The notes: generated by a model from the sequence alone, not told the origin. A stretch of 56,915 nt of DNA from an uncultured Burkholderiales bacterium (GCA_965661885.1 CBFIFN010000001.1:1-56915); one strand, 5' to 3'; positions 1 through 56,915 are shown, counted from the stretch's first letter. Program-made: numbers and translations.

Positions 1-1
1 G

Positions 2-535
2 GGCAACACTTCAGTTTTCCCGGTTGCGGAGAACCAACATCGCAACGGAATACTAGATTTAACGATTTCTCCTGCGCGTATCTCAGGCTCTCTCGCGGTT
101 AAGGCGACAAAAATGGCTGTATCGCTAGCTGAGGCGCTCCGATACGAGGGGATATTGTGCGTCGAGTTTTTTGTTTTGAAGGATGACGTATTAATTATCA
201 ACGAAATAGCGCCTAGACCCCATAACAGTGGACACTTTACAATAGACGCGTGTAACGTTTCCCAATTTGAACAACAAGTGCGTGTCATGTGCGGACTGCC
301 CTTGAGTCAACCAATTCAACACGTCCCTGCCGTTATGGTCAACCTCCTGGGAGACCTTTGGGCCAAAGGAGAGCCTGATTGGTATCGAGTCTTACAAAAT
401 GATCGTGTTCGACTTCATTTGTATAATAAGGGCCAACCGCGATCGGGCCGTAAAATGGGACATTTAATTGTCGTAGATGCGGATTTGGATCAAGCTTTGG
501 CCTCGTCAAAGGACATTAAGGCATTACTAAAGTAA
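2..535 (+). CDS. purK: N5-carboxyaminoimidazole ribonucleotide synthase (PurK), C-terminal part; the gene starts upstream of the window
   Basis: The frame is open from position 2 (GNTSVFPVAENQHRNGILDLTISPA...). It contains the ATP-grasp C-terminal motifs 'EIAPRPHNSGH' and 'GRKMGH', and purC follows immediately. Confidence 0.85.
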   Translation, partial: GNTSVFPVAENQHRNGILDLTISPARISGSLAVKATKMAVSLAEALRYEGILCVEFFVLKDDVLIINEIAPRPHNSGHFTIDACNVSQFEQQVRVMCGLPLSQPIQHVPAVMVNLLGDLWAKGEPDWYRVLQNDRVRLHLYNKGQPRSGRKMGHLIVVDADLDQALASSKDIKALLK

Positions 536-543
536 ACGTTAAT

Positions 544-1431
544 ATGAGCAAACCAATCTCGATCTACGAGACAAGAATCACCTCTTTGGAATTTCTTTAC
601 AGAGGAAAAGTTCGCGATATTTATAAGATTGATGACGATCGTCTTCTGGTTGTCCAAACAGATCGATTATCAGCATTTGACGTCATTTTGCCGGATCCAA
701 TTCCCGGCAAGGGCCGCTTGCTTACAGATCTTTCAGTGTTTTGGTTCAAAAAATTATCTAGTGTTATTTCTAATCATTGGTTAAACCAATCCCCAGAGGA
801 CTTTGTAACTGCTGAGGAGTTGAGTCAAGTGGTGGGTCGCGCGATGGTCGTGCGAAATCTTAAGCCCTTACCAGTGGAGGCGATTGTTAGGGGATTTTTA
901 GCAGGGTCCGGCTGGAAGGAGTATCAGCAATCAGGAAGTATCTGCGGAATCGCACTGCCGCCGAACCTCAGGGAGGCGGAACAATTACCCCAAACGATAT
1001 TTACTCCGTCAACAAAAGCTGATATCGGAGATCACGATGAAAATATTTCTTTTAAGCTGCTAGAGAAAAAAATAGGCGAGGATTACGCGAATAGGATTCG
1101 CAATATTTCTTGTAAGCTGTATGAAGAAGCCTCTACTTATGCGCTAGAGAGGGGAATTATTATTGCCGATACTAAATTTGAGTTTGGCACTGATTCGAAC
1201 GGTGAGCTTTACCTTATCGACGAGGCGCTAACCTCAGACTCCTCAAGGTTTTGGCCTCAAAATCAATATGCTATTGGGGCGAGCCCTCCATCGTTCGATA
1301 AACAATTCGTGCGGGATTGGCTTGAATCCATTTCTTGGGATAAAAAGCCACCAGCACCTGATGTGCCGGAAGAGATTGCTGAAAAAACGGCAGCTAAGTA
1401 CTTAGAGGCGTTGACGTTGCTTACGAAATGA
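544..1431 (+). CDS. purC: Phosphoribosylaminoimidazole-succinocarboxamide (SAICAR) synthase, long form
   Basis: N-terminus 'LYRGKVRDIY...DRLSAFD', plus 'IADTKFEFG' and 'DKQFVRDWL', are typical of PurC. It sits next to purK. Confidence 0.9.
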   Translation: MSKPISIYETRITSLEFLYRGKVRDIYKIDDDRLLVVQTDRLSAFDVILPDPIPGKGRLLTDLSVFWFKKLSSVISNHWLNQSPEDFVTAEELSQVVGRAMVVRNLKPLPVEAIVRGFLAGSGWKEYQQSGSICGIALPPNLREAEQLPQTIFTPSTKADIGDHDENISFKLLEKKIGEDYANRIRNISCKLYEEASTYALERGIIIADTKFEFGTDSNGELYLIDEALTSDSSRFWPQNQYAIGASPPSFDKQFVRDWLESISWDKKPPAPDVPEEIAEKTAAKYLEALTLLTK

Positions 1432-1447
1432 ACCTGAAAGGGGGATT

Positions 1448-2410
1448 TTGATTAAAAAAATTACTACGGATGTTTGTGCGGCCGCGCGTTTATTAGCTGA
1501 GGGGCAACTGGTTGCGTTTCCAACGGAAACCGTTTATGGGTTGGGCGCTGACGCATTGAATCCGATTGCGGTGCGACGCGTGTACGAAGCAAAGTCTCGA
1601 CCTTTTGATCACCCTTTGATTGTTCATATTGGGCATAAGCACTTGCTTGACGAATTTGCTGTAAAAATACCTGAAAATGCCAGAGCTTTGGTTAATCATT
1701 TTTGGCCTGGCCCACTCACTTTAGTATTGGAAGCTTCGGATCGAGTGCCGCGTATTGTTACAGGCGGTCAAGATACTGTGGCGATAAGGCTCCCTGCACA
1801 CCCCCTGACACTTTCCTTGTTAAAGGAATTTAAAGGTGGAATGGTCGGGCCATCTGCCAATAAGTTTGGTCGGCTTTCTCCAACCAATGCGTCGGACGTG
1901 GATAGAAATTTTGGATCAGAGGTGGGGCTTGTTCTCGATGGAGGAGCTTGTGGTGTTGGTATAGAATCTACCATCATCGGATTTGACGGTGAGAGTCCGG
2001 TTATGTTGCGGCCCGGTATGATTACCAAGACGGCTATATCGGAAGCGATAGCGACTGGTTTCGTGAACGTTGGTAGTAAATCCCCGAGAGTTTCCGGGTC
2101 CTTGCCTTCGCATTATGCACCCACAACAAAATTGATCCTTCTGGAATCAAACAATATTAGGCGTTATCTAAAAGAGAATGTTGAATTACAAAGCGTAGCG
2201 TTGTTAACTTTCCAACCTTTTTGCATAGCACATCCAGGGCAGGTGATTCATGCGTTAAAAGATCCGAACGATTATGCAAAGCATTTGTATCAGCGCTTAA
2301 GAGAGCTTGACCAAGGCCCTGCTAAAATAATAATTGTAGAGTCAATCCCCTTTGGGGATGCCTGGGACGGTATCCGAGATAGGTTGGTCAGAGCAGCAGG
2401 TTCGCTTTAG
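1448..2410 (+). CDS. tsaC: L-threonylcarbamoyladenylate synthase, Sua5/YrdC family with a C-terminal Sua5 domain (TTG start)
   Basis: 'FPTETVYGLGADA', 'KxRPxDHPLIVHI' and 'SANKFG' are YrdC-domain motifs. The 320-aa length implies the extra Sua5 domain. A GGGGGA Shine-Dalgarno lies upstream. Confidence 0.85.
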   Translation: MIKKITTDVCAAARLLAEGQLVAFPTETVYGLGADALNPIAVRRVYEAKSRPFDHPLIVHIGHKHLLDEFAVKIPENARALVNHFWPGPLTLVLEASDRVPRIVTGGQDTVAIRLPAHPLTLSLLKEFKGGMVGPSANKFGRLSPTNASDVDRNFGSEVGLVLDGGACGVGIESTIIGFDGESPVMLRPGMITKTAISEAIATGFVNVGSKSPRVSGSLPSHYAPTTKLILLESNNIRRYLKENVELQSVALLTFQPFCIAHPGQVIHALKDPNDYAKHLYQRLRELDQGPAKIIIVESIPFGDAWDGIRDRLVRAAGSL

Positions 2411-3582
2411 TTGGCGTTGATTAAGTAATCAAGCGCCTCAGAAATCCCACCTCTATTAAAAGGAAATGAACATATCTCCAATCCCATCTCAATGCCTGAT
2501 AGGACACCAGTTAAGGACAAATCATTAAGCTCTCCTAGGTGACCAATTCGAAATACCTGATCATTAAATTTGCCGAGACCTGTTCCGAGTGACATGTTGA
2601 ATTGACTTAAGATTTTTTCTCGTAACTGATTCGCGCTAAATTTATCAGGTGTCATCACGGCGGTAACGGTATTACTAAATGCCTTTGGATTCTGACACAC
2701 CAATTCGAGACCCCAGTGTCGAACCGCCGCTCGAGTGGCCGCCGCGTGGCGCGCATGTTTATTAATAACGTTTTCGAGTCCGATTACATCCAGTATGAGT
2801 TTGAGCGATTCTTGTAATCCGAAAATTAAATTTGTTGCCGGCGTATAAGGAAAAAAACCTCTTTCGTTATGACTTATGATCTCATTCCAATCCCAATAAC
2901 TTTTTGGAAATTGAGATTTAGCATGACATTTTAAGGCTCGATTGCTTACTGCGTTAAAGGATAAGCCTGGCGGCAGCATGAGACCTTTTTGAGAGGCGCC
3001 AATGGACACATCGGCTCCCCACTCCTCATGCTTGTAATCAATGGAAGCGAGAGAGGACACCGTATCCACTAGTAAGAGGGCTTGATGCTTTGTCTCATCG
3101 ATTGCTTTTCTTATCGCAGGAATATCAGAGGTTACGCCAGTCGATGTTTCATTATGAACGATACAGACTGCTTTGATGTCTTGATTGATATCGTTTTTTA
3201 AATGTTCGAATAACTGTGCGGGGTCGACAGGCGAACGCCAATCGGATTTAATGACTTGCACCTCAAATCCAAGGTTAATAGCAAGGCGTCTCCATTGGGC
3301 TGCGAAGTGTCCTGTCTCGTATATCAAAATGGTTTCACCCGGGTTAAGTACGTTGACGAGGCTTGCCTCCCAAGCTCCAGTGCCGGAAGCGGGAAACAAA
3401 ATAACCGAATTGGTCGTTTTGAATATGCGTTTTAAATTAAATAATATTTCTAGACCAAGTTTTCCAAATTCCTCACTCCGGTGGTCAATGGTTGGCTTAG
3501 CAAGTGCTGTTAGCACAACATCGGGAATATTTGTCGGGCCAGGGATTTGAAGGTAATGCCTACCAGGCGAATGGTTACTCAT
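2407..3582 (-). CDS. Class V PLP aminotransferase, serine-glyoxylate / alanine-glyoxylate (SGAT/AGXT) type
   Basis: 'PGRHYLQIPGPTNIPDVV...DHRSEEF', 'FPASGTGAWE', 'VHNETSTGV' and the PLP-lysine motif 'GASQKGLMLPPG' align closely by eye with methylotroph SgaA. Confidence 0.8.
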   Translation of the reverse strand: MSNHSPGRHYLQIPGPTNIPDVVLTALAKPTIDHRSEEFGKLGLEILFNLKRIFKTTNSVILFPASGTGAWEASLVNVLNPGETILIYETGHFAAQWRRLAINLGFEVQVIKSDWRSPVDPAQLFEHLKNDINQDIKAVCIVHNETSTGVTSDIPAIRKAIDETKHQALLLVDTVSSLASIDYKHEEWGADVSIGASQKGLMLPPGLSFNAVSNRALKCHAKSQFPKSYWDWNEIISHNERGFFPYTPATNLIFGLQESLKLILDVIGLENVINKHARHAAATRAAVRHWGLELVCQNPKAFSNTVTAVMTPDKFSANQLREKILSQFNMSLGTGLGKFNDQVFRIGHLGELNDLSLTGVLSGIEMGLEICSFPFNRGGISEALDYLINAN

Positions 3583-4003
3583 GTTTCACTTCCTATAAGC
3601 GAGTTCTCGTTTGGGGAGGTTCATTATGTGCATTGTATTTTTACAGAATTTGTTCGGCATATTCGAATCAGTGTATCTCTGGGTCATCGGTGACGGCATT
3701 ACCACTTACTAAAAAATCAAAGTCGAATTTGTTTTTAGCCTGCTGAACATGCTTAGAGAATAAGTGACTGTAACCTCGTTTGAGGTGATTGTCTGACATA
3801 CCTTCGCGCGCTAAATATAGTTAATTTCGAAGTCACCGTGGCATACTATATGGTCGCAGTCAAAATAAAAATACTAAGAGTAAAAGGAAATACAAAATTT
3901 AGCAGCCTAATCTGCGGGACTTAAGTTGAGAGACTGAGATAAAATAACGAGCGAGTAGATCTTTGATTTTTGGCTGGATAATTACCAAGAGAGGGTTGAT
4001 TAA

Positions 4004-5326
4004 ATGATTAATGATCGTATAGACGTAAATATAGCAGGAGGCCTCGATGTCCCCTTGCCCCGCATGGTCCATGTAAGACAGAAGTTTGAGCTCTCTAAGA
4101 TTTCCAGCGTGGCCGATACTGTGGCTCAGGAATTCACAAAAATTGCTATAAAATCCAAGATTAAGCCAGGGATGACAATTGCTGTGGGCGTCGGCTCCAG
4201 AGGCGTAAATAATATAGCCGAATGCGTTAAATCAGTCGTCGAAGAAATTAAAGCGTTAGGAGGAGAGCCTTTTGTTTTTCCAGCGATGGGTAGCCACGGC
4301 GGGGCAACCGCTGAAGGCCAACAAGAGGTATTAGATAGCTATGGCGTTACAGAGTCATTTATAGGTTGTCCAATTCGGTCTAGCATGGAGGTTGTAGAGA
4401 TCGATAAGGCTGAGGACGGCATGCCGGTTTTTATGGATAAGTTCGCAGCTGAAGCCGATGCTATAGCCCTCGTGTGTCGCATAAAGCCGCACACAAATTT
4501 TAGAGCACCTATTGAATCAGGTATTGTAAAAATGCTGACGATTGGGATGGGTAAAATAATAGGCGCGTCTACACTGCACACGTACGGCATGGATATGTTT
4601 GGTGTACTGTTGCCCAATGTGGCAAAAATAGTCATGGCAAAGAAAAACTTCTTGTTTGGAGTAGCCATGGTTGAAAACGCAGCTGACGAAACGGCGATTG
4701 TTGAAATTGTTCCAAGTGACGAGGTGCTGAGCCGGGAACCATTGCTTTTATCGCGGGCGAAGGAGTTGATGCCGAAATTACAATTCGAAGACATCGACGT
4801 TTTAGTGGTTGAAAAAATCGGAAAAAACATTTCCGGGTCAGGTATGGATCCGAACATAACGGGCCGTAATTGTCGTGATGTCGAATGGGAGATGAGCCCT
4901 AATGTAAAGAAAATTGCTGTGCTGGGACTAACTCCGGAAACACACGGCAATGCCACTGGTTTAGGCGCCGCGGATGTCATCACAATGGACGTATATCGGG
5001 AGCTGGATATTGCTAAGACCTACGCCAACGTGATCACGTCGATGTACTTAGACGGCGCGGCGATACCTATCATTATGAACAATGATCGTGAGGCAATACA
5101 GCTTGCGGTAAAAACCGTGGTAAGAGTTAAGCCAGAAAACATAAAGATCGTGAGGATTTCTACGACACTCGAAGTCATGGATTTGCATGTTTCCGAGAAT
5201 CTATTGCCCTACATCAAAAACAATCCAGATAAATTTGAGATTTTAGGTGAACCAGAGGCCACTAAGTTCGACGATAACGGTAAAATTTACCCGATGATGG
5301 CTGCGAGCGCACACGTCAACGCATAA
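4004..5326 (+). CDS. LarA-like (lactate racemase N-terminal domain, formerly DUF2088) putative NPN-dependent 2-hydroxyacid racemase/epimerase; substrate unknown
   Basis: By-eye alignment to L. plantarum LarA gives three matches. 'AMGSHGGAT' matches 'ATGFHRPST' (His98 ~ His108). 'KPHTNF...GIVKML' matches 'ESHFFAGFSGGRKSVL' (His163 ~ His174, Lys176 ~ Lys184). 'TLHT' matches 'ANHS' (His192 ~ His200, with the same 16-residue Lys-to-His spacing). larC, larE and larB follow directly. Confidence 0.6.
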   Translation: MINDRIDVNIAGGLDVPLPRMVHVRQKFELSKISSVADTVAQEFTKIAIKSKIKPGMTIAVGVGSRGVNNIAECVKSVVEEIKALGGEPFVFPAMGSHGGATAEGQQEVLDSYGVTESFIGCPIRSSMEVVEIDKAEDGMPVFMDKFAAEADAIALVCRIKPHTNFRAPIESGIVKMLTIGMGKIIGASTLHTYGMDMFGVLLPNVAKIVMAKKNFLFGVAMVENAADETAIVEIVPSDEVLSREPLLLSRAKELMPKLQFEDIDVLVVEKIGKNISGSGMDPNITGRNCRDVEWEMSPNVKKIAVLGLTPETHGNATGLGAADVITMDVYRELDIAKTYANVITSMYLDGAAIPIIMNNDREAIQLAVKTVVRVKPENIKIVRISTTLEVMDLHVSENLLPYIKNNPDKFEILGEPEATKFDDNGKIYPMMAASAHVNA

Positions 5327-5359
5327 GTTTATTTTGTTGTTATTACGTAATTTATTAAA

Positions 5360-6547
5360 ATGGCGAAAATGCGAGTTCACTTAGATCCTACAGGCGGAGT
5401 CGCTGGCGATATGTTTATTGCCGCCATTTTGGACGCCAAACCTGAATGGTATGAAGGGATGTGCAAGGCTATTAGTGACGCTGGTTTGCCCAAAGAGATC
5501 GCGTTATCTTTACTGCCTCATTCCGACTTTGCCCTCACGGGGACGCGCTTCAATGTAGAGGAACCTGAGGCAAATAAGCATCATCACATGTTATTTTCTG
5601 ACATCAGAGAGATGCTCATGGAGTCTGTTTTGGCAGTTAGCGTGCGTCAAGTAGCGATTGATATTTTTTGCCTCTTAGCAAAGGCTGAAGCAGAGGTGCA
5701 CGGCAAGACTATAGAAACGATTAGTTTCCATGAGGTTGGTGAGTGGGATTCGATCGCGGATATCGTGGGAGCTGCTTATCTGATTGATAAGTTATCTGCT
5801 TCTTGGACTCTCGGGTTATTGCCATTGGGGCGCGGCACAGTGCAGACGAGCCATGGCATATTAGCCGTGCCGACTCCTGCTACTGTAAAATTATTAACAG
5901 GTTTTAATTTTTATGACGACGGTCTGGATGGCGAGCGTGTTACGCCGACTGGCGCCGCCATATTGGCATACCTTCAACCGAAGCAATCGGGGGCCGCGGA
6001 GGGTGGCAAATTAGTTGTATCAGGTACGGGGTTCGGTACTAAATCACTCCTTGAGAAAAGTAACGTTCTGCGTGTCCTGATGTTGTCTGGACTAGAGCAA
6101 CAAAGTCAAAGTGACAACATTTATCAAATTGATTTTGACATTGATGACCAGAGTGCTGAGGACTTAGCGATTGGTCTGAATCATATTCGTGCAATCTCTT
6201 CAGTTCTTGATGTGTCTCAGGCGGTACTTTTTGGTAAAAAGGGTCGGGTTGTAAATTCAATTCGCATTCTCGCTGAGACTACAGATGTCGATAAGGTTTT
6301 TGAAGCATGTTTTAATGAAACGACAACAATAGGTTTACGCTACCAAGAGTTGATGCGTGTGACTTTAGATCGTTGGGAAAAAAAATTCATGACTGATGGG
6401 CTAGAAGGACGAAGTAAATTTGTAACCCGACCACATGGAGTAACGCTTAAAGTTGAATCGGACGACCTTGCCTCAACAAAGGGACATGCTAATCGAGAGC
6501 GAATACGAAGATATATCGCGGCAAAATGTGAGACTCCAATTGATTGA
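5360..6547 (+). CDS. larC: Nickel-pincer cofactor biosynthesis protein LarC (nickel insertion, DUF111 family), single uninterrupted ORF
   Basis: N-terminus 'MRVHLDPTGGVAGDMFIAAILDA' matches the LarC/DUF111 signature. A short His cluster 'KHHHM' is present. The ORF sits between the LarA-like gene and larE. Confidence 0.85.
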   Translation: MAKMRVHLDPTGGVAGDMFIAAILDAKPEWYEGMCKAISDAGLPKEIALSLLPHSDFALTGTRFNVEEPEANKHHHMLFSDIREMLMESVLAVSVRQVAIDIFCLLAKAEAEVHGKTIETISFHEVGEWDSIADIVGAAYLIDKLSASWTLGLLPLGRGTVQTSHGILAVPTPATVKLLTGFNFYDDGLDGERVTPTGAAILAYLQPKQSGAAEGGKLVVSGTGFGTKSLLEKSNVLRVLMLSGLEQQSQSDNIYQIDFDIDDQSAEDLAIGLNHIRAISSVLDVSQAVLFGKKGRVVNSIRILAETTDVDKVFEACFNETTTIGLRYQELMRVTLDRWEKKFMTDGLEGRSKFVTRPHGVTLKVESDDLASTKGHANRERIRRYIAAKCETPID

Positions 6548-7382
6548 AGGAATATCCGAACATAAAAAAGACCTATTCGCGTTGTTCGCTGACATGCAGG
6601 AGATTTCAGTTGCGGTTAGTGGTGGTATTGATAGCATCACACTAGCAATGTTGGCACACCAAACGCCAAACGTTTCTGTGCGAATGTATCATGCCGTTTC
6701 ACCTGCGGTGCCTCGCCAGGCGACTGAACGAGTGAAGCAACTTGCTTTCGATTTTGATTGGGATCTTGAAATACTAAATGCTCAAGAATTTCGAGACGAA
6801 AGTTATTTATCTAACCCCGTCAACCGTTGTTTTTTTTGTAAAACAAATTTATATAAAGCGATATCAACTTTTACTGAGGGCGTTATATTTTCTGGTGCAA
6901 ATATGGATGATTTATCCGATTATCGACCGGGACTACAAGCGGCGCGAGATGCAAATGTTCGACATCCGTTTGTGGAAACGGGTACAGATAAAAAAATGGT
7001 CAGGACCATTGCGAAACAAATTGGTCTGGAACATTTGTCAGAGCTGCCGTCGTCACCCTGTCTCTCTAGTCGAGTTGAAACAGGTACACGTATAGATCCG
7101 GATCTCCTTCCGCTAATTAATGAGGTAGAGCTTTTGATTAAGGAATTGCTCTTCCCAGAACCGAAGACCGTTAGGTGTCGTGTTCGAGCTAATGGCTTAG
7201 TGATTGAGTTGGATCATGAAGCTGCAGGTGGTTTAACGCTGCAAAAAAAGGAGATATTGAAAGAAAAGATAGCTCAAGTTTTTAAAATAAAAAATCATAA
7301 GTATCCAGTGAGATTTGAAGTATATAAAGTCGGTAGCGCGTTTATTCATTTGCAACCCATGCGGACTGTGAAGGCACAATGA
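6486..7382 (+). CDS. larE: ATP-dependent sulfur transferase LarE (PP-loop); start uncertain (ATG 6486, GTG 6528 or TTG 6540; the ORF-track TTG 6453 is probably too far upstream)
   Basis: PP-loop 'SVAVSGGIDS', 'DYRPGLQAARD' and 'SSPCLSSR' correspond to LarE 'SGGIDS', 'DYRPGLKARSE' and 'ASCSVSSR'. The stop overlaps the larB ATG (ATGA). Confidence 0.85.
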   Translation: MLIESEYEDISRQNVRLQLIEGISEHKKDLFALFADMQEISVAVSGGIDSITLAMLAHQTPNVSVRMYHAVSPAVPRQATERVKQLAFDFDWDLEILNAQEFRDESYLSNPVNRCFFCKTNLYKAISTFTEGVIFSGANMDDLSDYRPGLQAARDANVRHPFVETGTDKKMVRTIAKQIGLEHLSELPSSPCLSSRVETGTRIDPDLLPLINEVELLIKELLFPEPKTVRCRVRANGLVIELDHEAAGGLTLQKKEILKEKIAQVFKIKNHKYPVRFEVYKVGSAFIHLQPMRTVKAQ

Positions 7383-8047
7383 GCTTGCAGAAAGATGTTG
7401 AGTTAGACTTTAATCGAGAGAACCGTATAGGACTTGATGAAGCCATATTTTGTGAAGGAAAAACGGCTGGTCAGATCGCTGAAATCCTTCGTCAGGCGCA
7501 TTCAAAGCAGCATCGATTTCTGCTCACGCGTCTATCGCAGGAGAAACAAAAAGATGTGCTTAGCTTAGGCGATTTTGATATAGATTACGATCCGACCTCG
7601 AGGACGGGATTCTATCCGACGCCGCATAACCTTTTGAGCGATGGTCATGTTTCGGTTATTTGCGCAGGTACTTCAGATGTTCCTGTGGCTAGAGAAGTTA
7701 TGCGCACTTTACAATATTACGGACATCTTGCAATGGAGATCTCAGATGTGGGGGTAGCGGGATTATGGCGGTTGCTTGATCGATTGGAAGACATTAGATC
7801 TGCTAAGGTTATTATCGTGGTAGCTGGGATGGATGCTGCGTTACCAACCGTTTTGGGTGGATTGGTCGGTCAGCCGTTAATTGGGGTGCCTACGTCTGTT
7901 GGTTACGGCGTAGCCAATGGAGGGAGCGCCGCCCTTCATGCGATGCTCGTCAGTTGCTCTCCTGGGATAACTGTCACGAATATTGACAACGGGTATGGGG
8001 CTGCATGTGCTGCTTTGAGAATTCTCAAAACAGCACACAATCAATAG
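7379..8047 (+). CDS. larB: Nickel-pincer cofactor biosynthesis protein LarB (PurE-like NaAD carboxylase/hydrolase)
   Basis: 'RIGLDEAIFCEGKT', 'ICAGTSDVPVAREV' and 'VAGMDAALPTVLGGLVGQPLIGVPTSVGYG' match LarB segments by eye. Confidence 0.85.
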   Translation: MSLQKDVELDFNRENRIGLDEAIFCEGKTAGQIAEILRQAHSKQHRFLLTRLSQEKQKDVLSLGDFDIDYDPTSRTGFYPTPHNLLSDGHVSVICAGTSDVPVAREVMRTLQYYGHLAMEISDVGVAGLWRLLDRLEDIRSAKVIIVVAGMDAALPTVLGGLVGQPLIGVPTSVGYGVANGGSAALHAMLVSCSPGITVTNIDNGYGAACAALRILKTAHNQ

Positions 8048-8536
8048 TTAGTGATTAGCAAGTTCGGCGGCTATCGCATCTATGCCAGCTTGAGCGCAAA
8101 TCCCGTCGTCACTTGCTGGTGCGCCAGAGACCCCGATTGAACCAATGTGTTCGCCGCTAGCGGTCATCACTGGAAGACCGCCCTCAAATGCAGCGACGCC
8201 AGGAACGTGTGCGATACCCGGAACTCGAGTCGCGGCTATCTCTTCAACGACTTTAGTAGAGAAAGGAAATCCGGCTGAAGTTTCTGCCTTAAGGATTGCG
8301 ATTTCAATACTCTTTAAAAACGCTCTATCCATGCGCTGGAAGTAAATTAGATTGCCACCGGCATCCATGATGGCGATGTTCATGCGCCAGCCCTCTACAG
8401 TCGCTCTTTTTTCACAGGCTTGCGCCATTTTTTTTGCCATATCCAATGTCATTACGGGACGCAATTCTACTGCGTTAGCGCTACTAAATAGCGCTGCAGA
8501 AAAAGACAAAATAATAAGATTAATAAATTTCTTCAT
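8048..8536 (-). CDS. GlcG/HbpS-like (DUF336) haem-binding/haem-degrading family protein with a signal peptide
   Basis: Signal peptide 'MKKFINLIILSFSAALFSSANA|VE'. 'AIMDAGGNLIYFQRMD...IAILKAETS' and 'IGSIGVSGAPASDDGICAQAG' are GlcG-family motifs. Confidence 0.7.
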   Translation of the reverse strand: MKKFINLIILSFSAALFSSANAVELRPVMTLDMAKKMAQACEKRATVEGWRMNIAIMDAGGNLIYFQRMDRAFLKSIEIAILKAETSAGFPFSTKVVEEIAATRVPGIAHVPGVAAFEGGLPVMTASGEHIGSIGVSGAPASDDGICAQAGIDAIAAELANH

Positions 8537-8607
8537 GTTTTTGCTCCTAAAATGTAGATTTTAAAAATCTCCCCCTGTGATCCTACTACATAATAACCTT
8601 GCGGCCG

Positions 8608-9948
8608 TTAAAGTACGTAGCGAGCGAGATCTTCGCTTTCTGATAGACCTTTGAGTCTCTTGTCAACGTATGCCACGTCTATTGAGATACGCTGTCCGTG
8701 CTTTTGCGACGCATCAAAGGATAGATCTTCTAGGAGTTTTTCCATAACTGTATAAAGTCGACGAGCACCGATATTTTCTGTTGACTCGTTAACGTGCCAG
8801 GCAATCTCTGCGATTCGTCGTATCCCTTCGGGTGCGAAAACGAGAGTGATATTCTCGGTTTGCATTAACGCTTCGTATTGCTTGCATAAACACGCATCGG
8901 TAGACGTAAGGATGCATTCAAAATCTTTAACGTCTAGACTTGTTAGTTCAACTCGGATTGGAAATCGCCCCTGAAGTTCGGGAATAAGGTCAGATGGTTT
9001 AGCAAGGTGGAAAGCGCCACTACCAACAAATAAAATGTGGTCAGTTTTAACCATCCCATATTTAGTTGAAACGGTGGTTCCTTCGACAAGAGGCAGTAAA
9101 TCTCTTTGAACACCTTGTCGCGATACTTCCCCTCCGCTTGTTTCTTGCCGACTTGAAATCTTATCAATTTCGTCTAAAAAAACAATACCGTTTTCTTCTG
9201 CGTTGGCGATTGCAGCTGTTTTAATTTCATCGTCATTGATGAGTTTGCTAGCTTCCTCCTCAGTGAGCACTTTCAGTGCTTCGTTAATTTTCAATTTTCT
9301 TTTTTTTGTTTTTTTTGCACCTACATTTTGGAACATGCCTTGTATTTGAGAAGTAAGGTCCTCCATTCCTGGCGGCGCAAGTATTTCCATTTGAGCATCA
9401 ACTTGTGCGATGTCAATTTCTATTTCGCGGTCGTCTAATTCTCCCTCACGAAGTCGTTTTCTAAACTTCTGACGTGTCGGATTTTGATTATCGACGCGCG
9501 TTTCATCGTCGTCATTGTCATCGAGCTCGCGGGCGGGCGGTAAAAGGACATCTAATATACGCTCCTCTGCTTGATCTTCAGCTAAGTGCTTTATTCGGAG
9601 TGTTTCCTTCTCTCTCATTTGTTTAATGCCGATTTCTATGAGGTCCCTAATAATGGACTCCACGTCTTTGCCAACGTAACCAACTTCGGTGAATTTGGTG
9701 GCTTCGACTTTAATGAATGGCGCATCTGACAGACGTGCTAAGCGCCTAGCTATTTCTGTCTTACCCACGCCGGTGGGGCCTATCATGAGTATGTTCTTGG
9801 GCGTAATCTCTGATTTGAGTGGCTCGGCGACTTGTTTTCTTCTCCATCGATTTCTAAGAGCGATGGCGACGGCTCGTTTTGCCGTGTCTTGACCTACGAT
9901 GTGTTTATCAAGTTCGTGAACTATTTCTTGCGGGTTCATATGAGACAT
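8608..9948 (-). CDS. hslU: ATP-dependent protease ATPase subunit HslU
   Basis: '[32 protein letters not shown]' and Walker A '[15 protein letters not shown]' are near-identical to E. coli HslU segments. Confidence 0.95.
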
Positions 9949-9969
9949 ATTTATGTGGATTCGAGTTGT

Positions 9970-10512
9970 CTATTTAGATAGGACTTCTATCGTGTGGTTT
10001 TGATTAGTATAGATACATATGTCACCGGCAATTGTAAGTGCCGTTTTGACTATTTGTTCTGCTGTTTGATCTGAATGTTGTATTAAGGCTTTGGCCGCTG
10101 CTTGTGCAAACCCACCGCCACTCCCGATCGCTATCAATCCATCTTCGGGCTCTATCACATCACCGTTTCCCGTAATGATGAGGGACGTAGTGAGATCGGA
10201 GACTGCGAGCATTGCTTCGAGCTTTCTAAGAATACGATCAGTTCGCCAATCCTTCGCAAGCTCCACCGCAGAACGCAGCAGTTGGCCTTGGTGTTTTTCA
10301 AGTTTGGCTTCGAATCGTTCAAATAACGTGAATGCATCAGCGGTGCCGCCAGCGAACCCAGCTAATATTTTCCCTTGATATAGAGTTCGAACTTTTTTAG
10401 CAGTCCCTTTCATGACGCTATTTCCTAAAGTCACCTGTCCGTCACCCCCGATTGCTACTTGATCGCCCTTTCTCACCGAGATAATCGTTGTTCCGTGTAT
10501 TTCATATTTCAT
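9970..10512 (-). CDS. hslV: ATP-dependent protease subunit HslV
   Basis: '[26 protein letters not shown]' and '[15 protein letters not shown]'; located immediately upstream of hslU. Confidence 0.95.
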
Positions 10513-10599
10513 TTGGGGTCAATTCCCTTTTTTAAAAAGCGTTGTGTTTTAGTTTAGAGATGTGCAATTCGACGTATTGGTTTTACGACGTCACATTTA

Positions 10600-11244
10600 T
10601 CAGAGATCAACCAGCGCCGTCCCATGATTAAGATGGTTTGTTCGATTAAAACTTTTTAATGCAAAATTCCGCGTTTGGTGATTATAAATGAATTGATGTA
10701 TCGATCCATTGCTGATTTTGGGTTTTTCATTTTCGCTCATTGCACTCTTTTTCGCGAGACGCCAGAGAACATCAATGACTCCGCCGTGCGTGGTGATCAG
10801 TATATTACCCTCGCTAAATCGGCGATAGATTGTAGAAAGAGCGGATAGCACTCTTTGGCTAAATGCTTCCATGGTTTCGGCTCCCTCAGGCGTTGTTACA
10901 TACGATTTGTTTAGAAATGCTTTGAGATCGTTTTTAGCTTTTACTTTTGCGTCAGAAACTAAAAGGCCCTCTAAGACGCCTAATTGTCGTTCGCGTAGCG
11001 AAGAGTCCAAAATGATCGGCAGACGACCGTTTTGATTAGGTTGCGCCGTTTGTTGAGCCCGTATTAAATCACTACTGATTATCCCTTGAAATATTGTTGT
11101 ACTTAATGTGGACGCAACAGCTCGCGCTTGTGCAACGCCGGTGGCATTAAGTGGAACGTCAATTTGGCCTTGAATACGTCGAGTTAGGTTCCAATCAGTT
11201 TCGCCGTGGCGGACAACGGTAAGTTCTAAAATATTTTGTGTCAC
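10600..11244 (-). CDS. Histidine phosphatase (phosphoglycerate mutase) family protein
   Basis: N-terminal catalytic motif 'VVRHGETDWN' and a downstream 'THGGVI'. There is a 4-nt overlap with the xerC stop. Confidence 0.75.
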   Translation of the reverse strand: MTQNILELTVVRHGETDWNLTRRIQGQIDVPLNATGVAQARAVASTLSTTIFQGIISSDLIRAQQTAQPNQNGRLPIILDSSLRERQLGVLEGLLVSDAKVKAKNDLKAFLNKSYVTTPEGAETMEAFSQRVLSALSTIYRRFSEGNILITTHGGVIDVLWRLAKKSAMSENEKPKISNGSIHQFIYNHQTRNFALKSFNRTNHLNHGTALVDL

Positions 11245-12137
11245 GAATTCGGTTTTCTTTTAGCCCTTGGGTGGGTTTGGTCATATATCTTGGCTAGATG
11301 TTGCCAATCTAGATGCGTATAAACTTGTGTTGTTGAAATGCTGGCATGTCCTAACATTTCTTGAACGGCTCTTAAATCGCCGCTTGATTGCAGAAGGTGC
11401 GTAGCAAAAGAATGCCTCAACATATGTGGGTTTACGTTTTGTCCTAGGCCTTGTTTTTTCGTCCATTGCGATAGGCGATGTTGAATGGTTCTAGGGCTTG
11501 TTTGTCCTCCATTTTTATTGGGAAATAAAAACCCACTGATCGGCTTGTTAATATTTAGCCTCATATCCATCCACCGGTTGATCGCAAGAATAGCTTTTTC
11601 CCCCACAGGGATAATTCTTGTCTTGTTTCCTTTTCCTGTGACGCGAACAGTGCCCCCGTTAAGGTCTAGGTTTGCTAGCGTTACCGAGGATAGTTCACTT
11701 AAACGAAGTCCCGATGAGTAGCATAGCTCGAACATTGCTTGATCTCTGAGGCTCGCTTCTCCTTCTGTGGACATATCAAGCAATCTATGGATTTCGTCAG
11801 GACTCAATGCTTTCGGTAAAGTGAGGTCTTTTTTGGGTGCTTTTATACCAACGCAAGGATTGTTTTTGTAGCCTTTGCGTTCAATCAAAAAGTTAAAGAA
11901 GCTTCGCCAGGCCGATAAAGCTCTTGATAAAGTGCTTCCTCCTTGTCCTTTCGCATGTAATTTTCCAATTAATTTACGTATCTCGTGCGTTGCTACGCGT
12001 TCCAAGCTGGATGAAAATTCCTTGCTTAATAATTTAATATCTCTTGCGTAGCTTTCAACTGTCTTTTGAGACAATCGTCGTTCTTTTTCTAAATACGTCA
12101 AGTATTCGCTAATGGTCGTATGTTCGAAATCGTTCAT
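11241..12137 (-). CDS. xerC: Tyrosine recombinase XerC
   Basis: C-terminal 'HMLRHSFATHLL...GDLRAVQEMLGHASISTTQVYTH' holds the tyrosine-recombinase catalytic residues. The dapF-DUF484-xerC synteny is present. Confidence 0.85.
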   Translation of the reverse strand: MNDFEHTTISEYLTYLEKERRLSQKTVESYARDIKLLSKEFSSSLERVATHEIRKLIGKLHAKGQGGSTLSRALSAWRSFFNFLIERKGYKNNPCVGIKAPKKDLTLPKALSPDEIHRLLDMSTEGEASLRDQAMFELCYSSGLRLSELSSVTLANLDLNGGTVRVTGKGNKTRIIPVGEKAILAINRWMDMRLNINKPISGFLFPNKNGGQTSPRTIQHRLSQWTKKQGLGQNVNPHMLRHSFATHLLQSSGDLRAVQEMLGHASISTTQVYTHLDWQHLAKIYDQTHPRAKRKPNS

Positions 12138-12162
12138 TTTGAGATCACACTTAATTTAGACA

Positions 12163-12798
12163 TCAACTATTAGTTTCTGCGGCGGTAGAGATTAACTCTC
12201 CTATTATTTTCAGGAACTGCACATCCATATTCGGTTGAAATTTAAGTGAATCTGATGAGCTGAAAATCAAAACGCCAATTAGTTCGAGCGTAGATACAGG
12301 TACGTATGCCGAAGAATCGAGTAACCACGAACTTGTAAGGTGCTCTAGCTCTATTGGAGGTTCCGGAAAGCATTCTGGTTTTGACATTGAGGATATAAAA
12401 TTTGCGAATATATTCTCTTCAGCGGAGTTTTCCTTTGGCTCACGTGACACAGTAAAAATTCTGCATTCGTCTAGGTTGAAATGTTCGCAGAGTAAGGACG
12501 AAATTAGGTCAAAGCTAAGACTTTTTCTATCGACGCGTAGGAGGTTTAAAGTGAAATTTAATATCGATTCCCATTTTTTTTGGTTGCGTTGCGCATTGTT
12601 TATGAATTCGTTTATCTGACCCTCAAGAGTTCGGATTTTTTGTTGTAATTTCGGAAGTTGTCGACTTGACAGAGAGAGTACGTTATTGCCATGAATTTTC
12701 GGCTGTTCACAGTTTTGAAAAGAATTTAGTAAATCCTGATTATCGGTAAAGAAATCAGGATGAGATATCAAGTAGTCAATAACGTCAATCTTTTCCAT
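12163..12798 (-). CDS. DUF484 family protein (conserved partner of xerC/dapF)
   Basis: 'VIDYLISHPDFF' N-terminus and position between dapF and xerC. Confidence 0.65.
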   Translation of the reverse strand: MEKIDVIDYLISHPDFFTDNQDLLNSFQNCEQPKIHGNNVLSLSSRQLPKLQQKIRTLEGQINEFINNAQRNQKKWESILNFTLNLLRVDRKSLSFDLISSLLCEHFNLDECRIFTVSREPKENSAEENIFANFISSMSKPECFPEPPIELEHLTSSWLLDSSAYVPVSTLELIGVLIFSSSDSLKFQPNMDVQFLKIIGELISTAAETNS

Positions 12799-13634
12799 TA
12801 TGTTTTAACTTCGATCTCGCCATCAAAAACAAATGTTGCCGGACCCGTAAGGATGACCTCTTTTTCAGGACTGTCCCAGCTCACTGTAAGTTCACCTCCT
12901 TTTGTTAGGACGACACATGGGCTATCCAGTAAATTGTTTCTGATCCCATGGGTGACGGATGCGCAGGCGCCGGTGCCACATGATAGTGTTTCGCCAACCC
13001 CTCTCTCCCAGACTCTCAAGCTGACCCGCCGTCGTGCGCAAATTTCCATGAAATTAACGTTAACCCGTTCTGGGAATAAGTTATTATTTTCGATAGCTGG
13101 GCCAAGGGTGGCTACCGGTGCTGAGTCTACGTTTTCGGATATTAATATCGCATGCGGGTTGCCCATTGATACAACTCCAAATGTAACCTCCTTTTTATCA
13201 ATCAATAGTGAATAGTTTTGTTGTTCATTATTTGATAAAAACGGAATTTTGGAGGGCTTAAAGGCAGGAAGCCCCATGTTCACTGATACTGAACCATCAG
13301 GTTGTAGTCTCGGTTTGATTATCCCAGAGTTTGTTTCTACAACGATCTCTTTTTTTGTGCTTAGCTTTTTATCGTGAATAAACTTTACAAAGCATCTTGC
13401 ACCATTTCCACATTGACCGACCTCGCCCCCGTCCGCGTTAAAGATTCGATAAGAGAAGTCGACATGTTCATGTTCGCTATTTTCGACGACAAGTAATTGA
13501 TCGAATCCTATTCCTCGTTGGCGATCAGCTAATTGGCAGATTTGGTTGTTGCCAAGAGGGAACGGCTGCTTGGTCGCGTTAATGACCATAAAGTCGTTAC
13601 CAGCTCCGTGCATTTTTGTGAATTTAAGCTTCAT
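12798..13634 (-). CDS. dapF: Diaminopimelate epimerase
   Basis: 'FTKMHGAGNDFMVI', 'NADGGEVGQCGNGARC' and 'ETLSCGTGACA' carry both catalytic Cys motifs. Confidence 0.9.
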   Translation of the reverse strand: MKLKFTKMHGAGNDFMVINATKQPFPLGNNQICQLADRQRGIGFDQLLVVENSEHEHVDFSYRIFNADGGEVGQCGNGARCFVKFIHDKKLSTKKEIVVETNSGIIKPRLQPDGSVSVNMGLPAFKPSKIPFLSNNEQQNYSLLIDKKEVTFGVVSMGNPHAILISENVDSAPVATLGPAIENNNLFPERVNVNFMEICARRRVSLRVWERGVGETLSCGTGACASVTHGIRNNLLDSPCVVLTKGGELTVSWDSPEKEVILTGPATFVFDGEIEVKT

Positions 13635-13642
13635 TATTTACG

Positions 13643-14167
13643 TTAGTTCAGTGCTTTTGACATAATAAAATCGTCCATAACAAAACCCTTACCAATATCA
13701 ACAACCGCGTCACTTGTAGTTTTAAATCCAATGTTTTGATAAAACTTGATGGCCGCTGCATTGCCTTTATTGACTTGAAGCCACATTTGTTTAAAACCTA
13801 GCCGCGCATAGTAAGCGCCGGCAAACCTGATTATCGCATTGCCGCAACCGCATCTTTGGACTCGAGGATGCACGTATAGCTTATCAAGTTTCACGGTGAA
13901 CGTTGAGGCCTCCTCTTGAAAGTGTCCAAAACCCTGTGTCGTATCGTTAAGGCTGACCGTTAACCAAAGATCTTTAGTAGAACATATTAGCTTCTGAATT
14001 TCATTTACGGCATATTTTTGTTCAAGCATATATTCAATTTGCTTAATCGTGATTAAGCCGGGGTAGTGCAAAAACCAAATATCACGAGCGAGTTGGTATA
14101 TTTCTTTAGCGTCGTTGACTTTGGCCGGCCTAATTGTTGGCGGCGTTCTAGTATCAGTTATCGACAT
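13643..14167 (-). CDS. GNAT family N-acetyltransferase
   Basis: 'LYVHPRVQRCGCGNAIIRFA...' and 'NAAAIKFYQNIGF' form an acetyl-CoA binding motif. Confidence 0.7.
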   Translation of the reverse strand: MSITDTRTPPTIRPAKVNDAKEIYQLARDIWFLHYPGLITIKQIEYMLEQKYAVNEIQKLICSTKDLWLTVSLNDTTQGFGHFQEEASTFTVKLDKLYVHPRVQRCGCGNAIIRFAGAYYARLGFKQMWLQVNKGNAAAIKFYQNIGFKTTSDAVVDIGKGFVMDDFIMSKALN

Positions 14168-14196
14168 TAAATAGTTTGAGTTTGTGTTTTCAAAAT

Positions 14197-15069
14197 TCAG
14201 TCGTACATCGGCTCAGCGTCGCCTGGTTGTGTCTTAAACCTTTTGTGGACCCAATAATATTGTTCCGGCATTTTTTGGACTTGCTGTTCGATAAACTTGT
14301 TCATGATTATTGTGTCAGCTGTGAAGTCGTCAGAGGGATAATTGTCCCAAGCAGGGAAAAATTCAATCTTATAAGGTTTATTCGATTTAAATTGTTGGAT
14401 TGTAACGGGAATAACCTTTGCATTAGTCAGCGCCGCCAACCTGGGGACCGCATCGACGGTCGCAGCGATAACTCCGAAGAAAGGCACAAAAACTGCATCT
14501 TTTGCACCTAAATCCATGTCTGGAAGAAAAAACAGAGGCAATCTTGCTCTGAGCGCACGGACGACATGTTTTATGCCGTCTTGTCTTGATATCAGTTGAA
14601 TGTCACGAAACCTAGTTCTTCGAGATATCAAGAATTGATTTAGCACAGGATCCTTCTGGTTGCTATACATGGACTGTGCATTTTCCTCGAGGGATAATCT
14701 TATGCCGAGGACCTCAAGTCCAACAAAATGAGGAGCAAGCACGATGACAGGGCCTTCTCGTAACGCTTCGTCAAGATATTTTTTCCCCTTTATTGTCGCT
14801 AAACTTCTAATGGAGGATGCTTTTGACCACCACGCGATGGAAGAGTCAGCAATTGCTCTACCCAACGCGATAAAATGTTTTAACCGTAAGGTATTTCTCT
14901 CCCTGAGAGACAAATTTGGAAAGCAAAGCTTTAAGTTAATTGTTACGACGCGCCTTCGCTCTTTTGATAGCAACAAAAAGAGAAGTCCTAAGATGTGACC
15001 GAATAAACTTAAAGCCCTGCGAGGCAGAAAGTGAAGGACCCAAAGTATGGCTAATACCGCTCTAGTCAT
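14197..15069 (-). CDS. Lipid A biosynthesis late acyltransferase (LpxL/LpxM, HtrB/MsbB family), copy 2
   Basis: 'LAPHFVGLE' (HX4D/E-type acyltransferase motif), 'MPEQYYWVHKRFK' C-terminus and an N-terminal membrane anchor. It overlaps the upstream paralogue by 8 nt. Confidence 0.75.
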   Translation of the reverse strand: MTRAVLAILWVLHFLPRRALSLFGHILGLLFLLLSKERRRVVTINLKLCFPNLSLRERNTLRLKHFIALGRAIADSSIAWWSKASSIRSLATIKGKKYLDEALREGPVIVLAPHFVGLEVLGIRLSLEENAQSMYSNQKDPVLNQFLISRRTRFRDIQLISRQDGIKHVVRALRARLPLFFLPDMDLGAKDAVFVPFFGVIAATVDAVPRLAALTNAKVIPVTIQQFKSNKPYKIEFFPAWDNYPSDDFTADTIIMNKFIEQQVQKMPEQYYWVHKRFKTQPGDAEPMYD

Positions 15070-15973
15070 TCAAATTATCCTCGGATATGTTTTTATCGTG
15101 CCTATTTGGTGGAGGAAAGTTTTTTTTAAGGTGTTCAATTGATGGTTTTTTGTACCGGTTGTATGACCATAAAAATTGACTTGGATTTTTCTTAATTAAA
15201 AATTCTAAAGCCTTATTGAGTTGTCTTGATGGCGATTCACCCTCTGCTCGATTAGGTAAATTATGGAAGAAGAGCTCAAAACCACCACCGTTAGAAAGTC
15301 TGTTGGTCGCCATTAAAAGCACGGTGGCACCGCTTCTCTCCGCCAGGCGAGACCACATTGTCATAGTGTACGCAGGTCGTCCAAAGAAATCAGCCCATTC
15401 CCCGTCGCCTGATCCAGGCACTTGGTCAGGGAGGACGCCGATGGCCTCACCTCGCTTGAGGGCTTTGAGTAGCGTCCTTACGCCTGAGATATCTGTGGTG
15501 GCGAGCCGAATATTTTCCCGTTGCCGACCGATTTTAAGAAGCGGTGTTAGAAATTTTAGTTTCGGAGGCCTGTAAAGTGCCGTAAACGGAAAGTGCGTAG
15601 AAAGGTAATGCGGAATGATCTCAAAGCACCCGATATGCGGCGTCAAAAGGATCAAACCTTTTTTTCGTTTAAGCCCTAATTCCACGAGATCCCATCCGTG
15701 TACTTTTTTCATGAGCTTGGTGCAGCCATCGGCAGAAGAAAACCAAATATGCGGCGCTTCAGCCAACGCTTTACCGCTTTCTGTAATATTGCGTTTTACA
15801 AGTTTTTTTAAGTCATTAGTATTCGAAACGAGACCGCTTTTGGAAATATTGTCCTGCAACCTTTTTGCATACGTTGGTGATGATGCGTACATAAGCCACC
15901 CCAACGCCCAACCAAGCCGATGCAACGACTTTAAGGGTAAAACACTGATTAGCTTGATTAATTTGGCAAACAT
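15062..15973 (-). CDS. Lipid A biosynthesis late acyltransferase (LpxL/LpxM family), copy 1
   Basis: '[11 protein letters not shown]', 'LPDQVP' and '[13 protein letters not shown]' are family motifs. It is in tandem with the paralogue at 14197-15069. Confidence 0.75.
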
Positions 15974-16051
15974 CTCGATAACATTTGGATTTCTTGGTGG
16001 GTTTTGATACCCTTTGACCCGATTTCTACATTAGTTATGGGACAAGTTGCT

Positions 16052-17215
16052 ATGCGCGAACATTTATTTACATCTGAATCCGTCTCGGAAGGGCACCCTG
16101 ATAAAGTTTCTGATCAAATATCAGACGCCGTTCTTGATGCTATTTTAGCGCAAGATCCAGTAGCCAGGGTGGCAGCTGAAACTTTGGTGAATACTGGACT
16201 TGTGGTGATGGCTGGTGAAATCACAACGTCAGCTAATGTGGATTTTCAGCAAGTTGCGAGAGATACCCTCAAGCGCATTGGCTACAACAGCAGTGATTTT
16301 GGAATCGATTACAAAGGTTGCTCGGTACTCGTGGCGTATGACAAACAGAGTCCCGACATTAAGCAAGGTGTGGATGCCGCGCATGATGATCCGCTTAATC
16401 AAGGGGCTGGCGATCAGGGATTGATGTTCGGATACGCTTGTGATGAAACTGACGTCTTTATGCCGTTGGCTATTCATTTGTCGCACCGGCTCGTTGAGCG
16501 GCAGTCTGAATTACGTCGTGATGGACGGTTGCCCTGGTTAAGGCCAGACGCTAAGTCGCAGGTGACGTTGCGATACGTTGATGGAAAGCCGCAGGCGATA
16601 GACACGGTCGTGCTATCAACGCAACATGCGCCCGAGATGGAGTTAGACCAAATCAGAGAGGCGGTCATAGAGGAGATAATTAAACCGGTGATACCAAATG
16701 ATCTGATCCAAGGTGAAATTAACTACCTCGTCAATCCAACCGGACGTTTTGTTGTTGGTGGACCTCAGGGAGACTGTGGTCTGACGGGACGAAAAATTAT
16801 TGTGGATACTTATGGCGGCGCTGCGCACCATGGTGGAGGAGCTTTTTCGGGAAAAGATCCATCTAAAGTGGATCGATCTGCAGCCTATGCGGCTCGATAT
16901 GTCGCCAAAAATGTGGTCGCTTCGGGCTTAGCGTCGAAATGTGAGGTGCAAATTTCCTACGCGATAGGGGTGGCTGAGCCAACAAGCGTTTCGGTAACAA
17001 CTTTTGGGACAGGACGTATCGATGATGACCGAATAGCCAAATTGGTAGCAGAGAATTTTGATTTGCGACCCAAAGGCATTGTACAAATGCTTAATTTATT
17101 GAGACCCATTTACGAGAAAACAGCCGCATATGGGCACTTCGGCCGTGACGAGCCGGAATTTTCATGGGAATCTCTTGATAAAGTTGAAACTTTAAAGGCC
17201 GCTTTAAAGTCGTAG
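16052..17215 (+). CDS. metK: S-adenosylmethionine synthase (start trimmed to ATG 16052)
   Basis: '[26 protein letters not shown]' matches the E. coli MetK N-terminus '[19 protein letters not shown]'. '[12 protein letters not shown]' and '[16 protein letters not shown]' are also present. Confidence 0.95.
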
Positions 17216-17231
17216 TATAATGAAATGTATT

Positions 17232-17298
17232 GCTGAGGAGCGTTGCGACTCTTCCGAAAAATCGGAGGGCTAGGCTCAGCACAGGAAACGACGCTCAC
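17232..17298 (+). promoter_or_regulatory. SAH (S-adenosylhomocysteine) riboswitch aptamer in the ahcY leader
   Basis: The sequence 'GAGGAGCGUUGCGAC...UCCGAaaaaUCGGA...AGGCUCAG...GGAAACGACGCUCAC' matches the conserved SAH-riboswitch core as I recall it. P1 'gagcgt' (17238-17243) pairs with 'acgctc' (17291-17296). There is an internal hairpin tccga/tcgga. The element lies directly 5' of ahcY, its classic target. Confidence 0.8.
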
Positions 17299-17334
17299 AA
17301 ACTAGAAACTGATTGGTTTGTGGGCTTTTTTATT
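17293..17334 (+). terminator. Intrinsic terminator / riboswitch expression platform
   Basis: A 10-bp stem, gctcacaaac (17293-17302) with gtttgtgggc (17316-17325, one G-U), is followed by TTTTTTATT. The 5' arm overlaps the 3' strand of aptamer P1, so the two structures are mutually exclusive. Confidence 0.6.
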
Positions 17335-17371
17335 GCCCATAGCTTATTTTTTTAATTTAGGAGGGCAGTAA

Positions 17372-18790
17372 ATGTCAGCAGTATTGCAACAAAATTCATC
17401 CGTCGGCGATTACTTGGTGGCGGATCTATCTCTATCGCCTTGGGGTAGAAAAGAAATGTCGATTGCCGAAATCGAGATGCCAGGATTAATGGCTATTCGA
17501 GAGGAATTCAGTGCCAGTAAGCCTTTGAAGGGCGCTCGGATTGCTGGTTCGCTCCACATGACTATTCAAACAGCAGTATTAATTGAGACACTAACAGCAC
17601 TTGGTGCAGAGGTTCGCTGGGCTTCTTGTAACATTTATTCTACTCAGGACCATGCTGCTGCGGCGATTGCTGAATCAGGTGTACCAGTTTTTGCGTTCAA
17701 GGGCGAGACTTTGGAACAATATTGGGATTACTGTCATAAAATCTTTGAGTGGCCTTCAGATCAGGCGAATATGATTCTTGATGATGGGGGAGACGCCACT
17801 CTATTACTTCATTTGGGTACAAAAGCTGAGAGTGATTTGTCGGTTTTGAGCAAGCCTTCTAGCGAAGAGGAGCGTGTCCTTTATGCTGCGATTAAGAAGA
17901 AATTGGCCACGGATCCAAAATGGTATTCGGTTCGGTTGGCGGCGGTAAAAGGTGTCACAGAAGAGACAACCACCGGCGTGAAGCGTCTTATCGAGATGGC
18001 TGCGGATAAGTCACTAGCGTTCCCAGCGATCAATGTGAACGATTCCGTAACGAAATCTAAATTTGATAACCTCTACGGCTGTCGTGAATCACTTGTTGAC
18101 GCCATAAAACGTGCCACCGATGTGATGGTTGCTGGAAAAGTTGCAGTTGTTGCTGGTTTTGGTGACGTTGGCAAGGGTTCTGCTCAGGCGCTGCGAGCGT
18201 TATCAGCCCAAGTTTGGGTTACTGAGGTCGATCCTATTTGTGCGTTGCAAGCCGCTATGGAAGGGTTTCGCGTTGTAACCATGGAATATGCAGCCGATAA
18301 AGCTGACATTTTCGTTACAGCCACAGGGAATTACAACGTTATACATCACGATCATATGGCGGCGATGAAGAATGAGGCCATTGTTTGTAACATCGGACAC
18401 TTTGACAATGAAATCGATGTGGCGTCTATTGAGAACTATACATGGGAGAATATTAAGCCCCAAGTCGATCATATTGTTTTCCCCGATGGTAAGAAAATAA
18501 TTCTCTTGGCTCAGGGTCGTTTGGTGAACTTAGGATGTGCAACTGGACATCCGAGTTATGTCATGAGTTCTTCTTTTGCGAATCAAGTAATCGCTCAAAT
18601 TGAGCTATTCAATGATCCTGAGAAGTACCCGCTTGGTGTTCATGTATTGCCTAAGCATCTTGACGAGAAGGTGGCTAGGCTTCAATTGGCTACTTTGAAC
18701 GTGCAATTAACCGAACTAACCGATGATCAGGCAAAGTATATTGGTGTGGACAAGACCGGTCCATATAAGCCAGAGATGTATCGATATTAA
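17372..18790 (+). CDS. ahcY: Adenosylhomocysteinase
   Basis: '[29 protein letters not shown]', the NAD-binding '[16 protein letters not shown]' and 'GHFDNEID' are canonical AhcY motifs. Confidence 0.95.
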
Positions 18791-18850
18791 GATTGTGTAA
18801 TTACCTGAGTCTTTGAAACAAAGCAAAGACTCAGGAATCGTTAGATTTTT

Positions 18851-18889
18851 CGCCTCAGCGTAATTTATAGCGCTGGGGCGATTTTTTTT
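18851..18889 (+). terminator. Rho-independent terminator of ahcY
   Basis: Stem cgcctcagcg / cgctggggcg (10 bp, one G-U), followed by ATTTTTTTT. Confidence 0.65.
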
Positions 18890-18974
18890 ATGCCTTTTGT
18901 GCGTGGCACAGACAACCCGTTTAGTCTGTTACTTACTACTTTTTTAGAGCCCTCTTAGGCAAAAAATTATAGGT

Positions 18975-20207
18975 TTAAGCTGCGTTTTTCAAAGGCTTGT
19001 TGTTAGTTGGGCGAGCCGCATATGCGTGGTATGCGGCTGCTTCTGCAGCACCCACTTCAATTTTAGCACCCATGTTGTCAAAAACGCTTTCAAGTGCGCA
19101 AAGACACAGCATTACATTTTCCATTTTGCAGCTATACCCCATAATTCCGAACCGCCAGATTTTCCCGGCTAGTGGGCCCAAGCCTGCTCCTATTTCAATA
19201 TTCATTTCTTCAAGTAGTCGACGACGAACTTCTTGCTCATCTATACCTGGCATGACGTGTACCGCGTTCATTTGCGGTAATCGATATTCCTCATCAACCA
19301 AGTAGCTGAGGCCTAAGGTTTCAAGACCTGCTTTCAGAGCGAGATGATTTCGTCGATGCCTGGCCCATGATGCTTCCAGTCCTTCGTCCCTGAGCATTAC
19401 TAGTGCCTCGTGTAGGGAGTAAAGAGAGTTGGTGGGCGCTGTGTGGTGATATGTACGATTACTCTCACCCCAATATCCGAGGAGCAGATTAAGATCCATG
19501 AACCAACTTTGAACTTTATGTTTTCGATTTTTAACTAATTCTACAACTCGATCACTGAATGTGATCGGAGATAATCCGGGCGTGCAGGATAAGCATTTTT
19601 GGCTACCTGAATAAACCGCGTCTAAACCCCACTCATCAACTAGGACCGGAATGCCGATTAGTGATGTTACTGTGTCTACGATGGTTAATGCGTCAAATTC
19701 GCGCGCAATTGCTGCTAATGTTTTGGCGTCAGAACGTACGCCGGTAGATGTCTCCGCGTGGACAAAGGCAAGAATTTTTGTGTCCGGGTTGTTAACAAAC
19801 GCCTCGCGAACTTTTTCCGGATCCACGGGCTTCCCCATTGGATCTTCGACAACTATGGCGGTGCCACCACAACGTTCGACATTCTCAATCATGCGACCAC
19901 CAAAAACTCCATTTCGACAAACGATGACTTTGTCACCAGGGCTAACCATATTTACGAAACACATTTCCATTCCGACGGAACCTGGCCCTGATACTGGAAA
20001 TGTCATTGCGTTTTTTGTTTGAAATGCGTAACGCAATAATTCTTTCAGTTCTTCCATCATCCCCACGAAAACCGGGTCGAGGTAACCGATAGTGGGTCTA
20101 CCCATTGCAGAAAATACGCGAGGGTGTATCTCGGAGGGCCCTGGGCCCATAAGTGTTCTTTGGGGGGGGTAAAAGGAGTTAACGTCAGAATAAGATTGAT
20201 TGCTCAT
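18975..20207 (-). CDS. Class V PLP aminotransferase (alanine-glyoxylate / serine-pyruvate family), second paralogue in the window
   Basis: 'HAETSTGV' and the PLP-lysine motif 'YSGSQKCLSCTPGLSP'; fold-type I class V layout. Confidence 0.8.
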   Translation of the reverse strand: MSNQSYSDVNSFYPPQRTLMGPGPSEIHPRVFSAMGRPTIGYLDPVFVGMMEELKELLRYAFQTKNAMTFPVSGPGSVGMEMCFVNMVSPGDKVIVCRNGVFGGRMIENVERCGGTAIVVEDPMGKPVDPEKVREAFVNNPDTKILAFVHAETSTGVRSDAKTLAAIAREFDALTIVDTVTSLIGIPVLVDEWGLDAVYSGSQKCLSCTPGLSPITFSDRVVELVKNRKHKVQSWFMDLNLLLGYWGESNRTYHHTAPTNSLYSLHEALVMLRDEGLEASWARHRRNHLALKAGLETLGLSYLVDEEYRLPQMNAVHVMPGIDEQEVRRRLLEEMNIEIGAGLGPLAGKIWRFGIMGYSCKMENVMLCLCALESVFDNMGAKIEVGAAEAAAYHAYAARPTNNKPLKNAA

Positions 20208-20330
20208 TGAGGAATTTCCTTGGATGGCTGTAATGAATTGATTTTTAATATAATGTCGCAGTACAACATTATATCTAAAAACTTGCGCCCTTAGGGTTGG
20301 ATGTTTACGCCCCTAATCAAACACGCAGGG

Positions 20331-21215
20331 TTATTTAATCATTACGACTTGTGAATTCAACGATTGGTTCAGTGCCGGATCTGGGTCAAATGCGAGATCC
20401 CCTTCGGCAAGTGCGATTTGATCTTTGGAAAGATTCTTAAAATCATAGAGTTGCGAATCAAGCAAATGCGATGGAGAAACATTCTTCATGGCGCTGAACA
20501 TTGTATCGATTCGACCTGGATGCTTCAGGTCCCATTCTTTCAACATTTGTTTGGTAACTTGCCTCTGTAGATTATCCTGTGAACCGCATAGATCGCAAGG
20601 AATAATGGGGAATGATTTCATTTCAGCATAGGCAGCGATGTCCTTTTCCTTGCAGTAAGCCAATGGCCTTATGACTATGTGTTCGCCATTATCTGATTTA
20701 AGTTTTGGAGGCATTGCTTTTAGTCGGCCCCCATGAAACATATTTAAAAAAAATGTTTCTAAAATATCCTCACGATGATGGCCTAATGCTATTTTTGTTG
20801 CGCCTAATTCTCTGGCCGTCCGATACAAAATACCTCGACGCATTCGAGAGCAGAGACCACACATAGTTTTTCCCTCCGGTATCACTCGCTTTACGATGCT
20901 GTATGTATCTTGTTCGACAATACGATAAGGAACGTCGAGTGATTTAAGGTAATTCGGAAGAATTTCCTCAGGATACCCAGGGTGTTTTTGATCTAAGTTG
21001 ACGGCGACAATGTCGAAGTGAATCGGTGCGTGACTACGCAGTGATAAAAGTAGGTCTAGCATCGTATAGCTGTCTTTACCGCCTGATAGACAGACCATTA
21101 CCTTGTCTCCTTCAGTAATCATTTCATACTCGGCTATAGCTTCCCCAACCTGTCTTCTGAGGCGTTTCACGAGCTTATTATTTTCATAGATAAGCTTCTG
21201 AGATCGGGATGTCAT
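20331..21215 (-). CDS. ttcA: tRNA 2-thiocytidine(32) synthetase TtcA
   Basis: PP-loop 'CLSGGKDS', and the Fe-S cysteines '[10 protein letters not shown]' and 'CDLCGSQ'. Confidence 0.9.
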
Positions 21216-21217
21216 GA

Positions 21218-21592
21218 CTAGTCTTTCGTTTGGAAGATTTCAAAGCCCACCGATGCGCAGTCGGCGTAGACATCGGTTTTTTCACTGGAAACTTTTACCG
21301 CGAACACGCCGCGATGCTCAAGACAAAGTTCGAGAATCTTTTCACAAAAAGTTTCTTGAAGATGGAAGTGTGCGCTTTGTGATAGAGCTAAGATAGAGGT
21401 TCTTAAGAAGTCATAATCTACAGTCTCCGTGATGTTATCTTCTGTGATTCGCACCTCTGGATTGATGTCTAGTTCCACATTTATGAGCACATTTTGTTTA
21501 TTGATTTTCTCGAAATCATGAATACCGATGGATAGAGACACCGCCATATCTTTGAGAAAAATTTTACGATAAGGTTTTATTTTTGAGTTCAT
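21218..21592 (-). CDS. folB: Dihydroneopterin aldolase family protein
   Basis: Size (124 aa), a 'SIGIHDFEK...VLINVEL' beta-strand pattern, 'VDYDFL' and an adjacent pteridine-reductase-like SDR. Confidence 0.6.
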
Positions 21593-21617
21593 ATTTTTTA
21601 TTGGAGAAAGTTGTTTT

Positions 21618-22388
21618 TTATTCGTTTACTTCAAACTGGACGTCTCTCTTTGTAGGCCACAAATGTTGACCCCCGTCCACAATTAACGTTGTCCCAGTGA
21701 TTGCATTCGCGTTTAATAAAAATTTGATGCCGCCCACAATGTCCTCCGGTGTAGAGCTTTTCCCGAGAGGGGCTAATTTATGGGCGTTTTCGAATCCTTT
21801 ATCAGTTTGTTCGCCACTGGGGAGGGTTATACCCGGAGCTAGACCACATATACGTATATTTGATCCTAATGATGAAGCAAGCAATTTGGTGGCAGCTTCG
21901 AGTGCAATTTTACTTAAGGTGTAGGAAAAGAAGTCAGGATTCAGGTTGTGTGTCTTTTGGTCTAGTAGGTTGATTACGCAGCCAAGGCTTCCATTCGGTA
22001 TCTGTTTTGCGAATTCTGAAATTAAGAGCATGGGTGCGTAAAGGTTTACAGCCATATGGTCTTCGAGATCTGAACGTTTAAACTCTTGAGGACTATCGAA
22101 ATTAAATTTTGAAGCGTTGTTGATAAGCGCATCTATGCTACCGAGTTTTTGGCCCACGTCGGTTATCAGTGCCTCTGGCGCGCCGGGCTCGGCTAGATTT
22201 GCCTGGACAGTGACACTCTTCATGCCGCTTTTATTTATGTAATCCGTTAGATGCTCAGCTTCAGAAGCTGATTTGTGATAATGGATGGCAATATTCCAGC
22301 CGTCCTTCGCAAGACCCAAGGCTATTTTTTTACCGATTCGGGTGGCGCCACCGGTGATTAAAACGGTTCTACTTTCTGTTTGTGTCAT
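21618..22388 (-). CDS. SDR family oxidoreductase (pteridine reductase/FolM-like by context)
   Basis: 'VLITGGATRIGKKIA' Rossmann motif, 'NNAS' and the catalytic 'YTLSK'. It lies upstream of folB. Confidence 0.7.
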   Translation of the reverse strand: MTQTESRTVLITGGATRIGKKIALGLAKDGWNIAIHYHKSASEAEHLTDYINKSGMKSVTVQANLAEPGAPEALITDVGQKLGSIDALINNASKFNFDSPQEFKRSDLEDHMAVNLYAPMLLISEFAKQIPNGSLGCVINLLDQKTHNLNPDFFSYTLSKIALEAATKLLASSLGSNIRICGLAPGITLPSGEQTDKGFENAHKLAPLGKSSTPEDIVGGIKFLLNANAITGTTLIVDGGQHLWPTKRDVQFEVNE

Positions 22389-22509
22389 GATTATTTAAAC
22401 TTATGCTTTTAAACGTTACTAAACGAGAGAATACGATACACACTTGTTTTCTGTTTTTCGTTTTTTTGGCTGTCCAAACACCTTGCAAGATTTCATAAAG
22501 AACAAATAA

Positions 22510-23640
22510 ATGACGGCAAATATATCAGATCATAGTTCAATGTTGGCGAAGCTAAAGTATTTGTTAAACGAAAGCGAGAATTGGCTTAATTTTGGCTCTT
22601 TTATGCACCATGCCCTATACGACCCTGAGTTCGGTTATTACACAGGAGTTTCGCAGAAGTTTGGCTCTCAAGGAGATTTTATCACCGCTCCAGAGATAAG
22701 TGATCTTTTTGGTAAGACGATTGCAAGACAGGTAGCTCAATGTTTATCTTTGACGGGTGGAAGTGTTCTGGAAATTGGGGGTGGCAGTGGAATCTTGGGT
22801 GCAGATCTGCTTACAGAACTTCAAAGAATCGATGCGCCCTTAGACGAGTACTTATTTTTTGAACCAAGTCCAACCTTGTTTCATCGGCAACAGAATAGAA
22901 TATCTGAGGCTACGCCAAGAGCTAGCGACAAAGCTCGCTGGATAAATGAGATTCCTCAAAATTTTACCGGTGTTATTTTAGCGAATGAGGTCTTTGATGC
23001 GCTACCCTTTCATCTGCTATCACTGAATGAAGGAGGATGGATGGAGCGAGGTGTATCCGTCGAGAATGAGTCTTTTTATTGGAGAGATCTTTCAATTAAG
23101 GACCCTCGTTTAATTGAGGCAACCAACGCATTAAACGTCCAACCTCCCTACGTAACTGAAGTTTGTTTAGCCGCTAACGGCTTGGTTGAAGATTTATCTC
23201 AGGCGCTGATAAAGGGCGTGATTCTCGCATTTGATTACGGCTATGAGCGCACTTCGTATTACCACCCTGATCGCAGTAATGGGACTTTGGCTTGCTATTA
23301 TCGCCACCGAGTAGATGCCAATCCGCTCGATCGACCTGGACAAAAAGATATTACTGCTCATGTTGACTTCACGCGGCTGGCCAATGCTGCAATTGACGTA
23401 GGACTAGAGATTTCGGGTTACACGACACAGGCTGACTTTTTGGTCAATTGTGGTATTACTGAGCTTTTACAAGAAATCGATCCGGGAAAAAGTGACATAT
23501 ATTTACCTGCGGTCTCAGCGGTACAAAAACTATTGTCCCCCAGTGTCATGGGAGACATATTTAAGGTGATGTCTCTCTCTCGGGGAATGTGTGAGCCTTT
23601 GATTGGGTTTAGCCATAGAGATAGGCGACATATCCTATGA
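22510..23640 (+). CDS. SAM-dependent methyltransferase, MidA/NDUFAF7 (DUF185) family
   Basis: 'YDPEFGYYTG...GDFITAPEISDLFG' and 'LEIGGGSG' are hallmark motifs of the family. Confidence 0.7.
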   Translation: MTANISDHSSMLAKLKYLLNESENWLNFGSFMHHALYDPEFGYYTGVSQKFGSQGDFITAPEISDLFGKTIARQVAQCLSLTGGSVLEIGGGSGILGADLLTELQRIDAPLDEYLFFEPSPTLFHRQQNRISEATPRASDKARWINEIPQNFTGVILANEVFDALPFHLLSLNEGGWMERGVSVENESFYWRDLSIKDPRLIEATNALNVQPPYVTEVCLAANGLVEDLSQALIKGVILAFDYGYERTSYYHPDRSNGTLACYYRHRVDANPLDRPGQKDITAHVDFTRLANAAIDVGLEISGYTTQADFLVNCGITELLQEIDPGKSDIYLPAVSAVQKLLSPSVMGDIFKVMSLSRGMCEPLIGFSHRDRRHIL

Positions 23641-23654
23641 GAATAACGGGCGAC

Positions 23655-25010
23655 ATGCATATTCATATTTTAGGGATCTGTGGAAGCTTTATGGGAGGGC
23701 TTGCGGCTGTCGCTAAGCAAGCAGGGTATAAAGTAACTGGATGTGATGAAGGCGTGTATCCGCCTATGAGTACACAGCTCCAAGCTATGGGTATCGAGCT
23801 GATCGAGGGCTGGGGTTTGGAACAGCTTAAGTTGAATCCTGATTTGTATGTCGTTGGAAATGTGGTGTCTCGAGGGAATCCGCTGATTGAGGAAATCCTA
23901 AAAAGTAATCTCCCGTATATTTCTGGTCCGCAATGGTTACATGAGGCGGTTTTAAAGGATAAGTGGGTGTTAGCTGTCGCAGGCACCCACGGTAAAACGA
24001 CCACCACGGCAATGTTGGCTAAGATACTTGATTACGCCGGAATGGATCCAGGATTTCTAGTGGGCGGTGTGCCGCTGGATTTTGGTGTCTCTTCGCGTTT
24101 ATCAGAATCACATTTTTTTGTTATTGAGGCAGACGAGTATGACACAGCATTTTTTGATAAGCGTTCGAAGTTTATGCACTATCGTCCGAGGACTTTAGTA
24201 TTAAACAATTTAGAATATGACCACGCCGATATTTTTCCTGATTTAGCCGCAATTGAAACACAGTTTCATCATTTAGTTCGAACAGTCCCCGAAAATGGTG
24301 CGTTAATCATTAATCAAGAGAGTCTTGCTATTAAACGTGTGATTGACCGAGGATTGTGGTCGGAGGCGATCTTTTTTGGCTCCGCTGAGCACTGGTCACA
24401 ACGTATTTTAGATGATGCTGAAAATTTCGAGATTGTAAAATCTGGGATACACATGGGCTCATACAAACCGAATTTTTTTGGCCAGTATAATCTAGACAAC
24501 GCCATAGCTGCATTGTTGGCTGCTCAGCATAGTGGCGTTCCGCTAAAAGTTGGGTTAGAGGCACTAGAAACGTTTAAAGGCGTAAAGCGCCGGATGGAGC
24601 TTCGCGGCGAGGTAAACGATGTTAAGGTTTTTGATGATTTTGCGCATCATCCAACTGCGATAAAGGTAACGCTAGAGGGTATCAAGCAAAAATATCCAAG
24701 TGCGCGAATTTTAGCGGTCTTCGAGCCCCGGTCGAACAGTATGAAATTAGGGAAGCACAATGACTTGTTACCCGAGAGTTTAGTGCTGGCTGATGAAGTT
24801 TATTGTTTCTCAGGAGACTTGGAAGGGGATGCCAAGCAAGTATTTTTAGAAATGAGCGATAAGGTCAGTTTATTTGATGACGTTGATGTGATAATCGAGG
24901 CAATTACCAAGACTGCGCGTCCAGGTAATATTATTGTGATAATGAGTAACGGCGGATTTCGTGGTATCCATGAAAAACTTTTAAACTTAATGCCCCTAAA
25001 AGCCAAGTGA
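23655..25010 (+). CDS. mpl: UDP-N-acetylmuramate:L-alanyl-gamma-D-glutamyl-meso-DAP ligase (start trimmed to ATG 23655)
   Basis: 'MHIHILGICGSFMGGLA' matches E. coli Mpl 'MRIHILGICGTFMGGLA'. 'AVAGTHGKTTTT' is the P-loop. Confidence 0.9.
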   Translation: MHIHILGICGSFMGGLAAVAKQAGYKVTGCDEGVYPPMSTQLQAMGIELIEGWGLEQLKLNPDLYVVGNVVSRGNPLIEEILKSNLPYISGPQWLHEAVLKDKWVLAVAGTHGKTTTTAMLAKILDYAGMDPGFLVGGVPLDFGVSSRLSESHFFVIEADEYDTAFFDKRSKFMHYRPRTLVLNNLEYDHADIFPDLAAIETQFHHLVRTVPENGALIINQESLAIKRVIDRGLWSEAIFFGSAEHWSQRILDDAENFEIVKSGIHMGSYKPNFFGQYNLDNAIAALLAAQHSGVPLKVGLEALETFKGVKRRMELRGEVNDVKVFDDFAHHPTAIKVTLEGIKQKYPSARILAVFEPRSNSMKLGKHNDLLPESLVLADEVYCFSGDLEGDAKQVFLEMSDKVSLFDDVDVIIEAITKTARPGNIIVIMSNGGFRGIHEKLLNLMPLKAK

Positions 25011-25588
25011 CCAAGCTTATTGTTTACATCCACGGTTTTAATAGTTCTCCTCTGTCTTTCAAAGCGAATATTTTGAGTAACTTAATTGGGAAAATACCAC
25101 TAAAAACGGATTTTCACTGTCCTAGCTTACCTCACTGGCCAGAACAGGCCGTTAAATCTTTGACCGATATAATCGGCAGGCATTCGGTCGATGACGTACT
25201 GTTGATTGGAAGTTCGCTGGGCGGTTTTTATGCTACATATTTGTCAGATTATTTGGGGTGCCGGTCAGTTCTAATTAACCCAGCAATCACCCCCCAAGAA
25301 GGCCTTGTCAATTATATCGGCCCCCAAAAAAACCTTTATACGAATGAAGACTACGACTTCACGGTAGAGCATTTACGCCAGCTGAAAAGTTTTTATGTGC
25401 CGAAACCTAGGAACCCTGAGCGATTATTTCTTATGCATACGACGGGAGATGAGCTTCTAGATTGGAAAATTGCGGCTCGGCATTATGAGGGTGCTAAGCG
25501 GTTGATCATCTCGGGTGGCGATCACGGGTTCAGCAATTTCGAAGATTATGCTCAAATCGCTTTATCGTTTGTAGAGTGTGGAGCTTAA
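25007..25588 (+). CDS. yqiA: YqiA-type esterase (UPF0227 alpha/beta hydrolase), GTG start overlapping the mpl stop
   Basis: 'LIVYIHGFNSSP' and the nucleophile elbow 'GSSLGG'; about 190 aa. Confidence 0.7.
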   Translation: MTKLIVYIHGFNSSPLSFKANILSNLIGKIPLKTDFHCPSLPHWPEQAVKSLTDIIGRHSVDDVLLIGSSLGGFYATYLSDYLGCRSVLINPAITPQEGLVNYIGPQKNLYTNEDYDFTVEHLRQLKSFYVPKPRNPERLFLMHTTGDELLDWKIAARHYEGAKRLIISGGDHGFSNFEDYAQIALSFVECGA

Positions 25589-25646
25589 TTTTGATGGATG
25601 GCATTAAATCATGTGTTTTTAAATTAAACTTAGAGGTAAAACTCAC

Positions 25647-27512
25647 ATGAACGTATTTTATTTAGAATCTGGTTCATTGAAGGTGGGTCGAATCTTGAAG
25701 GAGACTGGCGCTTCTTTACAAGTGCAGAGTCAGTTCGGAAAAAATGTCAAAGTTAAAAGAAATCATGTGTTCTTATCGTTTGACCATGCTAGCCCTGATG
25801 ATTTTTTTAATGATGTTCAGAAAATTGCACAGACGGTGGACCCAGATTTACTCTGGGAGGCCTTCGATGGTCTTGAGGGCGGCTACTCCGAGGTGGCAAA
25901 AGTGTTTTATGGTGAATCGGTATCGCCAGAGCAAAAGGCCAGTGTGCTGAGGGTGTTGTTTGACCACCCCACCCATTTCTACAAAAAAGGTCAAGGTAAA
26001 TTTAAGCCAGCAACGCTAGAAGCGTTGACATCAGCTAAAGCATCGTTAGCTTTAAAAAAACAGCGCGATATTATTTTGAAAAACTACGTAAAGCAATTGT
26101 GTGAATTTAAAATGCCCAAAGGGTGCGCCAGTAAATTTTCTCGCGTGTTGTTTGGGCCAGATAAAAATGAACTGGAAGAGAAGGCGGTAGATCGAGCGTG
26201 CGCTGAATTAAATCTTGGAAGACGCGAGTTATTTAAAAAATTGTCAGTTTTGCCAAAGCCCGAAGATTTCCATTACGGCCAGTTTCTATATGATCAATTT
26301 AATAATTCATCACAACATCGAAACAACGAGCGTGTTGAGGAAGCGGTAGATTTACCTGAGGCGCGGGTAAGCGCATTTAGTATCGACGATGTGGCTACTA
26401 CGGAAATCGATGACGCTTTTTCATTGCGTGCCAATAACAACAACGGTGGGTGGCATTTAGGAATTCATATTGCCGCTCCGGGGCTCTGTATTACGCCTGG
26501 GTCATCCTTGGATAAAGAGCTGCGTTCCAGAATGTCCACGGTCTATCATCCCGCTGGAAAACTGACCATGTCTCCCGCGCTCATTGTCGAGCAATTTAGT
26601 TTGTCCAAGGAAAAGCGAGTGCCCGTCGTATCGCTTTATGCAGATATTGACCCAGCGTTTGAGGTACTTAAGATTGAAACAAAAATTGAGTTTTTGACGG
26701 TTGAGGATAACTTAGATTTAAGTTTAATTGATCAATATTTCGATCCTGAGCTAGGTGTTAAACAGTCGAGTGAATGCCCTAGAGGCTTCGAATTAAGTGT
26801 GCTGTTCCAATTTGCTAACAAATTACGAGAATCGCGAGGCGAGAGCAGGACCCATATTCATCGGAAAGAGTACAGCTTCGCAGTTAATGGCGATCGTGTA
26901 ACCATCAAGCCGCGTCGGCGAGGCTCGCCCATCGACGTGATCGTGTCCGAGTTGATGATATTTGCAAACAGTCAGTGGGCCTCTGAATTAAAGCAGGCCG
27001 GAATCGCGACGTTATATAGGGTCAAAACAAAGGCTAAGACAGGTTTGTCAGCGCGTCCTTTGCCGCATGAAAAGATGGGACTGGATTCCTACGCTTGGGT
27101 TAGTAGTCCGTTGAGACGTTATGTCGATCTGGTTAATCAACGACAATTAATATCACTTGTCTTATTAAAAGAGCCTATTTTTGATACTGCTGATGAGGAA
27201 CTGACCAACATCATCAACAATTTTGAAACGAAGTACGCAAAATATTCAGAATTTCAGAGAGCAATGGAGCGGTTTTGGTGTTTGAAATGGCTGCAACAAA
27301 AGGACCAGCTTGAATACGTAGCAGAGGTTTTGCGGGATGGCCTGGTTCGTTTAAATGATATCCCATTAGTATGCAAAGCTAATCAATTACCACCCAACAG
27401 TGTGGGGCAAATGGTGCGGATTAAGATATTGGATATAAATTTATATGACAATTTTGTTATTTGTGAATGGATCAATAGTTCTAAACCGGCCACCGACGAT
27501 TTCGCTGCATAG
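25647..27512 (+). CDS. RNB-domain exoribonuclease (RNase II/R family)
   Basis: The RNB catalytic motif 'TTEIDDAFS' and 'SSPLRRYVDLVNQRQL'. Confidence 0.75.
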   Translation: MNVFYLESGSLKVGRILKETGASLQVQSQFGKNVKVKRNHVFLSFDHASPDDFFNDVQKIAQTVDPDLLWEAFDGLEGGYSEVAKVFYGESVSPEQKASVLRVLFDHPTHFYKKGQGKFKPATLEALTSAKASLALKKQRDIILKNYVKQLCEFKMPKGCASKFSRVLFGPDKNELEEKAVDRACAELNLGRRELFKKLSVLPKPEDFHYGQFLYDQFNNSSQHRNNERVEEAVDLPEARVSAFSIDDVATTEIDDAFSLRANNNNGGWHLGIHIAAPGLCITPGSSLDKELRSRMSTVYHPAGKLTMSPALIVEQFSLSKEKRVPVVSLYADIDPAFEVLKIETKIEFLTVEDNLDLSLIDQYFDPELGVKQSSECPRGFELSVLFQFANKLRESRGESRTHIHRKEYSFAVNGDRVTIKPRRRGSPIDVIVSELMIFANSQWASELKQAGIATLYRVKTKAKTGLSARPLPHEKMGLDSYAWVSSPLRRYVDLVNQRQLISLVLLKEPIFDTADEELTNIINNFETKYAKYSEFQRAMERFWCLKWLQQKDQLEYVAEVLRDGLVRLNDIPLVCKANQLPPNSVGQMVRIKILDINLYDNFVICEWINSSKPATDDFAA

Positions 27513-27560
27513 CTGTGGCCTTTCCCCTACGATTCTGGATAAAAATTACATATTTAAAGA

Positions 27561-28457
27561 ATGCAGTTTCATCTGAGAGCGGTAAATAGAGCAACAATCT
27601 GGCCAACAAAAGCCATGAGCATCTGCCTGGCTGGGTCTCTTGTAATCCATTTATTATTGATGACCCTTCATTTTTCTCAAATACAAGTTGAATCCCGAAG
27701 AGCCGCCACTGATTTAGATGTCGTGCTTGTTAATAGCCATACGATTAGGCAGGTGAACGTGGTGGATGCATTAGCGCAAGTAAATCTGCAAGGTGGCGGT
27801 AACACGGCGGCTAAGGTTGTTGCAACCAGTAATACGAAGGCCAATGAGATAGCCTCAATAGAGCGCAGCGTTAATTTAGCTCAACGGCAGGTTGAGGACC
27901 TTGAGCGTTCTGTCAAAGAACTTTTAATCATTAGTCAGGAAAATGAAGAACTTCAGTCAAATTTACGCAACTTTGTCTCGGATCAAAAAAAGAATACAGA
28001 ATCAGATGATGCGATTGATTTACCAGAGAAGAAATCTATTAATGATTTACGGGCGAAAATAGATAAAGATTGGATGAGTTATCAGGAGCGGCCGAGGCGA
28101 AAGTTTATTGGTGCAAATGTGAAGCAGGCCGAATTTGCAAGATATGTTGAGAGATGGAGACAGCGTGTAGAGGATTTTGGTAGCCGATTTTATTCTAGGG
28201 ACGCGGTAGATCTTAATTTCGAGGGGGTTATGATCGTTACTGTTTCAATAAGGTCTGACGGATATGTCGAACAAATAGTCATTGATCGCTCGTCAGGTTC
28301 AGATGCTCTCGACAGAGCCGCAGTGGATATTGTGCAAAAATCTGCACCGTTTGACGCCTTTGGTCCCAAGCTGCGCTCCGCGTTCGATGTTCTCACCATA
28401 ACTCGAAGATGGTCGTTCAGAAGAAATGACCTAGATTTGATAATAGAGGGAAATTAA
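27561..28457 (+). CDS. TonB C-terminal-domain protein with one N-terminal TM helix and a coiled-coil linker (the alternative start ATG 27615 is possible)
   Basis: TM segment 'ICLAGSLVIHLLLMTL'. The C-terminus 'GVMIVTVSIRSDGYVEQIVIDRSSGSDALDRAAVDIVQKSAPF' is a TonB_C-type fold. No Pro-rich spacer is visible. Confidence 0.6.
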   Translation: MQFHLRAVNRATIWPTKAMSICLAGSLVIHLLLMTLHFSQIQVESRRAATDLDVVLVNSHTIRQVNVVDALAQVNLQGGGNTAAKVVATSNTKANEIASIERSVNLAQRQVEDLERSVKELLIISQENEELQSNLRNFVSDQKKNTESDDAIDLPEKKSINDLRAKIDKDWMSYQERPRRKFIGANVKQAEFARYVERWRQRVEDFGSRFYSRDAVDLNFEGVMIVTVSIRSDGYVEQIVIDRSSGSDALDRAAVDIVQKSAPFDAFGPKLRSAFDVLTITRRWSFRRNDLDLIIEGN

Positions 28458-29294
28458 ATGGAAGCAATAGATCAGTATGTTGTTATTGGTAACCCTATTG
28501 AACATAGTAAATCCCCAAAAATTCACACTATGTTCGCAGAGCAAACCGGGGAGAATATAGCCTATAAAAAATTATTCTGTCCGATAAACGATTTTTCGAG
28601 AGTGGTTTCCCAATTTTTTGCTGCGGGGGGCTGCGGAGCTAATGTAACGGTCCCATTTAAGCTCGAAGCAAATAGCTTTGCACATCGACAATCGTCTCGC
28701 GCGGAACATGCCGGAGCGGCCAACACACTAATTAATCGAGATGGAGTTATATCGGCTGAAAATACCGATGGAATCGGCTTGGTGCGTGATATCACTAATA
28801 ATTTGGGTTTTTCTCTTGCGGGTAAATCAATCCTAATTGTTGGGTCGGGCGGAGCGGCGCGCGGCGTCTTATTGCCATTACTGATGCAGGGACCAAAATC
28901 GATGAAAGTGGTTAATCGTACCGAGGAAAAAGCGCACGAATTAATACGTTCAGTCACCGATGAAACTATTAGTTCATCAATTACGATTTCCTCGGGAGGC
29001 TTAACTGACCTTGATGATGGCGTATTTGACTTAGTGTTAAATGCCACGTCCAGCAGTTTGAGTGACGAATTGTTTCCGATCGGCACTCACGTCCTCGGCC
29101 TTAACGCGCTTGCCTATGACATGATGTACGGAACAGAGGGGAGCTCTTTCAGCGAATGGGCACTTCAAGCTAAAGCCGGCCAAATCGCTGATGGTTTGGG
29201 TATGCTGGTTGAGCAGGCAGCAGAGTCCTTTTTTATGTGGCGTGGCAAGCGGCCCGAGACTAAGCCAGTGATGGAGGCCTTGCGGGCCACATGA
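28458..29294 (+). CDS. aroE: Shikimate dehydrogenase
   Basis: 'VIGNPIEHSKSPKIH', 'GANVTVPFK', 'NTDGIG' and 'GSGGAARG'. Confidence 0.9.
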   Translation: MEAIDQYVVIGNPIEHSKSPKIHTMFAEQTGENIAYKKLFCPINDFSRVVSQFFAAGGCGANVTVPFKLEANSFAHRQSSRAEHAGAANTLINRDGVISAENTDGIGLVRDITNNLGFSLAGKSILIVGSGGAARGVLLPLLMQGPKSMKVVNRTEEKAHELIRSVTDETISSSITISSGGLTDLDDGVFDLVLNATSSSLSDELFPIGTHVLGLNALAYDMMYGTEGSSFSEWALQAKAGQIADGLGMLVEQAAESFFMWRGKRPETKPVMEALRAT

Positions 29295-29977
29295 GGAGTC
29301 GATCAGCGCTGGCCTGGCGGTGTATTGGATTTCTCGGTCTTTTAATATTAGTTTATGAATTGTCGTTCGCTGGCCGCATTATGATATTTAGCTGGGTAGA
29401 GCCGAAAAATTCCTCATTCATGAGGGCTTATCGCGAACAAACCAATACTGTCCCGTCCTATCTCTGGGTTGATTACAAGGACATCTCATCGCAGGTTAAA
29501 AGAGCGGTAATTGCTTCAGAGGATACAAAATTCTTGCACCACCGAGGATTCGATTGGACTTCTCTTCGCTATGCCGCCGCGCAAAACGTGAAAGAAGGAA
29601 AAATTGTTTCCGGAGGATCTACCATTACCCAGCAGCTCGCGAAGAATTTATTTTTATCTCCAAGTCGATCCGTCTGGAGAAAGGTACAGGAATCGATGAT
29701 CACTATCATGTTGGAAACAATATTATCGAAAAAAAGGATTCTTGAAATTTATCTAAATGTTATTGAGTGGGGGCGGGGTATTTATGGTGTTGAAGCAGCA
29801 GCAAAGCATTATTTTAATCAAAATGCTGACAATTTAAGTGAGTTTCAGGCAGCGCAATTAGCGACTTATATTCCTGCTCCCAGGCGATTCGATCTTGGTG
29901 GTGATACGGAGCGATCGCTTAAAAAATTAAAGATTATTCGTGGCAGAATGGCGAACGTGAACATACCTCATGATTAA
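29291..29977 (+). CDS. mtgA: Monofunctional biosynthetic peptidoglycan transglycosylase
   Basis: 'ASEDTKFLHHRGFD', 'GGSTITQQLAKNLFL' and 'RILEIYLNVIEWG' (GT51 motifs). The ATGA overlaps the aroE stop. Confidence 0.9.
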   Translation: MRSRSALAWRCIGFLGLLILVYELSFAGRIMIFSWVEPKNSSFMRAYREQTNTVPSYLWVDYKDISSQVKRAVIASEDTKFLHHRGFDWTSLRYAAAQNVKEGKIVSGGSTITQQLAKNLFLSPSRSVWRKVQESMITIMLETILSKKRILEIYLNVIEWGRGIYGVEAAAKHYFNQNADNLSEFQAAQLATYIPAPRRFDLGGDTERSLKKLKIIRGRMANVNIPHD

Positions 29978-29987
29978 TGCATAAATA

Positions 29988-30770
29988 ATGTTATATCACC
30001 CAGAGTTCGATCCAATCCTATTGCAAGTAGGCCCTCTCGCGGTGCGATGGTATGGCTTGATGTATCTGATCGGTTTCGGACTAGGTCTAACGCTAGGGCG
30101 CGTACGAATAAGAGCTAACCAGAGCTCCCCTCTCTCAATTCGGCAGTTTGATGATTTGCTTTTCTACATCATTCTAGGAGTCATTTTTGGGGGACGTTTA
30201 GGGTATTCAATTTTTTACGATTTAACGAATGTAATTCGATCGCCGATATCGGTATTTTATGTTTGGGAAGGTGGGATGTCGTTCCATGGAGGGTTAATCG
30301 GTGTGTGTGTTGCTGTGGCAATGTATGCTCGGCAAAAAAAACAAAATTGGTTAGTTTTAACGGACTTTATCGCGCCGTTAGTCCCGTTGGGTCTGGCTGC
30401 GGGGCGCGTAGGTAATTTCATTAATGGTGAGCTATGGGGTCGACCCACAGATATGCCTTGGGCTATGGTTTTCCCACAATCCGGGACACTTGTCGGTAGA
30501 CACCCGTCCCAGTTGTATGAATTTTTTCTTGAGGGACTCGTTTTATTCGTAATTCTTTGGGTCTCTTCACGAAAAAAAACCTCGGTAGGTGTAACATCCG
30601 GCTTGTTTTTGGTGTTTTATGGTTTATTTAGGTTTGTTATCGAATTTATGAGAGAGCCTGATGCGCATTTAGGCATATTGCCGTCTGGATTGTCGATGGG
30701 ACAATGGCTATGCGTACCAATGTTATTAATTGGTTTATTTTTGTTTTTCCGGTTAAAGAAAGTAGAGTAA
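29988..30770 (+). CDS. lgt: Prolipoprotein diacylglyceryl transferase
   Basis: 'VRWYGLMYLIGF', 'GRLGY', 'GGMSFHGGLIG', 'GRVGNFINGELWGRPT' and 'HPSQLYE'. Confidence 0.9.
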   Translation: MLYHPEFDPILLQVGPLAVRWYGLMYLIGFGLGLTLGRVRIRANQSSPLSIRQFDDLLFYIILGVIFGGRLGYSIFYDLTNVIRSPISVFYVWEGGMSFHGGLIGVCVAVAMYARQKKQNWLVLTDFIAPLVPLGLAAGRVGNFINGELWGRPTDMPWAMVFPQSGTLVGRHPSQLYEFFLEGLVLFVILWVSSRKKTSVGVTSGLFLVFYGLFRFVIEFMREPDAHLGILPSGLSMGQWLCVPMLLIGLFLFFRLKKVE

Positions 30771-30835
30771 AGATTAACAAAAGGGTCGATACGCTTGGCT
30801 GCTGAAGCTGGTAATGAATAGAGGATATATAAATA

Positions 30836-31711
30836 ATGGTTGATACAGTAATTGGGATTATCGGTGGTAGTGGTGTTTACGATATAAAGGGACTGGAAAA
30901 TAAGGTGTGGACTCACGTTGACAGCCCATTTGGAAAACCTTCCGACGATTTTTTAGTGGGTGATTTTGAGGATAAAAAAATAGTTTTTCTACCTCGCCAC
31001 GGGAGGGGGCACGTAGTGTCCCCAACTCAGGTGAACTACAGAGCGAATATTGACGGAATGAAACGCCTAGGTGTTACAGAATTGATTTCAGTGAGTGCCG
31101 TGGGTTCATTACGAGAAGATCTTGTACCGGGAACGTTCGTGATTGTAGATCAGTTTATTGATCGAACGTTTGCTCGAGAAAAATCGTTTTTTGGGACTGG
31201 TTTAGTCGCTCATGTCTCGGTTGCGCATCCGGTATGTTCACGTTTAGGCGACCATATAGAGGCAACATTGGAAACGACTGATATTGAGTACTCGCGCGGT
31301 GGCACGTATCTAGTAATGGAAGGGCCGCAATTTTCTACTTTAGCTGAGTCGAAACTATACCGGCAGTGGGGTTGTGATGTGATCGGAATGACGAATATGC
31401 CAGAGGCAAAGTTAGCTCGTGAAGCAGAAATTTGTTATGCGAGCGTTGCCATGGTTACAGATTTTGATTGCTGGCACCCTGAGCATGAGGACGTCTCAGT
31501 TGAACAGGTGATAAAAGTTTTAGTTGGGAACGCGGAAAAAGCGAAGACCTTGATTGGTCAAGTCGCTCCACGGATTCATGGAGACGAAAGCGGGTCAACT
31601 TGCAGTTGTAAACAAGCGTTGGAATTCGCGTTGATTACACCCTCCGATGCACGGGACTCCGATATGACCGATAAGCTCGATGCTGTTGCCGGTCGGTTAT
31701 TACAGTCTTAA
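30836..31711 (+). CDS. mtnP: S-methyl-5'-thioadenosine phosphorylase
   Basis: 'IGIIGGSG', 'FLPRHGRGH', 'NYRANI' and 'VIGMTNMPEAKLAREAEICYA' are typical of MTAP. Confidence 0.85.
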   Translation: MVDTVIGIIGGSGVYDIKGLENKVWTHVDSPFGKPSDDFLVGDFEDKKIVFLPRHGRGHVVSPTQVNYRANIDGMKRLGVTELISVSAVGSLREDLVPGTFVIVDQFIDRTFAREKSFFGTGLVAHVSVAHPVCSRLGDHIEATLETTDIEYSRGGTYLVMEGPQFSTLAESKLYRQWGCDVIGMTNMPEAKLAREAEICYASVAMVTDFDCWHPEHEDVSVEQVIKVLVGNAEKAKTLIGQVAPRIHGDESGSTCSCKQALEFALITPSDARDSDMTDKLDAVAGRLLQS

Positions 31712-31775
31712 TTACTGTCTTGAGACGTTGGGCAGCAAATTTGTAAAATTATAGATTGATAGCAGAGGTAGAGAT

Positions 31776-32303
31776 ATGAACATAACTGATATGATAAGAA
31801 CCATTCCAGATTATCCTAAACCTGGAATCATGTTCCGTGACATCACTACGCTGCTAAGTCATCCAGAGGGTTTTAGCTATACCATCCAACTGTTAGTGGA
31901 TCGCTATTCTCAATATGAGTTTGATTTTGTCGCGGGGATTGAGGCACGAGGATTTATACTAGGGGCGCCACTTGCGGCAAATTTGGGAAAAGGGTTCATT
32001 CCCATCAGAAAAAGTGGCAAGCTTCCTGGCCCAACAATCTCCCAAAGTTATGATTTGGAATACGGGACAGATCAAATTGAAATTCATGAAGACGCGTTCG
32101 CAAGTGGCTCAAAAATATTATTAGTGGACGATTTAATTGCCACGGGTGGTACGGCAGCAGCAGCGATTCAATTAATCGAACGTAGCGGCGGCAATGTCGT
32201 TGAGTGTTGTTTTGTCATTGACTTGCCAGATTTAGGGGGTGCGAAAAAACTTGGGGCAACGGGGAATAGGGTATTTTCCATTGTCGGATACGATGGTGAT
32301 TAA
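31776..32303 (+). CDS. apt: Adenine phosphoribosyltransferase
   Basis: 'IPDYPKPGIMFRDIT', 'GIEARGF' and the PRPP motif 'ILLVDDLIATGGTA'. Confidence 0.9.
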   Translation: MNITDMIRTIPDYPKPGIMFRDITTLLSHPEGFSYTIQLLVDRYSQYEFDFVAGIEARGFILGAPLAANLGKGFIPIRKSGKLPGPTISQSYDLEYGTDQIEIHEDAFASGSKILLVDDLIATGGTAAAAIQLIERSGGNVVECCFVIDLPDLGGAKKLGATGNRVFSIVGYDGD

Positions 32304-32318
32304 CTCAGAGATTGTGGA

Positions 32319-33353
32319 ATGACTGTCGAAACGTTACGGTGGCGTAATAATCAGCTCGAGTTGATTGATCAACGACGTTTACCGGCGTCCATCGATTATG
32401 TGTCCTGCTCCGATGCGGAGACCGTGGCGCAAGGCATCCGACAAATGGTAGTTCGAGGGGCACCGGCAATAGGTGTTGCGGCAGCCTACGGCATGGCGTT
32501 AGAAGCGCAAAAATGTATTCCATTATCCCGTGAGGCGTTTGATGCTCGCATGATAAGTGCGTTCGAGACTTTAGCTGCGAGTCGACCGACAGCAGTTAAT
32601 TTATTTTGGGCTTTAAACCGAATGCGCGGCCGACTCACCAACGCGTCTAAAAAAGAAAACTCCAGGATCGCTAAATTGTTACTTGATGAGGCCAATGCGA
32701 TTTATCATGAAGATATCGAGATCAATAAAAAGATGGGTGCGCTTGGCGCATCCATTTTAGATGACGGCATGCGCGTTTTAACGCATTGTAATGCCGGAGC
32801 GCTTGCTACTGCCGGGCATGGGACTGCGCTTGGGGTTATTCGGTCCGCGGTGAGCGCAGGTAAAACGATAAGTGTTCTTGCTGATGAGACACGACCATTT
32901 TTACAAGGTGCGCGTTTAACAGCATGGGAATTGTCTGAAGACGGTATTGATACCACATTAATAACAGATAATATGGCGGGTCACCTCATGAAAAGTGGTG
33001 AAATTGACGCGATTATTGTGGGCACGGACCGTGTCGCAGCCAACGGAGATGTAGCGAATAAAATTGGTACTTATATGGTCGCTGTTCTCGCGAAAGAACA
33101 CGATATTCCATTTTATGTGGCGTGTCCCTTATCCACAATAGACTTATCTCTAGCCAGCGGCGATGATATCCCGATTGAAGAGCGGTCTCCAGATGAGGTT
33201 ACAGGATATGGCGGAGTTCGATGGGCGCCTGCAAATATCAAAGTTAGAAACCCATCTTTCGATGTAACGCCCGCTGGTTTTGTCACAGCGATAATCACTG
33301 AAGAGGGCCTCGTTTACGCGCCGACTGAAGAAAAACTAAAGGCGTTATTTTAG
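32319..33353 (+). CDS. mtnA: S-methyl-5-thioribose-1-phosphate isomerase
   Basis: 'LELIDQRRLP', 'MVVRGAPAIGVAAAYG', 'RPTAVNL', 'THCNAGALAT', 'ADETRPFLQGARLTAWEL' and 'GTDRVAANGDVANKIGTY'. Confidence 0.85.
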   Translation: MTVETLRWRNNQLELIDQRRLPASIDYVSCSDAETVAQGIRQMVVRGAPAIGVAAAYGMALEAQKCIPLSREAFDARMISAFETLAASRPTAVNLFWALNRMRGRLTNASKKENSRIAKLLLDEANAIYHEDIEINKKMGALGASILDDGMRVLTHCNAGALATAGHGTALGVIRSAVSAGKTISVLADETRPFLQGARLTAWELSEDGIDTTLITDNMAGHLMKSGEIDAIIVGTDRVAANGDVANKIGTYMVAVLAKEHDIPFYVACPLSTIDLSLASGDDIPIEERSPDEVTGYGGVRWAPANIKVRNPSFDVTPAGFVTAIITEEGLVYAPTEEKLKALF

Positions 33354-33395
33354 GCATTTTTTGTTTCAAGTATTCGTTTAAAGGAGATTGAGAGT

Positions 33396-34139
33396 ATGAC
33401 GCAACGGTTTAAAGATAAAGTGGTGCTGATCTCAGGTGCGGGGCAAGGAATTGGGTTAGCTACGGCAAAAAGAATGTCGAGCGAGGGCGCGACAGTCATC
33501 GCAGGAATACTCGATGACTCTCAGGCCGAGGCCGTAAAAGATTATGACTCAGTGAGGCTGAATGTCAGATACGAGGAATCCTGGGAAGCAACGATGGACT
33601 CTTTGATGAAGTCCCATGGTGGTCTAGACGTGTTGATAAACAATGCTGGCATTTCGCCTCAAGCGACGGCAGAGGAAACGACGCGTGAGTTTTGGGATGA
33701 AGTAATGGAAATCAATCTTCGGGGGAGTTTTTTGGGTTGTCAAAAAGCAATTCCCATCATGAGGAATAGGGGTGGTGGTGCGATTGTGAACTTGGCATCT
33801 ATTAATGGTATTCGCGGAAATCGACGACTAGTGGCTTACGCCGCGACGAAAGGTGCGATAGTGTCAATGACCATGGCTCTGGCTCTGGATCACAGCGAAG
33901 ATAACATTCGTGTGAATTGTATTTGCCCGGCGACTATTGATACTGCGATGCCAAGAGGCATGATAGCGGAAGCTCCTGACCCCGAGTTGCTTCAACAACA
34001 GATGATTGAAAAGCATCCAATTGGCCGTATTGGTCAGCCAGAGGAGGTTGCCTCTACAGTAGCCTTTCTAGCAAGTGATGACGCCTCGTTTATGACGGGC
34101 TTGGCAATTCCTGTAGATGGTGGCCGAAGTATTCGGTGA
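33396..34139 (+). CDS. SDR family oxidoreductase (FabG-like), probably co-transcribed with mtnA
   Basis: 'VVLISGAGQGIG', 'NNAG', the catalytic 'YAATKGA' and 'PIGRIGQPEEVA'. A strong Shine-Dalgarno (AAAGGAG) sits 42 nt after the mtnA stop. Confidence 0.8.
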   Translation: MTQRFKDKVVLISGAGQGIGLATAKRMSSEGATVIAGILDDSQAEAVKDYDSVRLNVRYEESWEATMDSLMKSHGGLDVLINNAGISPQATAEETTREFWDEVMEINLRGSFLGCQKAIPIMRNRGGGAIVNLASINGIRGNRRLVAYAATKGAIVSMTMALALDHSEDNIRVNCICPATIDTAMPRGMIAEAPDPELLQQQMIEKHPIGRIGQPEEVASTVAFLASDDASFMTGLAIPVDGGRSIR

Positions 34140-34152
34140 TCACTTGGGACGT

Positions 34153-34401
34153 CTAGCCAGCGCCGATGGGTGGAATGAGGTGAATGTCACTGTGTTCCCC
34201 GATAGGAGCAAACAGAATATCTTGATAGATTTCACCGTCAATTGCCACAGCGAAACCTTCAGATTCGATCAGTGGTGCTAAAGCAGGACATATTTGTTTA
34301 AGCTCCTTTACCAACTGGTGCACGCTTCTCGCCTGGATATTAAATTCAGACACACCACCAGCCAGATTCTTTAGAGAACCGGTGAGGATAAGTTGTGCCA
34401 T
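34153..34401 (-). CDS. MoaD/ThiS-family beta-grasp (ubiquitin-like) small protein with a C-terminal ...PPIGAG
   Basis: 82 aa. By-eye alignment to E. coli MoaD: 'GDEVAFFPPVTGG' against 'HSDIHLIPPIGAG'. It starts 14 nt after the stop of the Mo-hydroxylase large subunit. Confidence 0.6.
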   Translation of the reverse strand: MAQLILTGSLKNLAGGVSEFNIQARSVHQLVKELKQICPALAPLIESEGFAVAIDGEIYQDILFAPIGEHSDIHLIPPIGAG

Positions 34402-34415
34402 GGGTGTCTTAACAT

Positions 34416-36689
34416 CTATCCATGCATCAGTTTCGCTAGGACTTTAGGTGGGGAGAGCGGTAATTCAGTGAAGCGTTTATTGGTTGCTCTTGATACCGCA
34501 TTTGAGATAGCTGCAAGTGGCGGAATGATCGGCGTTTCTCCTACACCACGAACGCCGTAGGGATGATTTGGGTTTGGCACTTCAACAATAACGGTGTCTA
34601 TCATTGGAACATCTGAACATACAGGGATACGGTAATCTAAAAACCCGGTGTTTTCTAGTTCTCCTTTATCGTTATAAATGTATTCTTCGTTTAGCGCCCA
34701 CCCGATTCCCTGAACGGCGCCTCCCTGGAGTTGTCCTTCAACGTACGCGGGGTGAATCGCCTTTCCTGCGTCTTGAATAGCAGTGTAACGAATGATGGAG
34801 ACTTGTCCGGTCTCTTCATCAACCTCAACGTCAACAATATGCGTTCCGAGACTTGGCCCAGCACCTGTTACGTTCATAGAGCAATTGGCCATGATCGGAC
34901 CGCCGGTCTTGCCTGCTTGTTTTGCGATTTGTGAGAGGCTCATTGTTTTAGGTTCATTTCCTGAAATTAAACGTGCATGACCATCTATCCATTCGACTTG
35001 TTCGAGGGTTACGTCCCAAAGTAATGCTGCTCGTTTTTTAAGTTCTTCGATTGCCTCTCTCGTAGATTCGACTACAGTCGTGCCTGTTGAAAATGTCGCT
35101 CGACTCCCGCCAGTCAGGAAGTTGAAACCAAGTGAGTTCGTATCGCCGATGACAGGCTTAATTTTTTCCATGGGAACACCGAGTTCTTCGGAAGCCATCA
35201 TTGCCATGGAGGCTCTTGAGCCTCCAATATCGGGTGTCCCTAGTGTCAGCCCAACTGTGCCGTCTTCGTTTATTGTAATGGACGAGCTAGTCTCGCCTCC
35301 GATATTGAACCAAAAACCTGAGGCCACACCTCGAGCTTGTTTTGGGCCAAGTGGCGCTGAATAATGTGGGTGTTTTTTTGCGGCCTCTAATGTTTCGATC
35401 ATTCCGATGGGCCCAAGTTTAGGTCCATAGGGAGCGATAGTCCCTTCTTTAGCTGCATTTTTGAGTCGCATATCAATAGGGTCTATTTTGAGTTTGATTG
35501 CAATTTCATCGATAACGCTTTCAACGCCATATTCGGAAATAGGACCGCCTGGTGCTCTATATGCGGCAACTTTTGGTCGATTAACTACAATGTCATAGCC
35601 TACTGCTCGAACATTTTTCATTTCATACGGAGCAAATGCGCACATGGCACCTGGTCCGACAGGTGCACCTTGAAAGGCGCCCGCTTGATATTTTAGGATG
35701 CAGTCGCCGGCCGTTATTTGGCCGTCATTTTTAACGCCAATTTTGACCCATATTTTTGCCCCAGACGTCGGCCCACTGGATGTAAAAACTTCTGCTCGAG
35801 TCATTTCCATCTTTACCGGACGACATGATTTTTTCGATAGTGCAAGTGCTAAAGGCTCGAGATAGACAACTGTTTTTCCACCGAATCCGCCGCCGATTTC
35901 TGACGCGGTTACCCGAATTTGTGCGGCGTTAAAGCCGAGAAGTTTCGAACAGAAATTTCTCACAATAAAAGGCCCTTGAGTGGTGCACCATAGTTCGGCT
36001 TGACCGTCTTCAGAGACACTCGCTAGGCAAGCATGTGGTTCGATATATCCTTGGTGTACCTGTTGGGTTGTAAATTCTCGTTCGACTATCAGGTCAGCCT
36101 CTGAAAATCCTTTTTCGACATCCCCAAAGCCAAATTCGACGCGTTTTGCCACGTTTGATGCTACTGTTGGCGTAGGCTCAACACCAATGGTCATCATGTC
36201 ATCGTGAAGCAATGTGGCGCCTGGTTTCTCTGCCTCTTCAACCTCTAAAACGTGAGGCAATACTTCATAATTAACCTCGATTAGAGCCAGCGCTTCTGCT
36301 GCGATACTTTCGTCTGTCGCTGCGACAGCGGCCACTGTGTGTCCAACATAAAGAACCTTCTCTCGCGCCATGACGTTACGAGTAATGTCTCTCATGTTCA
36401 CGACCATTTCCCCGGCAGGCACAAATTCTGACGGAAAGTCTTCAAAGTCTGCCGATGTAATGACTGCTTTCACCCCTTTCAGTGCTTCCGCTTTACTCAC
36501 ATCAATGGAGACAATTTTCGCGTGTGCATAAGGGCTTCTTAAAACCCTTCCGATCAGCATGTTAGGAAGTGATTTATCCGCGCCAAACAGAGCCCTCCCG
36601 GTGACCTTATCCACTCCGTCGGGTCTAGCTGGTCGTGTGCCAACAACCTTAAGCGCTCGCTCTAGGTTACTCTGAGTCATATCATTCAT
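34416..36689 (-). CDS. Xanthine dehydrogenase/aldehyde oxidase family molybdopterin-binding large subunit (CoxL-like, not the CODH type)
   Basis: 'GRPARPDGVDKVTGRALFGAD', 'GGGFGGK' and 'AAYRAPGGP'. A good Shine-Dalgarno (AAGAGG) lies 8 nt upstream. There is no 'AYxCSFR' loop. Confidence 0.85.
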   Translation of the reverse strand: MNDMTQSNLERALKVVGTRPARPDGVDKVTGRALFGADKSLPNMLIGRVLRSPYAHAKIVSIDVSKAEALKGVKAVITSADFEDFPSEFVPAGEMVVNMRDITRNVMAREKVLYVGHTVAAVAATDESIAAEALALIEVNYEVLPHVLEVEEAEKPGATLLHDDMMTIGVEPTPTVASNVAKRVEFGFGDVEKGFSEADLIVEREFTTQQVHQGYIEPHACLASVSEDGQAELWCTTQGPFIVRNFCSKLLGFNAAQIRVTASEIGGGFGGKTVVYLEPLALALSKKSCRPVKMEMTRAEVFTSSGPTSGAKIWVKIGVKNDGQITAGDCILKYQAGAFQGAPVGPGAMCAFAPYEMKNVRAVGYDIVVNRPKVAAYRAPGGPISEYGVESVIDEIAIKLKIDPIDMRLKNAAKEGTIAPYGPKLGPIGMIETLEAAKKHPHYSAPLGPKQARGVASGFWFNIGGETSSSITINEDGTVGLTLGTPDIGGSRASMAMMASEELGVPMEKIKPVIGDTNSLGFNFLTGGSRATFSTGTTVVESTREAIEELKKRAALLWDVTLEQVEWIDGHARLISGNEPKTMSLSQIAKQAGKTGGPIMANCSMNVTGAGPSLGTHIVDVEVDEETGQVSIIRYTAIQDAGKAIHPAYVEGQLQGGAVQGIGWALNEEYIYNDKGELENTGFLDYRIPVCSDVPMIDTVIVEVPNPNHPYGVRGVGETPIIPPLAAISNAVSRATNKRFTELPLSPPKVLAKLMHG

Positions 36690-36721
36690 GTCGTGTACCT
36701 CTTTCTCTAAAGTCTCAATCT

Positions 36722-37198
36722 TCAGGTATTTCTGGCTTCGGCTGCAACTTCAAGGACGGCCCTAACGATCTTATCGTAACCGGTACAACGACAAAGATTG
36801 CCTGCTAACCAAAATCGAACTTCTTCTTCCGTAGGATTTTTATTTTTTGCCAGAAGGGCTTTAGCAGCAACTAAAACGCCGGGCGTGCATATGCCGCATT
36901 GAAGCGCCGCAAGATCGATAAATTTTTGTTGCAAAGGATCCAAGGATGAGCCCGATGATAGACCCTCAATGGTTTCGATTTCTTTTCCATCTGTCTCGAC
37001 CCCGAGGACGAGGCAGGCGCACACGAGTCTACCGCCCATCATGACGCTACAGGCCCCGCAGTCGCCCGTAGCACACCCTTCTTTGCTCCCCTTTAAGTCT
37101 AACTCGTGCCGTAAAACATCAAGAAGAGTTTGTTGTGGATTGCAAAGAAATTCGTGGGTGTCCCCGTTGATCTGTGTTGAAACATGTATTTTTGACAT
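36722..37198 (-). CDS. (2Fe-2S)-binding small subunit of the Mo hydroxylase (CoxS-like)
   Basis: Two cluster motifs: 'CATGDCGACSV' and 'QCGICTPG...CRCTGY'. Confidence 0.9.
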   Translation of the reverse strand: MSKIHVSTQINGDTHEFLCNPQQTLLDVLRHELDLKGSKEGCATGDCGACSVMMGGRLVCACLVLGVETDGKEIETIEGLSSGSSLDPLQQKFIDLAALQCGICTPGVLVAAKALLAKNKNPTEEEVRFWLAGNLCRCTGYDKIVRAVLEVAAEARNT

Positions 37199-37220
37199 TT
37201 TTTATTTTTCAGTCGGTGTT

Positions 37221-38075
37221 TTAGTGGGTAGTCGCGCGTTCAAACGCGAGTGTGAAAGTCCGCTTGGCAAGCACGCCTGCAATTTTTGTTCGATACTCAA
37301 CGGTACCTCGTTTGTCTTTGATTGGTTTACATGCCGATTCAGCTATCGAAACCAGTTGTTTTATTAAATCTTCATCCGGCACTTTGCCGATAAAAATGTC
37401 CTCTAAACCATTAAGTAAAACTTGTGTGGGAGCTATCGCACCTAGGGATACTCGAATAGAGGTTATTTTTTTGTTTTCATCTACGCTTAGTGATGTGCCT
37501 GCCCCAACCACTGCGATATCCATTTCGCTACGGGGAATCAGGCGCAGGTAGGCATCGCCTGAAGCGTTAGTGGGTTTAGGGAGTTTAAACCCGAGAACAA
37601 ATTCTCCTTTTTCGAGTGCATTAACGCCCGGGGATATCACAATTTTTTCGATTGGTTCCTCGCGCTCGCCTGTTTGTCCGGATATGATGCATGTTCCACT
37701 TGCGGCGATGAGTGCTGGCACGCTATCAGCTGCAGGAGAGGCATTACATAAGTTTCCTCCGAGAGTTGCACGACCTTGAATTTGTGTTGAGCCAATTAAC
37801 GATAATGCCTCCACAACGCCCGGCCAGTCTTTGCTCAAGGATTTATGTTCGACAATTTCAGCACACGGTGTCGCCGCGCCTATCCACCAACTGTCAGCGG
37901 ATTCTTCAATAGTCATAATTTTTGGAATTTGCTTGATGTCAACAACTAAGGTCGGGGTTAAATACTGGGTTTTTAGTTTGACCAGTAAATCGGTTCCCCC
38001 AGCCAGAGCAAATGCGCCTTCTTGAATTAGCGCCTCACTTGCCTCATGTGCGGTTTTTGGTGCGACATAGTCCAT
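37221..38075 (-). CDS. FAD-binding medium subunit of the Mo hydroxylase (CoxM-like); start trimmed to ATG 38075
   Basis: 'DYVAPKTAHEASEAL...LAGGTDL' (FAD_binding_5 type) and 'ATLGGNLCNASPAADS'. A GGAGAA Shine-Dalgarno lies 7 nt before ATG 38075. Confidence 0.8.
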   Translation of the reverse strand: MDYVAPKTAHEASEALIQEGAFALAGGTDLLVKLKTQYLTPTLVVDIKQIPKIMTIEESADSWWIGAATPCAEIVEHKSLSKDWPGVVEALSLIGSTQIQGRATLGGNLCNASPAADSVPALIAASGTCIISGQTGEREEPIEKIVISPGVNALEKGEFVLGFKLPKPTNASGDAYLRLIPRSEMDIAVVGAGTSLSVDENKKITSIRVSLGAIAPTQVLLNGLEDIFIGKVPDEDLIKQLVSIAESACKPIKDKRGTVEYRTKIAGVLAKRTFTLAFERATTH

Positions 38076-38107
38076 GATGCTTTTCTCCGTAAACATTCAT
38101 TAGTGCG

Positions 38108-38125
38108 TTAAGCATATATGCTTAA
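38108..38125. repeat. Perfect 18-bp palindrome TTAAGCATATATGCTTAA, 33 nt upstream of the coxM-like start; candidate operator
   Basis: Read directly from the sequence; it is identical to its own reverse complement. It lies in the only sizeable spacer (38076-38239) between kup and the Mo-hydroxylase operon. Confidence 0.6.
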
Positions 38126-38239
38126 TATTACTTTATTTTTTCATAAGGACTTTAACGTCTCATTTCAGGAAATTGTGTTGCCACACTACTTGCACGTTTC
38201 TCCCAGACTCTTGCGGTATGAAAAATCGTTTTTTGTTGC

Positions 38240-40126
38240 TTATAGTTCGATACGCGTGCCTAGTTCAACAACACGATTAGCTGGTAGTTTGAAAAAGCTA
38301 ATGGCGCTCGATGAGTTTCGCGACATAAGTGCGAACAATTTCTCTCTCCAAAGCGCCATGTCTTTACCTAGCTTGGGAACTAGTGTTTGTCTAGAGAGGA
38401 AATATGACGTTTCCATTGTATTGAACTTTAGCCCAAATGGGGCGCAAAGTTCCAGCGCTGACGGAATGTCCGGTTGATCCTTGAAGCCATAACGAACGAG
38501 AATTTTATGGAATTCGTCAGTAATAGACTCTACTGCGACCCGCTCTTTTCTGGGCACATGCGGTATTTCTTCCGTACGGACAGTCAGCAAAACGATACGT
38601 TCATGGAGAACTTTATTGTGATTTAGGTTGTGGAGCAGGGCGTGAGGTACTGTGTCTGAGGAGGTTGTCATGAAAACGGCTGTGCCTGCAACTCGTTGTG
38701 GTGGATATGCGGCTAGACCTTCTAAAAAGGGCTCAAGTTCGAGGGCGCCAGGAGCCAGCTCGCGAGCAAGCCCTTGGCGCCCTCGATACCAAGTCGTGAA
38801 TAGTGTGAATAGAATTAACCCGATCGTGAATGGGAACCACCCGCCATGTAGAATTTTGACAGAGTTTGCCGAAAATAAAATCAGGTCGAGTGTGAGAAAG
38901 ATAATAGCGATCGGTAGTGCGTACCACCGGCGCCAACCCCACAGGTGAGTGACTACGAAGTATGCCATAACCGTATCAATCGCCATCATGCCAGTGACGG
39001 CAACGCCGTAGGCTCCCGCTAGATTACTTGATGAGCCAAACGTTAAAATTAACAACAATACTGCGGCCAAAAGCATCCAGTTAATCCAAGGCATATAAAT
39101 CTGTCCAATCTCACTCTCAGACGTATGGAATACATCGAGTCTCGGACAATAACCTAATTGAATTGCTTGTCGTGTTAGTGAATATGTACCTGATATCACT
39201 GCTTGAGAGGCAACTACTGTTGCAATGGTTGTCATGCCTATCAGTGGATATAGACCCCATGCGGGGACCATGTTGTAGAAAGGATGAGCTATTGTTTCCG
39301 GTTGGGCGAGAATAAGCGCACCTTGGCCGAAATAATTGAGCAATAAATTTGGCCACACCCATAGAGTCCAAGCTATTCTAATTGGTCTGCGACCAAAATG
39401 ACCCATATCGGTATAAATACCCTCGGTGCCAGTTACTGCCAGCGCGATAGCCCCGATTGCTAGAAATCCAAAAATTTTATTTGTGATAAAAAATTGCGCA
39501 GCGTAAATTGGATTTAAGGCTTTGAAAATCGAAAGGTCTAGCCCGAGATTGATCAACCCCAAAAACCCAAGAACGCCAAACCATATTACAGTTACTGGAC
39601 CGAATAAAGCGCCAACGCCTCCGCTTCCTCGCTGTTGCAACATAAAAAGAAGAATCACAATCAAGATTGTAATGGGCATCACATAGGGTTGAAGCGTTGG
39701 GGTCGCGACTCCAAGCCCTTCAACCGCAGACAACACGGAGATAGCAGGGGTGATAATCCCGTCCCCGTAGAAAAGTGCTGCGCCGAATAGCCCAAGTGCG
39801 ATCAAAAAAAAGCGCTTTTTTGGTTTTTTTTCTGTCGCTTTTAGCACAAGCGCTAATAGCGCCATCATTCCGCCTTCACCCCGGTTGTCGGCTCTCAACA
39901 TGAAGAATACGTACTTCATCGAGACAATCAGGGCGAGAGCCCAAAATATGAGTGACAAGCATCCCAGAATATTTTCCGGTGAGGGTGCAATGCCATAACG
40001 AGGGCTAAACACCTCACGGATGGTATAAATTGGGCTCGTGCCGATATCACCAAAAACAACACCAATCGCGGCAATAGTGAGTGCGGCAATATTTTGTTTG
40101 TGTTTGTCTGGAGAGTTAATATGCAT
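38240..40126 (-). CDS. kup: KUP/HAK/KT family potassium uptake transporter
   Basis: 'IGVVFGDIGTSPIYT', 'NRGEGGMMAL' and 'YGDGIITPAISVLSA' are signature Kup motifs. The protein is 628 aa and polytopic. Confidence 0.95.
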   Translation of the reverse strand: MHINSPDKHKQNIAALTIAAIGVVFGDIGTSPIYTIREVFSPRYGIAPSPENILGCLSLIFWALALIVSMKYVFFMLRADNRGEGGMMALLALVLKATEKKPKKRFFLIALGLFGAALFYGDGIITPAISVLSAVEGLGVATPTLQPYVMPITILIVILLFMLQQRGSGGVGALFGPVTVIWFGVLGFLGLINLGLDLSIFKALNPIYAAQFFITNKIFGFLAIGAIALAVTGTEGIYTDMGHFGRRPIRIAWTLWVWPNLLLNYFGQGALILAQPETIAHPFYNMVPAWGLYPLIGMTTIATVVASQAVISGTYSLTRQAIQLGYCPRLDVFHTSESEIGQIYMPWINWMLLAAVLLLILTFGSSSNLAGAYGVAVTGMMAIDTVMAYFVVTHLWGWRRWYALPIAIIFLTLDLILFSANSVKILHGGWFPFTIGLILFTLFTTWYRGRQGLARELAPGALELEPFLEGLAAYPPQRVAGTAVFMTTSSDTVPHALLHNLNHNKVLHERIVLLTVRTEEIPHVPRKERVAVESITDEFHKILVRYGFKDQPDIPSALELCAPFGLKFNTMETSYFLSRQTLVPKLGKDMALWREKLFALMSRNSSSAISFFKLPANRVVELGTRIEL

Positions 40127-40272
40127 ACAAGGTTTTCAGATTTATTCGTTCGTTTTTTTAACTTTAAATTCTTTAAACGAAAACATTTTTTTGTGCCACG
40201 TAGTTAAACTATAAGATCATTGACCCCGCAACCGGTCGGGTATGCTGGCGATATTATACCCAGGAGGCTTTT

Positions 40273-40653
40273 ATGGCGAATCTAAAGATACACACTAAAT
40301 CTGCACCTGCAGCACTAGGGGCGTATTCACAAGCAGTGCGAACAGGCTCGAATGTTTACATATCAGGTCAATTAGGTCTCGAGCCAGGCTCTGATGTCCT
40401 AGCAACAAATTTTGTAGATCAAGCTCGACAGGCTTTCAAAAATATAGAGGTTATATTGGAAGAAACCGACGGTCGGTTAAACAATGTTGTTAAATTTACT
40501 GTTTTTATGACAGATTTGAGTGATTTTAAGGATTTGAATGAGCTGATGGGTGAATTATTCATCAATGACTATTTTCCCGCTCGGTCGGTGGTTGAAGTCT
40601 CTCGATTACCGAAAGACGCGTTAATCGAAATAGATGCTATTGCGAGTCACTAG
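40273..40653 (+). CDS. ridA: RidA/YjgF family reactive-intermediate deaminase
   Basis: 'APAALGAYSQAV...NVYISGQLG' and 'PARSVVEVSRLPKDALIEIDAIA'. Confidence 0.85.
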   Translation: MANLKIHTKSAPAALGAYSQAVRTGSNVYISGQLGLEPGSDVLATNFVDQARQAFKNIEVILEETDGRLNNVVKFTVFMTDLSDFKDLNELMGELFINDYFPARSVVEVSRLPKDALIEIDAIASH

Positions 40654-40688
40654 TTTTAGTTATTAAGTGAATTAGTAAACTGTATGTT

Positions 40689-42767
40689 ATGAAAAAATCA
40701 GGGAATCCTGTTGTTAGTCAATTTAATCCCCTCAGTCAGGTTTCTACCCCGGCAGTCAGTGCAAAACTCAGTCGATTGGGTATATCGCGACCACAAGACC
40801 TGTTGGTTTTTTTTCCGATTCGATACGAAGATGAAACCCAGGTTTATGAAATTATGGGCGCCCCAGAGCGCGAACCTGTGCAGATCGAAGTTACCGTGAT
40901 CCAAGCTAAAGTAGAATTTCGTCCTCGGCGACAGTTAGTTGTCACGGTCGAGGATTGTTCCGGTAGAGCGATCTTTCGTTTTCTTCATTTTTATCCTAGT
41001 CAGCAGCGGGCTCTTGAGCCCGGCGCAAGAATCCGCGCCCTTGGTGAGTTTAGACCGGGCCGGCAACGGACAAGAGAAATGGTGCATCCCAAATGTAAAA
41101 AGCTTGTAAATCATGATCAATTACCAACTACGCTAACGCCAGTTTATGCAACTACTAAAGGTCTGACACAACCGGCGATAAGAAAAGCGGTCACGCGTGC
41201 ATTTGAAATCGTAGACCAAGTAGACACGCTTTCGTTGAAACAGCTAAAAGACTTAGGGTTACCTAGTTTTTCTGATGCAGTCACTACATTACACCGGCCC
41301 ACTTCGGATATTGACCAGTCTTTACTAAAAAATCGTCGGGGACCGCTCTGGGCGCGCGTTAGTTTTGATGAGCTTCTAGCGCAGCAACTCATCATGCGCC
41401 AAAATTACGACAAGAGAGAAAAATATTCCGCGCCGATCATGCAGCCCGGAAGTACTCGTATAAAAAAATTTTTATCTACGCTTGAGTTTGAGCTTACTAA
41501 GGCACAAAAGAAGGCGCTTTCAGAAATTCAGGCTGACATGTCTAATCGAGTGCCCATGAGGCGCCTTTTACAAGGTGATGTAGGCAGTGGTAAGACGGTA
41601 GTATCCGCTCTAGCAGCTTTGCAAGCCATAGAGGCGGGTTATCAAGTTGCCCTTATGGTTCCAACTGAAATCTTATCTGAGCAACACTTTAAAAAAATCG
41701 AAGGATGGTTGACGATTTTAGGAATTAAGGTCGAGCGTTTGACTGGAAGTATGGGTAAAAAAGATCGAGCCTTTATCAGGAGCAATATAAAGACGGGGTC
41801 AGCGCAAATTGTTGTAGGCACTCATGCCTTATTCCAGAGTGACGTGGTATTTAAGAATTTAGGGTTAGTGATTATCGATGAGCAGCATAGATTTGGGGTT
41901 AAACAGCGGCTCGCCTTGATTGACAAGGGGGCGGACCGGATGAATCAAACGCATCAGTTAATGATGAGTGCTACGCCCATACCAAGGTCCCTAGCTATGA
42001 GCTTCTTTGGAGACTTAGATGTTTCTGTCATAGATGAATTACCTCCTGGCCGTGTGCCGATTACCACTAAGTTAGTTAACAATAGTCGCAGACAAGAAGT
42101 TTTTGATCGCGTGAAAGACACTTGCCATCTAGGCCAGCAGGTTTACTGGGTTTGTCCATTGATAGAGGAATCCGAAACACTGCAGCTTGAAACTGCTCTA
42201 GAGACATTTAAAACCATTCAAGGTGAATTTCCGAATTTGCGGATCGGTATTGTTCACGGAAGAATGAAAGCTCATGAGAAGTCAAAGATTATGGAAGAGT
42301 TTTCAAAAGGTGACGTGCATCTTCTGGTCGCAACCTCTGTCATTGAAGTGGGGGTTGATGTTCCAAATGCCACGGTCATGGTTATTGAAAATGCTGAGAG
42401 GATGGGTTTATCGCAGCTGCATCAACTGAGAGGGCGGATTGGTCGAGGATCTGCTGCAAGCACTTGTATTTTGTTATACAGCTCCAGGTTGACGGATACA
42501 GCACGGTTAAGATTAAAAATTATTTATGAAAATATTGACGGTTTTGAAGTTGCTCGCGCTGATCTTGAGTTACGGGGGCCAGGAGAAGTGCTCGGAGCGA
42601 GGCAGTCTGGAATGCCAATGCTTCGTTATGCCGACCTAGAAAGGGATGCTGATTTATTGTTGAAGGCAGAACGAATGGCCTCAGAATTTTTATTGCATCA
42701 TCCTGCGCAGGCAAGACTGCATATCGATAGGTGGTATGGATCGCGCGAGAAACTTGTGGAGGTATAG
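40689..42767 (+). CDS. recG: ATP-dependent DNA helicase RecG
   Basis: 'RRLLQGDVGSGKT', 'IIDEQHRFGV', 'MSATPIPR' and 'HQLRGRIGRG', plus an N-terminal wedge domain. Confidence 0.95.
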   Translation: MKKSGNPVVSQFNPLSQVSTPAVSAKLSRLGISRPQDLLVFFPIRYEDETQVYEIMGAPEREPVQIEVTVIQAKVEFRPRRQLVVTVEDCSGRAIFRFLHFYPSQQRALEPGARIRALGEFRPGRQRTREMVHPKCKKLVNHDQLPTTLTPVYATTKGLTQPAIRKAVTRAFEIVDQVDTLSLKQLKDLGLPSFSDAVTTLHRPTSDIDQSLLKNRRGPLWARVSFDELLAQQLIMRQNYDKREKYSAPIMQPGSTRIKKFLSTLEFELTKAQKKALSEIQADMSNRVPMRRLLQGDVGSGKTVVSALAALQAIEAGYQVALMVPTEILSEQHFKKIEGWLTILGIKVERLTGSMGKKDRAFIRSNIKTGSAQIVVGTHALFQSDVVFKNLGLVIIDEQHRFGVKQRLALIDKGADRMNQTHQLMMSATPIPRSLAMSFFGDLDVSVIDELPPGRVPITTKLVNNSRRQEVFDRVKDTCHLGQQVYWVCPLIEESETLQLETALETFKTIQGEFPNLRIGIVHGRMKAHEKSKIMEEFSKGDVHLLVATSVIEVGVDVPNATVMVIENAERMGLSQLHQLRGRIGRGSAASTCILLYSSRLTDTARLRLKIIYENIDGFEVARADLELRGPGEVLGARQSGMPMLRYADLERDADLLLKAERMASEFLLHHPAQARLHIDRWYGSREKLVEV

Positions 42768-42772
42768 AGGAC

Positions 42773-43648
42773 GTGGTCAATCATATCCGGCCTAAATTAT
42801 TTGCTTACTATCGGCTAATCCGACTCGATAAACCCATCGGATCTTTGTTACTGCTTTGGCCGACTCTTTGGGCGCTATGGATGTCGAGCGAAGGGAGCCC
42901 AGACGTCAAAATTTTATTGGTTTATGTGGTGGGTACGTTTTTGATGCGTTCGGCCGGGTGTGCGCTTAACGACTACGCAGATAGACATTTTGACCCTCAC
43001 GTAAAAAGAACCGCCACGCGGCCACTTGCGACTGGAGAAATAGCTCCTTGGGAGGCGCTAGTTTTAGCGGTGCTTCTGTTGTTGGTGGCATTTAGTTTGG
43101 TATTAACGCTTAATTTGTTAACGATTAAGCTGTCATTTGCAGCACTATTTTTTGCTTTTACTTATCCGTACGTAAAAAGATTCTTCTCTATGCCTCAAGC
43201 TTACTTGGGCATTACTTTCGGTTTTGGCATTCCAATGGCTTGGGCTTCGACGTCGGATAGTGTCTCGGGAGTGGCTTTATTGCTTATGTTATCGAATTTT
43301 TTTTGGGTTATTGCTTACGATACGCAATACGCCATGGTTGATCGTGACGACGACGTTAATATCAGCATAAAAACTTCAGCGATATTATTCGGTAAATATG
43401 ACATTTTATTCATAATTCTATTTCAAGCAGCATTTCTACTTACCTTAATCTGGGTAGGAATGATGGTCGGATTAGGTGTTCTCTATTTCTTTGGGATTTT
43501 CTTGGCGGCACTCGCTGTTGGGTCGCAGTACTCAATGATTAAGTTTCGCTCACGTGGAGGTTGTTTGAGGGCTTTTAGGCGGAATGGTCTTGTAGGAGGT
43601 ATTATTTTTTTTGGAATACTCGCGGACGCTTTAGTCATCATAAAGTGA
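42773..43648 (+). CDS. ubiA: 4-hydroxybenzoate polyprenyltransferase (probable GTG start at 42773, just after the recG stop)
   Basis: '[24 protein letters not shown]' matches E. coli UbiA '[24 protein letters not shown]'. 'NDYADRHFD' is also present. Confidence 0.85.
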   Translation: [291 protein letters not shown]

Positions 43649-43700
43649 CGAAATCATTTTTTATCATCCCACAATAATTGAGTGTTACAATCGTTTCATA

Positions 43701-43742
43701 GGTAAATTAAGTTTTAAAATTCAAACTAATTTACCGCTTTTT
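43701..43742 (+). terminator. AT-rich hairpin plus T-run; possible ubiA terminator
   Basis: ggtaaatta (43701-43709) pairs with taatttacc (43727-43735), and an inner gttt/aaac extends the stem. 'gcTTTTT' follows. Confidence 0.45.
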
Positions 43743-43849
43743 GGTCGTAGACGTGACAAGTCAGTATTAACTTAACGCTCATTGTTAGTTTAAATACGAG
43801 TAATGTTTGTATGGGACCAGTGTGTAGTGAACGGAAGGGAGAGCATTAA

Positions 43850-44167
43850 ATGAAGAAAGTCGTTTTAACATGTGTCATGGCGTTTGGCCTCAGTCTTGTA
43901 TCAACTGTTCAGGCAAGTGATGTAGAGGCGCTGGCGAAGAGTAAAAATTGTTTAAGTTGCCATGCTGTTGATAAGAAGCTAGTAGGACCCGCTTATCAGG
44001 AAATCGCAAAGGGAAAAGACCCCAAAGGTGGCGAAATAACCATCGAGAGGTTAGTTAAATCCATTAAGGGCGGGAGCATGGGTAAGTGGGGACCAATCCC
44101 TATGCCGCCTAATCCAGTAACAGATGACGAGGCCAAGCAGCTTGCCGAGTGGATCATGTCACTTTAA
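43850..44167 (+). CDS. Periplasmic class I cytochrome c (c551/c552 type)
   Basis: Signal peptide ending 'TVQA'. 'CLSCHAVDKKLVGPAYQEIA' and 'GSMGKWGPIPMPPN' match Pseudomonas c551 'CVACHAIDTKMVGPAYKDVA...GVWGPIPMPPN'. Confidence 0.85.
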   Translation: MKKVVLTCVMAFGLSLVSTVQASDVEALAKSKNCLSCHAVDKKLVGPAYQEIAKGKDPKGGEITIERLVKSIKGGSMGKWGPIPMPPNPVTDDEAKQLAEWIMSL

Positions 44168-44183
44168 AGTGGCCGAGATTCGG

Positions 44184-44211
44184 AAAAGCCGGCTTTAAGC
44201 CGGCTTTTTTT
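44184..44211 (+). terminator. Rho-independent terminator of the cytochrome c gene
   Basis: aaaagccggc / gccggctttt stem with a 5-nt loop, running into a T7 tract. Confidence 0.8.
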
Positions 44212-44242
44212 ATGTTTGCTTGATAAAGTAAGTGTTTAGAAA

Positions 44243-44270
44243 TTGACACAGTTTGTTCCACTGTTACTAT
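44243..44270 (+). promoter_or_regulatory. Candidate sigma70 promoter of the liv operon
   Basis: A perfect -35 TTGACA (44243-44248), a 16-nt spacer, then TACTAT (44265-44270). The spacer holds a 5-bp inverted repeat, ACAGT..ACTGT. The element is about 60 nt upstream of the livK-like start. Confidence 0.4.
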
Positions 44271-44330
44271 TAACCGCATTCAGATGTTATTCGTAATTTC
44301 GAGAGAAAAATAAGCCGAGGGGTGGAGAAA

Positions 44331-45485
44331 ATGTTGGCAAGACATATATTTACAATTATCGTAACAACAGGTTTGCTGTTTGGGTGTGGTTCGGAAAATG
44401 AAACAAACGATGGGCGTAAAATTGTAAACATCGGACATGTGGGTCCGCTCACGGGTCCTATTTCTCATCTTGGGAAGGACAATGAGCGTGGGGCTAGCTT
44501 GGCTGTAGACGAGGCTAACCAACTGGCAATCGTGATTGGAGGTCAACCCATCGAATTCCGTTTAATTTCTCAGGATGATGAGGCTAACCCACAAAAGGCT
44601 ACGGTTGTCGCGCAGAAGTTGGTGGACTCCGATGTGGTGGGAGTTGTTGGACACCTAAATTCCGGTACAACGATCCCGGCATCAACAGTTTATTATGACT
44701 CGAACGTGCCGCAGGTTTCTCCCTCCGCGACGGCGATCGACTACACCCATCAAGGCTACGAAACAGCATTTCGCGTAATGGCAAATGACGAGCAGCAGGG
44801 CAAGGTTTTGGGCGATTACGCGGTGAAAACCTTGGGGGCTCGAAATATCGCAATTATTGATGACCGTAGCGCTTACGGAAAAGGGTTGGCAGACGAATTT
44901 GAGAAAGCTGTAATAGAGGCCGGCGGTAAAATTTTGACGCGAGAATTTACAGACATTACAAAAACCGACTTCACAGCAATTTTAACCACAATAAAAGGGC
45001 TTAATCCAGATTTGATATTTTATGGTGGCATGGATTCTCAGGCCGGCCCGATGATGAAGCAAATAAAAAATCTAGCTCTAACAGTTGAGTTTCTTGCTGG
45101 AGATGGAGTGCAAACAAAACAGTTCATGGTGTTGTCCGGCGCTGAGGGTGAAGGTGCCTATGCTTCTTCTCCTGGCTTGCCTCTTGACCAAATGGCTGGT
45201 GGTAAAGAGTTCAGGGAGAAGTTTAAACAAGTCTATCGTGAAGATATTCAGCTTTATGCCCCTTTCGCTTACGATGCTGCTTTTGTCATGATTAATGCAA
45301 TCATGCGAGCCGATTCGACAGACCCAAAGATATATGCACCACTTCTTCGGGGCACAGATTTTCCGGGCGTGACTGGTCGGATTCGATTCGATGATCGAGG
45401 TGACCTCAAAGGCGGCAGTATAAGTATTTACCGAGTCACCAACGGCGAGTGGGCTTACATAGAGACGATAAACGGCAGTGATTAA
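44331..45485 (+). CDS. Branched-chain amino acid ABC transporter substrate-binding protein (LivK/BraC family), predicted lipoprotein
   Basis: Lipobox 'LLFGC' after a hydrophobic N-terminus. 'IGHVGPLTG', 'VVGVVGHLNSG' and 'DDRSAYGKGLAD' are type-1 periplasmic binding fold motifs. livHMGF follows. Confidence 0.8.
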   Translation: MLARHIFTIIVTTGLLFGCGSENETNDGRKIVNIGHVGPLTGPISHLGKDNERGASLAVDEANQLAIVIGGQPIEFRLISQDDEANPQKATVVAQKLVDSDVVGVVGHLNSGTTIPASTVYYDSNVPQVSPSATAIDYTHQGYETAFRVMANDEQQGKVLGDYAVKTLGARNIAIIDDRSAYGKGLADEFEKAVIEAGGKILTREFTDITKTDFTAILTTIKGLNPDLIFYGGMDSQAGPMMKQIKNLALTVEFLAGDGVQTKQFMVLSGAEGEGAYASSPGLPLDQMAGGKEFREKFKQVYREDIQLYAPFAYDAAFVMINAIMRADSTDPKIYAPLLRGTDFPGVTGRIRFDDRGDLKGGSISIYRVTNGEWAYIETINGSD

Positions 45486-45542
45486 TGTGAATGGGGCCCA
45501 CCGTATATTGAGTTGACGTTCTTAATAGGCCCGTATGACACG

Positions 45543-46472
45543 ATGGATATATTTGCGCAACAGGTTTTAAATGGATTGGTTCTAGGAAGCGTTTACGCGT
45601 TAGTTGCCTTGGGCTATACGATGGTTTATGGGATTCTCGGCCTAATCAATTTTGCACACGGTGAAGTAGTTATGATTGGCGCAATGGTTGCGCTCGCAGT
45701 CGTTTTATTTCTCACTTCAATCTCGCCAGGTTTGAGCCCTTTTCTGGTGATTGTATTTGCAGGAATTCTGGCGATTCTTGTTTGCATGGCACTTGCGTTT
45801 TTTGTTGAACGTCTAGCCTATCGGCCCTTGCGAAATGCACCTCGACTGGCGCCGTTGATCACCGCAATTGGAATATCAATCCTACTTCAAAACCTTGCAA
45901 TGATTATTTGGGGTAGAAAATATAAAACGGTACCAGAGATATTTCCTAAAGAAACATTTGAAATTTATGGCGCGAGTATCACCACCGTGCAAATATTCAT
46001 CATTGCGGTATCGGCTGCCATCATGGCTGGCCTGCTCGTTATAGTTCATTTTACGAAACTTGGACGAGCAATGCGCGCGACGTCGGAAAGTCAACGGATT
46101 GCTGGATTAATGGGCATTAATGTCAATAAAATTATTTCGGTAACGTTTATGATCGGAGCTGCTTTAGCCGCGGTTGCCGGTATATTAGTCGCAGCGAATT
46201 ATAGTGTAGCTCACTACTCGATGGGGTTTATGCTTGGACTAAAAGCATTTACTGCAGCGGTTCTTGGCGGGATTGGTAATCTTGGTGGCGCAGTTCTCGG
46301 CGGATTATTACTTGGGCTTATCGAGAGCATTGGTGCTGGTTATATTGGAGATCTTACCGGCGGCTTTTTGGGGAGCCATTATCAAGACGTTTTTGCATTT
46401 GTCGTGTTGATTGTAGTTCTAGTGTTTAGACCTACAGGGATTATGGGTGAGCGTGTATCGGAGCGCGCATGA
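45543..46472 (+). CDS. livH: Branched-chain amino acid ABC transporter permease LivH (start trimmed to ATG 45543)
   Basis: 'FAQQVLNGLVLGSVYALVALGYTMVYG' matches E. coli LivH 'FLQQMFNGVTLGSTYALIAIGYTMVYG'. Confidence 0.9.
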   Translation: MDIFAQQVLNGLVLGSVYALVALGYTMVYGILGLINFAHGEVVMIGAMVALAVVLFLTSISPGLSPFLVIVFAGILAILVCMALAFFVERLAYRPLRNAPRLAPLITAIGISILLQNLAMIIWGRKYKTVPEIFPKETFEIYGASITTVQIFIIAVSAAIMAGLLVIVHFTKLGRAMRATSESQRIAGLMGINVNKIISVTFMIGAALAAVAGILVAANYSVAHYSMGFMLGLKAFTAAVLGGIGNLGGAVLGGLLLGLIESIGAGYIGDLTGGFLGSHYQDVFAFVVLIVVLVFRPTGIMGERVSERA

Positions 46473-47569
46473 AAGATTTTATTCAGCGCTTTTGGACTAA
46501 GCTTTCTGCTGATAAAAGAGCCCTATCTTTAGCATATGTTCTGCTTTTCGTGGCGCTTGCGTTTCTACCATTTCTCCTCAGCCTCACTGTAGGCCGAATG
46601 TGGGTCCGCATTCTGGATTTTGCACTCATTTACGCAATGCTTGCATTGGGGCTCAACATAGTGGTCGGGTTCGCTGGGCTACTCGATTTGGGATACATTG
46701 CGTTCTATGCAGTTGGCGCTTACACATGGGCACTTTTGGCGTCACCTCAGTTTGGGTTACATCTTCCTTTTTGGGTCATTTTACCGATCGGAGCTGCAGT
46801 CGCCGCCCTTTTTGGATTATTACTGGGTGCCCCAACATTGAGACTGAGAGGTGATTATTTAGCTATTGTTACGCTTGGCTTTGGAGAAATTATTCGTATT
46901 TTTTTGAATAATTTAGATCATCCAGTAAATATCACGAATGGCCCGATCGGTATAAATAAAATTGACGCCATCAGTATCGGCGGGGCGGATTTTACCAGAG
47001 CACATGAGATTTTTGGTATCACCTTCTCTGGTGTTCATATCTACTATTACGTTTTATTAGTCTTGTTGTTTTTGACGGTTGTAGTGTGTGTGCGGCTTGA
47101 GCGGTCGAGAATTGGAAGAGCCTGGTTGGCGATTAGAGAGGATGAGCTAGCTGCACAGGCGATGGGAATCAATACACGAAATATTAAATTATTGGCATTC
47201 GCGTTGGGGGCTTCTTTCGGCGGAGTGGCTGGCGGGTTGTTTGCTAGTCTTCAGGGTTTTGTGAGTCCTGAGAGTTTCGGTTTGCTTGAATCCATTATGG
47301 TTTTGTGTATGGTTGTACTCGGTGGTATGGGGCACGTATACGGTGTTCTTTTGGGTGCACTTTTGCTCACGACTCTTCCAGAGGTCTTGAGGTCTACAGC
47401 ATCGCCAATCCAGCGTGCATTATTTGGTGACGTCTATGTGGACCCTGAGGCGCTTCGAATGTTGTTATTCGGATCAGCCCTCATATTGGTAATGCTAGTG
47501 AGACCGACAGGTCTATGGCCATCACCCAAACGTCAAGAAACATCAGAGACAAGCGCTATAAAGGATTAG
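46469..47569 (+). CDS. livM: Branched-chain amino acid ABC transporter permease LivM
   Basis: 'LGLNIVVGFAGLLDLGYIAFYAVGAY' and 'LRGDYLAIVTLGFGEI'. The ATGA overlaps livH. Confidence 0.9.
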   Translation: MKDFIQRFWTKLSADKRALSLAYVLLFVALAFLPFLLSLTVGRMWVRILDFALIYAMLALGLNIVVGFAGLLDLGYIAFYAVGAYTWALLASPQFGLHLPFWVILPIGAAVAALFGLLLGAPTLRLRGDYLAIVTLGFGEIIRIFLNNLDHPVNITNGPIGINKIDAISIGGADFTRAHEIFGITFSGVHIYYYVLLVLLFLTVVVCVRLERSRIGRAWLAIREDELAAQAMGINTRNIKLLAFALGASFGGVAGGLFASLQGFVSPESFGLLESIMVLCMVVLGGMGHVYGVLLGALLLTTLPEVLRSTASPIQRALFGDVYVDPEALRMLLFGSALILVMLVRPTGLWPSPKRQETSETSAIKD

Positions 47570-47581
47570 TGGTTAGTAGAT

Positions 47582-48346
47582 ATGATCCTAATAGAATTAA
47601 AAGATATCAGTAAAAACTTTGGTGGAGTTAAAGCTTTAACTAACGTCTCATTAACAATTCAAGCCGGAGAAATATACGGCTTGATTGGTCCAAACGGAGC
47701 CGGAAAAACGACACTCTTCAATGTTATCACGGGCGTTTATAAGCCAAGTCACGGGTCAATCCTATTTGATGGTAAATCAATTGTGGGCCTAAAGCCACAT
47801 CAAATTGCATTAGCGGGGATCGCTCGAACTTTTCAGAATATTCGACTATTTCAGAGTATGACAGCGTTGGAAAACGTCATGGTAGGGATGCACGCTAGGA
47901 CTTCAACCGGGGCTCTGGGGGCGATATTCAATACCGGTTTCTCACGTAATGAGGAGTGTAGCGTACGCAAAAAATCTATGACTTTGCTAGATTATGTTGG
48001 AATTTCTACTGAAGCCGATAATCTAGCGAGCAATTTGTCTTACGGGGATCAGCGTCGGTTAGAGATCGCCCGAGCGCTGGCGACACAACCCAAGCTACTG
48101 GCCTTAGATGAGCCTGCTGCCGGCATGAATGCAACCGAAACTGCGGGCTTGAAGTTATTAATCCAGAGAATTCAGGCTGACGGGATTTCAATATTATTGA
48201 TTGAACATGACGTAAAGCTAATTATGAGCCTTTGCGACCGAGTTGCCGTCCTCGATTACGGGCAAAAAATTGCTGAAGATGTTGCTGATACTGTACGTAA
48301 CGACCCCAGGGTTGTGAAAGCGTACCTGGGGGGCGACTTACCATGA
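47582..48346 (+). CDS. livG: Branched-chain amino acid ABC transporter ATP-binding protein LivG
   Basis: Walker A 'GPNGAGKTT', signature 'LSYGDQRRLEIARAL' and Walker B 'LLALDEPAAG'. Confidence 0.9.
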   Translation: MILIELKDISKNFGGVKALTNVSLTIQAGEIYGLIGPNGAGKTTLFNVITGVYKPSHGSILFDGKSIVGLKPHQIALAGIARTFQNIRLFQSMTALENVMVGMHARTSTGALGAIFNTGFSRNEECSVRKKSMTLLDYVGISTEADNLASNLSYGDQRRLEIARALATQPKLLALDEPAAGMNATETAGLKLLIQRIQADGISILLIEHDVKLIMSLCDRVAVLDYGQKIAEDVADTVRNDPRVVKAYLGGDLP

Positions 48347-49050
48347 CTTTTTTGAATGTGCAGTCGCTAGGCGTTAGATATGGGGGTATTAGGGCTGTAA
48401 AGGATATTGATGTCCAGGTTAATGAAGGAGAAACAGTTGCGCTAATTGGAGCCAATGGTGCGGGTAAAACCTCTATGTTGAATGCCATTGCGGGATTACT
48501 TGATCACACCGGTGAAGTGGGTTTTAACGATAGGAAGCTTACCAACCGTCCAGTATTTGAGCGAGTTCAATGTGGTATTTCACTGGTACCAGAGGGTCGC
48601 GGAGTATTTGGTCGTCTTACCGTGGAAGAAAATCTGTTAATGGGGGCTTATTTGGGTAATAGTCGACTTGAGGAAGAGGGCGGCTTAAACCGCGTGTATG
48701 AGTTTTTTCCAAGACTTAAAGAAAGACGGAGTCAGACTGGTGGAACCCTGTCCGGCGGTGAGCAGCAGATGCTGGCAATTGGTCGTGCTCTTATGGCGAG
48801 ACCAAAGTTACTGTTATTAGACGAACCGTCCATGGGGCTAGCGCCCATAATGGTCGAAAAAATATTCGAAGTTATTCGAGGAGTGTCTGAAACCGGGGTT
48901 ACGATTTTATTGGTAGAACAAAATGCTCGACTAGCACTAGAGGCAAGTCAACGAGCTTACGTAATGGAGAGTGGTGTGATTTCGATGGTCGGCGCGTCAC
49001 ACGAATTACTACAAAGCTCAAAAGTCCGTGAAGCTTATTTGGGAGAATAA
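48343..49050 (+). CDS. livF: Branched-chain amino acid ABC transporter ATP-binding protein LivF
   Basis: Walker A 'GANGAGKTS', signature 'LSGGEQQMLAIGRAL' and Walker B 'LLLLDEPSMGL'. Confidence 0.9.
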   Translation: MTFLNVQSLGVRYGGIRAVKDIDVQVNEGETVALIGANGAGKTSMLNAIAGLLDHTGEVGFNDRKLTNRPVFERVQCGISLVPEGRGVFGRLTVEENLLMGAYLGNSRLEEEGGLNRVYEFFPRLKERRSQTGGTLSGGEQQMLAIGRALMARPKLLLLDEPSMGLAPIMVEKIFEVIRGVSETGVTILLVEQNARLALEASQRAYVMESGVISMVGASHELLQSSKVREAYLGE

Positions 49051-49106
49051 AATTAATTAAAATGACTGCCAGGTCCGACAGGCCATTGGAACAAATACAG
49101 TTTTAA

Positions 49107-50015
49107 TTAAACCCAATCTTTACCGATCAAATATTTTTTGTACAGCTTAGCTTCCTCTGTTCCGCTTTCAGGTTGCCAGTTATAACGCCACTTCACATTT
49201 GGAGGCATGGACATGAGGATAGATTCGGTTCTGCCGCCTGACTGCAGCCCGAAGAGAGTTCCGCGATCGAACACTAAATTAAATTCTACGTACCGACCTC
49301 GCCGATATGCCTGGAAATCTCTTTGTTGTTCGTTAAAGGGCATTAATTGACGTTTTTTAAAAATCGGAACATAAGCAAGTAAAAAACTCTCTCCCACACT
49401 GCGTGTTAGCTCAAAGCAGGTTTCGAAGTTTGGTAACGAGAGGTCATCAAAGAAAATACCACCAACTCCTCTCGGTTCTTGGCGATGCCTAAGATAAAAA
49501 TATTCGTCACACCATTTTTTAAATTTTGGATGCAGTTCTTGGCCAAATGGGTCTAACGTCGTTTTACAGACGCCATGAAAATGTTCGCAATCTTCATCAA
49601 ACCCGTAATAAGGTGTCAAATCCATCCCGCCGCCAAACCACCATACTGGTGCCGCTGATTTTTTAGAAGCGAAAAAGAAACGAACATTCATATGGACAGT
49701 AGGAATAAAGGGGTTTTTGGGGTGCAGTACCACCGATACACCCATGGCTTCAAAAGAGCGACCTATTAATTCCGGTCGCGCACCTGTCGCTGAGGGCGGG
49801 AGTTTGTCACCAAATACATGTGAAAAATTTACACCTGCACGCTCAAAGAAGTTTCCATTTTCTAGAACTTGACTAGTTCCACCGCCGCCTGCCTCGCGAT
49901 CCCAGCTGTCTACACTAAAGGATTGGCCATCAATTTCTTCAAGTTTTGAAACAATTTGAAATTGGAGAGATTTTAGAAATTTTTTAACTGGTGCAACTTG
50001 TACCACAGTGCTCAC
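49107..50015 (-). CDS. hemF: Oxygen-dependent coproporphyrinogen-III oxidase
   Basis: '[11 protein letters not shown]', '[17 protein letters not shown]', '[12 protein letters not shown]' and 'RGRYVEFNL'. Confidence 0.9.
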
Positions 50016-51280
50016 CTTTTAATAGCTCGGTTGCCGATATCGGTTCGAAACTGTTTACCAGAAAAAGTAACATTCTCTCCAGCTTTTAACGCTATGTCAC
50101 GGGCCTGGCTGACGGTTTCTCCCATAGCAGTAACGCATAACACTCGACCGCCGCTAGTCACAATTTTTTCACCGCTTTTCGACGTTCCGGCATGAAATAT
50201 TTTCACATCCTCATAATCAATATCTTTTATCGTTATAACGTCGCCCTTGCGTGGTGCTTGAGGGTAGTCTTTCGCGGCTAATACGATGCCTAATGCTGTT
50301 CTTTGATCCCATTCTGACTTGATCTTATCTAATGTGCCCGACAATGCATGATCAACCAAGGTTAGGAGATCACTTTTCAGGCGCATCATAATGGGCTGAG
50401 TTTCAGGGTCGCCGAGCCTACAATTAAATTCAAGAACTTTTATCGCACCGTCTGGCGCGATCATTAATCCTGCATATAAAAACCCAATAAATGGTGTTCC
50501 GGCTGCTTTCATGCCTTCCACAACTGGTTCAATGACTTCTTTCATTACTTGTGAATGTATCGCCGGCGTTACAATCGGCGCGGGCGAATAAGCGCCCATG
50601 CCTCCGGTGTTGGGCCCAAGGTCATTATTTAGCAGTCGTTTGTGATCTTGACTTGTGGCCAACGGTAATATGTTCTCGCCGTCAATCATGACGATAAAGC
50701 TAGCTTCCTCACCGGCTAAAAACTCTTCTATGACCACTTTTGCGCCGGCAATACCCATGCCGTTGTCAATAAGCATCATATCCACGGCATCGTGCGCTTC
50801 ACACTCCGTCATAGCGACAATTACGCCTTTCCCTGCAGCTAACCCATCGGCCTTAACGACAATCGGAGCGCCTTTTTTCGAGATGTACATATGCGCACTT
50901 TCAGGGTCAGTAAAAGTGCGATACTCCCCGGACGGAATATTGTGATTGGCCATAAATTGCTTAGCGAAATCCTTGGAACTCTCTAACTGTGCTGCCGCTG
51001 CCACGGGTCCAAAAATTTTGAGTCCCTTCTCTATGAAGGCGTCAACGATCCCCTCACTCAGGGGGGCCTCTGGACCTACCACAGTCGTCTGGATTTCTTT
51101 TTTAATTGCAAAGGCTACTAACTCTTTAATACTAGTCAGTGGTATGTTTTCTATTTTTTTTTCTAAGTGCGTACCAGCATTACCTGGTGCCACATATATT
51201 TTTGTGACTTTATTGGATTGAGAAAGGCGCCACGCGATCGCATGCTCTCTTCCACCACCTCCGACTACGAGAATATTCAT
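50012..51280 (-). CDS. purD: Phosphoribosylamine-glycine ligase (start trimmed to ATG 51280)
   Basis: '[17 protein letters not shown]' matches E. coli 'MKVLVIGNGGREHALAW'. '[10 protein letters not shown]' is also present. Confidence 0.95.
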
Positions 51281-51343
51281 GTGGATATGTACCAAGTTAT
51301 TCGAGAAAATAGGTATGAGGACACGTTACTTATCTGATGATCT

Positions 51344-52924
51344 TCAATGACGGAAGTGTCGTGTGCCGGTAGTTACCATAGCTAGACCGTGTTCGTTAGC
51401 GGCTGCTATTACTTCATCATCCTTCACGCTTCCCCCCGGTTGGATAACAGCCGTTGCACCGGCTTCCTTGAGTACATCAAGACCGTCCCTAAATGGAAAA
51501 AAAGCATCAGATGCCACAACAGAATTTGAGAGGCTTAGTCCTGCATTCTTCGCTTTGATGACTGCGATGCGAGCTGAATCAACGCGACTCATTTGCCCAG
51601 CACCAACACCTAGGGTCATGCCTTGGCCACAAAAAACTATTGCATTAGACTTCACAAATTTTGCTACCCGCCAAGCAAACATTAGGTCTTCCATTTGTGT
51701 TTTAGATGGCTTTATTTCGGTAACCGTTTTTAATTCTTGCTCAGACACATGTTTCGAATCAGCACTTTGTACCAAAATACCACCACCAACTCGTTTATAG
51801 TCATGAGCGTTTGCGTTGATTTCGAATTCGATTTGAAGTAAACGAACATTCTTTTTTTGTGCAAAATAAGCTTTTGCCTTGTCAGAAAATTGGGGTGCGA
51901 TTACCACCTCAACAAACCGTTGACTGATTGCCTTAGCAGCTTGTTCATCAACAATGCAGTTACAAGCGATGATGCCGCCGAATGCCGAAGTCGGATCTGT
52001 TTTGAACGCCTTTTCATAAGCTTTGAGCGCATTTTCTCCAAGTGCCACGCCGCATGGATTAGCGTGCTTCACAATTACGCACGCTGGTGTTACGAAGCTT
52101 TTTACGCACTCCCAGGCAGCATCAGAGTCGGCTATGTTATTGAAAGATAATGCCTTGCCTTGGATTTGCTCATACTTGGCTAGAGAGCCGGTTTGGGCTT
52201 GGAGGTCTTGGTAGAATGCTGCTTGTTGGTGAGGGTTCTCGCCATAGCGAAGGTTTTGAGTTTTTTGAAAATTTAGATTTATCTGATCGGGGAACTGACT
52301 TTTTTGACCGCTGGCATCGATAGTGGTCAGGTAGTTACTGATATTGGAATCGTAGTTTGCTGTATGTGAAAAGGCTTTTCGGCAGAGTGAGAACCGAGTT
52401 TCACGCGATAATCGTTTGGGGCTGGAGTGCGTTAGCTCCTCAACAATATTTGGGTAGTCGTTAGGGTCAGTAACGATCCCTACATGCTCCCAGTTTTTAG
52501 CAGCTGCGCGTACCATTGTAGGCCCGCCGATATCAATATTTTCAATCGCATCGTCTAGGCTGCAAGTTGGATTAGCTATGGTTGTCGCAAACGGATAGAG
52601 ATTAACGACGACAAGGTCGATAGTGGGAATGTTGTGAACCTTTAGTGCTGAAGTGTGTTCAGCGAGGTTCCGTCGCGCTAAGATGCCTCCATGCACCTTG
52701 GGGTGCAGTGTTTTGACTCGCCCATCTAGCATTTCTGGAAATCCAGTGTACTCACTTATTTCAGTGACGACTATATTTGCATTCTTAAGGGTTTGCGCTG
52801 TTCCGCCGGTTGATAAGATCGTATAACCCATACGTTCGAGTGATTGGGCAAAATCCACGATTCCCGTTTTATCTGAGACGCTTATTAGAACTTGTTTAGT
52901 AGAAGCTATATTGCTTTTTGTCAT
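51344..52924 (-). CDS. purH: Bifunctional AICAR transformylase / IMP cyclohydrolase
   Basis: '[14 protein letters not shown]', 'GGTA', '[15 protein letters not shown]' and a C-terminal 'GTRHFRH'. Confidence 0.95.
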
Positions 52925-52942
52925 TTAACTTAGTTTTGTAGG

Positions 52943-53179
52943 TTAGAGAAATTTAAATTTTTTCATTTTCGCTCTGAGTGTATTTCGATTAATACCGAGC
53001 ATATTTGCGGCTTCGCTTTGGTTGCCGTTACATCGTTCAAGGATATCTTCAATTAAAACTTTTTCCACTGATTCCATTACCATATTGTGGATACCGTGGG
53101 CAGTTTCCCCCTCTAAATCGCTAAAGTACGCCTCGACGGCAGACTTTATGGCTTCTGAGATATTAGATTGCTTGCTCAT
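52943..53179 (-). CDS. fis: Fis-family DNA-binding protein (start placed at ATG 53179; the ORF-track TTG 53194 would overlap dusB)
   Basis: C-terminal HTH 'GNQSEAANMLGINRNTLRAKMKKF'. It lies immediately downstream of dusB, as in the enterobacterial dusB-fis operon. Confidence 0.8.
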   Translation of the reverse strand: MSKQSNISEAIKSAVEAYFSDLEGETAHGIHNMVMESVEKVLIEDILERCNGNQSEAANMLGINRNTLRAKMKKFKFL

Positions 53180-53183
53180 GTGC

Positions 53184-54185
53184 TCAAGCGGCAAATGACT
53201 GTGAGTGGTAACCGTATTGAGCTTCAGTACGTCTCATAAACTCGATGACAGCATCAGTCTGCGCTTTGCCGCTCTCAAGTGCGTTAAACTTGCCACGAAA
53301 TAAGCTTGCCCCGGGAAAGCTAGACAAATACCAAGTCACGTGTTTGCGCGCCAAGCGAACGGCGTGTTGCTCACCGTAAAACGTATATAGCGACGCGAGG
53401 TGTTCCAATAAGATATTTTTTGTTTCCGGTATTGTTGGCGAGGGGCGGTGCGTTTGCTTTTCTAGAAAGTATGAAATTTCCTGAAATATCCATGGTTTAC
53501 CTTGAGCGGCACGCCCAATCATTACGGCATCGGCGCCAGTTCTTTGAAGTACGAAAAGGGCCTTCTCTGGTGAATCAATATCACCGTTAGCGATGATTGG
53601 AATATTTACAAACGACTTTACTTCAGCAATCGTTTCATATTCCGCAGACCCATTAAAGAAGTCATTTCTTGTTCTTCCATGAATGGTAAGTGCTTGAACA
53701 CCACTATCTTCAGCAATTTTGGCAATCTTTAAGGCATTTCGTGAGTTACGGTCCCAGCCTGTCCGAATTTTAAGCGTCACTGGCACGTCTACTTGATTGA
53801 CGACTGAATCTAATATCGAGGCTACCAGTGATTCATCTTTGAGTAGCGCTGAGCCTGCAGCCGCCTTGCACACTTTTTTAGCAGGACAGCCCATATTTAT
53901 ATCAATGATTTGAGCACCTAAATCTACGTTCATTTTGGCAGCGTAAGCCAGTTGTTTTGGGTCGGTGCCAGCAATCTGAACAGCTCGGGGCGAGTCCTCA
54001 CCAGCATGGTTCAATCGGAACTTACTTTTTTTAGAGTTCCAGAGCTTAGTGTCTGACGTGACCATTTCAGAGATCGCGAGCGCTGCCCCAAGCTTTCTGC
54101 ATAGGTTTCTAAAAGGTTGGTCTGTTACCCCCGCCATCGGAGCTGCTATCACTGGAGACTTTAATGTATACGGACCGATCTTCAT
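53184..54185 (-). CDS. dusB: tRNA-dihydrouridine synthase B (start trimmed to ATG 54185)
   Basis: 'MKIGPYTLKSPVIAAPMAGVTD' matches E. coli 'MRIGQYQLRNRLIAAPMAGITD'. 'IDINMGCPAKKV' and 'TIHGRTR' are also present. Confidence 0.9.
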   Translation of the reverse strand: MKIGPYTLKSPVIAAPMAGVTDQPFRNLCRKLGAALAISEMVTSDTKLWNSKKSKFRLNHAGEDSPRAVQIAGTDPKQLAYAAKMNVDLGAQIIDINMGCPAKKVCKAAAGSALLKDESLVASILDSVVNQVDVPVTLKIRTGWDRNSRNALKIAKIAEDSGVQALTIHGRTRNDFFNGSAEYETIAEVKSFVNIPIIANGDIDSPEKALFVLQRTGADAVMIGRAAQGKPWIFQEISYFLEKQTHRPSPTIPETKNILLEHLASLYTFYGEQHAVRLARKHVTWYLSSFPGASLFRGKFNALESGKAQTDAVIEFMRRTEAQYGYHSQSFAA

Positions 54186-54246
54186 GATGAACACATTGGA
54201 TTGTAATCCTAGATTTTATAGGATTACAAAACCTTTGAAGTAGAAA

Positions 54247-55416
54247 TTATAGTCTCGGACCGAAAATTAGTTGTCTAATGATTATTTTCTTTGCCAGCGG
54301 TACCAGGTCAAGAGCAATTAGACCTAAACCTCGTCCTCGTTGCATTCCAAGCATCCTACTGGAGAATAAGCGATTTAAACTGGAGCTAAAAACCGCCGTT
54401 TGGAATCGATCCCACCGCCTTTTTCTTCGGAAGTCTCTGACAGTTTCGCTGCGACTTAATTTTTTCTTATCGAGTTGTCCGCATAATTGGGCAAGATCCC
54501 AGGCATCTCTGAACCCTAAATTTAGACCTTGAGCTGCGATCGGGTGCAATGCCTGAGAGGCATTTCCGACGATCACTACCCCCCCGCCTGAAGGTTGCTC
54601 TGCGATCTTTGTGGACAGTGTATAGGAGCGTTTCTCCCGAATTGCAGTAAAGTTCCCACACCGGTCCCCAAAGGCGCGTTGAAGTCGAAAAAGAAAGTTC
54701 TCGTCTGTTTCGTTTAAGAGGGAGTCTACCCTTTCGGAATTGACTGACCATACAAAGCTAAATTCATTACCCCTAGGGAGTAGCGCAATAGGCCCGGTAT
54801 CCGTAAATCTTTCGTACGCAATATTGCTTGGCTTAGCGTCGCTTTTAACAATGCCAACGATCGCTTTGTGCCCATATTCAATAGATTTTTTATATTTGAG
54901 ACCGGCAATATTTAATGATTGTCCACCGTCGGCCATCACCACTAACCGACTACTAATGGTTTTATCGGAACCTTTAGAAGTAAGACTTATACTGGAGTAC
55001 TCCCCTGACTTTTCAATTGATTTTGCTTCGGCATGGAAGAATGTCTCTACATTTTGTTTAATTAATTCCATCCTCAATTGCGGTAGCAAATCTTGAAAAC
55101 GAACTACGAAACCTAGCTCTTTTAAGTTAACATCTGATGCGTTTACGGTGCTTTGCCCGAAGTGTCCTCTATCGGAGATGTGAATCGCACGAATAGGGAA
55201 GCTGACCATTTCGTTTGACCAAGCGTCAAGCCGATTGAGTATTAAGAAGCTATTCCAAGATAAAGCTAGCGTGCGGCCATCGGATATTGCTGTGTGATCT
55301 GCCTGTGCCTCCAGCATTGCTGTTTTTAACCCGCATCTGGTCAGGGCTAGGGAGACAACGCATCCCACGGGCCCGCCCCCAATCACTACAGCATCAAATT
55401 GGTCATTGAAAGTCAC
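54247..55416 (-). CDS. UbiH/UbiF/VisC/COQ6 family FAD-dependent ubiquinone-biosynthesis hydroxylase
   Basis: 'DAVVIGGGPVGC' (GxGxxG), 'ADGGQS' and 'GNASQALHPIAAQGLNLGFRD'. It sits next to pepP, as in the ubiH-pepP synteny. Confidence 0.8.
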   Translation of the reverse strand: MTFNDQFDAVVIGGGPVGCVVSLALTRCGLKTAMLEAQADHTAISDGRTLALSWNSFLILNRLDAWSNEMVSFPIRAIHISDRGHFGQSTVNASDVNLKELGFVVRFQDLLPQLRMELIKQNVETFFHAEAKSIEKSGEYSSISLTSKGSDKTISSRLVVMADGGQSLNIAGLKYKKSIEYGHKAIVGIVKSDAKPSNIAYERFTDTGPIALLPRGNEFSFVWSVNSERVDSLLNETDENFLFRLQRAFGDRCGNFTAIREKRSYTLSTKIAEQPSGGGVVIVGNASQALHPIAAQGLNLGFRDAWDLAQLCGQLDKKKLSRSETVRDFRRKRRWDRFQTAVFSSSLNRLFSSRMLGMQRGRGLGLIALDLVPLAKKIIIRQLIFGPRL

Positions 55417-55420
55417 GGTA

Positions 55421-56719
55421 TTAACCTACCATCAGTGATTCAATCTCGCTGATGGTCTTAGGCGCACCAGAGGTGATAATTTCGCATCCATTGTCTTGTT
55501 TGACAATCGCATCATCCTCGATGCGAACTCCGATGTCCCAGAAATGCTCCGGTACGTCAGGCGCGCTTCGAATGTAACAGCCAGGCTCTATCGTTAAAAC
55601 CATACCGGGTTCAAGTGTTCGCCATTGCCCATCAATTTTATAATTCCCGACGTCATGCACATCCATCCCAAGCCAGTGTCCAGTTCTGTGCATGTAATAT
55701 TTGGTGTAATCCCTTTGCTCGATGACTTTGTCTAGCGAGCCGTGACAAAGTTTGAGGTCAATGAACCCCTGGGCGAGAACTTCAACAGCAGCATCGTGTG
55801 GCGCTTGCCAACTGTTTCCAGCGCATGTCGCATTAATTGCTGCTGTTTGCGCGTCTAATACGAGTTCATAGATGGCCTTTTGTGGACCAGAAAATCTACC
55901 GCTGACTGGAAAAGTTCGAGTAATGTCTGACGCGTAGCCGTTCAACTCACAACCCGCGTCGATGAGCAATAAGTCGTCCTTGTTTAATAAAGAGTTGTTC
56001 TCAGCATAGTGCAAAACACATGCGTTTTTGCCGCCTGCCACAATTGAGGTATATGCTGGAAATTGAGAGCCATTTCTTTTGAAGTGGTATAAAAATTCTG
56101 CCTCGATCTGGTATTCATATTTTCCTGGTGTCGTCTTAGTCATGGCGTTCACATGCGCCTTCGCTGAGATGGCCGCTGCTTTTCGCATGGTCTCGAGTTC
56201 TCTTGGATCTTTGATTAGCCGCATTTCGTCTAATATTTCTCGCGCGTCTACAAGTGATGCCGGCGCTTCGATGCCTTCACGTGCTCGAGAGCGCGTCTGG
56301 TTGAGCCACCCCATCATTTTTGTATCCCATTGGGTGTTAACGCCCAGCGGAGTATAAATCGTGTCTTTGTTTTCAATTAATTGAGGAAGGACGCGGTTAA
56401 TTTCGTCCATAGGGTAAGCATCATCGAATTGAAATAGTTTTTTCGCGTTCTCTGGACCTTGACGAAAACCATCCCAGATCTCTTTTTCTTCATTCTTTGC
56501 TCGGCAAAAAAGAATTGAGCGAGAAGATGTACCGCCTGTAATGACAACAACCGATTCCGGCTCCATAAAACCGGTCAAATAATAGAAATAACTATCGAAT
56601 CGGTAAGGGAAATGAGCATCCCTGTTGCGAACTGCCTCTTTAGCCGTCGGAATAATGGCGATTCCGGATGCCATAGCTTCTGCAAATATTAGGCGCCTAT
56701 TAACAAAATCAGTTGTCAT
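55421..56719 (-). CDS. pepP: Xaa-Pro aminopeptidase (aminopeptidase P)
   Basis: N-terminal AMP_N motifs 'RNRDAHFPYRFDSYFYYLTGF', and the metal ligands 'DAGCELNGYASDITRT', 'HRTGHWLGMDVHD' and 'TIEPG...IRIED'. Confidence 0.9.
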   Translation of the reverse strand: MTTDFVNRRLIFAEAMASGIAIIPTAKEAVRNRDAHFPYRFDSYFYYLTGFMEPESVVVITGGTSSRSILFCRAKNEEKEIWDGFRQGPENAKKLFQFDDAYPMDEINRVLPQLIENKDTIYTPLGVNTQWDTKMMGWLNQTRSRAREGIEAPASLVDAREILDEMRLIKDPRELETMRKAAAISAKAHVNAMTKTTPGKYEYQIEAEFLYHFKRNGSQFPAYTSIVAGGKNACVLHYAENNSLLNKDDLLLIDAGCELNGYASDITRTFPVSGRFSGPQKAIYELVLDAQTAAINATCAGNSWQAPHDAAVEVLAQGFIDLKLCHGSLDKVIEQRDYTKYYMHRTGHWLGMDVHDVGNYKIDGQWRTLEPGMVLTIEPGCYIRSAPDVPEHFWDIGVRIEDDAIVKQDNGCEIITSGAPKTISEIESLMVG

Positions 56720-56731
56720 ATTTTATTACCG

Positions 56732-56915
56732 TTATGTTTTCAATTGATTAAAAAGTTGTCGTTCTATTAGATCAGCCAATGTATCGCGATCAGCGTCCCC
56801 GCTTTGGCGGAGCGCAGTGATTAACACATTGATGTCGGACTGTTGTTTGTTTTGAGACAGTTTAAACTTCGCTTTCATATCTATAATCTCCGCTCTAAAA
56901 CCGACAACCTCTTTC
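56732..56915 (-). CDS. Open frame running out of the window (...KEVVGFRAEIIDMKAKFKLSQNKQQSDINVLITALRQSGDADRDTLADLIERQLFNQLKT*). It is either the C-terminus of a longer protein or a 48-aa ORF from ATG 56878. Function unknown.
   Basis: My own translation of the reverse strand shows no stop between the window edge and TAA at 56732-56734. An internal ATG at 56878 has a GGAGA Shine-Dalgarno 8 nt upstream. This ORF is not in the ORF track. Confidence 0.3.
   Translation of the reverse strand, partial: KEVVGFRAEIIDMKAKFKLSQNKQQSDINVLITALRQSGDADRDTLADLIERQLFNQLKT

Follow-up and report, generated by a model that had tools for sequence, protein, structure and literature searches.

The window that we have analyzed, a 56,915-nucleotide (57-kb) stretch of DNA, comes from an uncultured marine member of the Burkholderiales (Betaproteobacteria) that carries a self-contained larAH-larC-larE-larB unit. 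Four plus-strand ORFs, called at 4004-5326, 5360-6547, 6453-7382 and 7379-8047, make up this co-directional unit (4004-8047), which lies among the following features:

2407-3582, minus strand: class-V (AGXT/BhcA-like) aminotransferase (Pfam Aminotran_5; NF045640 below cut-off)
3668-3799, minus strand: relic of an IlvD/EDD-family (L-arabinonate-dehydratase-like) gene (tblastn)
3940-3945, plus strand: -10-like hexamer TAAAAT, putative larAH promoter (comparable hexamers in related loci)
4004-5326, plus strand: LarA homologue of Group 22, 440 aa, predicted NPN-dependent isomerase (NF052515, hhalign, AF2 model)
5360-6547, plus strand: LarC, nickel-inserting cyclometallase (Pfam Ni_insertion, TIGR00299, NF052512)
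6486-7382, plus strand: LarE, ATP-dependent sulfur insertase, start ambiguous (TIGR00268, PP-loop, CXXC-C motif)
7379-8047, plus strand: LarB, NaAD carboxylase/hydrolase (NF033503)
8048-8536, minus strand: GlcG/HbpS-like (PF03928) protein with an N-terminal signal peptide (Pfam, 112 bits)

LarB carboxylates and hydrolyzes nicotinic acid adenine dinucleotide, LarE turns the two carboxylates into thiocarboxylates, and LarC adds the nickel, yielding nickel-pincer nucleotide (NPN). By profile search all four lar genes score above curated NCBIfam cut-offs, bearing out the original prediction of a complete NPN module, and LarB, then LarE, then LarC would be expected to make the cofactor here. LarC matches Pfam Ni_insertion with 282 bits, TIGR00299 with 169 bits (cut-off 90) and NF052512 with 81 bits (cut-off 50), its LarC1 and LarC2 parts being fused in a single ORF with no frameshift. 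LarE (TIGR00268, 223 bits, cut-off 150) contains the PP-loop SGGIDS, where SGGxDS is expected, and CFFC plus a distal Cys in SSPCLSSR, a CXXC-C motif that marks [4Fe-4S]-dependent enzymes such as T. maritima LarE (PMC9283937); judged by this motif it would be of the [4Fe-4S] type. Candidate larE starts are found at 6453 (TTG), 6486 (ATG), 6528 (GTG) and 6540 (TTG). LarB matches NF033503 with 265 bits (cut-off 175) and the start of its gene overlaps the larE stop (ATGA). The arrangement recurs, with larC behind larAH in 77, larE in 71 and larB in 68 of 80 species loci, and in many of the remaining ones the contigs stop before the position concerned. A scan of every ORF of at least 82 aa in the window returned housekeeping genes outside the region described here; none of the ORFs encodes a lactate dehydrogenase, a lactate permease, a LarR-type regulator or a Ni transporter, as had been claimed, nor a sugar-acid transporter, kinase or aldolase.

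The hexamer TAAAAT is located 58 nt upstream of the larAH ATG, and almost every related locus has a comparable -10-like hexamer, 25-85 nt upstream of its larAH. The site at 3940-3945 is not called by a consensus promoter scan; the recurrence suggests that the cassette may have a promoter of its own at this position.

By sequence the larAH product is clearly homologous to Group 22 of the LarA homologues. The curated NCBIfam equivalog NF052515 (NPN_iso_grp_22, "nickel pincer cofactor-dependent isomerase, group 22") matches it with 531.5 bits (cut-off 400), residues 18-406 covering model positions 1-391 of 392. The family is thus already catalogued rather than new, listed as "unknown function" by Desguin et al. 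2020 (Sci Rep 10:18123; PMC7583248); the divergence originally proposed stands, but the branch had already been described. That study tested LarAH23, not LarAH22 (PMC7583248), and in the literature that we searched no function is reported for any Group 22 member. Similarity to lactate racemase is indeed only distant: Pfam Lar_N (PF09861) narrowly misses its gathering score (22.3 vs 23.3 bits, E 8e-5), neither phmmer nor the family profile finds any PDB LarA chain, and identity to the solved LarA structures is 12-15%. A precomputed PF09861 hit is present on many homologues. Group 22 ranks among the larger LarA branches, with about 1,180 clusters (50% identity, E <= 1e-30), and uncultured Betaproteobacteria of soil, freshwater, sludge and marine origin carry it widely; LarA homologues have been considered typical of anaerobes, whereas these Betaproteobacteria are mostly aerobes.

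An hhalign comparison of the Group 22 alignment with a LarA alignment (probability 90.6%, E 1.3e-6) pairs H98 with H108, H163 with H174 and K176 with K184 of Lactiplantibacillus plantarum LarA. Because this alignment ends at residue 182 the pairing of H192 with LarA H200 does not come from it directly; it follows from the identical 16-residue Lys-His spacing and from the residue table of Desguin et al., where Group 22 reads A/V-R-H-H-T-x-K-H at LarA positions D72, R75, H108, H174, F175, F176, K184 and H200 (PMC7583248). Here the signature is V63, R66, H98, H163, T164, N165, K176 and H192. Among 147 diverse representatives (36-63% identity) K176 and H192 are each conserved in all 147, and R66, H98 and H163 each in 146. 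The residue numbers of the original prediction are therefore exact and, by homology, K176 would be the NPN tether, H192 the Ni ligand and H98/H163 the catalytic histidines. The AF2 model (pLDDT 91.9) is predicted to have the LarA two-domain fold, since the best 19 Foldseek matches in the PDB are all LarA family members (E 3e-11 to 9e-8, TM about 0.44-0.56), the next match having E 1e-3. Taken together, we regard it as very probable that larAH encodes a functional NPN-dependent isomerase of Group 22.

The residues on the substrate side are a different matter. In LarA, Gln295 and Lys298 help to hold the substrate carboxylate; the present protein has D282-P-N-I-T286 in place of LarA Y-Q-A-V-K and no equivalent of either residue, so that its substrate does not have to be a carboxylic acid. 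At the specificity positions Phe175/Phe176 it has Thr164/Asn165, with Asp, Ser or Ala commoner than Asn at the second position elsewhere in Group 22. No NCBIfam lactate-racemase model matches the protein, and besides group 22 only an 18-bit malate-racemase trace is obtained. Lactate racemase sensu stricto (Group 1) is marked by the Phe175-Phe176 loop, Gln295/Lys298, Trp358 and a lactate-related setting; with its Thr164-Asn165 loop, its D282-P-N-I-T286 segment, no lactate-racemase HMM match and no LDH or lactate permease in the window, the protein falls outside this group, and it forms no cluster with characterized lactate racemases. The outcomes that would have refuted the original claim did not occur, since a LarA-family profile matches and the tether Lys and Ni-binding His are retained.

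Comparison with known systems places the locus further. With L. plantarum LarA (PDB 5HUQ) it shares the cofactor-making genes larBCE, the Lys tether, the His Ni ligand, the two catalytic His, an Arg75 equivalent and the two-domain fold. However, identity is 12-14%, undetectable by phmmer, and the substrate-side residues are replaced; L. plantarum LarE is of the single-Cys sacrificial type in contrast to the CXXC-C type here, LarC here is one ORF lacking a frameshift, and the window lacks lactate-related genes, larR, larD and larMNQO. The Group 22 members of Desguin et al. are much closer, with a full-length match and the same signature, and with 44-48% identity to those from Rubrobacter, Bacillus coagulans, Chloroflexus and B. 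megaterium; the betaproteobacterial subclade (66-97% mutual identity) is nevertheless not represented among that study's 20 sequences, and its context is glgBA or an L-arabinonate-dehydratase-like gene rather than SDR, TRAP transporters and kinases. The single-histidine homologues of Groups 14, 15 and 17 (PDB 9Q3J/9Q3K) belong to the top structural matches; a place in carbohydrate metabolism has been suggested and their substrate is unassigned, as for Group 22, but they have Asn for the second catalytic His where Group 22 keeps both. Our working model is GntE, the D-gluconate/D-mannonate 2-epimerase of Thermotoga maritima (LarAH19/20, TM0442, PDB 4NAR), in which NPN-dependent epimerization at C2 of an aldonate supplies a sugar-acid route based on a dehydratase. 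The fold is the same (Foldseek E 8.5e-8), although identity is only about 12%, the GntE specificity residues Glu-Val/Ser, Trp and Lys298 contrast with Thr-Asn and no Lys298 equivalent here, and the activity is demonstrated for GntE and predicted by analogy for the window protein.

Upstream of larAH the 420 bp between 3583 and 4003 are not plain intergenic DNA, since they carry the relic of a dehydratase gene: its last 36 codons and stop lie in a residual 43-codon ORF, with 58% identity by tblastn to dehydratase residues 509-543 of 543 (E 1.3e-7) and the same stop. The gene is intact in the closest relatives, where it scores 935-991 bits (cut-off 882) against NF009559, the NCBIfam L-arabinonate dehydratase equivalog, and where it is divergent from and adjoins larAH, sometimes accompanied by an RraA-like aldolase homologue; the boundaries of the deletion were mapped against one such locus (L012). 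A second metagenome (L089) shares the same deletion, and relative to it dN/dS is 0.067 for larAH, 0.061 for larC, 0.167 for larE and 0.129 for larB. The lar cassette is thus under purifying selection despite the loss of the neighboring dehydratase. L054, L071 and, downstream of larB, L065 have the same dehydratase orthologue next to the cassette in other arrangements. Some members of the clade have it several kb away behind unrelated genes, so that the adjacency in the marine clade could partly reflect deletion of intervening DNA.

Glyoxylate, glycerate or hydroxypyruvate chemistry had been suggested from the flanking genes, a hint that needs revising. In relatives (L007-L016) the aminotransferase is the distal gene of a dehydratase(-RraA-like)-aminotransferase operon divergent from larAH, and at 2407-3582 it is the surviving distal gene of an operon once headed by the now-deleted L-arabinonate-dehydratase-like gene. 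On the other side, the GlcG-like gene abuts larB convergently; its signal peptide and orientation mean that the product is probably no cytoplasmic pathway partner. It is a recurrent neighbor of larB, adjoining it in 20 of 59 related loci, and a functional link is putative at most.

Across the betaproteobacterial subclade a different neighbor predominates. Of 69 species loci with upstream sequence, 61 have glgA directly upstream of and co-directional with larAH at a distance of 72-231 bp (median 95); glgB precedes glgA, glgC and two GH57 genes are divergent, and the downstream flank is variable. These are true glgA genes by NCBIfam (575-584 bits, cut-off 459). The link between glgB-glgA and the cassette is very consistent. 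Elsewhere in Group 22 the neighbors tabulated by Desguin et al. (Table S1) are SDR (45%), IlvD/EDD dehydratases (30%) and TRAP transporters (30%), together with sugar kinases, IclR and glucuronate isomerase (PMC7583248). In Thermosinus carboxydivorans the cluster comprises TctCBA, DGOK, IclR, a GD_AH dehydratase, an HpcH aldolase, LarAH22 and ILVD_EDD, and in Alkalihalobacillus oceani a MR_MLE dehydratase, PfkB kinase, KDPG aldolase and LarAH22 are followed by a 2-hydroxyacid dehydrogenase, a TRAP transporter and ILVD_EDD. The family-wide context points to sugar acids.

We lean, on balance, toward an epimerase that uses NPN to act at C2 of a polyhydroxy (sugar) acid, belonging to Group 22 and encoded with a complete NPN-making unit; for the identity of the substrate as a sugar acid, taken by itself, our judgment is evenly divided. 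By homology, the enzyme would tether NPN through Lys176 and bind Ni through His192, with His98 and His163 acting as acid and base in proton-coupled hydride transfer. The C2 hydroxyl would be oxidized transiently to a ketone and re-reduced from the other face, giving racemase or epimerase activity. Gene context suggests that the substrate would most likely be a sugar acid such as an aldonate and not lactate, and in relatives the C2 epimer may pass to the IlvD/EDD-type dehydratase (L-arabinonate dehydratase by NCBIfam) or to another sugar-acid dehydratase. Several observations speak against the sugar-acid assignment: the dehydratase is gone both in this genome and in L089 and the cassette is kept; the window encodes no transporter, kinase or aldolase for sugar acids; in 61 of the 69 betaproteobacterial loci the upstream neighbor is glgA, not a dehydratase; in part of the clade the dehydratase is remote from the cassette; and Gln295 and Lys298 of LarA are replaced. 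With the dehydratase deleted and the cassette under selection, the epimerase must serve a partner encoded elsewhere or have a role of its own.

Loss of the adjoining gene, with its relic decaying, could also mean that the cassette itself is a remnant in decay from a sugar-acid pathway since lost, or that the LarA-like protein no longer uses NPN, as in LarA-like groups 12, 13 and 16, which have no cofactor residues (Desguin et al., PMC7583248). We consider this very improbable, as the four ORFs are intact, dN/dS has been 0.06-0.17 since the split from L089, which already had the deletion, and the tether Lys and Ni-binding His are invariant. An ordinary lactate racemase operon is just as hard to credit. 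The gene set, a larA-like gene with larB, larC and larE, is that of L. plantarum, and several database sources label homologues "nickel-dependent lactate racemase"; the failure of the lactate-racemase models, the low identity to solved LarA, the replacement of Phe175/Phe176 and loss of Gln295/Lys298, and a window that offers no permease, LDH or LarR all argue otherwise. As originally held, nothing points to racemization of lactate, and the enzyme is more probably an epimerase of sugar acids.

The remaining candidates retain somewhat more weight. A racemase of small 2-hydroxy acids (glycerate, tartrate, malate or others related to hydroxypyruvate/glyoxylate), with the aminotransferase handling keto or aldehyde products, is unlikely in our estimation. 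The class-V aminotransferase, syntenic in the marine clade, does match best the Asp-glyoxylate aminotransferase BhcA, but with 407 bits against the NF045640 cut-off of 650, and it is present in only 6 of 80 loci. In L007 and L016 the RraA-like gene has HMG/CHA aldolase/oxaloacetate decarboxylase as a relative, and HMG/CHA-type aldolases form pyruvate and glyoxylate or use oxaloacetate. Dehydration of 2,3-dihydroxy acids is a general activity of IlvD/EDD enzymes, although the dehydratase of the relatives passes the L-arabinonate dehydratase equivalog; other LarA homologues racemize glycerate and malate or epimerize arabinarate, yet the kinases (KDG/DGOK) and aldolases (KDPG/HpcH) beside distant Group 22 members are of kinds typical for C5/C6 sugar acids, and the GlcG-like protein is secreted and its gene convergent. 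In about 88% of species loci the glgB-glgA cluster ends in the cassette, next to glgA genes that pass the GlgA cut-off, and this raises the prospect that the betaproteobacterial enzyme is instead an unknown component of glycogen (alpha-glucan) metabolism, isomerizing a glucan-derived sugar, sugar phosphate or nucleotide sugar by an NPN-dependent hydride shuttle on a non-carboxylate substrate, with no sugar acid involved. Neither Gln295 nor Lys298 is kept in Group 22, and NPN chemistry on neutral sugars has precedent in another fold (PMC13524815). Still, we find this quite unlikely: the window and its marine relatives keep the cassette with no glg genes nearby, the promoter-like hexamer of larAH sits between glgA and larAH, and outside the Betaproteobacteria the context is sugar-acid catabolism, not glycogen. 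All of the loci come from one order, moreover, so inheritance of synteny may account for part of the adjacency.

The locus provides several leads to the role of Group 22. The L-arabinonate-dehydratase-like gene encodes a candidate partner enzyme, and a lineage that has lost this partner but retained the cassette amounts to a natural knock-out; sugar-acid clusters occur in cultured Firmicutes, which are open to genetics, and the association with glycogen genes is very consistent. If the substrate were assigned, nickel biochemistry would gain a reaction, and mis-annotation as "lactate racemase", which is widespread, could be corrected. The concepts of the field would stay unchanged unless the glycogen link proves functional, in which case LarA-fold chemistry would extend beyond 2-hydroxy acids.

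In the uncultured Burkholderiales contig the lar cassette occupies positions 4004-8047, where four open reading frames run in one direction and are tightly packed. A gap of 33 nt separates larAH, the gene of the 440-residue LarA-like protein (LarAH22), from larC, which overlaps larE, and larE and larB share the overlap ATGA. The assignments, with model scores and cut-offs, are as follows.

4004-5326, + strand: LarA-like protein, NCBIfam NF052515 'nickel pincer cofactor-dependent isomerase, group 22', 531.5 bits (cut-off 400)
5360-6547, + strand: LarC, TIGR00299 169 bits (cut-off 90) and NF052512 81 bits (cut-off 50)
about 6486-7382, + strand: LarE, TIGR00268 223 bits (cut-off 150)
7379-8047, + strand: LarB, NF033503 265 bits (cut-off 175)

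LarB, LarE and LarC make a cofactor, nickel-pincer nucleotide (NPN), from NaAD, and in LarA homologues a Lys tethers NPN, a His binds Ni and two His residues serve in inverting the C2 hydroxyl via proton-coupled hydride transfer. A Pfam scan gave clear matches for LarC and LarB and none for LarE; the LarC1 and LarC2 parts both lie in the single larC frame. The start of larE is ambiguous (candidates at 6453, 6486, 6528 and 6540), and its product carries a PP-loop, SGGIDS, as well as the motif CFFC...C. A CXXC-C motif of this kind belongs to the catalytic, [4Fe-4S]-dependent type of LarE, whereas the L. plantarum enzyme is of the sacrificial, single-Cys type (Chatterjee et al. 2022, PMC9283937), and judged by the motif the window LarE would be of the [4Fe-4S] type. 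The name that NCBIfam gives it (6453-7382), 'sacrificial sulfur transferase', is probably misleading because of this motif.

Convergent with larB, at zero gap, is a GlcG/HbpS-like (PF03928) gene (8048-8536, - strand) whose product begins with an obvious Sec signal peptide, MKKFINLIILSFSAALFSSANA followed by VE; a GlcG-like gene adjoins larB in 20 of 59 related loci. The remaining frames are housekeeping in nature: purK, purC, tsaC, hslVU, xerC, dapF, lpxL, metK, ahcY (with SAH riboswitch), ttcA, folB, mpl, aroE, mtgA, lgt, methylthioadenosine-salvage genes, a molybdopterin dehydrogenase, kup, recG, ubiA, a liv-type ABC system, hemF, purD, purH and dusB. The riboswitch (RF01057, 17229-17303, + strand, 50.6 bits) sits between metK (16004-17215) and ahcY (17372-18790), a classical arrangement. 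The dehydrogenase (34416-38096, - strand) is of the xanthine/CO-dehydrogenase type with MoCo, 2Fe-2S and FAD subunits, and a small ThiS-like frame (34153-34401) comes after its genes. Across the frames of the 57-kb window we found no Ni transporter, lactate, glycogen or sugar-acid genes, which upholds the original prediction that lactate and Ni-transporter genes are absent here.

LarAH22 has diverged too far for plain sequence searches to place it. Against Pfam Lar_N it scores 22.3 bits (gathering score 23.3), and neither phmmer nor a 31-sequence homologue profile matched a LarA chain among PDB sequences, so that profile-profile and fold comparisons were used. In the supplementary data of Desguin et al. 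2020 (PMC7583248) a Group 22 of 20 members is entered under 'Unknown function', and the window protein aligns end to end with four of these (Rxyl_2987, Bcoa_1745, Cagg_0419 and BMD_3424, the last from Priestia megaterium) at 44-48% identity. At the LarA positions D72, R75, H108, H174, F175, F176, K184 and H200, Group 22 has A/V, R, H, H, T, D/S/A, K and H (PMC7583248), and the window protein V63, R66, H98, H163, T164, N165, K176 and H192; H98, H163, K176 and H192 are exactly the residue numbers proposed earlier for the four key positions. An hhalign comparison of the Group-22 alignment with a LarA alignment of Groups 1, 2, 19, 20 and 23 gave a probability of 90.6% and an E of 1.3e-6 over residues 20-182, pairing H98 with H108, H163 with H174 and K176 with K184. 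An initial AF2 model from 31 close homologues had a poor C-terminal domain (pLDDT 70) and was replaced by one from an alignment of 98 diverse homologues (pLDDT 91.9, pTM 0.89). The 19 best PDB structure matches to this model all belong to the LarA family (9EIA, 2YJG, 9Q3J/K, 7S91, 6D6Z, 5HUQ, 6C1W, 8EZF/H and 4NAR among them; E 3e-11 to 9e-8, TM 0.44-0.56, identity 12-15%), and the next match has an E of 1e-3 and a TM of 0.19.

The family is large, with 4,183 clusters at 50% identity for E <= 1e-3 and 1,178 for E <= 1e-30. Among 147 representatives at 36-63% identity K176 and H192 are invariant (147/147), as are S172, G173, G181, G273, K274, N342 and P355, while R66, H98 and H163 are each kept in 146. 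Position 165, equivalent to the specificity position Phe176 of LarA, varies between D, S, A, N and G, and LarA Y294-Q-A-V-K298 is replaced by D282-P-N-I-T286; the pocket is therefore rebuilt on its substrate side. Judged from sequence and model together, the protein is a genuine NPN-dependent member of the LarA superfamily, of Group 22, and not a lactate racemase, and we consider it highly probable that it is a functional isomerase of this group. The main reading of the original prediction, a complete NPN set beside a divergent LarA homologue that keeps the key residues and for which lactate racemisation need not be assumed, thus stands. The branch was described in 2020 and has since received a curated NCBI model; the protein would now be named by automatic annotation. 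An exact-sequence look-up returned no identical sequence on record, and in the literature we found no report of activity or structure for Group 22 and no functional study on Group 22, on DUF2088 with aldonate or on LarA with glycogen.

In order to establish the context of the cassette we collected 80 species-level betaproteobacterial loci, 69 of which extend upstream by 1.6 kb or more. Content was scored by tblastn with defined queries; ORF clustering of the high-GC loci gave many spurious long frames and was dropped. larAH is followed by larC in 77/80 loci, larE in 71/80 and larB in 68/80, many of the remaining contigs ending before these genes. Directly upstream and co-directional lies glgA in 61/69 loci (gap 72-231 bp, median 95); its place is taken by a divergent, adjacent IlvD/EDD-family, L-arabinonate-dehydratase-like gene in 7/69 and by another gene in 1/69. 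In the glgA-bearing loci (L017-L088; for example L005 4591-14252, L026, L030 and L059) glgB precedes glgA, and further upstream are glgC and two GH57 genes in divergent orientation. The same dehydratase orthologue recurs elsewhere: in L065 it comes immediately downstream of larB, in L071 it is divergent from glgA, and in L001, L004, L024 and L027 it is 2-8 kb away. Downstream, the flanking genes differ between loci and include a GlcG-like gene, egtB/egtD, DUF1614 (recurring in 5 loci) or a GGDEF-EAL gene. FGE-sulfatase/DinB_2 and Methyltransf_33 genes about 5-8 kb downstream of larAH in about 15 loci (L001, L004, L021, L026-L048) are read as ergothioneine biosynthesis genes egtB and egtD.

Outside this clade the surroundings are different in kind. 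Desguin Table S1 gives as Group 22 neighbours SDRs (45%), IlvD/EDD dehydratases (30%) and TRAP transporters (30%), along with sugar kinases, IclR and glucuronate isomerase (PMC7583248). Thermosinus carboxydivorans has, in one direction, TctCBA, DGOK, IclR, a GD_AH dehydratase, an HpcH aldolase, LarAH22 and ILVD_EDD; Alkalihalobacillus oceani has an enolase-superfamily dehydratase, a PfkB kinase, KDPG aldolase, LarAH22, a 2-hydroxyacid dehydrogenase, a TRAP transporter and ILVD_EDD; and in Polycladomyces and a Limnochordia MAG an SDR follows LarAH22. A further LarAH22, at 66% identity (L094/L095, 10001-11323), has no adjacent larC, larE or larB and is directly preceded by a PQQ-dependent dehydrogenase and cytochrome c and followed by Iso_dh (isocitrate/isopropylmalate dehydrogenase), Ldh_1 (malate/lactate dehydrogenase) and succinyl-CoA ligase family genes that look like icd, mdh and sucCD.

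The closest relatives of the window locus (L007-L016; LarAH identity 80-87%) are marine and aquatic Burkholderiales MAGs and SAGs of UBA3031, TMED22, AH-141-I18 and Ca. Eutrophovita. Divergent from larAH, their minus strand carries the dehydratase gene, sometimes an RraA-like gene, and the class-V aminotransferase gene. Their dehydratase, whose intact gene in L012 spans 8068-9792, clears NF009559 'L-arabinonate dehydratase' with 935-991 bits (cut-off 882) and falls short of the IlvD equivalogs; a housekeeping ilvD was accordingly rejected. The RraA-like protein (L007 6869-7588; L016; L001 329-1048), NF006093, is related to HMG/CHA aldolase/oxaloacetate decarboxylase and is a candidate for the pathway's aldolase; its gene accompanies the dehydratase gene in some relatives and is missing from the window. 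What the window retains of the dehydratase gene is its last 36 codons (3778 down to 3671, - strand; stop 3668-3670), whose peptide, RGYSHLFSKHVQQAKNKFDFDFLVSGNAVTDDPEIH and a stop, is 58% identical to dehydratase residues 509-543 with the stop in the identical position (tblastn E 1.3e-7). Aligned with the related locus L012, window 3414-3777 corresponds to 7810-8171 and 3801-4098 to 9801-10095; about 1.63 kb, essentially the entire dehydratase body, is missing, and the divergent promoter region has been retained despite the deletion. L089, a contig from another metagenome with a nucleotide identity of 90.5% across 4.9 kb, carries the same deletion with a further decayed relic, so that an assembly artefact is rejected and the deletion is real and old. 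Between these two genomes dN/dS is 0.067 for larAH, 0.061 for larC, 0.167 for larE and 0.129 for larB, and such low values indicate that the cassette is under purifying selection and functional without an adjacent dehydratase. Next to these ratios and the invariant Lys and His, a decaying or non-NPN protein is very hard to credit.

Upstream of larAH a -10-like hexamer, TAAAAT, lies at 3940-3945. Hexamers of this kind (TAAAAT, TACAAT, CACAAT, TAGAAT) precede the larAH ATG by 25-85 nt in almost all loci (L009-L088, over the 130 nt ahead of larAH), which suggests that the cassette has its own promoter. Often the hexamer is followed by a GC-rich hairpin, then by an A/C-rich linker and by GGAGG (3940-4003 in the window); the hairpin could be a stem-loop at the 5' terminus with a stabilising or regulatory role. 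RNAalifold on 20 larAH leaders returned no consensus structure from an inadequate MAFFT alignment. In Rfam scans (the window at the gathering threshold, 3550-4050 at E <= 1) larAH has no upstream riboswitch, the one match there being to a snoRNA and due to chance, and a scan of 3400-4100 found no terminator and a single promoter-like site (3793-3821) no better than shuffles.

The substrate of the window enzyme would be a polyhydroxy (sugar) acid, its C2 epimer then being used by a dehydratase. C2/C3 dehydration removes the C2 configuration, so that with an epimerase one dehydratase can take both epimers, the same epimerase-plus-dehydratase logic as in GntE. For the whole group this reading is supported by links to dehydratases of three unrelated superfamilies and to KDG-type kinases and aldolases, and for the betaproteobacterial clade by a single dehydratase orthologue that is found beside the cassette repeatedly and in different arrangements. 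Counted against it are the loss of the dehydratase in the window lineage with the cassette kept, the dominance of glgA upstream, and the failure of Group 22 to retain LarA Gln295 and Lys298, which we take to help hold the substrate carboxylate. On balance we give a sugar-acid 2-epimerase, as suggested by gene context, roughly an even chance.

The remaining readings draw on the same neighbourhoods. The original prediction hinted at a racemase of a small 2-hydroxy acid, linked to the aminotransferase, whose gene the window keeps (2407-3582, - strand) and which in the closest relatives shares its strand with a dehydratase gene; we regard this as unlikely. A second class-V aminotransferase (18975-20207, - strand) is 33% identical to the L007 counterpart of that protein, its best models, BhcA and PhnW-type, each being below cut-off. 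Slightly less likely again is a glycogen-linked reaction with a non-acid sugar as substrate, which would suit the glgA neighbour; the window itself has the cassette and no glycogen genes. An ordinary lactate racemase is most improbable given the Group 22 placement.

Beyond the original prediction, the analysis adds a LarE of predicted [4Fe-4S] type and a strikingly conserved attachment of the lar cassette to the glycogen gene cluster. It also adds the sugar-acid context of LarAH22 in cultured organisms and, with the dehydratase relic, a natural 'knock-out' lineage.
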